This document shows positions 1 to 64,000 of a stretch of 64,000 bases of DNA, piece after piece. A program made the translations under genes and the position numbers. This stretch comes from Yuukianura sp. NJ FZ-2021 (Eukaryota): assembly GCA_046563655.1 (NCBI GenBank), contig CM102283.1:8060001-8124000 (forward strand). The letters run 5' to 3'. Positions within the stretch are counted from its first letter, which is position 1. Each line of letters begins with the position of its first letter. Below the pieces are notes generated by a model. That model was not told the DNA's origin. It made no database searches and saw only the letters and a program-made list of their open reading frames with translations.

Positions 1-56
1 CAAAACAAGAAACTACTGAAAAGAATGCCGAACAGCTGATGCTGGACAACGATTAA
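1..56 (+). CDS. Possible 3' end of an upstream gene cut by the window edge
   Basis: Frame 3 reads KQETTEKNAEQLMLDND then TAA (54-56), followed by AT-rich UTR-like sequence. Too short to identify. Confidence 0.3.
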   Translation, partial: KQETTEKNAEQLMLDND

Positions 57-519
57 ATATTAGAAGCTGTTTTAAATTACAAAAGTTTCCCGCCTTTATG
101 ATTTGTGTCATTGTGTCTCAATATGAATGTTCTGCTTTTGGCGGAATTTATGCACTAAAATTTATTCTACTACGCGCCGTATTCAAATATCAAACCAAAT
201 GTCCCCACCCTAAATTTCACCATCTTGATCTTATTGGTCCATTACGTTAATTGACAACTTAACTACTAATTAATTAATTAAAAACTCCTCCATCTCGTTG
301 TGGCTGGAATCTGCTTGTCGTTGTTGATTCAACTCTTATCATCTGTTCTGGAATCCGGATATTGCTATACACGGTAAACAGCTGACTAAAAGATAATCCT
401 TTGCAATTTCAATCCGCACTTTAAATGAAGAGAATTTAATTTTGAATTTATTAGTTTCACCAACTACGATTGGACGCTAGTTGAAACCTGTTCTCTACTC
501 GGATTGCTACTGTGGAACC

Positions 520-1032
520 ATGAAATTCCTCCATTTTGTTTTGATTCTGGTCATCTTCGTAACAGGATTTCAGAATTCAGTATCAGCTGATTCATTAGTA
601 AATGTTGACCGTGTTGCTCGGCAAGCTCCAGCTACCGAAGCTGCAGTGGAACCAAAACCTGCAGCAGTTCCTCAAGCCAAGAAGATGTCTTGGGAGAAAG
701 CGGTACACTTGAGTTTTTTTTTTATTTTCAACGTTTGAAAGTCGTAATCCTTGCTCTTTTCTGTATCGTAGAAACAGCAATACAACTTGGCAGATCCTGT
801 GAATGAAGACTACCCAGTAATTTTCAATATGATTTTATTCATCGCTGTTGCATTAGTTCTCGCACTGATAGCCATTTCCGGTAAGCATAGAACATTTGCA
901 ATTATTATAAATTAACCCCAAACGTTTACTGGATGCTTTTTCCTCATAGTTTCAATCGCTACAATGGATCCAGGAAGGGATTCTCTCATTTATAGAGTAA
1001 CATCAGGACAAAAGGCCAAGAAGGACAACTAA
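520..1032 (+). CDS. ATP6AP2: Miniature ATP6AP2/(pro)renin-receptor-like V-ATPase accessory protein, about 124 aa, 3 exons
   Basis: Exons 520-702, 772-880 and 950-1032 with phase-consistent GT-AG introns. Signal peptide MKFLHFVLILVIFVTG and an RVAR furin-like site, then YNLADPVNEDYPVIFNMILFIAVALVLALIAISVSIATMDPGRDSLIYRVTSGQKAKKDN. This matches the Renin_r C-terminus (YNLA..Y.V.FN..L-TM-MDPG.DS.IYR) with a KKxx tail. Confidence 0.85.
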
Positions 1033-1504
1033 TTCAAGGTTTTCAAGGGTTTGAAAGCCTACCGACATATGATCAGATATTAGCTTCGCATCTATCCTAC
1101 TAAAAAAGTAGTTAACTTTGCTCATCTAGTCTTGTTTAGTTTATCATTTGAGCACATACAGAGTCGGCAAGTTTCTACTCAAATTCCAACAAATTCTTCC
1201 TTCTTCCTCATAATGTTCCCAACCACGTCATAGCATAGCTGAATCAGAAATACACATTCCAACGGTTCTAGGTTCAATTTGTAATTTATCGTAGTAAAAT
1301 AGTAAGTTGAGAGAAATACAAAGTTTTTACAAAACAATACTTTATTAGCATCACCAATATTTACAAGTCATTTCCCAGGAAGAAATTGATAATAACTTAA
1401 TTTCCCCTGTTTCCACCCCGAAAATCCTGAATTCCCGTCTAGAATTTTTAATTTAAGAAAATACTACACCTTTTGGTAAATGATGAATGTTTAGTGCAGA
1501 AATT

Positions 1505-4500
1505 TTAGTGAGAGTAGGCAAAGTTGGGGCCTTGGTAGTTGAAGGAATAGGCTGCTGGATGGGCAGCGGTGTAAGTCGTTTTAACAACAGGGGTAGCAAC
1601 ATGTTTCACTGCTGGAACAGCCACTGGAACACGGGCAACTGCTGGTACGTGATGTTTGAACAGAGCTGGTTGTTGAACAATTTTACGGTGAATCTTGGTT
1701 GCAGGTTCCTGGACTTCAATTTCCTGGACAGTTTCAATTGGTCGAGTCACTACAATACGTCTCGTGGTGATTCGTTCTCCTCCCTGAAGTTGTGGATCTC
1801 CAAGAGCATCGGCTACCTAAACTCACCAAGTTTCGTAAAATCTCAACAATCTTTACCAAATTTTTCGAAAATTTCCGATTTCTAAAATTTTTCTGATGTT
1901 ACCTGCAGGACTGAAGCAGAATCGGCTGGGGATCCATCTTTGTTCAGGATTTCCGTGACAGTGCCGCCCTTGGCAGTGAGCAGTTCCAAAAGTCGGTTTT
2001 GGAGAGCAATGGGCATGTCAGGGGTGATGGTCAGTCCTTGTCCGTTGTCTTGAGGTCCTTGTGGAGCCGTTGGTGGTGCTGGTTGTTGCGGCTGATCTTG
2101 TGGAGCTGGAGCTGGAGCCGGTTGCTCTGGAATCGGCTGTGGTTCGGCTGGAGTCGGAATGTCATCTCGGCCAGTTGCTTCTACAACTTCCGTATCAGCA
2201 TCAACAGCTTGACGGAGTTGTGGGCGTGGTTGCGGTTGCGGCTGGGGTGCTGGAGGTGCTGGAGCAGCACTTCTTGGGGCAGCCGCTTGTGGTCCTGTGG
2301 GTGGTTGTGCTTCAGGGATTGGTGCTGGGGCGGCACTTCGAGCTCCGAAGCCTCCATTAAGAATTTGGGCGTTTCCTCCATCTAGAATTCGTCGGCTGGC
2401 TCCATATCGCACAACAGGCGCAACATGTTGGAATTTGGTTGCAGTCAACACAGCAGGTCCCTGATACAAATCAAAACGTGCGTGATTTACTTTACTCCTG
2501 GGAATTAATTGAATTAATTAGGTTAAACTATGAAATGCAATTATTTTTTTGATTTGCAGTGCACTTCACCTTGAAGCCCTACCCTGTTGCTCCAATTAGC
2601 TACTGGGTGTGGCCGATTAGAAAGGTTAGTGATATCCCATAAATCATAAAACGCCTCTAACTAATTCCTACCTAGATTACCGTAAAACTTCTAATACTAG
2701 GCGACGATCTGCAACAACCTCCAGTTCAGCAATAAACCGATTCGGGTGAGTTTAACTCAGGCCGAGAAAGAAACGTCTGGGGTAAACGTTGAAATTTTGA
2801 AAAACGCCCAGACGTTTTGCGTTTACGAGAAGTTTTACGGTAATTCGTGGTATGATGAGATTTCAAAGATAACGTTAACGTTGAGATGATTTATAAATTT
2901 GTTGAGCAATTTTTAATCTAATTGGGGTTAAGTGGCTGAGGGGAAGCTTGTTTGATTGGATTTTCGGCTACGTTTGAATAATTGCTGACTGGCAACGAAA
3001 AAAATCAGCTCAATGGCTGAGGGCGTAGCAATTGAAAGTTGTCAATCGACTTTTTAGTAAGCTTTTCTTTTCTTACAACTAAAGAGTAGTCCAAATGAAA
3101 TCAAATCAAACTGTCAATTACTTTTTGAACAACAACCTTGTCCCCGTCACTAACTTTTTCACAAGGTCAGAGCAAGTTTGACGTTTAGCCGATTTGTTTG
3201 TTCTCCTCAATCAAGAAAACGAGAGCATTAATTATGAAATTCCAATTTCAATCAACTCTTGTTTTTGTGTGCGTTTAGATGACACTGCAATTTGGATTCT
3301 AAGGACGCAACTAACATGATGACGAAGGTTTGCCTCAAGGGTTGTAAACAACAAAATAGTTTTTTCTTCAACAGGTTAGGCAATAACTCAAACTCTTTAA
3401 ATTTGGTTAAAAACTTAGCAAAACTTGGTTCACCGTGCCTTCCTACGGCACGGTGTGTGTAATCAAATGGGATTGGAGGAATTTTGGAGGAGAAAATTGT
3501 TTGAAGCGAAAACAGGACTTATTGCCTAACCTGTTAAAGGAAAGTTAAATTCCGTTGCTATAGGAACCTTGGTTTACCTGCTGCTCTTTGGCAATTGGTT
3601 GGCTCAATTCCAAAGTGGCTGAACCGGCCGGACGGACGATGACACGGTGCTCAATGTCGTAAAATTCCTTGCGCAGAGCGGGACGTCGAACTTTGACTTT
3701 TCGGGTTGACACTGCTGGTTGGTGGACATCAACTTCTTGCTGAGTGTAGCCTTGTGAGTAGGCCAACTTCGTCACTGGCACATCAGCCACTCCGGGAACT
3801 TTAGTGAGGACGGGCGTGGCTGCATAACCGATCTGAAAAAAATAAGGTCAACAACATGTTCACTGCGACCTTCATTTTCACACTTCTCGTTTTGATACTA
3901 GTAATGCAATTTACACATTTTCAATAGGAAAACGACAACGTTTTGGGTTTTGTGAACACGCTAAGTCATTTTCGTAATGCAAACGTTATTTTTTGCAACT
4001 TCAACGTTTTTTTTTCAGTCACCTGCTGATGTGCTGCATATGTTGGAGCAGCATAGTAATACGGAAACTAGTTGTTTGGATATAAAATTTTTCAGAATTT
4101 TACATTTTACATAATCTTACATAATTTTGCATTAAAAGGCCTATATGCATTTTGACCAGGAAAAATACTTACCTGATGATGCTTCTGGACGAGTGGTGCG
4201 ACTGGAGCTACTGGAACAGCGGCGACTGGAGCTGGACCGTATTCGACAGCTCTGTGATACTGGAGTGGTGCTGGTGCTGGGGCAGCAGCAAGTACTTGTG
4301 GTTGGTGGGCATAAGCAAATTGTGCTGGCTGTGCTGGAAGTGGAGCTGGAGCTGCTGAGTATGCGTACTGCGGCTGTTCAACTGGTTGCGGCTGCTCTTG
4401 TGCGATTGGTTGAGGTTCGGCAGCAGCAAGCGGTTGCGGGCCTTCGATTGGCTGTTGTTGAGGTTGGGGAAATGATTCCGGTTGTTGCTGAAACTAAACG

Positions 4501-4906
4501 TTAGCATTGTTTTGAAATACTAAAGTTAAATTTAACAATTCATGCTCTAAAGTTTTAAAGCTAAAGCTAACTTTCAAATTCTAGTGCGCATGTTCAAGAA
4601 AGGCAAAAATTATGACTGCATTTCTTCAAATCAGAAACGTTAAGCTAGTTTGATCACCGGAATGTAACGAATTTACTAAAGTGCACTTTGAAAGTATTTT
4701 TTTTGAATGATGAAATTTTTGAAACTTCATCATTCTTTGATATTTAATTGATGAAATTTTGAAATTAAAAATTTCGGTCTTACTTGGAAGTTGTTTGCAA
4801 ATCCGGCTCCAGTGAGGGTGACTCCGGCCGGGCTGCCGAACGGTAGTCGTACTTCAACTTGCGCTTGGCCCAGCGCCAAGACGCTGAGTACTACTAAAAT
4901 TTTCAT
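1505..4906 (-). CDS. Secreted Pro/Ala/Gln/Val-rich low-complexity cuticle-type structural protein, about 537 aa, 6 exons
   Basis: Exons 4906-4784, 4493-4173, 4067-4023, 3832-3578, 2460-1903 and 1816-1505, all joined by phase-0 GT-AG introns. Signal peptide MKILVVLSVLALGQA, AAP/VAP/YAA motifs and a His/Tyr-rich C-terminus (AAHPAAYSFNYQGPNFAYSH). No R&R chitin-binding consensus recognised. Confidence 0.8.
3370..3535. repeat. Intronic inverted repeat with 17-bp perfect arms and an inner 9-bp hairpin
   Basis: AACAGGTTAGGCAATAA (3370-3386) pairs with TTATTGCCTAACCTGTT (3519-3535). Inner CACCGTGCC/GGCACGGTG at 3431-3455. Confidence 0.8.
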
Positions 4907-4994
4907 AATTTTAATTTTTTTTTTGAAACGGGAAAGCTCTACTTTAAAACTGAAAACTGAAGTAATTGGACGTTGGGCTGATGACGGAGCCTTT

Positions 4995-5001
4995 ATTTAT
5001 A
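4995..5001 (-). promoter_or_regulatory. TATA box of the cuticle-type gene
   Basis: TATAAAT on the minus strand about 90 bp upstream of the ATG at 4906. TCAGT Inr-like motifs lie near 4950-4960. Confidence 0.55.
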
Positions 5002-8000
5002 CTTGGCTGACCAGGATCAAAAAGAAGTGACCAAGCGGACATTAGAGCTTCCATTCTCCAAGTTGCATTTTTGTGTAACCCACCCCTTGAGGAGGAGCAC
5101 TTGCAGCACCACAAGTACCTACAACTGATACAGTTATGTCAGATCAATTGTTGTGCTTAAAGAAGTGACCAAGCCCAGGGAAGGAACAATGCAAGACAAA
5201 TGAGCAACTGCCTCCATTGTTACGACCATTACTCTCCTTCCTGTTGTTCACAGCATAAATTAAATGAGACGAATATACCGTAAAGTTTCAAATAATATCC
5301 CTGTGCCAAATACAACACGTTTCTGTTACTACCCTACCAGGTAGTACCAACCCTCTACGGGAATACCGTAAATCTCCAAGTTTACTGAGGGATTGTAACT
5401 TTAACTCGTCACATTTTCGGTGATTCATTCTCTGGGTTGTACTGTAATTAGAACGTTTACGGTAAATGAGACGCTCCTCTCAACCAACCAATCAGAGCGA
5501 GATGCTAAAACATGGGATTTTCTGTAATTCCGAGACTACATAATTAGCACCCTTGTGCTAGTATTTGGAAATTTACGGTATCTCTTAAAGAAATAGATGA
5601 CGACCTTCTACCGCTCTGCAGGACGTTTGCGCAGACTCTCTACTAAGGTAAAGATACAATTTAATTTATTTGATTTATTTACCTTGTTACAAATAATGTT
5701 TAAAACCCACTTACCTTTCAATTTTCCATCTTTAATTTGAGAATTGATATAAAACAACTCCCTACCCTGACATCGACATCGACACCCAAATCTTGCCCTT
5801 GGACCTTCTAATGCCCAAGACCAAAGTGGACACGACCAACAAACAACAAACGAAATGCAAAAACAACATTTTAGCACAACGGGATCCGCCCTGTGCACAG
5901 AAATATCAATTTTAGTTACGTTGGATCATATTTGGAAATCGGATCTCTCGGTAGGAGGGAAAAGGCTTTGGATATCCAATGTCAGTTGAATTGCAAAATT
6001 ACATAACCTAAAAATGCATCGGATGTCAAAATTGGTCATCAGTGTTGAGCAATTTTTGGACCAAAATGTTACGAAACCGTATTCGGTCAAAATTGTTACG
6101 AAAATACCGAATTTTTAGCATTTTTAACAAAATTGTTGCTGAAAAGTCTCACGACGCCCCAAGCCGCAGGAGTAGTCAACCCTAACCTATAGTTGTTTTT
6201 TGCGCGTGCGTAGAATCTGGTTATCTTTTGATGATAAACAATTCAGTTGATTTAGTAAACTTAGCTTAAGGATTGTTTTTGTTTATGATTGATTATGTTG
6301 CATTGGAATTAATTAATAGAAGACCACTGTTAACTGACACACCCTAAATTCCACCCCCGTCATTTGATTTAATTTTTGATTTTGATTTGAAACTTGAGAC
6401 ATAAATTGAACGAAGTGACGAAAGAGAGCCCTTCATTTGTGCCCTTAAAAGGCCCTCTTTGTTTAACGTCTTTTGAACAAGACAATAATAACGTAGGCGG
6501 AAAACCTAACTTAACTGCTCCAATTAATTAAAAAGGCCAAGTACTATACTTAGACCTTACGAAACTTCAATGCTAAAATGCATCTCTTGACTGTCATTAT
6601 CAAAGATGAACTGAATAATTTAATATTCGAGTTCAAAATTTTCCAAAAGACCAATTTCCCAAAATTTTAATATCATTTGAAATTCAAAAGAAAAGTTTTT
6701 AGCACAGAGAAGGAGAACAATCCACTTAAATTTCTGCTGGCTGAGAACAAAAGTGAAAATTATTTCTGCTTTCTTTGTTCTAAATTTTCCGGAATCTGGA
6801 TTGAACAGTTCAAGGCCACTTTTTGAATAACCAAAACTCATTTTCGGAAAAACTGGTCTCCAAAATTGGATTCCATTTTTAGAAAAGTTGTGTTGATCGG
6901 AACCTTATGACGCACCTAATTTGGAAATGAAAACTAAAAATACAATGTAAGTTGCACCTTGAACAATTAAAATCACCGTTTACGGAACCTTCAAAAGTCA
7001 AATTGAGTTTGACACGATTAGAAATTGCATCCGCATACTTTTGGAAGTATTGTATACTTGTGAAGTATATTGAATTGTTAGAATTATACTTTATTCATTC
7101 AGGAGGAGAATAATAGATTTTTGATGATGATTGAGTAAATTCTAATTCTAGGCTTTAGATTATAGGAAAGTGATTATGGTAAACTTAACTTTTGTTAGAA
7201 GTGGTTTTAGAGGCCAAGTCATTTTCCCTAAGGCTCCTAAAAGTTCCTTACACCCTTAATCCAATCATTTCAATACACGGAAATCCTTTCACACATTCAC
7301 ACCAAAAAAAAAGTTACAACTTACACCAAGAAAAAAACTTAATAGTTACACCCATAAAGTTACAAGTTACACCAACTGCACCAAAATTACACAAAAAGTT
7401 ACAGTTCCATAATTTAGTGTTTAGTTCTAATTTAGATGAAATCACTTTTCCAATTTTTTTGCACTCTAACCAAAATTCTAAAATCAAAATTTTTTAAAGA
7501 ATATCACTTATACCCTCAAATTTTTTGTTTTTCTTTATAATTATGACGGCGAGGCAAAAAAAAATTGAGACAATTGTTTCGAAAAAACACGAAAATTGAA
7601 TCCATTACACGCAGGAATTTCCACGTTTACACAAAAACTACAGCAGAAAAGTTTAAATTCTACAAATAATTAAATTCTACAAAAAATTCTACCAAAATTT
7701 GAAAAAAGAAAAGCTTTTTTTCTTACCCCCAGAAGCAAACTAACCGTATAACTCCAAAAAGCTTATAAAATAAGTTTTTGCAAAATTTTGAGAAATATTA
7801 GTGTTAAATTCCTGTTCCACACCCTTGCTCTCCTACTTTCAAATTTAAATTATACTCAAAGCTTGAAATTCAAAAATGCATTTTTTCTCTCATTTCATTT
7901 ATCTTTAGCTTCTAAACAACTTTTTCGTATTTTTTGTTTTAAATAGGATAGTAAAAGCTAAAAGTTGACCTCCATCACCAGTGTAGTTGTGTACCAATAA

Positions 8001-8104
8001 TTCACATTCACTCATCATGTATATTTCTCCCTTGGTTGTCTAATCCACTAGTAAATGTTATGACGATTCTTCATAGATCATTGATCCGAAGTAGAAAAAT
8101 GTAT

Positions 8105-11100
8105 TTATGAGAGTGGCTTGTCATCTTCTACCGGAGAAGCAACTGGAGTCGGCGTTCCATTCGGTTTCCCTCCAGCATCACCTTGACCTCCCGTAGCCTC
8201 ACGCAACGCTTCATCAAAACTCTGCACCGAGCCTGACCGCGAACCGCCCACCTTCGTCTGAAAAATTCAAAAAAGCGGTTTAGAACATTCCAAATTCGTT
8301 TCCAAAAACTAATTGAATTTGTGTATAAAAGCGTGTGTGTCGTTGAACGTCATTGCTCAATTCAATTCCAAGTCACAGCATGCGCCAACCGATCGTACTC
8401 TCCATTTCAATTGAAATTCGAAAACGCCCGCCCTTTTAGGCTTTTACTAAATAATTGAACAAATAACAAAAGCTTATGGACTCCTGGATCCCAGGCAGCA
8501 TTAAGCACCAGCATCACGCAGCGACATGACAGACACAGAACAATTCCGTAATTGAATCAAGCTCGATACATGAACTGCCTAACTCAAAACTGAAAACCGA
8601 TCTAGCGAAGCTTGAAGCTGAGCGGCTGGTTCCATACTAATGAGATCCCTCTAGAAATACTGGATATACTGGCAGTATTGGATAAACTTTATGAAGCCAT
8701 TTTACCATGTACTAAGAAAGTCGTGCATCGTCAGCAGTAAACTACTGTACTAAAGTGCAGTAATAGAAAGGAAACACGTTTCCTGAAACTCCCTTGTTTC
8801 TTTCCAGGTCTGAGCGACGTTTTTACAAATGACGGGACGCGGGAGTTTTTAAAATCCGTTGAACCGATATCCGTTCCTTACATTTACCTTGACGCTGGAA
8901 ACGGCTGACGAAACTCTCTCTTCCATGGATCGAAACGAATCCGTATTTTTGAGTGCACCAATTTTTTGACTCATCGCAGACCCGATTCCGCCCAGAAGCG
9001 ACGTCGTCTTCTCCGCAGTAGCTTTGATAGCAGACTCAGTCTTCTGGTACCTGCAAATCAAATCAAACAAAACAAACAATTAAATTTTATTAAATTATTA
9101 AATTAAATTATTTAGTTACAGTTAGCAGAATGTTCTTAGCAACCGGTACACTCAAAATCCGACATTCATTCGGTCTGAACCGATTGATTTCGTTCGAAAT
9201 CGTTACATACGCCATATCGTTGAGCTGCACTTGATCCATCACACTCCCTGCATGTCACATTGATCGAAATACATAAAAGAAGTACAAGTAAAGCCATCGG
9301 TCCAAGCTGTCACTTTGGACGGAAATGGACACATAGCCTCTGACACACCACATGTCACCATACTATAGACGTCGATCTCATCAAAACGAAGAGTGGCACT
9401 TTAACCCCCATTGCTTTCAGAAAAAGCACTATGGCCACTGCCGCTACTCAAGTGAATCCTAATGACCTCACGCCTCGACTGTTTCACCTAATGAACAAAT
9501 ATCCCCAATTCCAGTCATATCGAAGCTTTCCCAGTACTCCAGTACTCGTCCAGTCTTTCAGCACTCTCTCCAGTACTCCACAACACCCGCAAATACTCCA
9601 GACCTCCCTCCAGTACTCCAGAACTACGCTTTCCCAATTTTTTTCAACCAACCAATCAAACAGGACAAAAAAAAATGATTGAAACCTGCTTTCCAAAAGT
9701 GAAACTGAAACTACCGACTGCTTTTTGAGCACAGAAGGCCAAATTTTAGTTTTAGTGGCACAACTCATCCGAATGATTTGCAGCTTCCCCGTAAGTGCAA
9801 AAACTGTTTGGCAGTCTTAAAAGCATCCACAAATTCCAGATCCGTTCCAAATCCACATCACTTTTACTTTGGATATTATCAAATATGCAAAAAGTCCACA
9901 GCATGCAGGAGCACTTTAGATTGAATTTGATGTCTTCTACAAAGTAAAACCACACTAAAGAGAATCCCCTGGCGCATCATTATTCAACCAAAGGACAGAG
10001 TTACTCAGGAACTCATTAACTCTTATGTCAAAGTCTCCTTTCAGCCTTTGTTTGCCGACAATATCATCAAGAACTCCTGAATTGTAAAACAAACTTCTCC
10101 GGGAAAAGCATAAAGTAAAGAAACACAAAGTGGAGGAGACTCCAGAAATAATTTTGGGAGAAAGAAAACAAAGCAAAAAAGAAAAAAAACGAAAGAAAGA
10201 AAATTAAACTTTCTGGGAAGCATAGCAAGGTAATTTTTCTTTATATAAAAAGTTTTTTAAAGTTTTTTTTCCTAATGAAAGTCAAAATTTTTTGTAAATC
10301 TTTCACCTTCTGTTTAACTTTTCATACAGTGCTGCCACATTGTTTAAAACTTCAGCTTCTCAATTTCGTAACTTTTTCGAAAAAAAAGATTCTCATAAGA
10401 TTTTCAACTTTAATTACACGTATTAAAAGTTCTAACTTTAATTACATGTACTAAGATCATCTAAAACACATCTCATCCTTCATCTTCAAAGTTTTTGACA
10501 TCCCAAAAAAAAATTAGGCCTCAAATTTTGAAATTTTCCTCCAAAAATCAATATCCATAAACACAACTAAATTTCCTTTGATATACAAAATTATCATAAA
10601 GTAACCGCCTAACTTTGTTTGCTGGCCACAAGCCACCAGGAGAAAGTTTTCCAAAAAGTTTGTTTACACCACAAAAGTTTGTTTCATTTTCAAGGTTATG
10701 TTCAAATAGAAACATTTCACGTCAAATCCTTTCACATAACATAACTCCGCAGCAGAAAAATGAATGATGGATCGTCATAACTAAAACACACGTCGACATA
10801 ATATCGACTTTCTCTTTTTCCAAAATTCCAAACAGTTGAGTCAAAAACACTAACACATTTGCAGAGGCCACGGGCTTAACAACCACAAAACATGAAAGCA
10901 CAACTTTTTTCCAAACTAAAATAAACTTTTATCAAACTTTCATAATTTTGTTTTCTCTAGTTAGAGTAAAAAATGTAAACTCATGAAGTGTAGTACAAGA
11001 CTCGAAAGTTGAAAGTTAGAAGTAGTAATTATAACGCTAATCCAATTTTACTCAAAACCAAGAGAAAAGAGCCGCTTTCTCTCTTAATCTCTCTAAGCTC

Positions 11101-14100
11101 CCACCTTTCATCATTATAACCTCACTGTTCGCTTCATACCAAAAATAAAACAACTAAAGATCAGTTTTAAATGTGAAACTTCAAACAGAAAAGCCTAAGC
11201 AAAACCTTTCCAAAATTTCGAAATCCCACAAAATTACTAATTTTTTAATCAAAGTCACAAGAGTTCAACAACTTTGTGTGTTTTTGATTTTCCCCGAAAC
11301 GCAGTTTGACATTTCCAAAATTCGATTTTTGTGATCTCGACTCAGGAAATGAAAGAAATAAACCAATTTACGGAAATCAATGAAATCCAAATTCGTATAA
11401 ATTTCAAACCTTTTGCCGACAAAGGAAAATGTCATAACTTTTTGGTTTCATATACAAAAACACAAGTCAAATTACTCAAAGAATTGACTAAAAAAATTAA
11501 TAAACAAATATGTCCATACTTGTCCATAATTTCTTGTCAACAAAAATTCGTTCTAAGCACGAACACGATGCTCCAAAACTATTCTATTATTCACAATTTT
11601 CTGTTCACTACATAAGCAAACTTTTAACCAAAAAAAAAACGAACCTAAACAACACAACCATGTTACAAAAATGCCAATTTTTGCAATTTTTTAACAAAAA
11701 TTTTAACACAAAAGTCCTGATGCGGGCGTTCACTCCAAAATGAGAGCCCCGCCCTCGTCTAATGCATCTGCACTCAGCAATAAAATCTCTCAAAAAATTT
11801 TTCCAAAAGTAAAAGTATAATATGAGTTTTCGAAAATTCCTTACACGTCCTTTGCTACGTCCATTTTCGTTTTTCAAAATTTCACTTTAGATGAAGAGAA
11901 ATGTATTGTCGTAGTTAAGGATTTTTTCCCAAAATTTCCTCTTTTCACAACTTCCAAACGAATTACACCACTTGAATTTTTTCTTCCGATTGAATTTGTC
12001 GAATACTCTCAACCTTTTTGTTTGTTATTTACTGTACTTGACAAGCCTAAAGTAAATCCACTCCTGGATTGCGTCAGCAGTAAGATGTGCTTCGTTAGGT
12101 TTTGAATGTAGAAGGAAATGAGTCCTGTTAAAAGGAGCAATTAAAGTGCTACTGTAAGTAGTGCAGTCTGATCTTGTGCTGGAGAGTAGTAGGAAGTGAT
12201 GAAATAAAAATGAAGTTGAGATCAGAGCTTCCAGAACAGTGCAGAAGAATGGTAGTTGCCGCGGAGAAAGGTTCCTATCGACTAAAAACACATTCCCCCT
12301 CCCTTTCTCCTGATGAACACCAAAGTAAAAGGGAAAAAACACAGAGAAAGCAGAACACTTTCTCTCCAGCTCCCAAAACTCATAGTTACTCCCTCCGTCC
12401 CTTGTGTACGAGTTCTTGATGGGGCTTTGCCTAAGCCCAATTCCAGTAGTAGTGCTGAACTTTTTCCCTACTCCCACATTACATACCTACACAACATATC
12501 TAATCCTATTCACATGCAAACTACATATAACAAATGTACATGTACGTACTACGTATATTATACACATTCAGGTACATATGTACATAGTACATTCACCTAA
12601 ATACATAATATTCACATACATGCATATCAAACATTGACGTACATACTACATAGTCGTAGTTGCACAATGGTAGCATGCATTCACATATGTACTACATTCA
12701 TAGTAGTACATACAGAGCACGTTCACCATACATAAATGTTATGTTATACATGTAATCTACTATAGCACACTCACATACATGCTATGTTATACACGTTATG
12801 TAAGTGCACATGCATAACTTAACAGAAGGAAAATTGAGATAGAAGCACTTAGAATTGAACTGGAGAAAGCTAATGCCAAATCCATTCCAAAACATCTCTA
12901 TCTGCAAACTTGTACGGAATCTATTATTCAACTTTCTCCAGCATCAACCACACAATCAATCACAATTTAGTGAAAGTCGTCCACGCTGTGCTTTCTCCAT
13001 TCAGAATTTAGATTTCAAATCCAACACTCCCATTCTAATTATATTTGTTATTTACATAAAAGCCAATCTCCCAAAAAAGGAAATGCACTTCAATTGATTC
13101 ATTTTCTCTCCCAAAGTTAATTCCACGGATAAGATTTCATGAAAATAGAAATTTAATCTCTGCGAATCGAATGAACAGGAAGAGGAGGTTTTAATAGGAT
13201 TTCTTGGCTCCATTTTCCAATAAGCACAAGATGAAGCTCCTTTACAAACGAATTCAACCAAACAGCGGAGAGAAGAGAAGCTGAAAATCAATTCTATTCT
13301 GAGTGCTAAATCACTAAAGCCTTTTGCTTTCTCCTTTTGTCCTTAAGCAAAAGGAAGTTAGTATGTAGGAGGGTCTTTGCCAAATCCCAATCTACATTAT
13401 AACACATTAGTTTCCCCTAATATCATCTTTACAAAAACGAAAAAAGAAAGTTGGCTCCGCGTGCCAAAAAAAAAGTTCAGAGACGGAGTCGGATAATAAT
13501 GACCATTTTAGTGACATGTAACCAAAGAAAGTTTTAAAAAAACGAACAAAAAATAAGATAGAAAACGAAGAAAAAAGAGACTTTTCTTTTTTCCAATTTG
13601 GAACAAAGTTCAAAATGGAGCGTTTCTCTGTCAAAAAAGACAAGAAAACTTAGTGCCACTCCTTTTTTTAAGTACAAAAATTTTTTTGTAACTTCAGAGA
13701 TCATGTTCTAGAATGTTGTAAAACTTGATGAAGTGACATTTTATGACTCATCTCATTCTGTCGACCGGACAGTGACAGAACAGACTGGTAACCTCAAAAC
13801 TTGAAATCAAAAACTTGCATTTTCACACCAAATCCGAAATTTTCGAAATCCCAAACACTCCCGCATTACTTTTCCATTTCCTGATCACCCTAACTTTCAC
13901 TTTTCCAAAAACCATAGCTAAAAAATCCTCATTTGTCTGAAACTGGTGCGGAATAAGCTCGATACGGAAAGCTTTCATTTCTATTCATGCCAAAAGATGA
14001 TAGTGGAAAAGCGTTTTCATAAATCTCCTCAAAAGATGAATAAAAGTACAAATTGCAAAAGAGAAAGTCCATTTCCTTGCTTTCCCTTACAAGATTTCTG

Positions 14101-17100
14101 GACGGCTATTTCAAAAAAACCGAAAAAAAGAAGAAGTGGTGCAGAAAGAAGATGTACATGAAACTTTTATTGTATGGAAACTCCCCATACACATGATGAC
14201 GTGCCCAAGTTGGAGACGCAGAGGACGAGGTCGGGCGGTAGTGGTGGGCTGCTGGAGAAGAAATTTCCAGCTTCTGGATCAACCGAAAGCGTTGCTTCTG
14301 AAAAACGAACTCTGCTTTCTTCTCAAAAACGTCAATTCTGCGTCTGCGCCGTTCACACCAAGTATCGATTCTCGTTGGATTCACACATACGGAAAGCCCA
14401 GGAAAAACCTTAAGTCGCACCACTTTCTCCCCAAATTCCTTCGTTTTCCTTAAAACTAAACTTTTCCTACAAAACTGAACCCAGACACAGAGATATTTCA
14501 TCTGCCCAATTCCCTTTTCTACTCAATTCTACTGCGTTGAAATTCTCACCATGAACAAAAGTCATCTTCACTGAATCAAAAAACGAAAACTTTTTGGAAA
14601 ACCCAACTTCTAAGTAAACTTCGCCAGCTGAGTAAAGAATTGAAACAGTCTGTGCCTCTGCATGACCTCCACAGTCCATCTTCTTCCAAAACAAACCGAT
14701 TTCTCTCCTAAACCAAACAATCACAAAAACCAGAAACAATCAGTTACAAACTCACAAAAGAAAATTTCTCACGGAAAGACTGAAATAAACGGAAATGCGC
14801 CTCAAACTGTAATATCTTCGTCTTTTCCTTCCTATACACTCCTGCCTGCTTCTCATACAGATTGAACAATCTTTTGATCTGCTTCAGATCGAACCTGAAA
14901 AGAGTTCAAATGTTCAAAAAAAATGTCGTCAAAGAAGAAAACTTTGGAATTCATTTAAAAAAACGTCTTCCCAAAACGCCATTCGATTCTCATCTATCAT
15001 CATTTCAAAGTTTCCAGCAAGACAGGATAAAGCTCAAACGTTTCTGCTTTTGACAAGCACTTTGGCCGCAAGGAATAAAAAGAAAGTCGTCGCTTCTGAG
15101 AAGGAATTTTGCAAAATTCCTTCGTTTGAAGTTCAACTTGTGGAACCTACTGAACAAAAAAAAACATAACAAGTAGAAATGAAATGAATAATATGAATTC
15201 CTTTTCACGAGAAATCCAGGAGAAAATGGAAGAAACCAAGCCAAATCGACTTCCTCTCTCCACTTTCTACGTCCATGGACCAAATAATGACAGAGAAAGT
15301 TCAGAATTTGGAACACACACTAAAACTTCCTTTTCACTCCATTCCCACTCAGAAATTCGGTGACTCAAACTCAAATTCTCGTCTGGAGAAGTCTGAGTCT
15401 GGAAAATAAAAGTTCTAGACGAAGAAATCTCCCGCTTCCAGAAAGGAATTTGAACTTAAGTCCTCATTCTCCTTGTAACTGCATTGGAAAATGGCTCTTG
15501 AGAGTCTTTTGTCCACCATTTTCAATCTCTCTAATCGTCATCATCATCGCTCAACTTAAGCTCAATTCCTATTTTCAAATTAACAAAGCCCTCTTCTGAC
15601 ACGGACAGTTCAAGGTCGTGCGCTTCTTTTAGTAAAATAGAAGTGCTAAACACTTTATGCCCTCAAAGGCTCTCCGCCACTTTCAAAAACTGGCGGGAGA
15701 CTTTTTTCCAAGTACTAAGTTAAGAAACGTTCTATCAAAGTACTTTTGGTAAGAAACACTCCATCAAAGTTACTTTTGACAAGAGCAGCTCAAGATCAAC
15801 AAAACAATCGAGTTTGCACTCCAGCAGAACACTGCTTGTCCATAAAATCTTTGACATTTTGGACATCTTAAACAATCTGTCATTCCTTGACACCAAAAAT
15901 CTAAAAAACCACTTGAACAAAACGACAACAAACAAATACAAAATGTAAGATGACAAAGTAAAATAAATTAAAATCATAAGCAAATATTTTAAGAAGCATA
16001 AAAAGCTACTTACAATGGAGCTGATGTCACGGCTGTTCCAATTTCTGAAAAAGTTTCCTCAATTTTGTGTACTCTAATAAATTCCAATCCCGACACCAGC
16101 AAAATAAAGGCAACAGTTTTACAAATGAAGAAGGCGCGAAAAACGTTGTTCAAAAATCACAGCAAAACCAAGAAGGAACCATAAAAAAAATAAAAACAAA
16201 ATAAATTAAAAATGAAGCTGCGATAATTGTCGTCGATTAATTGAGGAAACACATCGTTATCCAATTTCCGCACAAGATAATTGATCCCGCGGATAAATGG
16301 ATACACGAAGGAGCTATCGATCTAATTTATGGCCGTTTGGTTAGCGTGACTCGGATAACGTGGTGTCCGGCACGTATTAAATTTTTAGTTAACTTACGCA
16401 GTCGATTCTCGGACGTTTTTGATTCCTTGGCCCATATCACTCGTAAATGATCCCCATGCGGTCACTCCTAGTTTCCGTTTGAGCTCGTGTGCTCTTCTCG
16501 TCTTGGAGGTGAGCACCTAAAAATCAGAAAATCAAAATTTGAGTTCAATTTATGAAAAAAATTAACTTTTACTGTGTTTCCTTTTGTTTTTTTTATGTTA
16601 ACTGACCTGCTTCAAGGTTTGAATTTCTTCTTCAACTTGGTTAAGTTCGGCTTGCCACTCTTGTCTCGCGGCTTCCAGCTCCTCAGCGGACATGCCAATT
16701 TCAATCGGCGACCCAATGTCATTGAATGAACTAGATTGACTCATGCCTCCGAAAGCTTGCGGTTCTAAAATGTCAAAAAAAACACCAATTAGTATGAAAT
16801 TTACAAAATTTTAACCTAATTTATAAAACTAGAAGAAGTTGGTCCACCTTGCCCCTCCTGTCCTAACGTCAAAAACTTTTTGAAATGAGATGCACTGACA
16901 CGAGCCGTATATGGCTTGTCAAAATTGTGATACATCACACGCATATTGCGTAACTTTCGTTTTCTCTTTCCAACAAGGTCCTTAACACTATCAGCGATTT
17001 TTTTAGCCGCCGATTTAGCATCACCCAACTTTGTCCTGACTTGACATGCTGCTGACGCTGACCCCTCATCTCCCGATCCATTGCCTAATTCTAGCTCAAC

Positions 17101-18652
17101 TGAAACGTTTTCTTCACTGTGGTCACCAACTCCTGAATCTGTATGCGGTGGATCACTAAAATTTAAGGACCCAGTGCCACCCGAAGTGATGTCAAAAAAC
17201 TCTAGATCGGATCCGGAAGACGAACAGTCGTCAAAGTCATCTTCGTCACTTGTGTTCACACTGAATTCAAAATCTTCCAGAACGAATTCCGTGCAAGTGA
17301 TGTCCGGATCCGGTTCTTCAATGATTCTCAGTGATCCGACTAAATCTGGCAGTGGATCTTCCAAGTATTCATCTTTGTTGTGGATTGTACCGGCAGAAGA
17401 CAAATCGTTGTTGTTCACTTGATCTTCAATTTTAAATCCAACCGAGGAGGAGCCCATCTTCCAGAACTGTCAACTGCCCGGATCCAATGACACTCCAAAC
17501 AAGCTAAACAACAAACTGAGCACTCGATTAATTCAGGATACTAATTTGAAGTTTCCAGTTAGCCAAGAGACACACTTGGGAGCCATATTGTGTACTCTCC
17601 AGCTCTGAATTTGTAACGCACCGAGCCATAAAGCTACCCCACAAACACTGAAGTTTGATGTCATGACGGGTGTCATTAACATTGGAGGAAAACAATGTGC
17701 CTGATGAAATTACACGACATGACGTGGAGAAACGCACGACAGAAACAAATGAACCTGAAGGACAACGGCAATAATAATGATTATGCTATGAACTTGAGAC
17801 GAACAGCGGTTAATCATTAATCCCTGGAGATGGAAACCAAGGTGATTCGGAAGCTTGAGCGTAGAATCCAGGCTCCATAACAGTAAAATTGTAGATAAGT
17901 TTCGCTTGTAGGACACTAAGTAGTTGGTAAATTGACAGCAGCTAGGATTTGCCTAGCATTATCTGCACTGATAAAAGCTTGAGTAAGGTAATGTAACAGT
18001 AATGGCGAACAACTGACAACAATAGAAGAGAAACTCAATGGATTTCAATGTGAGTACGTAGTCATAAGCAAAGAGTTGAAGTAGTAAAGATGAGGGAAAT
18101 CTGCAACAACGGTTCTTTGGGTGATCAAACCTTAAATTGCCTTATAACGTATAACAAGAACCATCGTTTCACACAAAATTCCTCTACGCTACTACGCTTT
18201 CGAGACACATTCATCCCCCATCTTTGCAAAAAAAAATGAGATAAACGGTAGTTATTCCCACTGTAAACGAATGTGGCTGTGGCAGTGCTACAGGCGCAGT
18301 CGAACTTGTCGAGTCAGTTTTGATGGAAAATTCAACAATTAAAACGAGATGAAAGCTGCTAATCATCCTGCTTTGGATTGTTTGGTTGTCACCTATGGTG
18401 TGGGCCGAGTACTTGTAAAAACTAATCAAGGAAATGCATGTTATGAATGTGAACCTTGGATATGACATCACGCCGTATTCATTAGTTATTTTCCTAATTA
18501 ACTGTACATTTGCTGTCTTGTCAATCAACAATGAATCAAAATCTGCGACGATAAGGAATCTGCGAAATGGGATGAGGAGCAAACCATGTGAAGGATTCAA
18601 AAGAAAATTGGAATGTCAACTCACCAGTTCCAGAAGGAGATTTAAGGCTCAT
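8105..18652 (-). CDS. Tumor protein D52 family (TPD52/D54-like) coiled-coil protein
   Basis: Exons: 18652-18625 (MSLKSPSGT, GTGAGT donor), 16764-16607 (EWQAELNQVEEEIQTLKQ), 16516-16398 (VLTSKTRRAHELKRKLGVTAW), 16073-16014 (60-nt symmetric cassette), 9050-8888 (YQKT...IGALKNTDSFRSMEERV) and 8257-8105. These carry the TPD52 signature motifs. Confidence 0.9.
12480..12820. repeat. Low-complexity TACA/CATA/ATGT-rich tract in the TPD52 intron
   Basis: Dense degenerate ACAT/TACA/ATGTA units, e.g. acatatgtacatagtac. Confidence 0.6.
16816..17457 (-). CDS. Acidic, Ser-rich 213-aa ORF inside TPD52 intron 1; probably an alternative first coding exon
   Basis: ATG-initiated 642-bp open frame on the same strand as TPD52. 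A phase-1 donor (CAA G|GTGGAC at 16848) would join in frame to the exon at 16764. Confidence 0.55.
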   Translation of the reverse strand: MGSSSVGFKIEDQVNNNDLSSAGTIHNKDEYLEDPLPDLVGSLRIIEEPDPDITCTEFVLEDFEFSVNTSDEDDFDDCSSSGSDLEFFDITSGGTGSLNFSDPPHTDSGVGDHSEENVSVELELGNGSGDEGSASAACQVRTKLGDAKSAAKKIADSVKDLVGKRKRKLRNMRVMYHNFDKPYTARVSASHFKKFLTLGQEGQGGPTSSSFIN

Positions 18653-20273
18653 CTTGAATTAATTTACGGGCGGCACACTTAAGCGCAAAGGCAACGTTGA
18701 CTTGGCCGGTGAAATAGCTAAGGAGCTACGACGTCTGACAACTTCAGTGACAACGTCACCCGGTTTCGATTTATTAGTTTGACTTTTGATGAGTAGAGCT
18801 GATCAGCTGATCCAAGTGCCTAAAGCGACAGATATTGGGTTATTGACCTCACGGTGGAACGTAGTTGATGACATTTCTAAATATTTATGATAATGAGTTA
18901 ATTACTAGCTTACCAATCCAGTGACGTCGCTTTCAAAGTTGATTCACCTGTAATTACCGTTAGAATATCTTTGATTACAGAAAAATACGATACAAATGTC
19001 AAACCATCCGGACGAGTAGAAAAGAACAAACTTTTAATTATACAAGAGAGGGATGACTCACCGACAACAAGCCAGAGACGGGAGGCAGACGGCAACAACG
19101 CAGGGGGCCAAAAAGAACACGAATTCTGAAAAAATACTGCAATTCTAGGCTATAATTTCTATGTCGTGCGAAAAATGGTGCAAAAAAATTGATGATCTTG
19201 CTACCGATGATGATTCGATGTTCGAGCAAAACCGCAAAGGCACTACAAGATGATACAACTGTCATAAGTTATACTAAAATCCCTGCTGTCAATCAGTCCA
19301 ATTTTCCAGACAGTCCTCGATACGCTATCTGAAAGAGGTAGCATTGAAACTACTGAAATTCTAAAGTATAATTTGCATCGGACGTCGGCAGATGGGAGAA
19401 ATGATGCTAAATTCCATTGCTAAAAACCTATACTGAAATGCACGATTAGATGTCGGCATTAATAGTTCGCCTCAACATTTACTCGCCTCAACAATAGTCG
19501 TACTCAACATAAACGATATAACACTCGCCTTACAATCACTAGTTTTGATCTCGTTTTTAAACGATGGTATATTCAAATCTAGAAAAAGAACTTCAGTTGG
19601 TAACTCTATGCTACATACATATAAATACACATTGCCTGGATATTCATAACGTTTAAAATGAAATCAACGCTTAAATGACAGTGGCAGGCAGATCCAAAAA
19701 TGATTGGAGGACTGAGCTGTATGATAAATGCCGATGCCGACGTACGTTGAATTTTTTTCACTGATGGTACTACATAGTTTTGGGGGCTCGGTCGTATTCA
19801 TCGCGGACTGTTTTTGGTAAGTGTTTTATAAACAGCATAACATCTTTTTAGGCTCTGTGTTCATTGAAAGTTGCGAAATTCCATCTTCTGAAGTACTCTT
19901 GATGGTAGTAGTCTCTCCTCTGGTCCTACAGTTTATATTTAATCCAGTCAGATAAGAGTTTGGGTAAACAAGTACTTGGCGAAAGGATCACAAACAGAAA
20001 CTGTCGCTCGGGCTCACTGTCTCGTTTGTTCGTGGGGTTTCGATTAGTCTGGTAATCCACGCACCCGTCTACTGTCGTATCGATGTAAGACACAACAGGA
20101 TATAAATGCCGGTTGACTCTTATCGTTTATCTGACATACTTTCTTTTCTTCTGATTCAGTAGCTTTGTACTCCTCGACGACTTTACGTCAACCCAGGCAG
20201 ACGAAAGGAAAAGACTACCGGATTCGACATTGCCGAAACATACTTAACCTTGAATCTGCGGGATCACCCATAA

Positions 20274-22477
20274 ATGTCTTTGTATAAGAACTCTGGACCA
20301 GTAATCAAGCGCGTCGTTGGAGGAATAGCGGATACTTATCTTCAGCTGAAGAAACTTGATTTCCGACCAGTCAAGAGAGTTTCATTCAAGTTCGATCCGT
20401 TTTATCCAAACATAAGTCAGTTCCGGGATTTAGTCTTCTATCTGTCTGCAACCAAGTACCGAGAAACGAATCCGAAGTGCGTGTTCAAAACCGACATTGT
20501 CTCAGATCTGTCTGACCCAGAACTCGTCTGTAAATTGGGTAAGCGAAATCTCAAATTCATGGCTTCAATTCAATTAACTTACACAAAAACAATGTAGCAA
20601 GTTTGTTGTCGATTCAAAATGTATCTCCAGGCATATCTCTCTCCCGTCCCCGAGTCTCTCTAATCTCCACGATATCTTAACTTCGTTGTTATTAGTAACT
20701 GAAACTTTAATTTGTTCAAACACTGATTGTTACACTTGATTGATAGACTGAATACGTGGCCAGACCTGACCCAAGGAAAGGCAAACGACGAAGTTAAGAT
20801 GCCGAACTCTTTGGAGAAATCCGCACAGGATAAGAAAGACTTGGAACGGTTCTCAAAGTTTTTTGCCCATAAAGTGGTCCAAGTGATTGTACAGTCAAGA
20901 CTAGGAGAGAAGATTCGGTGCAACTCGAGATCAACGAGTTACTCTAACGATTGGTTCAACTTGTGCATTGAAGACAATCCAGAAGTCCTGAAACATACGA
21001 AGGCCGCACTTGGTACGAATTCCCTTCCGTCTCCTCCGCTCTTGGTCGAGATCAGTTTGAAACCAGCAGACTCCGATCATCTACCAATTGAGCTTTGGAA
21101 TTTGCATTTCGATGAGCTCGAAGTGGAAAACGTCCGGATTTTGTTTGCAGTGTACAACCGAATGTCGTTGTTACTGAAATCGCTTATTTCAGTGTCCCGT
21201 GTTGTGCCAGCCTACAAGTACAGTAGAATGAAGGGCAGTGACTACCAGATTCTTTACAATGTCATGTCCGGTGACCCAGACTATCATCGGCTTGGAAGGG
21301 AATGCAAAATCATCAAGTTGGGCTCCGTTGGAACTCCATTTGGAACTATTCGGCTCGAGTTTGGGTACAGGACGAAGATGGCTCTGAGTATCGAATCTCG
21401 TCCGATGAATCCGGTGCTTATGAAGTCCAATCACTACTCTGTTGATGACTCCGTCAATGGCCCAGACTCCCAAGATCCGTTCAAACCAATACCATTGCCT
21501 AAGATTCCAGCATTTTCGGATCCACTTACTCTGCCATCAGATGAACTTGATCCACTGGATATTCCTTTTGGAAACCTTCTACGACGGTCGTCAATTCATG
21601 CCAAAAGTCCACGGGATGAATCACCCCAGTTGGTTATTGATGAACAAGAAGTTTCTTCGTCAACAAGTGACAGCGATCCAAATACTTCTGGAGATGGTGC
21701 TGACAAGTATCAGTTTGTGACCATTTCAAAGCCTATCCCATTTGCTCCAGCACCCGATCCAGCATCGGATCCAGCCAGTTTCTTCTCGACTCTTCAAAAT
21801 CCACCGCCGTTGGACAGCTTCAACGCCCTGAGACAAACTCCGACGATTGAAATTGAGAAGCAAATGGAAGCCTTTGAAGAAAACCTAACCGTCTTTGATG
21901 ACTTTGTGAACAGCCTATGCTCCAGTTTAGAAGACTAAACAAGCAAAAGTGACAACGACGACTCGTCACGGGCCACTCGAGACATGATGGAGAGAGATGT
22001 GACTGGAGATAGCAGATCAAATGCATAAATAACGAAAACTAACTTGTGAAAACTAAAGTTTTCGGAATAACCAAATTTACTACTTATTTTTATGATCAGA
22101 TTCAATTGATCCCGCTTTGACCGCTTGTGTGCTAATCATAAACTCAAAGAATGATAAAAATTGCAAATGTCTATTGTCTATTAGAGTGATACATCTTTCT
22201 GGAATTGGGATATGATATTAAATAAATTGTCAACACGTTGAACTTTTCAAAAAATGGCGGTGAAAATTTTTGAGTTTTAGTCAATAATCGATTTGGAATT
22301 TCAATCACTTTGTTTTTTCTTTTTTCAGAAAACGGAACTCAGCTTGTCTTCAAAGCGAAGAATCTAACGACACTTGAAATTTTGGAGCGATTTAACAAAA
22401 TTGTGCTGCCGCTACTGCCACCGGAACCTAGTGAAGGAGCCGTCATTCCCAAGACGAAGAGTCAGAAAAAACGTTAA
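20274..22477 (+). CDS. mRpL53: 39S mitochondrial ribosomal protein L53, about 137 aa, 2 exons
   Basis: Exon 1 20274-20538 (LKKLDFRPVKRVSFKFDPF...ETNPKCVFKTDIVSDLSDP; donor G|GTAAG). Exon 2 22329-22477 (ENGTQLVFKAKNLTTLEILERFN). The phase-1 junction gives a complete L53-type protein. Confidence 0.88.
20799..21938 (+). CDS. Atg13: Autophagy-related protein 13, intronless, 379 aa, nested in the mRpL53 intron
   Basis: N-terminal HORMA domain (DLERFSKFFAHKVVQVIVQSRLG...DWFNL...YNRMSLLLKSLISVSRVVPAYKYSR), a disordered middle, a LIR-like YQFVTI and the C-terminal FDDFVNSL Atg1/ULK-binding motif. AATAAA at 22221. Confidence 0.93.
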   Translation: MPNSLEKSAQDKKDLERFSKFFAHKVVQVIVQSRLGEKIRCNSRSTSYSNDWFNLCIEDNPEVLKHTKAALGTNSLPSPPLLVEISLKPADSDHLPIELWNLHFDELEVENVRILFAVYNRMSLLLKSLISVSRVVPAYKYSRMKGSDYQILYNVMSGDPDYHRLGRECKIIKLGSVGTPFGTIRLEFGYRTKMALSIESRPMNPVLMKSNHYSVDDSVNGPDSQDPFKPIPLPKIPAFSDPLTLPSDELDPLDIPFGNLLRRSSIHAKSPRDESPQLVIDEQEVSSSTSDSDPNTSGDGADKYQFVTISKPIPFAPAPDPASDPASFFSTLQNPPPLDSFNALRQTPTIEIEKQMEAFEENLTVFDDFVNSLCSSLED

Positions 22478-22647
22478 TCAGCGATCCACGACGCTGCAAC
22501 AGCATCTCATTTTCTAAATTTTAAAGAACTTGTTCAGGTTAGTTGAACATTTTTAAAAATACTTTCAAGTTTCAAATGCTTACACTCGGTTTTATGATCT
22601 GTCATCTCATGCCTTCTATCTTTTCTGTTTAGCTGAAATTGTTGGTG

Positions 22648-22839
22648 ATGGTGGCCGAAGGGATCAAGGGTGGTGGGGCCTTGGAGGCGGTTAACCACAT
22701 TTACGAACAATTTCCAGCATTTACGGACATTTTTGATGAAGAGACGTTCTACATCTTTGCTTTCTGCTTTACTCTTGCAACTATCCTGCTGGCCTTCATT
22801 GCCTCACGATTCATTACCATCAAGCCATGTTGTGACTGA
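22648..22839 (+). CDS. Small single-pass membrane protein, 63 aa
   Basis: MVAEGIKGGGALEAVNHIYEQFPAFTDIFDEETFYIFAFCFTLATILLAFIASRFITIKPCCD has one TM helix. It is preceded by an intron 22538-22632 and followed by AATAAA at 22941. Confidence 0.75.
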   Translation: MVAEGIKGGGALEAVNHIYEQFPAFTDIFDEETFYIFAFCFTLATILLAFIASRFITIKPCCD

Positions 22840-23181
22840 ACCTTGGGGTTAATGACCTTTGATCTTTTGTTAATCGATGTGTTGACACTTAAGTTTAGAA
22901 TTTTCACATGCACATAACAAAGTAGTCAACAAAGATGTAGAATAAACAGCAGGAAGTAGTTGTGTCAACATTTTGTCCACTTTTAAAATTACCGCCATGC
23001 CACGCCCCGATATTAGATTGCTCTTTTACATTTTTCATGGTGGACATAATTTGATCAACATGTTTTTTCCGTGTTTTCTGTTTTTATTTGTTATTTTGAT
23101 TGGTTGACAGTTTTGTGATGAGGTTATTTCATTGACTAGACAAAAAGTTTGACGTTTTGACGTATTTTGGCTTATGAGGAC

Positions 23182-26100
23182 TCAGCAGTCTTCGAAACAG
23201 TTTTTGACGTTCCTGCCTCTGAATGGTTTGGGTAAAAACAGTTTATTCTTGACCCTTAGACCAAGGTCAAATATACAACCCTGAAATCCAGTATGGAGGG
23301 GCAGGTCATGCGGGAGCCCTTCAAATCTATGACTTTCGTAACCCCCAACGTACAACTCCTCTTCAACGTTGAGGTTATACATAGGTCCAGGGCTCCTTCC
23401 AGAAACGTTTCTCATTCCATCGACTTTGATCCAGGCATGTCTTCCAGATCGTCCGAAGTAAATCGTATGGATTTGCAGTCTGGAGTCGATTTTACTTGGA
23501 GTGACGATTCTGCGAGACCCTGAGCCTAAATTCCACGTCGCAGCGACTAGTCCCTGAAGAAAGCTTAGTGAAAAGAAGTCTTCTAGAGAAGATGAATCTA
23601 GGTAGGGCTTAGAAGATGATGAAATTGCTTTAGTAGTTAGTGGACTTTCAATTTGTCCAGCAACTTGTCCAGCTGAGTGGACATTGGCAGTGACCCGGGT
23701 AGTTATGGCAGTGGGATTTCCAATGTAGAGGAGTAGAGCTATTTGGGATAAGTTGGCAGTGACGAAATGGAATTTCATTTGGAACCAGTCCGAAAGATGT
23801 GGTAGTCCATAGTAGGAAATGTAGGAAGAGTAGTCTACTGTAGGATGGAACGATGGTTTGGTTATGTTAATTCTGGAGGAACATAGTTGTCCAGTGAAAC
23901 CCAAGGCGCAGAGACATGTCACGTTGACGTCTGATGAACGGTTTAACGGTAGGGTTGGACTACAAGTGGCTCCATTTTGACATGGATTGGACATACACAC
24001 TTTGATTTGACATCGGAGCCCTTCGTATCTGAAATTTTCAAAAAAAAAAGTTGTGTTACCCGCATATCTTTAGAAAGATTTTTTTTTTCAATTTTACCCG
24101 GGTGGGCAAACACATTCCCAAAATGGCGGGTTACTTGACGGGATACACTTGGAATTCCCTGAACACGGATTGGTTACACAGGAAAACGTTTTGCACTCCG
24201 TAATTTCCTGTCCATCAGTAGCATCGTCGTACATTTCCATTTGGTCGTTGTTCACCTAGAAAAGAGTGGGAGAAGGTAAACAATTTAAAAGTTACCGCGG
24301 TTAAAACTTGGGGTAAGATGATAATTATTACCGTAATGTTGGACAAACACCCCCGAAATCCGGACAGAAACGAAATCATGTCGTTTCCAGCGTCATCACT
24401 TGACCTCAACCTAGGCTCCACCCCGCCAACATAAATCGCTTCATATTGCGGGAACGTTTGATTGTCAACCAGCTGTTCACCGCTCATCACAAAAGCCGAG
24501 CCGTTGAGACTCAGGCGAGCTAAGCAGTGAAGTTGACTATTGTTTCCATTTTCGGTCATCCTAAGGTCAAGGTCAACAGTGAAGTTATAGCCATTGTTGA
24601 CCTTGGTTCGGGTTTCAACGAATTCCATTGACTGAGCTCCACAAGAGAAGTGTAGGACGAGGTGCCCGTTTTGAATGAACACAAGAGCATAACTTCTCCC
24701 TGTTCTGGACGAAGTTTCGTTTGAAATTCCGCCAGTTTGAACCGAACTTGTGTACAAAACGACTCCGTCTGGAACGACGGTAGCCATTTTGAGTGAAACG
24801 TCGACGGTATTTTTGGACTTGGCGGGAACTTTGTACTTGAGATAAGAATTTCCGCGGAGAGCGGGAACTACAACTTTTTCTGCTTCGAGTTCACACAGCT
24901 TCCCGCGGAATTTAAACGGGCATAGGCAGATTGGGCCGAGAGAGGACACAATACATTTAGCGTTGTTCTGGCAGTAGTTGTTGCAGGGGTCAGGAGAGGT
25001 TGACGAATCGTTGTAGCTTGTACCTGGAGTTGTTGAGGGTGGCGATGACCTCGGGGTGATGATTCCATCATCTGTAGAAGGTGAGGTCAACATGTCGCTG
25101 CTGGTTGTGGTCCAGCTTGTTTCGTTTGTTGGTAAAGTGCCGTTAAATTCTGGACTTTCGGTTGACATCTCCTGGGTGGTCATACTGGTGCCGCCCTCTG
25201 CAGTTTCTGTTCCAATTGTACCGTTTGTTGCAGTGTCCGTCGATGTTTGGGTCGTTGACCAATCAGGTTCTGTCGAAGTATCTGAAAACGGAGTAGTGCT
25301 AGCTGTACTCTCCGGTGTGCTGATTGGCGAAACTGGGAGTGGCGTTGGCTCTTTAGCTGTAGTCGATGTCGTCATTTCTGACACGCTTGTGGTATTGTCA
25401 GCTGATTCTGTGAAATTCGTTGATGGTTCGGTACTTCCTGGTGTTTCGGCTGTCGGAGTTTCGGTTTCGGTTGTAGATTGTTCCGAAGTTCCGGACTCAG
25501 TAGATGGCGTCATACCTTCTGACGAAGACGGTGTCGTTTCAGTTGTTGCGTTTGTAGCAAAGTCTGTTGGTGACATTTCAGTTGTAACTTCTGGAGTCGT
25601 TTCGTTTACCTCCGGGGTAGTACCAGAAGTTGTTGGAGATGTTTCGGATTCCGTTTCATTCTCAGATGCAGATGTCGGTGTTGGCGAAGGTAAAGTACTT
25701 TCCGATTCCTCAGTACTTGCTGTCGTGCCGGTCGTTTCTCCGGTAGGCTCCGTAGTCTCTGTATAGTTTTCCATTGGTGTTGTGAAATCCGTGTCCCACG
25801 GTCCGGTAACGGTAGCTGACGGTTCTGGTTCGACTGTTGCTGAAGGCGTGAAACTAATTGTTGCATAGTCGGGTGAAGATGACAGGGTACTGCTTATTTC
25901 TACTTCTGAGGAGACCCAGTCATCAGACATTGTGGCTGTTGGGAATACCGTGTCGAACTCCGTTTGGGACGGCGTGACAGTATCGAAGTCTTCGGACGGT
26001 TCTGGAGTAAAGCTCCAATCAGCTGTAGATGGACTTAGTGTAGCCGTGGGCTCAATAGATGGCGATTCGATGACGGACGTTGTCATGGATGGCGACGGTG

Positions 26101-29100
26101 ACATAGCGGTAGGTGATACTTCATCGGAAAGAGTCTCTGTAGGTTCAATAGTGCTAGTTTCAAAATCTAAGCTCGATGACATTGTTGGAGTTGGGGTTAT
26201 GTCGACCTGGTCGGTAGCTGAAGGGCTCTCGGAGACCACTGGAGTAGAAGTGAGCCCTTCAGTCTGGTCGACAGCAGTTGGAGGAGGCGGGGAAGAAAAT
26301 TCGGAATCGGATTCATCTGGGGTGGGGGTTGGTGTTATGGTGATGGTAGGCGTAGGGTATACTTTGGTGATTGTACTTGTCCAGTATGGCGGATATGTTT
26401 GACTTATAGTGTCGTTGACCTCGGGTGATGATGTAGTGCTGGGCAGTTGGCAGTCGGGGTCAGTGGAGTTGACCTCGCATTGGCAAAGGTCACCGTAGAA
26501 ATTCGGTGGGCAACTGCAGTTGAATCCACCAACGCCATCAATACATGTGCCGCCATTGAAGCACCTTTAAAAAAAAGATGAAATGATAAGAGACAATTTG
26601 AAAAAAAAATGTTGAAATTATTTTTGAAAATGTTGAAACAATTTTCTAAAACAGAAGTTCATGTTAGGATCGCATGACACTTACTAATTGAGTTCTCAAC
26701 GATAAACGATTTGTTAGGTTAGTTTTCTCTGTATTTTTTTCTATGTACACGCAATTTTGAACTAAACCGCTAATTTATTGATACCATTTTCAATTTATTT
26801 TTGAAACTCACTTCGGACCGGGTTCACATTCGTTGTATCTCTCCTCACATAACTTCCCGTGGTAATCTAATACAAAAGTATCGAAATACAATAATTTACA
26901 ATCTTTCAACATGCAATTATTTTTTTTTCAAATTGAGTTGGAAATTGATTTCTCGTTTTTGAAATCAAAAGTTCACGTCTTACCTGGAACGCAGTAGCAT
27001 CTCGGTTTTCCATTTTCTTCCAGACAAAATCCGCCATTTTGACAAGGATTTACTGGACAAATTTTCATTTTTTGTTCACACATTTTACCGGTGTAGGAAA
27101 ACGGACAAGCGCACTCGAAGTCATTGATACGGTCAACACAGATTCCACCTGAAAATGAAAATCACTGTTTTAAAACCTGTTTACTCGAAAAAATGAAAAT
27201 TGAGGAAAAAAAAGTGCAAAATGAAAAGTGGTGAAATACAATACACCCCTTGGATTTTTGAAACTTTTTTTATGTAGTAGTCATTTTTAATAGTCATTTT
27301 TAAAAAATGACTATTTATTTACCATTTTGACACGGAGCTGAACTGCACTCGTCAAAATTGGTTTGACAAAATTGGCCAACCCACCCTTCTGCACAAACAC
27401 AATGAAACTTGTCCCCCTGGCCATCTACACAGTGACCCCCATTTTGACACAGAGTGGAGTTACACACGGAAACGTCATCGTCACAAAGCTCTCCTAATGA
27501 CAAAAAAAAGTACCGTGCAATTATTTCAATTTTTATACAAAAGCTTTTACAATGAGGCGACATTTGAATTTTAATTGAGTAAAGTTAAATTGTGGAAATT
27601 TTAGTTAAAAAGTTAACTTTTTAGTTGTTTTTCGTACCCGTGTATCCCTTGGGACATGCGCAGTAGAATCCGCTTCCAGTTTTGCCGGGCTCAATTAACT
27701 TCGGGTCGAAGCTACACGTTGCGTTGTTTGCGCAGGGTTTGAAACTGCGACATTCCGACAGGTCATACTCACAAAACGATCCTGGAAGTTTACAAAAACA
27801 CAAAATTTTGAAGTTCCTAATTTGAAAATTTGAAAATGTCGAGAAATAAAAACAGTTAGCTTAGCTTTACCTTCAAAATACAGTAACAGGATAATACAAA
27901 ATACTGCCGAAATTCTATTGTGCCTAAATTTCATTCTTTTGCCTAGTTAACAGGAACTTGGAACCAGTCGATAAAATTTATCGGCTGTGTTTGAACGATT
28001 GCGTTACATTTCAAAAAACTTGGAATATATTTCTCGAAATTTCAATTTCGATTTCAAAATTTCTAACTTTACTGAGCCGTTCACTCCGAAATTTTTTGAA
28101 AAGTTGGTGGAGGGATGATATGATTTGAACTGACGGCAAGAGAAAGCAGGAAGGGGGACGAAGAAAGCTTTTTGGTTTGAACTGGAAAAATGATTTTTGG
28201 TAAGTCGATATTTCCCCTGCTGGATTCTAGTAACCGTCAGTTCCAATGCCAAAACCATACTAAAAAAAAGCTAACAGTCACCACCTAACCTAACATACAC
28301 CGTTACATATCCAGATTGAAATTTTCTGGTTACAGCGGAAAAAGGAAACCGTGACTGACACACGTCTGTTGTGATACAACGCTAAAACAAAATACACAAA
28401 AGCAAGGAATCAATTGTCATTGTTACAAAAGCTTGTGTCGTAGGTCTACCCTAGTGGAAGTCATTGACTTTGTCTAAACTTTGACATCATTCCAGAAAAT
28501 TTTGGAAATTTCGGACGTCAGACTTGTCAAAAATTTATATCCGACCTGTCTGGAACGGGCTATCGCAAACCTACCATCAACGTCTACTTTTTAGAATTTA
28601 GAATGAGAGTCCATTCACCTTTATGTGTCCAAACGGACAGTACATTTTTTGAAACTGGTCAATTAGCATTGATTGGATGAGAATTGTATTGATCAAACAC
28701 GGGGATTCATGTTCACAAACAGTTTAAAAAGCTGTGTTTGAACACTGACACATTGATGTTAGGCACCAACCAACACTGTCTAATACTGTGAATTGTGGGT
28801 GTGGAAGTCTTAATTAGCTCTGTCAGAATTTAATTCCTTGATTTAAATTGCTCCAATTCCCATGAATTCAAGACCATAAAAGTTAGTTGAAGGGAGAGGA
28901 AGAATCATAGCCATGTTTACCCAATAGGGAAAACAATGGGAATTCAGAATAAAAAAAAACGATTCTTTAGTGTGAACATTTTTTTTAATGTTGGTATTGC
29001 ACAATTGAGTTGTACAAAAAATATAGAATTCAAGGGTGTTTTGGGATTCGACTTGTTTTGGAAAGTTGTTGGAGTACTAACTAAGTTTGAAATCAGTACT

Positions 29101-30059
29101 GTTTTAGACTTGTTACGCTTTACATGTGGTGTGTAAGCGGCTTTTGTGTATAAATTACACAGTTTTATACACATTTTACACATTTGTATTCGTAGTTTCA
29201 CATTTTTTTTGTTACAATCTAGAAAAAAAACAGTGTTTACCAACAAAGTCTTCTGGACAGGAGCAGTTGAAGCTAGCAATTCCATCGAGGCAAGTTCCCT
29301 GTAAAGAAAGCATCACAACGAGAAATTTTGAATTTCTTTTCTGAAAAATCAAATTTTTTAGATTTTTTTTTTTTGAAATATTTTATGGTAATATATTTTA
29401 CCCCATTTCGACAAGGTTGAACAGCACATTCGTCCCAATTAATTTGACAGGAGTAGCCTAAAAATTTCAGAAATCGATTTTGAATTTTTCCAAAATACTT
29501 TTTTTAATCTACTTTTTCAAAGTGCTCATAGATTGCATACCTGTGAATCCGTCAATACAGTAGCACTGATGTTGCGTACTGGAATAATAATAATTTTGAA
29601 TTGAATTCTAATTGATTTAAACCACAAAAGAGAATTAAACTACAAATTGAGTTAGAAATCATCGATAATTCCCTGCGGACTGTTAGCAGATGCTTCCGTT
29701 TTCCAAATTACTTTCCGTGTGTCTTTCACAATTTTTCCCCCAAAATCAATAGAAATCCAATCCACAATAGAATCTACATTTCATTTCAAATTGAAGGGAG
29801 AGGACAGGCGGATGTACTAAAAAGACGTAAGGGGGAGGACAAACTTTTGTGTGTTTTAAATTACTTTCAATTTGGAACAAGAACATGAAATTCTTTTTAA
29901 AAAGTTTTCAATGAACCATGACCCCACTATTACTCACCTGTTGAGCTGATCAATGCAGATTCCATTTAAGCAAGGTCGTCGGAGACAGGCAAATCCACTC
30001 AAAATTAAACCAATTTGAACAAATCCGAGTAAAATTTGAAAAAGGATTTTGAAAATCAT
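23182..30059 (-). CDS. eys: Protein eyes shut/spacemaker homolog (EGF repeats, Ser/Thr mucin-like region, laminin G domains)
   Basis: Signal peptide MIFKILFQILLGFVQIGLILSG, then GFACLRRPCLNGICIDQLNS..CYCIDGFTG..CQINWDEC, which resembles the Eys N-terminus. Seven N-terminal EGF repeats over many small exons, a large Ser/Thr exon (about 26565-24333), then EGF-LamG-EGF-EGF-LamG. Stop at 23182. Confidence 0.85.
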
Positions 30060-30648
30060 AGCACTTGGTAGTAGCAAAGTGCCGGCAGGATGGTGAAGCT
30101 ATTCTCAGTAGGAAGGACATTGTTAGTCCAAATCAAGTTGGAAGAAAACGAAGACACACTTTTCGAAATTTGGCAAAGTTGTATCTCATTTTGAATTTTT
30201 TTCAAAATTTTGGAATAGTTTGTCAAAATTTTGGTTTTTAGTTTGGTGGTTGATTGAAGGGAAATTTGTGGTTGGGAGTTGTTGGTGGCTTAAGAAATGA
30301 AAGTCTTGTGTTCCTTAATTTTGCATTTGGAGAAAGTTTGGAGAAATTTTGCTTGTCCAGGAAGAAAATGTATCTCCAAGGATTCTCCAAAAACACAACA
30401 AACCGAAGTAGGTCATTTTCTCGTGTCTTGACATGCAATGGCTAAAACCGGTGTGGGAACTTTGTTGACCGGTTACACGAAAAAGTAAATTTTTTAGAAC
30501 AATTTTAGAAAAAGTTGTTGAAACAAGGCGGGGATGCGGGTCTAGACATGAAGTGCGGACAATGCTCTTTTGATGATTCTTAAAAATTTCATTTCCGTTG
30601 GTCTAATTTTTTCATTTTTTTTTTTTTGTTGTTTTTAGAAAACTGAAA

Positions 30649-31554
30649 ATGGACATTGATCGACCAATTTTATGCTTGGAACATTGCAAAAACTCTAAAA
30701 TATTTGGATTCACTGTACCGCCTACATGCCCTACTTGCGAAATTGATTTGAAATTGGCGGACTTACGAATTCCACCTTTTCGGTAAAACGAAATGAATTT
30801 TGCAGAGACACTATTAACCCCAATTTCAAAAAGTTTCGTTTTTTTGTATTTTGAAATAAGTTTTACTGTTTTGGTTTTGAAATGTTTTTGGTTTTGTAGA
30901 GTTCCTAGTCCGTTTCGTGATGCTGCCAGATCGCCTTGCGCAATCGTTTTGAAACCAACTGCTGGAGATTTCTTGACGTAAAAATGACGTTCCAAATCAA
31001 AATTCCGAAGAAAGTTTTAAAAAATTCTAAATTTTTGAAAATTTTGGTTTTTAAACTTTAAAGGGAGTACAAAAATGCTGACAATTTACATATTGGCGTG
31101 ACATCGTCTACTGGAAATGTCTATGAATTTGATAGCAATGGACTGCAAGCTGACCAAGGAAGAACATGGACACGGTGTCTCACAATCCGCGATTTGAACA
31201 AGGCGCATGCGCACAGGAGAGCTTCTGGATTCAATTCTTCGTGGGAACAATTCTGGGACTTCACTTTGGATATTATTTCTGGACAAAGTTGTTGGGCAAA
31301 GGACAAGTAACAAATTTATTTAACATTTATTTAAATTAATTATATATTTAATTAAATTGTACTTTAGGTACAACGAGTCCACCCACAACTGCTACACATT
31401 TGTTCTAACTTTCCTTCGGGCACTGCAGATTGACGGTTTGAGTGACCTGGCCAAGGATAAAGCAACTTTTTGTTCTAAATTTATCCTGCCAAAAACAACG
31501 CATGCTGCCAAGTACATAACTTTATACAGAAAATTGACCAATGAACTTAACTAA
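30649..31554 (+). CDS. MKRN2OS: MKRN2 opposite strand protein-like (DUF4796), 4 exons
   Basis: Exons 30649-30782, 30900-30977, 31064-31306 and 31368-31554. Motifs HC..IF.F.VP..CPTC, VPSPF...P.AIVLKPT.GDFL..Y.....LHIGVT.S.G.VYEFD..GL, YNE..HNCYTFVL.FL, and F..KFILPKT..AAKYI.LYRK. Confidence 0.85.
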
Positions 31555-32055
31555 TTCAGTTCAATTTTTAGTAAAAATTGACAACAAATATAATTAAAGA
31601 AATAAACAAAATATTGTTCATCTTCATGAGGGTATGAGTCAAAGTTTAAGTTTATATCACTAAGCACATGATTGGACAACAAAAACTAGTAGCTGTAATC
31701 GATCTAATTGCAAAGCTTTTAAGTCTAGTTGTTGACTTTGAAGTTATTTTTTCAGAATTTAGTGGCTAACCCAATGTGAACCTGGAAAATGTTTAGATTT
31801 TGAAATCTTCCTGGAATCTAAATGCGAAATTTTGGTTTTTGAGATTTATCTATCTCTGACCTTTGAACAGATTACAAACCACTAAAAAATATTTCCAATT
31901 GACATTGACGCTGACGAACGTTGGAGTGTATCATACCTGGATTCCATAGTGTTTGAAGTTTTTAGTTTGCTAAAACTGCGTCTTCTGCTGTAAAAAATTA
32001 TTTACAAAAAATATTTTTCAAGAAACAATTGTCTCAATTCTTAGAATAGAACAAA

Positions 32056-33666
32056 ATGAAGTTAGCTACTGCGCTTTCGTTGCTTTGTGTTTTGTACTTG
32101 CCGGTGGCTGTCCATTCCAGGACAAATCAGAGTAAGTTTTTATTTTTAAAAAAACTCTGAATCTTGCAAAAGATGTTAACATTTTGAATTTGGTGTTTCA
32201 ATTTTTTTTTCTAATTTCTACTTTTTAACTTCACAGGTATCCAACTGGCATCTTTCGAACAAGTGAAAGTTCCAATTGCTGACGGTACGACCGACTTTAC
32301 CGTGGAATTTGACGAGTCCATTTGTCCCAGTGATCGGAAGTGCGAAATCTCCTTGGACATACAACAGATGAACTGCTCAACTGACTCTGTTGACGATGAC
32401 CCGCACTACATAAAGTTCACACCACTTAAAACAGTTGGAAACACGGTGTCACCTCAAGGTCTTTTTGAAACACTGTGTGTACAGTATGGTCCAGAAAAAC
32501 TGAATACCCTGAGACCCTTGAAGTCCTTTGACCTCACTTCAGTACTCGTGCAGCCAGTAGGACATGGCGGGAAATGGGAAAATGGAGTTGCTAATGTGGA
32601 ACTGTATGCAAGAATTACTCAAACCAAGCGTAAGTTTTACAATTTCTCAAATATTTTGAAAATAGTTTAGGTTTTTTGAAATTTTCGACAATTTTTGTGT
32701 TTTATTAGAACCTGCGTACATTCTGGACTCTGCTGTACAAGACATCGAACTAGAAATTGATGATAGCTCGGTCCAATATGAAATCCGGACGGAATTGTGT
32801 GCTGGAGGTGACAATTGCGACTTCCCACACTCCATTTTCACGCAACTGAAGTCCATGCAGTGCTCAGGATCTGAGCATGGGTTGAGAGTCACAACTTTTG
32901 ATTCAAAGAATGTCGAAATTGAGTCTGCGCATGTCTGCAAAAGGACGCTTGTGCCTATGGAAGTACTTGAATTCAGAAAGGATGTCACTCATGCCCTGAT
33001 AACTCCGCTTGGTGACTGGAATACTAACAACGTCAGTGTCATCTTGTCCTCTATTGTCCATGTCGTCAGAGATGCAGGTACAGCGACACCTAACGTACTA
33101 GAATTTGAGATGAGTCAAATGAATAAACAAATTTTTACTACGCATGAGCATATTTTAGGTCGGTCGTGTCCTGACGACCACTTCGACTGTGGAAAATGTA
33201 CTGGCAGTGTTCTGTGGAATGATACTGAAGGAGTGTCATCGTGCATTCCAAACAAGTTCTTGTGTGATACACGCCCACACTGCGGACTGCCGTGCTACGC
33301 AGACGAATTTGACGCAACTTGTGACCGTATCCGCACTTCTTCCGCGGAAGACTCAAACTGCTCTGGAAATGAAAAATATAGTAAGGAAAATAAAGTTTTT
33401 TTTTTGAAATTTTTGAGTTTGCTTTGATGTTTTGTTTTGAATTTATAGGAAACGACCTCAATGACCTGTACGTGTTTATGTTACAAGTTTTCCTGTACTC
33501 CAGTTGCTTCACCGTGATTATGGTCATTTCCATTGCATGTCTCATGTACTTTAAACTGGACGATTTTCTGAAACGCATGCGGAAATCGCTACTACCTGAG
33601 CGATACGTTGCAGTGCCACCGGCATACACCAATAATGTCATCAGTCAACACACCACCAAATCATAA
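32056..33666 (+). CDS. Type I membrane protein with a divergent Cys-containing ectodomain, an LDL-receptor class A-like module and a PPxY tail, 5 exons
   Basis: Exons 32056-32131, 32237-32629, 32709-33077, 33159-33380 and 33449-33666. Signal peptide MKLATALSLLCVLYLPVAVHS; LDLa-like CPDDHFDC...CIPNKFLCDTRPHCG...ADE..C; TM FLYSSCFTVIMVISIACLMYF; cytosolic PPAY. Confidence 0.7.
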
Positions 33667-33829
33667 ATTACTTCTGAACTGGATTCTTTTGCGTTTTTTT
33701 TCAATAAATACTAATATTCTTCAACATATGCATACTATATAAATATATATAACATATTATACTATATATGCACACAAATAATAAGTTTGTGTAGAAGAAA
33801 AGTGTATGTAAATGATGTGATTGAGAGAA

Positions 33830-34637
33830 GCATTACACTGTATACTGCATTACACAGGTACTTTGAATCACTCTACGTATTTTGTTGGAACCAGATAAAA
33901 GTTATCGATCCAGATAAATAGAATATCCAGATAAAAGTTATCAAGTATAAATACATTTACGGAAGAGTACACTTCAACGCTATTTGATTTGTAAATTAAA
34001 ACACACAAACCTGTTGAAATTGAAATTTTAATTTACATTTCATTTCTATTTTTAAAAGGTCAATCTTGATTGTAGTTTTGACTTTCTAGAACATTCTAGG
34101 TTAGGACGCAGTTTGTTTACTTGACCTAAAGAGTTTATGGTTTGTTATGTCTATAAGTTGACTAGGTCATGAGAGATACAAATTCTCCTTAATAGTCCTC
34201 TTTCCACCGAATTCAAGGTTAGGACGGAGACTTTTGGACGATGGAGTCATGGGTGACTCTCAAAAATGTTCTAGAAGGATTTTAGTTCTGGAAAACTAAT
34301 ATATTAAGTCTTGAACATCAAAAACCTCACGACAAGATTCGCTAGAAAAATTTAAACAAAAATTTTCTAACACTTAATCAGTATGAACTGGAAAACATCA
34401 AAACAAGTTTATATTAATTACGTAGTTTCTTACGTACATTATAACGTACATACGAAACTACGTGATTGCATTGCACTGTGTAATGCATTACACAGGTACG
34501 TGAATCACGCTGTGGATTTCGTTGGAACCAGATATAAGTTATGGAGCCAGATCCAGATAAAAGTTATCAAGTATAAATACATTTACGGAAGAGGACACTT
34601 CAACGCTATTTGATTTGTAAATTAAAACGCACAAACC
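33830..34637 (+). repeat. Direct duplication of a ~170-180 bp promoter block (33830-34011 and 34468-34637)
   Basis: Both copies contain gcattacacaggtac...gttggaaccagata...ccagataaaagttatcaagtataaatacatttacggaagag.acacttcaacgctatttgatttgtaaattaaaac.cacaaacc. Confidence 0.9.
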
Positions 34638-34726
34638 ATCTCATCATCAAAATCCTCCAATTTACGATTTTGAAATTTCAATTCTTTGTTTTGACTCGAA
34701 TTTAAAGGTTATAGTTTGAAATTACT

Positions 34727-35465
34727 ATGAGACTTCTGGCTTTCGGAATTTTCATTTACGGCGCCATTGCCGCAAATGTGTTTTCAGGTAACTTTAGCAT
34801 AACTATCAATTGATTTAATTTTAACTAAGATGAGTTAATTAAATTACAGTTAAGTAATGCTTGTTTTCAGCCAATCAGGAACCTGCAACTGTCCACTACT
34901 ACGTATGGTTCAATTCCACGCCAAGTTCAAATGGCGAACAGAAACTTGCAGTTCCGACTACCGTCAACACAAGTTTCTTTGATGTGATGCTCAAAGCACA
35001 AGATATGCATGAGGACTACGAGTAAGAATGGTTCAATGTGAACATTAATTATTTTAATATATTATATAAAATAATACAAAAATATATATTTCATTTTAGT
35101 TTCGAGTACATAACATACCCATTTGGCCACTACATTACGGCGATTAATGGCGTCTTTGAAGACCCGGCTAATCATACCTACTGGATGATTTATGACATGA
35201 ACCAGACGCATCCAGACGTTGGAGCTCCGCCAGGAGACGAATACCTGTCAAACGTTGGTAAGCCAACATAACCTTATCCATAACTTTCCAGGTCAAATTT
35301 TCCAAAGGTCAAAGGTCACCGACATTTGACCTCAAAAATTTGACCATCAATTGGTAATTGATCAATTACTTTCTTTTACTTAAAGGTGTTGACGGAATCT
35401 TCGTCGAGCACAACGACGTTTACCTATTCTGGAGAAGAGTCTACGAGATAAATAACATTTCATAA
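34727..35465 (+). CDS. Secreted stand-alone transcobalamin/intrinsic-factor C-terminal beta-domain protein (DUF4430-like), about 149 aa, 4 exons
   Basis: Exons 34727-34787, 34871-35021, 35100-35257 and 35386-35465. Signal peptide, then NTSFFDVMLKAQ...FEYITYPFGHYITAINGV.ED....YWMIY...VGVDGIFVEHNDVYLFW, matching the cobalamin-binding beta-domain pattern (G.yI.sInG...yW..y...G). Confidence 0.8.
35290..35332. promoter_or_regulatory. Cluster of nuclear-receptor half-sites including a perfect DR1
   Basis: AGGTCA at 35290, AGGTCA-A-AGGTCA at 35306-35318 and TGACCT at 35327, all in intron 3 of the DUF4430-like gene. Confidence 0.5.
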
Positions 35466-36269
35466 AAACTTTTGAAAATTTTGAGAAAAAAAAATGCAAA
35501 AATTTTCAATGCAAAGGGCTCGTTACTACTCGAAAACACGCAAACAAAAAATTTTGTGAAAACTTTTGATTGAAAGTTCTTTGAAAACCAATAAAAAATT
35601 GAATTTTTCTGAAAGTAAAAAAAGCGACTTTCCTTTTATCCACTTTTTGACTAAAATTTTCATCGGTAAATTTTACAGTTTAAGCTGATTGAGTTTAGTC
35701 CACATAATTTCTACACAAAACAATGGAAACTGGGGAGAGACACTTCAAGTGACACCCCTTCATGCCTTAACAATGGTTGCAAAAAATGTTAACGTTTTTA
35801 GTGCACTACAAAAGTTGGAAATGCTGCCACCCTCAACAACTAAAGTGCTGTTGGTTGGAGTGAAGTTAGGCCGAGGGTGACTGGCAGTTGATTTTTGCAA
35901 TTGGAAGTGGCAGTATCAGAGTGCTTCTTTTTGCAAAAATTCACTCAAAGTTATAAACTGTAAAATTCAAAAGTTCAACTAGTGACACAAAGTAAAAAAT
36001 TCCGTCTGAATTTTGTTGTTAAGTTGACTGGTGTGGCTTGTCTATAGCCAAATTTTCTCAAGTTCAAGCAGTCAAACATTGTTTCATTAAAACCCTTTTT
36101 TGATACAAGTTTTGACACTTCTTTCTTGTTTTTTGTGATTTTTTGTAAGTGAGTGAGTTAGTGTACTTGTGGGCCATTTTTGTTGTGTTTTGGTAAAGTT
36201 GTATTTTAACAGTGACCTCCTGACGTGAATTTGCAAACAAACGACCTCATACGCACAATGTAGAAAGCA

Positions 36270-39200
36270 ATGAGTGCGCAGCCGCCATTTCCAAAAACAG
36301 GTACACGCATTTTAAAACGGATTTTTTAGTTTTCATAAAATTTACAATGTGTAAGTTTTGAGAATTTGAAAACTTTACACAGAATTTCATTTTTCGTTGG
36401 GATTTGAAAAGAGCAAAATTTTGATGAGAAATTTTGGAAAACTGAAAAATTCAAATGCAGAACACGAGTTGAGCGTCCAAGAAAAAAATTGTGAACATTT
36501 TGTTAAACTTGTGTTAATTTTTTGTAGTTTTGTGTGTAATTGCATTGCGTAGCGTGGATGGTCAGGAAGCGCATAAAAACGGAAGGAAACAAAAGTTTTC
36601 GAAATCTTAGAGCCGTGTTTCCTTCCTCTTTTTTGAACTCCAAATTTTTGGTGGGAAAAATTAAACTTAATGAACTCTTGCATTGTTTGGTATCAAAAAA
36701 TCATTATGTATTACCCTTTTTTTCATTTTGGTTAAACTAAGATTAATGAGAGTGGAAAATTTAGCATTCATTTGGAATTACCGTAAGTAGATTCTTAAAA
36801 GAAACAATGGATTAATTGTTAAACATGGAGAGATCACTTTTACAACGGAAGGGCGGACAAGGCTCGAGTTTAAATTCATGTCAAGAATATTTTTTTCTTT
36901 GAAGAGGAAACAGACATTTGCCTACGTCAACCAAACGGGTTGAAGTACAGCGGAAGTGTTGTTGTTGTTCCCAACATGGACGTGCATTGATTAAAGTGAC
37001 CACTGTTGACCTATATTTGAAAACAAAAGACAACTCCACCCTACCGACATGACTCTTTAAATGTTTCAATTTGCGTAGATAACTAGAAAGCGAAAAGGAG
37101 TAGATTGATTCCTTGATGAAATGGAGTGTAATGAAACAATTTCTGCGTAGATTCGCTTTTGTTTTGTTAAATTTGATACCTCTGAGCTGATGGTGTCGTG
37201 TTGCGTCTGCGTACTTTTAGAAATTGAAGAATCACTTGGAGGAGATGATGAACTTAATCGATAACATCCTCTTTAGCATAAAAACTGGCACAACAGCGCT
37301 CATTCTCTCTTGATTAACATTGTTTTAGCATGTAACTATTATAACTATTCGTTTTTTTGTTTTTTGACAATTTTTTTGCTTCAAATTTTCATATTTTGCG
37401 TTTAGCGCCTTTTTCATTTCGGTTTAAAATTCACCTTTAAGAAGCATATAAGCTGACGTTTATCCTATAACTGGGTCAATGACCTCTAAAGCCAGTGTCA
37501 TGAAATGTATTTATGTGTAAAGCAATCCTAAATCGTAAAATTTTAATTCAAGGGATAAAATCTACACACTACAGAGGAAAAAATAAGAAATTAATGAGAA
37601 GTTTTTTCGCGCGTTTTTTCTTAACGTTTGAAATGTAAAGAGATTCAAAAGTAACGGCAGAAGCCCAGAAGATGTTTGTGAGTACTTGACAAGAATTGAC
37701 CTAAAATCTGATCATAAATCATCCTTCATCTTCACCACTTTAACACACCATCCCATTCATGTTATTTTTTAAAAGAACATTTGAGTAGATCCACTCAACC
37801 CAAAATTTTTGTCAGTTTTAAGTGCTAAAAAAAATTTTAGACAGTTTTTCTCAAGTAGTTTGGTAAGATTGTGCGCAATTTTGAATGATTTCCGGCAACT
37901 GCACTTACTGTATAGTAGGGTGTCATCATTGTGGTTTTTTGTGCAGTTAATTTCCCAAATGCGGTTGACTTTAACTTGACATACAGTCAGTCAACGCAAA
38001 AAAATGACAACAGGCCAAAATACAGTTTTTGAAAAAAAAGACTTTTGAAATGCACCGCTAAGAAATGTGATGAGACACGGTTCGTAGCTTTGTCTGTGTC
38101 TTTTTGGTGTCGTGTCAGTGGCCATAGACAAGCCGCTCGTCATTCTTCGTCACTTTTTTGCACACATTTTAACACTAAAAAAAAGTTAAGAAAAGTTGAC
38201 TAATTTCACTCAAATTTTTTGCTGAGTAACTTTGGAAATTGAGTGCTAAAATTAGTCTTTAACTCTCTTGAGTAAAATTAGTCGCTCTTTTTTCTAGTTT
38301 TCTCTTCCTTTTTTTCAAAATGACAATTAAATTTTGAAGTGGCGGGAACAATGAATTGAAATTGCGAAATGGGTCATAAATTGGCAAGAAACGAAGGAAC
38401 TAAAACATGGAAGTGATGAGGAACTATGCAATACTTGTGCCCAAATATATCTGATTGGCAACAGAACTGAGTGGTGTAGAACATTGCTTCATCCGTTCTG
38501 CTCTACTACTAAACGTTCTTGGCTTAACAAATGGAGTCAATAGGTTATGAACACAATGCAACATGGAGACTGTTGCAGTCCCGTCAAAAAGTGTAGGTTG
38601 AAAACACACCAAAATCAAATCTTTAAGTTACAATCATTAAGTAACCACATAACCATCAATTTCATACAAACTTCAAAATTTAGACAAAAAAAAACCAACA
38701 AGAAATTGAAAAAACAAAAACAAAAAATTTAACCTTCCCTGCTGCAATTTGACGAATTTTTACTCCTTTTTCTTTTGTGAGATGAACACTGTGTTTTAAT
38801 TTTAGTCAAAATTTCAGTTAAAGTTAAAGTCAAAATTTTGCCAAAGTTAAAGTTGTGTCAAATGGTCCGTAGCATTAGATGTGAACCGGAAATGAATTTG
38901 AAAAGACAATGCAATTTGAAGTGCCAAATTTACTTGCCAATGTTCAGTTATAAAATTTTGAAGTGTTGTGAATCGTCACATCATTTAATGGATCATTTAA
39001 TTTTGAAAAACGCAATGGCCATTACTAAAGCCGTTACAAACCGTCTGAGCGGCACATTTTCAAATTAGCTTAGTTTAAAAAACATTTGGTGCAGCAAAAA
39101 CAAAATTTTTTCATATTTCTGAACATCTTTTGAGGTTTAAAAAATTTTACTCTTTGAATTTTTTCTGTTTTTAGGTTTGGTCCTTGCAATGAGTGAAAGA

Positions 39201-42200
39201 TGAGAATAGTTTGGCTTCGATGGTTCCTTACAAACCAAAAACATGTTCGGATTCCTCGTTTTACAGGTGAAATTTTGCATTTCAAGAAAAAAAATTGAAG
39301 TAAAGATTTTATATCAACTGTAACATCACAAATCAAAATTTTCACGATTCTTCCGTCATTTTATGATTAAAATCTTTCAAATCTTCCGTTAGCTGAGAGC
39401 ATAAATCCTCTAAGTGCTTTTGTTTTATCGCATAAACGAAAAAGGAAGTGAAAAATTTCCATTTTATTTACTCAACGGATTTTCCTTTTTGAACAATTAC
39501 GAATTGTGCAATTTATTTACATTTTTGTGCCTCTATTCTCCTGTCAAGACTCTTTTCAAATGATGTAATCTTTTATGTCAACAATTGCGTTTTCGTGTAC
39601 ACACAAAAATTTTAAGAAAATTACAGAGGCGTGTCCAATTTTTTCCAAATTTACTTTCTAACTAATTTCAATTTGTTTATAACTTTTGTTATTTCAAGTG
39701 AAAATGTATTTTTGAGAGTCAACTGCGCCGACGCATAGTTTATTCTGTTTGACACACCTTAGAAAAAATTCATCTTTAAAGTTATGTCTACCGGCACATG
39801 CGCATAATCTATGACGCATGTCTGCACCTTACAGCATATAATTCATTAAACTGATGCTGAAAAGCCAACTTTGTGCAGGTTACAAAAAAAAACGAATTAA
39901 TTAAAATAACTAAATGTTATTGTTGTTGATACAAAGGATCTGCGCTTGCACAGGTCAAAATGTTTTTCATTTTAATTGCAAATCCAAACTGCTTGATCAT
40001 AGTTACGGTTAATTGCGGTTACATTTTAAATGACTTTGTTTACAGTCATTAACTGCGTTGGTTTTGTAAAGATTTGGTCCTGTGCAGGCGCAAAGTACAC
40101 AAGGAAAAATAGAAAGCGAAACTCAATGCCAAGGTAGTTTTTAGTGTGGGCGGGGGATTTTGAATTCATTTAAGTGAAAAGTAAACCAAAACAGTTGCAT
40201 TTAAAGTCAAAAATACTCTTTTCGTAACAAAATTGGTAAAATAAAGTATGTTTTTTATTTAAATATCATAGTGGGCGAAAATTTAAAATATTTTGTCATT
40301 ACAAAGGAGTGTCACCATACACATCTTAATCAAAATTATAGCATCTGACACCCCATTTTTGGATTAAAAAGTTTTTAGAAAGCTAAAAACAATGAAAAGG
40401 AGAAGACAACAATTCCTTTCTTTTCAAAATTATTGTCAAGCGGGGTACATTAGATCGCTTTTTTGTTGTTGTATGTTGAGGTATGCTGTAGGGCAAGGTT
40501 CTTTGACAACGAAAAATGAATTTTCTTTAACAGGTTGAGTACTAACACGCTTGTTGACAAAAAAATGAAAAAATAAAACGAAAATTAGTACCAATCCAAA
40601 CACTTGGTACCAATTCGTATGCATTTAAAAAATTATGAGTAAGATACCATGAAATGAAAGACACACTCTTTTTTGCAAAATAAAAAAAACATGTGGTATT
40701 ACTCCACCTGTTAAAGAAAATCATTCAACAAACCTTGGCTGTAGGGTATGTTGTGTATTATAGGGTAGGTTGTACGTTGTTTTGTATGTTTAGGGTTGTT
40801 GCGTTGAACCATTTTAGAAGACACCATATAACTTCCCCAACACCCAAAACGAATTAAGATGCACTGTAAAATTGCAATAAAATCCAGTGAGTCAGCACTA
40901 AATTTCAAAAATGCACTTTCTATTCACCAACAACAACAACCGCTGTAGACAAAAAAGCCCTTGCGTGTAACATCCATTAAAAATTGCTACAAAACGTGAA
41001 ATTGAGACCATTTATAATGCAGGGCTCAATTAGCCAAGGGAACCACAAAGCTTAGCATATGCACTGATTCTGCAAAAATTCTCCGCCTTTGGTACTTTTT
41101 ATGGTTCTGCGTCAAATGAACTTTGTAAAAATAGCGTCGTGGATGGAGGCTTTGCTAAACCGCAAAGACGTGAACAAATCTTCACGACGTTAGTCAGATA
41201 TTGTTTAAAAAAAAATAGTTCGCGCGATTTTTCTTTTTCAATTTTTCAAATTCTGACATTTAAAAAAATTGTTTGAAAGTGTAAAATTATGGTGAATTTT
41301 GATGTGAACAATTTGAGTTTTGGCACGCTTTCAATTTTAAAAGTGTAAATAAAACATAATTTTCAACGCTCGTGCTCGTTTTGGTTTTGTCCGATTTCAG
41401 TTGGATTTTTGTTGGCGTGTATTGGCTGTATGGTGGTTGGTGAAAGCGGGATTTTCGAACCTAGCGACACCATTTCAAGAAGTGGACTCGGAGAGGTCAA
41501 GAGGTCACTCCGACGTCAGTCGATTGATGACGATGAAATTCATGAAGCTGAACTCGTCAAAGCCGTTGTCCAAAGTTTGTCTGAATGGAATCAAAGAAGA
41601 CTTCGACGCAAAAGAAATTCGCATAGGTAGATTTTCAAAAAAAAAACTACTTTAAACAAAAATCTCAAAAATTTCCGTTCATAATGTTTCAAAATTTTGC
41701 TTTTTTAGGGTGAAACGAGACGAAGAAGTAGTTTGTTATGGAGAACTGGGTTGTTTCCGGGACGAAGGTCCGTTTGACTACTTGGACATGCTGCCAAGTT
41801 CTCCAGAAGAAATTAGCACTCGATTTCTACTCTACACAAGAACGAATCGCCAAAATCCACAAATTTTTTCATATTTTAATTACACTACAATGTTCACTTC
41901 CAATTTCAATTCATCTGCACCTACCAAAGTTATCATTCATGGGTTTGGATCAACTTGTAACAGGATTTGGGCATCGGAAATGAGACTCACACTTTTAGCC
42001 GTGGTAAGTTCGAATTTTCACAAAAACTAACATTTCCCCGCCATTTTCAAAATTCACTTTTCAAAAAAGTTCCAGATCCCCATATTTCTCTGAATAGTAT
42101 GATCAAGGAACCACAATTAAGGCTCATATTCCGGCGGCAAAGTTCAAATCAAAAATCCACCACCAGCTTTGAAAGATGAAAATTTTTCAAAATTTCGTTT

Positions 42201-45200
42201 CTGAAAACAATTATTTTCGAAATTCATTTTTCAAAAAAGTGTTCATTCCACGCATTCTTTTGAATATAATCAAGGAAACTTCAGTTTTTAGCAGTTTTCG
42301 AGTCAGTCTGTGCCAAACGTACAATTAGCACCACTTGAGTACAATTGAATACTGTTGATTTCCGACAATTGGCACATGCTTGAGATTTTTTTTTTCACTC
42401 ATGTTTTTTTTTTGGTGAACATGCTCATTGTTCCTCATTTGATGAGAATCTTGAGTTGAAATGATGCTTGAAGTGTAGTCAATATATGGTCGTTAATGAT
42501 CGTGTGGACTCATTGAGGTTTCTATCAACCTCATTCTGTATCAATTGATGATCAAAAAAGTTTCTTTCCTTTTGTTTTTCTTGGAATACCAAAGGCTTTG
42601 GGTCAGTAGAACAATGAAACACAATACACGAACTGTCCAATATGGCGCCAAAAGTTGCATAAGTTTGAAAATGGCTCACATTTTGAATCTCCCGGCAGGC
42701 AATTTTTTAATTGAAACGTGGGCGCTGTTAAATTTTTTTTTTTCCTGAAATTGGTAGAATCATTGGAATTCTTTTGTTGTAAAAAATAACAATTAACTTC
42801 ACTCAGCTAATTGTTGTTTTTTATGAACCTCCGAGACATTTTGCAACAACTGACAATTAGTCCCATCGCGGAAAAAAAAATGAGGTCAAAATGGAAAAAT
42901 TGCCGCCAGGAAGTTTTAGTGCGTAAATGCCGTACGGCCCCGTCGGCACTGGACTCATTTAGAACTTACTTTAGCCAATAACACACACTGTAGCTCAGGA
43001 ATTCCAAAAAGTGCGAAATTTTGGCACAAATTTTTGAAAATAAAAAATGATTTCGTTGTTTTGTCTATTGTTTTTAGGTGGAATGTAATGTGATTTGTGT
43101 AGATTGGGAAAACGGGGCGACACTTCCAAATTATGTTCGTGCTGCTGGTAAAACTGAGAAATAAAAACAATTTTGAACAGAAAATTTGAAAAATTTGTAA
43201 CATCATTTTTTATATTTTTTTTTTCAGTAAATACACGCTTGGTTGGGAAACAGGTTAGTGTGGAATTGTGCAAACCATTTTTGCAATTTCGAATTCCAAT
43301 TTTTCGATCATAATTTGCTGTAGTTTTTGTCAATTTTTTTATTGCATTTTTTCAAAATTTTGATGTTGAAAGGTTGCACTTTTGATAAGTTGGTTGAATG
43401 AGAAGCTGGGAACTCGAACACAAGACTACCACTTGATTGGGTTCAGTTTGGGTGCTCATGTAGCCGGTTTTGCAGGTCATGACTTGAAGAATTTAAGTAG
43501 AATTACAGGTACGCAATTACTAACTACAACACACATTTCCGGTTCACAACTAAAAGTACAGCATAGTTCAAAATTTTGTACAAAAATTTTACCCTAACAA
43601 AAATTTAGGACTTGACCCTGCTGGACCTTTGTACGAAAGTTATGACAAAAAAGTTCGGCTGGATTCTGGTGACGCACTTTTTGTGGACGTAATTCACTCT
43701 AATGGAGATTCGCTGTTGATGGGTGGCCTGGGATCATGGTATTTACATATTTATATTATTTTTTCATATATTTATTTATATTATACTTACATATTTATAT
43801 ATAAAGTAGTTCCTGATTGGCTGTGTTTTGTTTTCAGGGAGCCAATGGGACACGTCGATTTTTATCCCAATGGAGGACGCGTGCAGAAGGGATGCTCCAA
43901 TTTGTTTCTTGGCGCCGTTCGAGATTTTCTGTGGTGTATGTTTCAAAATTCAAAATTTTAAATTTCGCAAATTTTTTAAATTTCCTTGAAAGATGTTTTG
44001 AGGTTGATTTTTATTTTAATTTTAGCTGGTTCGGATGCTGATGGCCGAAGTCTGTGCAACCATCGTCGTGCTTACAAGTTTTTTACGGAGTCGATATCTC
44101 CGCGGTGTCCATTTCCAGCATTTTCATGTGAAAGTTACGAGAAGTTTATACTTGGTCATTGTTTCAACTGGGACACTGCGAAATGTGGCAACATGGGCTA
44201 CTTTGCCGATAGACTGCCCAATCCACAACAAGGACTCTTCTACCTTGTAACGAGAGAGGACGAACCATTTTGTGGTAAACTGAGCAATTTTTCAAAAAAA
44301 AATGAATTTTTGAAAATTGAATTTTAAATTTACCGCGGTTTTGTTTGTAGCCAATCAATACAAAATTGCTCTACAAAGCAGTCCCAGTACTGCTCCAATT
44401 TCGACTTACGGTGGAATCGAAGCTGTTCTCGTCGGACATGATTTTATTAACGAAACTTTTTTGATAACAAAGTGAGATCAAAACTTGATTCAAATTTTGA
44501 AACTGTTTTCAAAATTTTTTCAAACTTTTCAGAACGGCGAAAGAGAGTATGGTGCCTGGAGCTGTACTTCAGCGCATGATTGTCGCTCACCCTGCCATAA
44601 CAGATCCAATTCAAATCCAGTTGAAATATACAGCATACCAAGGGTGGCTGTACAGCGGCATCTCACGGTGGTCCATGGACAGCCTCGTACTGACCAATGC
44701 TTATGGAAAGAGGTAAAATTCAAAATTTCAATTTCAAAAATTCAAATTTTGAAAATTTTTCAAAATTGCTTCCCAGTGTTAGCTTCTGTGCGCGGCTACT
44801 GTTGCCCTCCGGAGTTGCAGTGACGATTCGCCTCAAACCTGGAATTTGCTTAAACCGATTTGCGCAACCTCCTGGCAGCAGACCAATATTTCCAGCATCT
44901 CCACTCGATCCACACCAGACTGTATTTTCAAAATTCAAAATTTCAAAATTTCAATCCTCAAAATTTCAAATTCGATATTTTTTTCAGTTTGAGTTTGAAC
45001 TGAATTTTTTGTAATTTCTTTGTCACAGGACAATGAATCGACCAATGGGATGCCAGGATCCACTCCAGCCTATAACGCTAGCAATATGCTGGACATTGAC
45101 GACAATGACCTGTCTGTCATGAAACCTCCAGCGATGACCTTGGTTCCAGTGCATAACAACTTGGCTCCACATGCAGAAGACATGAATCCAGTCGGACCAC

Positions 45201-46459
45201 CTTATAACATTGTCAGCCCAAGTCCTCCAGGGCCCTGGTCAGGTCAACAGTGGCATCCAATTGCTCCATTCACTCCAGTAGAAACATTTCCACATATTGA
45301 AAGTACTGACAATATTACCGGGCATGGAGCACCAGCCAATCAGAGCCAAGAGTTTGTCATTCCTTCGTCGGAGTCACCAGTCGTCAAACTCCGAATTTGT
45401 CTTTTGAATGGCGGCAACCTTCAAAATGAAACCTCAACAGTCATTGCCAACGTGACCTTGAATAATATGACCTGTATCCATCCAGAAGAGGACCATCAAG
45501 GGTCCAGTGGGCCCTTGATGTCCAACAACGCTCTGGGGCAAATTGCATCATACCATCAAGAAGTACTCAGAGAAAATGAACTGTTTCACCATGGAAACGG
45601 CGTTGAAGTGGAGTCGTCGCATGACGAGGGGCCGTCCAGTACCGATTTGGCAATTCCGATGCCACCGGAATCCTTTTGGTCGGCAGTACACAACAATACT
45701 TTAGTAACTGCCAATGAAATGAAACACAGAGAACGAGAACCCACCGGAGACCCACCGATCCCACCACATTTGTCATACATTCTGCAGCAACTGGAGAGTC
45801 AAGGACTCGGACCGGGACCGAAAGTTCGGTTTGGAGACCGGATCAGTTCGGCCGGCCCTTCGTTCGGTACGAACTATTTAAGGGGTCTGCTAGGTCGAGA
45901 GGTTACGCCATCGAAGCTGGTCAGAAGACTGGTCCCTTCGTCAAGGGCCCTCAAGATGAGACCAGTGTCACTAACAGCAGCGCCGTCAAGTTCTGGAAAT
46001 GCTGGCGGTACTGGACCGATTCCAGCGTCTACCCCGGGGGGACATCGCAGACAATCGAAAATCCTTGACCTTGGATTCTCTCCTCTAGCTCCACCCAGTG
46101 ATGCTGGCCACGCCCACTTTAGTTCAAGAGTCCACGACATTCGGTGGCTCCATCCTCCACCTCTTAGGCCCCCGTATGCTGGTGCTGGCAGTAGTCCAAT
46201 CTTTTATGTTACCAAGAACCCACAACTGCCCAAAGGAAAAGGCTACTACCTCATTCCACATTTGGGAGACGGAAATAATAATAGCGGGAGACTCAAAATC
46301 CACCGATTGGTTCAAGCCCCACCACCACCGGCAACGGGAATTCCAAACGAAGTCCCACCGCCCCCACCGCAACTCCCACCTAAATCGTACTTTGAAGACT
46401 TTCGACAGCCCCACCACAACCCACCAAGGTGGACGCAGAAGCCACAGCCCGCCTACTAA
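36270..46459 (+). CDS. Pancreatic lipase-related protein with a PLAT domain and a long Pro/Ser-rich C-terminal extension
   Basis: Likely first exon 36270-36300 (MSAQPPFPKT, phase 1) joins 41401 to complete the signal peptide. Then RVKR^DEEVVCYGELGCF, IHGF, VDW, the GFSLG nucleophile elbow (43439-43453), RITGLDPAGP, DALFVDVIHS, GHVDFYPNGG.Q.GC and CNHRRA (triad His), PLAT exons, and a last exon of about 45029-46459. Confidence 0.88.
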
Positions 46460-46819
46460 ACGTTTTTTTGAATTTGGTTAACTTATTTATTTTTTGTACA
46501 CTAGAACGATAGTTTGCTTTCCGTTAGGTTTTTAAGAAATAAGTAAAATATGACAGTAAAATCAAAGTTTTTGGAACTTTTTTAATTTTCTGGGAGTAGA
46601 AAGCAGAACTCTGCAGGCTATAGATAATTTTTAGGATTTTTATCCAGAGATGGCGTTTCTAGTGGCAACGCAGTCGCTTGTTGGCTAGTTTTGTTTAGTT
46701 TCAGTTATTGCGCGGCAATTTTTTTTGTTTGAAAGTGTCAACGGGTCGTTGAACCCTACCAAGTAGGTGGACCAAAATTCAAAATTTGGCGCTGGGCCAG
46801 GTTGGGTGGCACCGTAGGG

Positions 46820-47188
46820 ATGGGTTGCTGTGGCAGCCAGCCTAAAACGAATGACAGAGAGTACCAGTACCAGACGACGGTGCAAGTTCAGCCTCAAGCG
46901 GAGCAGCCGGAACAAACGCAAGGTCAGGAAGGACAGCAACAGCAAGGAACGGCAGCGACGGAGGGATCAAAACCAAAGGCCAAGGGTACCGCTCAGCCGA
47001 AAACTCGGATAGTTTATGTCCAGGCTCAGCCTCAAGTTGTGACTCGGCCAGTGTACGTAACCCCGGCGTATGGTGGCTACGGATATGGTGGTTACGGTGG
47101 ATATGGCTATGACACTGGATTGTTGTTGGGAATGGGCATGGGCATGTATGGACATCATCATCACTACTACGATGACATGTGGTGGTAG
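46820..47188 (+). CDS. Small lipid-anchored Gln- and Gly/Tyr-rich protein, 122 aa
   Basis: Starts MGCCGS (myristoylation plus palmitoylation consensus), then a Q-rich segment and YGGYGYGGYGGYG..GLLLGMGMG..HHHHYYDDMWW. AATAAA at about 47269. Confidence 0.7.
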   Translation: MGCCGSQPKTNDREYQYQTTVQVQPQAEQPEQTQGQEGQQQQGTAATEGSKPKAKGTAQPKTRIVYVQAQPQVVTRPVYVTPAYGGYGYGGYGGYGYDTGLLLGMGMGMYGHHHHYYDDMWW

Positions 47189-47477
47189 CCTCTACTAAAA
47201 AGCTGCTCAACTAGCATTTGAATCTAGAACGTTAATTTTTAATCTAAAACTTCAGAAATGTTCCTTTGAATAAAGAGAAAGAAAAGAAGTTTTGGAGTTT
47301 TCGTTTAATCGTTTTCACTCGAGTTCGTTCGTTTACGTTTTTGCTTGCTTTTGACTAGCTTTTCATTGCGTTGTGTTTAAAGCTGCTTGCATTGAGTATT
47401 GGTATTTGAATTTAGAATATTTGAAGTTTTTTGGTTAGATTGATTGCTGTTGTTGTGAGTTTGAAATTGTAGGATGT

Positions 47478-48272
47478 TCAACGTTCTTCACACCATTCGT
47501 TCTCCTTGCGAATTTGCTCCTCTTCGGCAGGAGTAAAGTCATTGGTGATGTTGAATGTGCGGCGAATTTCTTCCGGGGTTTTCCCCTTGATCATGTTAGC
47601 AACCGTCTTGCAAGTGACGTCCAGCAAACCTTTGATGTCCAAGTAGTTGGCGGCCTACAACCAAAGTAACTTAATGGCAGTATGATACTGTTTTGTAACA
47701 TGATACTTTTATAAGTTTCATTGGTTTACCAAAATCAGGTCGAACAGAACAGGCTGTCCAATATCCTTCAAAAATTCTCGATCCCAGCGACCAATGTCAT
47801 CCGTACGCTTCTCCGGTGCGTCATCATCATCAATCGGTGGAGGATCATTCTAAATTAAAAGAGAAACTTGAATTAACTTTGGACAATGAAGGAAATAACA
47901 TTGAAGTACGACGCCGTTCTTACGCGATGATAAGTGCACCATTCCACGACACGTCGTAAGATCTAAGTAAATGAAGTATAAATCCCAAGGTCGAGGTATA
48001 TGGTACTTTCTGGAGGAACGTTTGTCTTACGTCAGTTTTGACATTTGGAATAGGGATGAGGTCATCCGAGTCGTCAGTATTTCCCAAGTCTTCCAGCAGG
48101 GTCTTGATTGTTGATGACTGTCAAACAATGAAACAACATGAACAGTGGTTAACGATTATGATTACAATAGTTTATGTAATTGATATACCATCATAGCCAC
48201 GTCCAGATCCACGGTGAACGTTTGATTCTCGTACGATTGTAGCTTGATTTGACGAGGGTTGGCAGCGGTCAT
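47478..48272 (-). CDS. Skp1: S-phase kinase-associated protein 1 (Skp1) family, about 168 aa, 5 exons
   Basis: Exons 48272-48189, 48117-48031, 47962-47924, 47849-47730 and 47654-47478. Motifs IKLQS...[20 protein letters not shown]...IL.RV.EWCTYH, and [66 protein letters not shown] at 48377-48371. Confidence 0.95.
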
Positions 48273-49228
48273 CTTGACGAGCAGTTGTTTAAAAATTGGA
48301 GCTCAAGAGGAGATGTACACACGTCAACAGCCAGCAGCAGAATAAACAAAGGTCAGCCAGGCAGCAGCCTTTTTATAGTGTTTTGATTTAGAGTTGGGCG
48401 CCGACGCAGCGACGTTGACAAGGTAATTCGCACACAGTAATTTGTAATTCGTTCGTCCGTTCGGTTTGATTACTTTATAAAATAAATAATTACTCGAATT
48501 CTATTAATTATAATTTAATTAATAATTACTAATTAAAATACTTTGATCTAAAAAAAAAACATTCCCGCGTTTCGCCGCCATTTTTATTTCTACGAAGATT
48601 TCACACTTGAGAATTCCCCTCGCTGGCTTTTTCTGTAGTTTTTTGGGTCATTTTTTGCACATTTATTCGGAGAAAGATCAGCTGAGTTTGTATGTTGAGG
48701 AGTGAGCTTTTGCCAGATGATGTTTTTATTTTGGTTAGCGAAATTAATTAGCTAACTACACATTGTATAATAACGTCTCTGTGATACTTCCGCTAATGCT
48801 GTTACGCTGTCATCCCACAACGAATCATCCGCGCTGCACTTGCACCACCCCACTTGTTGTGTAAATTCCATTCAAGGTCGTGATTCCAATTCAAGGTCAA
48901 AGGTAATCATATATCACGATTTTTTGTCTCCGTAGTATGAACTCTAGTCACGATTACAGAAACATTCATGACTCATGGTATTTCTCACTTTAACACCCTC
49001 GGATTGTAGTGGATTTTAAGTATATGCTAATCTAATCTTCTGTAATTCATTAGGTGTTTGTGGAACTGCTTGGATGACATTGGCAACCTTTAGCATTCGA
49101 ATTATACTTTCTCACTCAGTACAACTCAAACAATACATCAAGAAATCCGTCGCCGAAAGCTTTCAACGTTACTTCATTGTTATCAACTGCTAAGATTTAC
49201 GATTGTTATCTGCTGAACGTTACTAAAG

Positions 49229-51577
49229 ATGGCTCTTAAAACTGTTGTTGGAAATAGTAAGTGGAAAATTATTCAGTACAACTCATGTGGGGTTGATCAT
49301 TGATCGTTACTTCCTTTTTTCCAGAAATTTTACGAGATGTTATTCACGGATGTACCGAACCTAGTAGACCAATGGAAGTCAACGGGCGACGATTCACAAT
49401 TCCTTGGAGAATTCTTGTTGTTGATCATAATTCGATGCGGACCATTTCTTCCTGTTGCAAGATGCATACGATTGCCTTAGAAGGTATTCTCCTTGTGGAA
49501 AGTGTAACCAAGAAACGACAACGTTTTCCAAAATATGAAGCCATTTATTTGCTAACTCCAAACGAAGAATCCGTCGATGCACTAATCAATGACTTCAAAG
49601 ATAAACCAACCTATGGAAGGATACACGTGTTCTTTACTGAAGGTAAACTAACAAGTTAACTACGAACATTAAATGCTGAAATACTGGAAGCATCATTTTA
49701 AATCATGTTTCATTCCAGGATGTCCTGATGCCCTGTTCACCAAACTTGGCCAATCAAAATGTGCTTCCCACATTGCTACACTAAAGGAAATGGAATTTGC
49801 ATTTATACCATACGAAAGTCAAGTATTCACGTTGGATTGTCCAGAGATGTTCAAGTTGTACTATGCAGATCCTGCCCTGTCAGCGGACAACCTTGCTTTC
49901 GGCAAAATGGCTGAGCAAATCGCAACTCTATGCGCATCTCTCGGAGAATACCCATATGTCCGCTACAGGTTAGAAAAAACTCTTCTAGACATCAAGTTTA
50001 AAACGACTGTTGTTAACTTTGTTGTCTTTATAGTGTTTACGGTAACGTCGAAAACAACTCTCGTCTTGCACAACTCGTTCAGCGACACTTGGAAAACTAC
50101 AAGTCAGAGAACATGCAAACGATGGGGCAAGGCACTGAAAAAGAGAAATCCCAGCTTATCATCTTGGATCGTAGCTTCGACTGCGTAACCCCAGTGCTAC
50201 ATGAACTTACTTTTCAGGCAATGTCATACGACCTCCTGGATATTGAAAATGACATCTACAAGCCAAAGAATCCAGACGGAAAAGTTGAGCAGGAAATTAC
50301 TCTGGATGAAAGCAACGATCTGTGGTGTGACCTCAGACACAAAAACATCGGATATGCGTCACAGTATGGCATCACTCTTTTCAAGTAATTGAGTTAATTC
50401 AATTTTTAACTGATTGCTTTCCTTTCAAAAGGCAAATCTCCAAAGAAATCAAGGCGTTCAAGGCAAATAAAAAGGGAGTGTCGGATGTTGATGCAACGAA
50501 TGTCAAGGATTTGACTAAACTTATCAAGCAAGTACCGCAGTACCAAAAAGATTTGAAGAAATACAACACCAATTTCAGGTTGGCCGAAGATTGTGTAAAG
50601 CAACAGGAAAGAGTTCGCCTTTTGTGCAAAATTGAACAGGTAACTTTTCAAAACTTGGAATTTAAGAAAACCTGTTTACTATTTCAAAAATTGGTGAATT
50701 TCAGGATCTGGCAATTGGAAAAAACGAAAACGGAGAAACAATCAAGGATTACATGTCAATTTTGAATCCAGTTTTGTTAGACTCTTTTGCTGGAGTGACG
50801 GAATACGACAAAATTCGAGTTCTAATTCTTTACATACTCAACCAAAATGGGATTTCAGAAGAAAAACTGAACAAAGTTCTTCAACATGGAAATGTGGAAT
50901 CTTATCGTTCAATTATTACCAACTTGGATAAAATGGGAATCAACGTCACAAATGACCCGGTAAGTATTCATCAAGAACTTATTAACTTCAAGATTGCTTA
51001 ATTGAAGTAATCGATTATTTCAATTCTCGAATGTTAGCGCAACCAAAGTCGTATCACGCAAGTTCCACGCAACATAAAACTTGCCGAGCACTACAACGTC
51101 CTTGCAAGATGGACTCCAACAGTGAAGGAAATCATGGAGGATATAATTGCTGATAAACTGGACCGTAGAAGCTTTCCGTTTTTGGACGGTCGCGTTCCAG
51201 CTCCTGGTAAAGCTGGACATGCTGTCAGGTATGGAGCTTGAAACTTTGAAATTTTCGTATGAGTTTATGTTTTTTATAATTGCTGACTTTCTTCTCTTAA
51301 TTTAGCGCCCGATATGGTCATTGGCACTTGGAAAAGAATCAACAAACAGCAAGAGACGTTCCAAGGCTAATCGTTTTCATTGTCGGCGGCTTAACTTTTG
51401 CTGAAATGCGAAGTGCTTACGAAGTGACCGAAGCTGCCAAGAATTGGGACGTCGTAATCGGTAACTCCAGAAATCTAAAAGCTCAACCAGTGATTTTGTT
51501 GAAAACTTAATGTCATTTCAGGTTCAACTCATGTAATGGTGCCAACTTCATTTTTGAAGCAGTTGAAGGAACTTTGA
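49229..51577 (+). CDS. Rop: Sec1/Munc18 family protein (Rop/UNC-18/STXBP-like), multi-exon
   Basis: [35 protein letters not shown]...K.R....[66 protein letters not shown]...NGI.E, RWTP.VK.IMED and [10 protein letters not shown]....EMR.AYEVT...KNWDV.IGSTH. Stop at 51575-51577. Confidence 0.92.
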
Positions 51578-53144
51578 GTGCTTTACTCCACAAATGAAAC
51601 TTACAGAACAAAGTGATAGATTAACTAACACGGAACAACGACAGTATTTAGTAGTACTAACTTTAGAGTTAAAATCACGAGGAACAACAGGATTGAGGCA
51701 ACATTTGAAACGGAAGACTCCAGACTGTGTGAATCTTATCATTTCCGTTCAAAACTTCGTCGTCATCGTAAGATTTATTACCAAAAAATATTATGCTTAA
51801 GGAATTATGGTTTCCTGGTTTTAATTACTCGCATTTCTATAATTCTATAATTCTATGGTTCTATATTTTTAAATCTAAGTTAACCTATTCCTAACTTTTC
51901 ATTTCAAAGTGCTTAGTAATTATCTTTCTCTTACGCGGGTTTCGATTTTAACATGGTAGCAGGATTTTGAAACTTAATACGTCCATGATGTCACAATGTA
52001 AACGGAGGTACAGAAGGCATTTTATTTCAAAAATATAAAAATATCAAATTGTAATTCTGAGAACAACTAAAATCCAGTCGTCCAGGAATAAAACAATTTC
52101 GAACTGCTTTTGAAATTTATGCAATTCAAAATCATAAGAAAAACACTTTCATTTTAATTAAAAACTAAACTAATTTTTCAAATTATCAAAAAAAAATACA
52201 ATGGTTTCCCAATAACCTTGACTTTTTCAAACTCCTTCCTCTTTCCTACTGCTTGACCTCTTCCTTTTGACCTCTCGTTAATTGCAGATTGAATTCTCAA
52301 CATCTCAAGAATGAAGAAACCAAGAATGTAAAATTTTGATGCAGATTGATAGGAGTTTAAACGCCATTGATTCCAAGGAAGTGAAAATTTCTTCTAAAGT
52401 AAGAAAATTCACACAATTAATTATTTCAATTTTTCAAAAACTGCAATTTGATTTGTTCTGTGAAATTTTTCTCTTGTATTTCAGAATTTGTCGGCGTTCA
52501 TCCGTAGTACTTGGTGCTTTGGCGTTTCTGGTGCTTGGTGCTTGTTCAATTTTGGAACTTTACAGGAATTTGTATCCATATTCATCATGAGCACCCACCG
52601 ATGAATCTTCATAGCTCCACCGTGCATCACTCGTATTGTTTTGTTTTTCTTCTGCAACACGTAACACTTTTTGCTTAAGTGAGTCACTCAACTGTGTACT
52701 GTGAGTAAGTAAAGCTTATCTAGGCATTTCAATTCTTTAATCATTCTATACTGTACTATTCTTCCTCACCTGTACAGGCATACCTGAGTACTCTCTGAAG
52801 TGGCCACAACTTGACAATTGAGTTGCTCTTCATCCGCTTACCATCGACTCGCACTCTCGACCGCTGTCCCCGTCCAGAAAAACAGGCCTTCGGGGGTGTG
52901 GCAGGCGTGAGTCTACCTTATACAATACAGATTCCAAAGTTTATTCCTCTCTACGCATCAACAATGCAGATTTGAACTCATTGTTATTAATTTATTAATA
53001 CATTCCCCTTTTTTGCGTTTTGATTTTCAGAAAATGCAACATGGGAAACGGAAATGAAAAGGGGCTACCAGAGGTCATGAGAACATCAGCATCAGTATCA
53101 ACTGAAATACTTGTGAAGTGAATTGCATACGGAAGTATTTCAAC

Positions 53145-56100
53145 ATGGAAGCAACCGTGAGAGTTTGGGGTCAAACGTTTCTGGTCGTCATCATAACGAT
53201 TCTCAGTGTCCAGTGTCAACAAATTCCGTTTGATCAGTACTACTATGGATCTAGAAACCAAACGCCACGCCAAGGTGACATGACCAACTATGACAACAAC
53301 CAAAGTGGACGCCGTTATTTTACTAACGGAACGTTCATAACTGATGGAAACATTACTGAATTCTACAATCCAGAAGTTTATGGTCAAGGGACACCTAGGA
53401 GGGGAATTGGCGATGAACGCTACGGTCAACAAGCAATTCCACCCGGAAATCCGAATTATGATGTCAGGCAAGATAAAACTTTTTTAGGAAGTGGAAACAC
53501 AGTGAATCAGTTTCCTCCTCCACCTCTGAATCAGAATCCGACCAATCAGCATCCTCAGATTCAGAATCCGACCAATCAGAATCCTCAGAATCCGACCAAT
53601 CAGAATCAACCTTACAACTATGATGACCGGGGTCAGCGCAATCCTTATAGGAATCCTACTGATTTACAACAAAATCGAAACAATTACGTCCAAGATGGTG
53701 ATTTACGTCGTGAAGGTTCTGGAAGTTACATTAATCAAAACATTAATCCGTCCCAAGCTCCGCCCCCAATACTGCCAAATGTGCCTTACAACAATTACAA
53801 CTATCCAAGTGATCCTTACCCCAAAAGTGTTCCAAATTATAACAACTACACAAACCAACCACGGTGGAATCCGAATCCTGCCGAAGATCCTCGACGAAGC
53901 AACTATCAAGATGGACGTGGAAACTATGGCAGTGGTGCTGGCGGAGGCATTCCACCAATCCAAGACAATCCTTATAGAAGTCAAGGTCAACAGACGTATC
54001 CTATTGGAGACAATACTCAAAGAAACTACCAATCACAGGGTCAACAACCTTACTATCCAACCAATCCTGGAGGAGTTGGTGCTTATCCGGGAACTGGAGG
54101 AGGAAGAAACTGGAACTACCAAGGAGGACGTGGTTCCTTTGATCCTGGCGATCCTAATAGAAATATATGGAATGAACATTGGTCAACGACGACAATACGT
54201 CCAATTGCCCCTGGAGTGTTGGGATCCTGGCGACCTGAGTTGCAGGGCAAGCAGAGGCTGGATGACCTTTACAAAGTTCCAGAAACTGTTTTCGTACAAA
54301 CCACTTACGGACGTGTCCAGGTAAATTTTGAAAATCATTAAAAACTTCAAAAAAGTTCAAAATTTCAACAATTTGGTATGATTTTCAGGGATTCAAGGTA
54401 AAGCTGTACGACGGTCCAGGAGTTCCAATGTCAGTACGTCCGGGAGCGTCGAATGTTGACCGAGTCCAAGCTGTCGTATCATCTTTCGTAGGAATTCCAT
54501 GTATGAAGCTTTTTGAAAAATTTTCAAGATTCCTCAGCACTTTTTTCGATTTTGTAGATTTACATTGTTATTTTTTTCTCAGATGCTAAGCCGCCAATCA
54601 ACGAAGGCAGATTTCGTCCCCCAAGGCCACATCCAGGCTGGCAGATTCATCAAGCCATTGAATTCGGTCCAGCGTGTCCACAACCTGCCAGATTCTTTGG
54701 CTACACCGCTGGCATTGTCCAAGTTAGTGAAGATTGTCTCTACCTCAATGTGTATTCTCCAGATGTAGGCTCTGGAGCTCCAGAATCTCCGTTTCCTGTG
54801 CTGTTCTACATTCATGATGGAGATTTCATACACGGTGGATCACAGACTTTCCCACCTCACCAAATTGTCGCGTGGCACAAAGTCGTTGTGGTGACTGTCA
54901 ACTTCCGGCTAGGAGCCCTTGGATTCCTGTCTACTGCAGATGAATTTTCTCCCGGGAATTATGGAATGCTTGACTTGTCACTGGCACTCCACTGGGTCCA
55001 TGCCACTATCCGATCTTTCAATGGCGATCCGGAGAGAATCACGCTAGTGGGGTTAGGGTCTGGAGCTGCTGCCGCTGGTCTCATGATGGTAATACCGAAA
55101 ATCATACTGCGCATGTGCTGGATTTGCATAAAGTGAATCTTTTCTTTGTTTTTTTTTGCAGTTGTCTCCAAGGACGCGTGGATTTGTGAAAAACGTGGTG
55201 GCTTTACAAGGTGCTCCTACTGCTGATTGGGCAGCGATCAACGACATGTATCGCTTACAGAACACAACACAGCTTTTCTCACTCAAACTTGGTTGCTGGA
55301 ACCAGTGGGACACTACTTCATGGAGCATGGTTCAATGTCTCAGGAGCCGAAGCTGGCAAGAATTGGCAAATCTGGAATTGGACGTAAGAAGTTAATTGAC
55401 AACTTACTGATTAATTGACATCTTCAAAGAGAATGTAATTGTGATGATTCTGATTTTAGCCTGATGTGGGAACTTTTCCTTGGTCGCCAGCGGTGGACAG
55501 AGAATTCAAAGTGCCCGTGAACTCTCCTGAACCTGAATGGGCCGAAGAGCATTGGAGATTCCTTCCTGATACTCCAGAAAACTTGTTACGTCGTGGAGAG
55601 TATCCGTATGTCAAGTACATGACAGGATCATCTCGACAGGTAAAATCTAACAAAATACTGATAAATGCTGGCAGCACAAATGCATCGTATAACTACGCCT
55701 CATTTTCAGGCTGCTGCCGACTTGCTCTACGAAAATAAAACGTTGGCGCCAAATTTCGTCGTAACGCGGGAATGGTTTGATCAAATGATACATCTCTGGG
55801 TCAAAAAGTACAACTACACGCTGAATCCTGAAGGCGTGTTCTCTGCCATCCGATACTCCTACACATACTGGCCAGATCCAATGAACACTACGCATTTACG
55901 CGAAGAATACATCAACGTAAGACATACGTTTTAATATAACATGAATAACATACTCTTATGTTCTAAAGGCGTAGCATAACTTACTGTAAATATTTGTTCC
56001 AGTTTTTATCAGATGCATTGTATCGTGCTCCGATTGATCAGACCATGAAGCTACTTCTAGCCCGTGGCATCCAAGTCCATTCCTACATTCTCAATTACAC

Positions 56101-57143
56101 AATGGAGGGGCTCCATTTACCCGAATGGCGGGAAACTCCTAGGAATCTTGAGTATTACTTACTCTGTGGAGCACCATTTATGGATTCTGAGTTCATTCCA
56201 GAGCGACTGCGCATTGACAGATCTGCTTGGACAGAAGGGGATCGAAACATGAGTCAGTTTCTGATGGAAGCAGTGGCCAATATGGCACACTACGGAAGTC
56301 CAACTCCGAGAGAAATCTTGGGTGTGTACTGGGAACGTGCTACTCCAGCTGATTTGAAGTATTTGGCTCTCAATGGCACCAACAATTCTACTATGCAGAG
56401 GAACTATCGTCAGAGAGAGCTTACGTTTTGGACAGGTATCAACCTTAAGGATTTCAAACAAAAATAAGCAGTGTACTAACAAATGTGAAAACTTTTAGAG
56501 TACATGCCGTTCGTCGTCGGCAGATACGTTCCCACCTACGCTCCAACAACTGAATATTGGTAAGCACCCAGCATCAAACACTAAAATTAGACATAGACTT
56601 TGACTCTTTTTCAACTTTGTTATAATCTTAGGTGGGAACCTAACGAACCACTGCAAATAGCTTTTTGGTCAGTGAGCGGGATATGCTTAATTTTAATCGT
56701 GATGTTGGTGGCGTGTTGTCTCCTTTGGAGAACAGCTAAAAAGCAGCGTGATCGTGTATATCAGGACTACGGACCTGGGAATCATCCAATGTCAGTTGGT
56801 CCACCAGGTAAAACACTACTAAGAAATGGTAAAAATTGTAGTGTATTGTATTTTATGAATCATATTAAGTATACTGACTGAATTCCTTTCAGTTGGACCG
56901 GGTGATGAGCTCTTATCGGAGTACGCAGCATCAGTGAAAACAGCAGATTCAATCGACTCGGGAGTCAAATTAAGCCATAATCCCAATCCACAACAAATGG
57001 AGCAGCATCCACTTTTTCAATCACAGTCACAGATCCATAGGAACCCTGCTGCCGTGTCACAAGCGACGCTTGCTAGCCGTGACAGGTATCCAGTACCCAA
57101 ACGTGCACTTCGTACACCCGATTCTTCACAAACGCAGGTTTAG
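53145..57143 (+). CDS. Non-catalytic carboxylesterase-domain (neuroligin/gliotactin-class) type I membrane protein with a long N/Q/P/G/Y-rich N-terminal region
   Basis: Signal peptide MEATVRVWGQTFLVVIITILSVQC and ~370 aa of low complexity. COesterase motifs FVGIPYAKPP...RF.PP, SEDCLYLNVYSP, VVVTVNFRLGALGFLST, GNYGMLD...AL.WV...I.SFNGDP.RITL, with GLGSG in place of GxSxG. TM IAFWSVSGICLILIVMLVACCLLW and a C-terminal TQV PDZ-binding motif. Confidence 0.85.
53531..53603 (+). repeat. Coding tandem repeat, 3 x TCAGAATCCGACCAATCAG (QNPTNQ)
   Basis: Copies at 53531-53549, 53561-53579 and 53585-53603. Confidence 0.85.
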
Positions 57144-57744
57144 TAGTAAGATCCGTCCACTTTCATTTAGAATAGTAAACAAGTCACAAGCCTATTTTAA
57201 GTTAAGTTAGGGAACACGAGAAACTAATCACGCATGCCAATGTTTTAAGATTATTTACAAATAACTTCAGCAGACACACCTCACTGTCAACTGTCAAGGA
57301 TTTTAGTTTTTAGGGAGATGGTGATTATACTGCCAGTAGCTTTACTAGAAATGGCCAAACGTTATGATTTTTATCTGCCGCTTTTATAGTCCATAAGATT
57401 ACAAACTAATGATCTCAATCTTAATATAACGGACAACAAGTGTAGTTGTAGTATGTTAATGGTTGTTTAATTTATTGAGCTCAAAGGAACCCACCATGAC
57501 ACACCAAAATATTGGAAGTATTTAGAAATTAATCATAAAAAGGTGGAATGTGTTCAACTACGCTAAACTGTTTTGATATTTGCATTTTGTTATACTAAAA
57601 ATGTTTAGTACGACAGTTTGAAAAATCTAGGTTCTAGAAAGTTTAACTTCAGCTGCAAGAAACCCATTCGGATATCAATAAAATACTGAAAGAAATCTGG
57701 ACTTCTGAGCTTATAAATTAACTTGAATTTTGTCAAGAGTAACC

Positions 57745-58269
57745 TTACCAATGGCGCAGAGAGCTCGAAGATTGGGGACGTACTGGTGACGAAGGCTGCG
57801 GTGATGGTGGTGGTTCTGGTGCTGGTGAGGATGACTGCGGCGGATGCCGAGGTTGGTTATAATTATGATGTCGTTGATTCTGAGAATGGTATCGCTGGTC
57901 CCCTCCACTGCTGCCACCTCTAGGGAATCTATTATTGGCTGGTCTGGGTTGACGATTCCATCGAAGAACGAACAGCGGATGAGGCGGACATGTCCTTTTC
58001 AATTCAGCGACGTACCCTGGATCTTGATCTGTGTACAACGTTGGTTGTGTTTCGAGTAAATCGATGTCTTCTTCGTCTATCTCTTCTTCTTCGGTACTCT
58101 CCTCTTCAGGATCATGTTCTGGCTCCTAATGACCATAAGTACGTTAGTTAAGATAGTCGTCATTCAATTCTTCAATTCACTAACGTAAATAGCAGCATCT
58201 TAGTACTGATTTGTCACTTACGCTATCAGAATCAGTTTCGGTCTCTGTGTCCCTTTCCGGTTGCTCCAT
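57745..58269 (-). CDS. Hypothetical acidic and Pro/Ser-rich protein, about 142 aa, 2 exons
   Basis: Exon 58269-58222 (MEQPERDTETETDSDS, GTAAGT donor) joins in frame to 58125-57745 (EPEHDPEEESTEEEEIDEED...CPPHPLFVLRWNRQPR...PPPSPQPSSP). No family recognised. Confidence 0.55.
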
Positions 58270-59041
58270 TTCGTCTAATCAGTGATGATGAAAAACCGCT
58301 CTTCAGAATCAGAAGCTCCACGATAAAAGTAATTGATAATTTATAATTGATTGAAGGGCATACCGGCGCACGTAAAAAGTTAATAAAAATCAATTGAAGA
58401 AGTTAATTGAATTAGAAATGGCACGGGGAAATTTGACAGAAAAGGAAAACAAAAAGACGCTTGAGATTTGCAAAAATAAAAAGAATAATTCAAAATCTCA
58501 TTTTCCCGCTGGAATTTTTTGCCCGCCTAATTGGGGCACGCTGAGATACTGTCGTTAGCTTCAAAACATGTGAAAGTTTTAAAATTTATAAGAAAATTAC
58601 ACTGACCTCGTGACCTCTGACCTTAATAAATTTATCTTGGTACAACTTATTTCTCAACTACTGTCCAAATTTCAAACCATTTTGGCACTTTTTTTAACAT
58701 CAGTTCGATCGTATGCATGGGGACTGGGGTAACTTGTTTTCTACCCCCACGTACGTCACACAATTTGTACTGTCAATGCCAGTTACTGTATATACCACAT
58801 GTAAGATTTCATTTTCACAATGCGATTGGTGTAGGTTGACTACTGCTGACTATTTTTGCGAATTGCGAGACAGAACAATGGGTAGAACAGCTGTTAATAC
58901 CAGTGCATTGTGACGTTTCGTTTTATTACAAGTTAGCTTAACAAGTAAGCACTAAAATGCGAAACTTTTATTTAAAATGGTATAACTTTCAATACTCAAG
59001 GATATAACTAGTGCCGATATCGCATTAAGTTTAACGAAGAA

Positions 59042-60603
59042 ATGGCCGCTACTTGCATGGATAAGCATCAACAATGTCAGATGTCACACCGAGAAAAAAT
59101 GGTGACCTCGTTAGCAATTTGGTTCGGAACGTTCTCTATGGTGAGTCAGTTGTTTGGAGAAAGTCTCATTTTTCAATTTTTATATATTAAATTCTTGAAC
59201 GCTGTCATTACTTTATGTCAATTGTAGGGCGTATCCTCTGGATTCATTGGTCCATCACTAATAGAATTCAGCAGAAAATTTGATACTGATGTTGCTGCCG
59301 TTTCAAAAGTATTTTCAGTTCATACCGTGGCATTCGTTACCGGCGCTTTCACAAGTACACTTTTACAATATACAAACTCAAAATTTAAAAATTTGACTTT
59401 TTCTTTTACAATGCTGAATCTTTTTTGATTCTAGGTGGATTTGTGTTTAACCACGTCAATCGTCAACTAGTATCAGCGCTTCTTCTAGTCCTAATGGGAG
59501 CTACAGTAATCTCGTTGCCACTTGTGCCATCTCTGATTCCATTCTTCGCAGCATCTTTTATCCAAGCACTTTGTGCTGCTGGATACGATACTTCCCAAAT
59601 CGTCTGGATGATTGAACTCTGGGAAGGTGACGCTGCAGCGTTCATCCAGACCCAACATTTCAGCTATGCCGCTGGAGCCTTCTTCAGTCCAACAATCGTC
59701 AAGTCGTTTCTGCCAGAAGATTCAAATTTACCGCTTCAGAATACTTCAAAATCCGAAAATGGAACACTTTTCCCGCCAATTTTAAGTGTATCAACTTCCG
59801 ATTCAGCTCCGTTGCTCTATGTTCCATTTCTAATTGGCGGATTAATCACAATTACCAGTGGACTCTTCATCTTAACTTTGTACAAAATCAAGAAATATGA
59901 AAAACCTTCAGGAGGGGAACCAAATCACAAGGAATTGGAACATTTCAATTTCAAATTCCCTAAATCTCCGCGCCGAAAGCTACTTCTAATGCTATCTTCT
60001 TTGTTCATTGGCTTTTATGGTGGCATGGAAGGTTCAGCATTCCACTTTCTATCAGCATTTAGTCACTTCATTGACTTGCGATTGTCTCAACGACAGGCAG
60101 CAGGAGTCATCTGTATGTTTTCTGGTGCTTTTACGTTAGGAAGAGCCCTTGGAATCGGAATCGTCCTGAGAATTCCTTCTGAACTACTGCTCAGTGCAAA
60201 TTTTGTGATAATTTTAGCGGGAAATTTGTTTTTGTACTTTTCTAACGATTCATGGTTAGCTTTACATGTGGCAGCTCTAGTCCTTGGACTTGGATACTCG
60301 ACAGTATTTGCCGGGTACTTTGGATTTTTAGAAAAACATGTTGAAGTTGGAAACATGGAGGGATCTATAATCATTGCAGCAGCCAGTTCCATGTCAAGTT
60401 TTTATCCACTTGTGATTGGTGGATGGATTGAGCAGTTACCGTATGTACTATTTCGTGCTAATATGTTTAGTGTATGTTGTGGTGCATTGACATTCCTTTG
60501 TATTTGGAACATTGCTTCGAATAGAACAGTTTCTAAATGTAATGACTTTCACCTTGACCCAGACGATGAAAACTGCATACCGATTCTACGTCATCCGGAG
60601 TAA
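59042..60603 (+). CDS. MFS transporter, MFSD4/sodium-dependent glucose transporter 1 (NaGLT1)-like, about 464 aa, 3 exons
   Basis: Exons 59042-59140, 59228-59354 and 59435-60603. About 12 hydrophobic segments. Motifs G.....FIGPSL, G.VFN.VNRQ, YDT...VWMIELW......FIQ..HF.YA.G....P and F.LGR.LGI. Confidence 0.85.
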
Positions 60604-60806
60604 TTATGACGTCATTCCCTGTAATACTTTTTGCAATAATTTTTGTATTAAAAACTACACAATTGATGAAAATGAGTTAGCACGTGGAAGTCGTTAAGAA
60701 ATTTTCACACACGGATGATGCAAGCACATTTCCAGCATGACGTGCTCTTGAGTCGCTAAATACTCTGATTTTATTTTTTGTAAAATTGTACTTTTTATGA
60801 AAAAAT

Positions 60807-62078
60807 TCATAGCGTTTGTTTACACAATGGACAGCAGTCCAAAGTACTTTCTTTCAAGTACAGGCGGAGACAGTTGGCATGAAAAAAATGGCGACATTTT
60901 GTCACCCTCACTTGACTTTGGAGAGTATTGAGGCAAACGGGACAAACGTCGTCGAGGTCCTTAACTTCCTCTGGATTGGCCAATCTGAAAGTAGCTACTC
61001 TGTCCCACTCTCGGTCAATGACCCCCATGACCTTCTTAATATTTTTGTATTGCAAGTAAACGTTATGATACAAAGCAACGGAACATAGTTTAGGACTTGA
61101 GCGGAACGCTGGCAGCATCACAAGTACGTTGAGCAGAAGTGCTGCGCAGTGTTCGAGAAGTTGGAGGTAGAGTGACTCGAGGCCCTGGATTGGTTCAATG
61201 CTCAGTCCGAAGTTGGCGGGAAGTTTGAATTTGTCTTCAATTAGCAAGTAGTAGGTCAACGTCAAGAATGTGTACTTGAGTGGTGGGAAAGTTGACGTAA
61301 ACGAATCCAGTTGAAGAACTTAAAAAAAAGACAAGTTTGAGATAAGGCACGATTTTGGTTTAAAAGTTAATGTATTTTTAAACAAATTGGAACATGATAG
61401 CTCAACCTAATTTTATGTAACTCAGAAAAATGTTCTTACCTAGCAGAAATGTAATGAAAGTGGCCACAAACGTCACGATTTTTGTCCACTCCAAAACGAG
61501 TTTAGTTGCAGACATGGCTAAATGACGTACATTGGTTGAATTTGAAATTGATACAGTGGCCCATGTCTCCTCTCCTCTCACTCCGAGTTCCTTCAAGTAC
61601 TGAATGAGGTATGTTCCAAAATGGTAGAAAATTAGCGTGTACAGACTAGTTCTGCGGTCCAATCCAAAGGATTTGTCGGCCATTGAAAAGAAAATGATCT
61701 AAAAACGAAAATTTTTGGTCAAATTTTGTGCTTGCGACTTTCTCTTTGTGAAATTTTCCAAGAAATTGTTACTTGATTGACGAGAATGGCGGTGCTTGAC
61801 CCTAGAAACTTCATTTCGAGTCGATCAATGCTTTGACCTAGGGTAATCCACAGTTTTGGACTTGACCTGGACCAGGTCAACCTTAAATGTCGGAAGACAG
61901 TGTCCAATGGGTAGAGGTAAATAACCCAGGCGGTTAATAGCCCCTGACGTCCAAGGAGCAACGGAAGTAGCAAAAGTGGTAACACTGGAATGCATAAAAA
62001 ATTACTTCGTTTGACGTCAGTAGTAGTACTCAACATTATAACATTATTAAAGTAATGAGTGGGAAAGTACAAATCCAT
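60807..62078 (-). CDS. Multi-pass membrane RING-H2 E3 ubiquitin ligase with a TRC8/RNF145-like C-terminus, about 358 aa, 3 exons
   Basis: Exons 62078-61773, 61698-61440 and 61318-60807. Several TM segments, then Y.NVYL.....A..EE...LDDVCPVCL......RVTKCRHFFHANCLR.YL......CPLCKQ (C3H2C3). Confidence 0.85.
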
Positions 62079-64000
62079 TTTTCAAAAACGTGCCAATAAC
62101 AAAAAAATTGTTTTTCAAGAAATTTCGGCAATCATTTACGTGTGCCAAAAACTGTGATGACGTTAAAACTGTTTACACAAATTGTGTTTTTCATGCCGAA
62201 TTTGAAAAATTTCTAACTAGCTTTAACTCTGACTTATGCAGAACTTTGAAATTTTGAATACGACCAAAATTAATTATTGAAAATGTTTCAAAATTTCGAA
62301 ATTTTGAGTCTACCGTATTCCAAAGTGGTTTTATGAAACTCTCCGTTGGGTGTAATAATGAAACTGCTTCTTCTCCTGTTGCAAATTACAGATTTTTTAC
62401 TACTTCTTCCACTGACACTTCCAGTAACAATTGACATCAAATGCAGACATTCCCTCAGCGTCGACGTCAAATCGGTTTTCATTTCAATTAAGCACCACAA
62501 TTTTTTTCACAATTTTTCAACAATTTTTTAAGTTTTCTTTGAAATTCTGGCAAAACAAAATGTTTCAACCTAAAAATTTAACCTGTAGAAAAACTCCTCC
62601 GTTCTGCTCGTTCTTTCACTTTAAACTGCAATATTTTGTTTTACTGGAAGTCAAGAGTGCGATGAGCTTCTTTTTTATTTTGGGAAGAAAGACGAAGTTT
62701 GCAAAGAAACGTATTCCGTGATACGAAAAAGTTAATTTTGGCACCCGGATGTCAATAAGCAACTATAGAAGCATATATTGAAGAGATACAACTAAAACAC
62801 AAGCCAAAATTCATATTTCATCATCATCTGCTCTTTTCCACGAGTTGTTCAAAACAAAAAATCATACGCTGTTCAGAACAACACTTTAGAACAGCATACT
62901 CCCCAGCATTCATACGAAAACTACCTACGCAAATTCTCACAGAAACTCATGACATAGCCATCAACACTCCAGCGAGTCGTCGTTGCATTCATGTTTTAAA
63001 TATTTTTTTTAGAAAATCAAAGTACACAAAAGTGTAGTCGACTTTTTAGCCAAATTCGATCTATTCCTCTATTACAAATAAAAATTTTGAGCGTAATTTC
63101 AGAAGTATTCTGAGTAATTTACACGTGTCTGAGTTTCTCAAGGCGTCAATTGTGTTAGACTACAATGGATTTCAAACTGGAGTAAGTTGTTGATTTGGCT
63201 GATTTTGCATTTCAATTTTGAATTGAGTTTTAATTAAGTTTAGTGCTCTATTAATTCTGTTTTCAAAACTCGATTTTAATTATTGGCGCGTGTTACTGTT
63301 TGACTCGCCAAATTTTTGTTAAACCTTCATCCCTTGTAGGTAGACGAGCTAATACGGGAAAATGGTACAGACTGGTTGTTACAGTTCTAAAAAAAATTTG
63401 CAATTCTAAGAAAAAAATTTACAAAATTCCGAAAATTACTTGCACGAGCTTCTACGTAGTGATTTTGATCTTTCAAGACATTTCACATGGTTAGATTTTA
63501 ACTTTTAACGGGTTAGACAACATAAGGAATTGAAAAGCCTTTGATTATTGTCTTCTTTTGTTTAATTTTTTTTTCTGGAAAAAATTCTGAACTGGATTTT
63601 CATGAGAACCAGTCATTGGGTTTGGCCCACAAATTATTTTTGTTTTTGAAAACGTCATTTATACAAGAAAGAAGAAACTTTTCGTCACGTCAGTTTAGGA
63701 AAATCTATGTTAATCAAAAAAAATTCAGTGCTAAATTCCATTACAACAAAGGGCGTAGGTGCACCTTCTCTTTCCTTTGAGTGTGTAATAATATTTGACC
63801 TTGGAAAAAAATTGCAAAAGATGAAACTTGCTCAATTCCCAAGTACAAACTTCCTCACAATTTTCCCAATATTACTTTGAAACAGGTTTTCCAATTTGAC
63901 TGGTCCAAAACAATAGAAATTCCTAAAAGTCTCGTCTGATATCACATTTTTAACTCCTGTTACTTTCATTTTTTACATTAAATATTTATATAAAAAATTA

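Follow-up and report, generated by a model that had tools for sequence, protein, structure and literature searches.

ATP6AP2 is an essential accessory protein of the V-ATPase, and M8.9 is the C-terminal fragment of mammalian ATP6AP2, cut by furin or S1P. The gene near the start of the window (the whole stretch of 64 kb of DNA that was analysed) raises the question whether an animal can encode an ATP6AP2 in which the signal peptide is followed almost directly by the membrane-anchored part, and whether such a protein would serve the V-ATPase. In the following we suggest that this is a real ATP6AP2 without a folded luminal ectodomain, and we weigh this against the other ways in which so short a gene could have arisen.

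The gene has three exons (Table 1), and the splice model gives a product of 124 aa, in agreement with the length proposed in the initial annotation. When GT donors were combined with AG acceptors, 6 of the 16 combinations kept an open frame, and the combination 702/772/950 is the one that is gap-free across both junctions, that of intron 1 included, in the alignment with spliced homologues. An alternative acceptor of intron 1 at 778, 6 nt downstream, may cost two residues. The introns have a GC content of 32% vs 39–44% in the exons. As the three exons are in the same reading frame, tblastn reads straight through both introns. A tblastn search of the window with the spliced protein matched its own locus and no other, i.e. 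no second Renin_r copy was found in the window.

Table 1. Features of the gene (positions in the window) and proteins matched by its exon 2; module identity refers to the module of the window gene
Feature	Position	Strand	Remarks
In-frame TAG stop	478..480	+	14 codons 5' of start codon
Three-exon gene	520..1032	+	520-702 / 772-880 / 950-1032; product 124 aa
Exon 1	520..702	+	61 codons; start ATG 520-522; leader, RVAR, linker
Exon 1, signal-peptide-like part	520..588	+	sequence reading
Exon 1, RVAR	610..621	+	sequence reading
Exon 1, Ala/Pro/Lys linker	622..702	+	sequence reading
Intron 1	703..771	+	69 nt, GT..AG; in-frame stops; 32% GC
Exon 2	772..880	+	juxtamembrane YNLADP..EDYP and most of TM helix (TM about 817-880)
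Intron 2	881..949	+	69 nt, GT..AG, phase 1; in-frame TAA; 32% GC
Exon 3	950..1032	+	TM helix end 950-960; cytosolic tail with MDPGRDSLIYRVTS; KKDN 1018-1029; stop TAA 1030-1032
P0064, P0067, P0070			exon-ORF fragments, 37-52 aa; reach intron at intron 2 position and read on into 'G K/T..'
P0065			spliced short form, 107 aa, 5'-partial; module identity 82%
P0066			spliced short form, 141 aa; module identity 80%
P0068			spliced short form, 133 aa; module identity 77%
P0069			spliced short form, 120 aa; module identity 75%
P0071			98-aa fragment of long-type protein, RKTRSIL; module identity 62%
P0072			long form, 284 aa, site RRTR; module identity 73%

The family identity of the C-terminal part is firm. 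The exons were scanned separately against Pfam, and both exceed the curated cut-off of the family Renin_r (PF07850; 27.8 bits): exon 2 with 44.4 bits (E 1.7e-11, profile positions 20–54 of 79) and exon 3 with 32.1 bits (E 1.2e-7, profile positions 57–79). Together these matches, which are collinear, cover positions 20–79 of the profile. Since both halves are collinear and each of them lies above the curated cut-off, the Renin_r identity of exons 2 and 3 is not due to chance, and the transmembrane and cytosolic Renin_r module ending in KKDN that had been read here initially is confirmed. In addition, exon 2 aligns to residues 292–324 of ATP6AP2 from pig, human, cattle, and rodents as contained in V-ATPase entries of the PDB (8 distinct sequences, E 8e-7 to 2e-3; E 8e-7 to 1e-4 for pig and human), and exon 3 aligns weakly to residues 328–348 of mammalian ATP6AP2 (E 0.1, PDB sequences). 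With exon 1 no Pfam match was obtained at E≤10, neither to RENR_N nor to any other family.

The layout of the short protein is that of a predicted type I membrane protein of 124 aa with a signal peptide and a single C-terminal transmembrane helix. Using 19-residue windows two hydrophobic segments are found, residues 1–23 and about 73–106. Hydropathy and the -3/-1 rule alone place the predicted signal cleavage at residue 23 with V-S-A at positions -3 to -1. A putative furin-type RxxR motif, RVAR, is present in the luminal juxtamembrane region at residues 31–34. The succession of signal peptide (by hydropathy) and RVAR thus stands as first described, but the motif lies 7 residues past the predicted cleavage and not about 10. 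Likewise, the linker that follows (residues 35–61) is Ala/Pro-rich as had been stated, but it is 27 aa long instead of about 30 and contains 4 Lys besides 8 Ala and 4 Pro. The extreme C-terminus KKDN has the form of a dibasic ER-retrieval motif. A cut at RVAR is predicted to leave a product of 90 aa and 9.8 kDa.

Relatives were found with a HMMER scan of the 36-aa exon 2 against 1.84 billion protein representatives, which returned 9 proteins at E≤1e-3 (Table 1): three exon-ORF fragments, four spliced short proteins, one fragment of a long-type protein, and one long form. The collection does not contain this organism's own proteome, as judged from the ATG13 exon of the window, whose best protein matches there are 82–88% identical (arthropods and others 34–39%). 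The four short proteins P0065, P0066, P0068, and P0069 share with the window gene the signal peptide, an RVxR motif, a Pro/Ala linker, the Renin_r module, and the ending (K/R)xKKDN. P0068 differs in keeping about 45 residues from the leader to RVVR, and P0066 does not end in DN but continues for 24 residues at the C-terminus. This extension, if real, would bury the KKxx motif; it could be an artefact of assembly or splicing. In each short homologue with a complete N-terminus there are exactly two hydrophobic segments, one N-terminal and the other the transmembrane helix; P0065 is partial. Going by sequence the short forms are a variant of a known family which recurs in relatives, and the four spliced short homologues of 107–141 aa with the same layout overturn the notion that the short form is unique to this locus. 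The initial annotation had itself named the occurrence of short forms among relatives as a finding that would count against uniqueness.

The comparison of the homologues also shows where the short forms correspond to the long ones. R-x-x-R occupies one alignment column in all 7 aligned sequences, including the long forms with RRTR and RKTR, and Q-A follows it in 5 of the 7. A position resembling 'D-S' about 8 residues upstream of R-x-x-R is shared, and the hydrophobic leader of the short forms stops just before it. The cytosolic tail is identical or nearly identical among the homologues. P0068 and the long form P0072 match from residue 47 and residue 200, respectively, onward, with 71% identity over 89 positions. 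P0069 aligns to mammalian ATP6AP2 at residues about 283–346 alone (E 7e-12) and wholly covers the 49-aa ATP6AP2 chain of one V-ATPase entry. The AlphaFold model of P0069 (mean pLDDT 68), computed with a 12-row alignment that includes the exons of the window, has a leader helix at residues 2–19, a transmembrane helix at 71–98 with a pLDDT of about 90, and one further helix in the tail; residues 21–48 have a pLDDT <50 and no folded luminal domain is present. The homology to ATP6AP2, the architecture, and the conservation of this architecture in the relatives are observed directly in these comparisons.

Further searches gave no additional relatives. Word-index protein searches with exon 2 plus the intron tail among longer proteins (64 candidates) and with exon 1 among proteins of near length (2 candidates) had no significant match, and the Atlas look-up of exon 2 returned 42–45-aa clusters at 0.85–0.88, which were not usable. 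Prokaryotic genome contigs were scanned for contaminating relatives; 102 pattern matches were obtained and none was confirmed.

Full-length ATP6AP2 carries the luminal domain RENR_N at its N-terminus, and this architecture is not found at this locus within the 64-kb window. The 215-residue ectodomain of P0072 gave chance matches alone when compared by tblastn with the six frames of the 64-kb window (best E>4), and nothing among the open frames of positions 1–639 (best E 0.2). The P0072 protein itself matches RENR_N with E 2.7e-7 but with 31 bits, which is under the cut-off of 39.4. RENR_N (PF25294, about 256 profile positions) was absent from the 84 of 124 open reading frames of the window that were scanned against Pfam (stop-to-stop, ≥85 aa); the other 40 are mostly alternative frames over larger open reading frames. 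As exon 1 has no match to RENR_N and no ectodomain-like coding sequence was found in the 64-kb window, the earlier statement that the gene encodes little more than a precursor of the M8.9 fragment holds.

The same Pfam scan describes the rest of the window, with LamG/EGF, ATG13, MRP-L53, lipase, Sec1, carboxylesterase, MFS, and RING domains. The nearest neighbour, at 1505–2517 (-), is convergent; its two large open reading frames encode a protein rich in Pro, Ala, and Gln for which Pfam gave no match, and TTTATT, which reads AATAAA on the minus strand, is found by this gene near 1342. The region 8001–16000 has a strongly negative GC skew (-0.23 and -0.17 per 4 kb), a positive AT skew, and no Pfam-matching open reading frames; a 20-nt tandem repeat is located at 9531–9625. 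At 20274–21938 (+) an MRP-L53 exon (20274–20597) lies directly 5' of the 403-codon ATG13 exon, and 23182–27584 (-) holds a large gene that encodes numerous EGF and laminin-G domains in several long exons, among them a 783-codon open reading frame. Exons of a pancreatic-type lipase (41656–44327) and a 486-codon open reading frame without Pfam match (44999–46459) make up 41656–46459 (+). The stretches 49297–51001 (+), 53106–56467 (+), 59389–60603 (+), and 60807–61319 (-) contain a Sec1-family gene, a 411-codon open reading frame, a gene for a carboxylesterase, and one exon each for an MFS transporter and a RING finger; the 411-codon frame has no Pfam match and carries a short tandem repeat of the Ser/Glu/Asp type at 53523–53607. 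Rfam and tRNA scans of the window found nothing. With respect to taxonomy, a quick tree of 32 rows sets the lineage of the window apart from insects, Daphnia, chelicerates, and mites, and an Atlas look-up with a carboxylesterase exon led to clusters of Arthropoda/Rotifera; taken with the ATG13 matches this suggests a protostome that is probably arthropod-like.

Among the other explanations, the one that survives best is that the short gene is a paralogue, i.e. that the usual function is carried out by a full-length ATP6AP2 encoded elsewhere and the mini form is an additional copy with a specialised or regulatory role. The experiments in the mouse speak for it: in Atp6ap2-deleted fibroblasts the ectodomain together with the transmembrane part is reported to be 'indispensable' for V-ATPase biogenesis, and according to the same report the C-terminal fragment alone brought LysoTracker staining, i.e. 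acidification, back to just 38% (PMC3817224). In view of this partial rescue an ectodomain-less protein as the sole copy would be surprising. In addition, the long form P0072 and the short forms P0065, P0066, P0068, and P0069 occur in the same sequence group, and our genome search covered the 64-kb window. On the other hand, none of the long forms among the 9 matches is as near to the window gene as the short ones; the nearest spliced proteins are short and have a module identity of 80–82% vs 73% for P0072. The Renin_r modules of the short forms also score like that of the long form against Pfam (84–91 vs 85 bits; 84–102 bits over the six longer homologues), and the window is without a second copy. 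We therefore consider a paralogue unlikely, albeit the most serious of the competing explanations.

It is less probable still that the short form is an isoform with an alternative first exon, with ectodomain exons beyond the window that splice into an acceptor inside exon 1. The start codon lies 519 nt from the window start, and this is all of the upstream sequence visible. An acceptor-like TTTCAG/AAT was seen on inspection at 573/574, in phase 0 and inside the stretch coding for the signal peptide, and the long forms share the segment that runs from 'DS' to RxxR; these three points speak for such an isoform. However, the introns of this gene measure 69 nt, yet the 519 nt upstream contain no ectodomain-like coding sequence. 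As the TAG upstream closes the frame of ATG 520, an upstream coding exon would need to be spliced in downstream of position 480. ATG 520 as the probable start codon is supported by the alignment of exon 1 with P0066, which begins at Met1 and extends to residue 60 (28/60 identical, E 3e-9). Moreover, four independent short homologues have an N-terminal hydrophobic leader of their own; that the short forms represent their own 50% clusters is a weaker argument in the same direction. Finally, a decaying pseudogene remnant of a truncated ATP6AP2 is very improbable, for although the loss of about 200–250 aa could be a deletion accident, the frame, the start codon, both pairs of splice sites, and the stop codon are all intact, and at least 4 further sequence clusters show the same architecture, with a module identity of 73–82% and a conserved RxxR.

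How often the ectodomain was lost may be judged from a quick tree built on 7 sequences and 100 alignment columns, from which the three exon-ORF fragments were omitted as too short. The window gene groups with P0066 and P0065 (SH-aLRT 94), P0068, P0069, and the long P0072 form a basal polytomy, and P0071 is the distant row. This topology is compatible with the ectodomain having been lost once, after the divergence of the P0072 lineage. Several losses, or long and short forms side by side, may also have given rise to the present distribution; a position of the long P0072 nested among the short forms, which would be a sign of several losses, is neither supported nor rejected by the tree.

Taken together, we suggest that the gene is a real, lineage-conserved ATP6AP2 without a folded luminal ectodomain which serves the V-ATPase, and we put the probability of this reading at roughly 0.6. 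The ectodomain would have been lost, with the result that hardly anything separates the signal peptide from the juxta-cleavage segment. The signal peptide would direct insertion into the ER, and the C-terminal KKDN, as a KKxx retrieval signal, would cycle the protein back to the ER, where the V0 part of the V-ATPase is assembled. There the single transmembrane helix could be enclosed in the c-ring beside ATP6AP1 as in the mammalian structures. A role as V0 accessory subunit is suggested by the homology to the very segment that is modelled in the mammalian V-ATPase entries. A furin-type convertase may cut at RVAR, removing 11 N-terminal residues and leaving a 90-aa equivalent of M8.9. Localisation, cleavage, incorporation into the V-ATPase, and the role as the working ATP6AP2 of this organism are in this way predicted from the sequence and from the known systems.

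The role of the KKDN and RxxR motifs can be compared with work in Drosophila. There, the KKxx ER-retrieval motif of ATP6AP2 is reported to be needed for function, and a furin-site mutant with AxxA to give full rescue of viability; the same source gives the dibasic motif as KKxx in the fly and KxRxx in vertebrates, and the fly protein ends in KKDN as read from a printed primer (PMC5716037). In the window gene the RxxR motif is retained with almost nothing to shed, which raises the question of its purpose.

With an ectodomain-less form that several related animals have conserved, a natural comparison with the long forms is at hand, and the mini gene provides a defined construct with which rescue can be tested across species. 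If it were the sole copy, it would show the minimal part that is sufficient for the pump. We propose only tentatively, as slightly less probable than its opposite, that the ectodomain has been lost wholly from the genome in this animal lineage and that the V-ATPase uses a mini-subunit of about 100 aa which is encoded as such and bears the RxxR motif. In that case what the ectodomain does for V0 assembly in mouse and human would not be universal, its proposed role as a Wnt/PCP adaptor would be missing or assumed by another protein in these animals, and RxxR would have a function different from ectodomain shedding. The initial annotation had seen in this gene a natural test of whether the ectodomain is needed, and such a test presupposes that the genome holds no full-length copy.

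With respect to known systems, one close comparison is full-length ATP6AP2 itself, as in the mammalian chains of 345–351 aa of V-ATPase structures and in Drosophila VhaM8.9. The window gene shares with it the Renin_r module, an RxxR motif before the transmembrane helix, and a dibasic C-terminus. In contrast, the full-length protein has the RENR_N ectodomain, whereas the window gene has none and merely 7 residues between the predicted signal cleavage and RxxR. In the human protein the ectodomain consists in silico of a folded part, 17–269, and a disordered part, 270–296 (PMC10073018), and the luminal domain carries human disease mutations, as stated in the fly study (PMC5716037). A review states that (P)RR orthologues, those of fly and worm among them, are of fairly constant length (PMC3354321), and in the literature searched no description of a natural ectodomain-less ATP6AP2 orthologue was found. 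The transmembrane helix of mammalian ATP6AP2 is reported to lie in the c-ring beside ATP6AP1, and likewise that of the plant homologue AP2 (At3g24160), a c-ring homologue of ATP6AP2 (10.1101/2022.05.01.490144, 10.64898/2026.07.01.735876). Plant AP2 is not taken here as an earlier example of a short form, as the accessible text of these sources states no length for it. An accessory protein of the c-ring does also exist without a large luminal domain: yeast Voa1p and plant AP1, as opposed to animal ATP6AP1/Ac45, are an example according to the accessible text of a preprint on the citrus V-ATPase. These proteins belong to a different family, and the likeness is by analogy with no homology claimed. 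The window gene also resembles mammalian M8.9, with which it shares the juxtamembrane stretch, the transmembrane helix, and the tail, and whose size is similar to the predicted 90 aa and 9.8 kDa. The difference is that M8.9 is released from a long precursor, whereas the form in the window is encoded directly behind a signal peptide.
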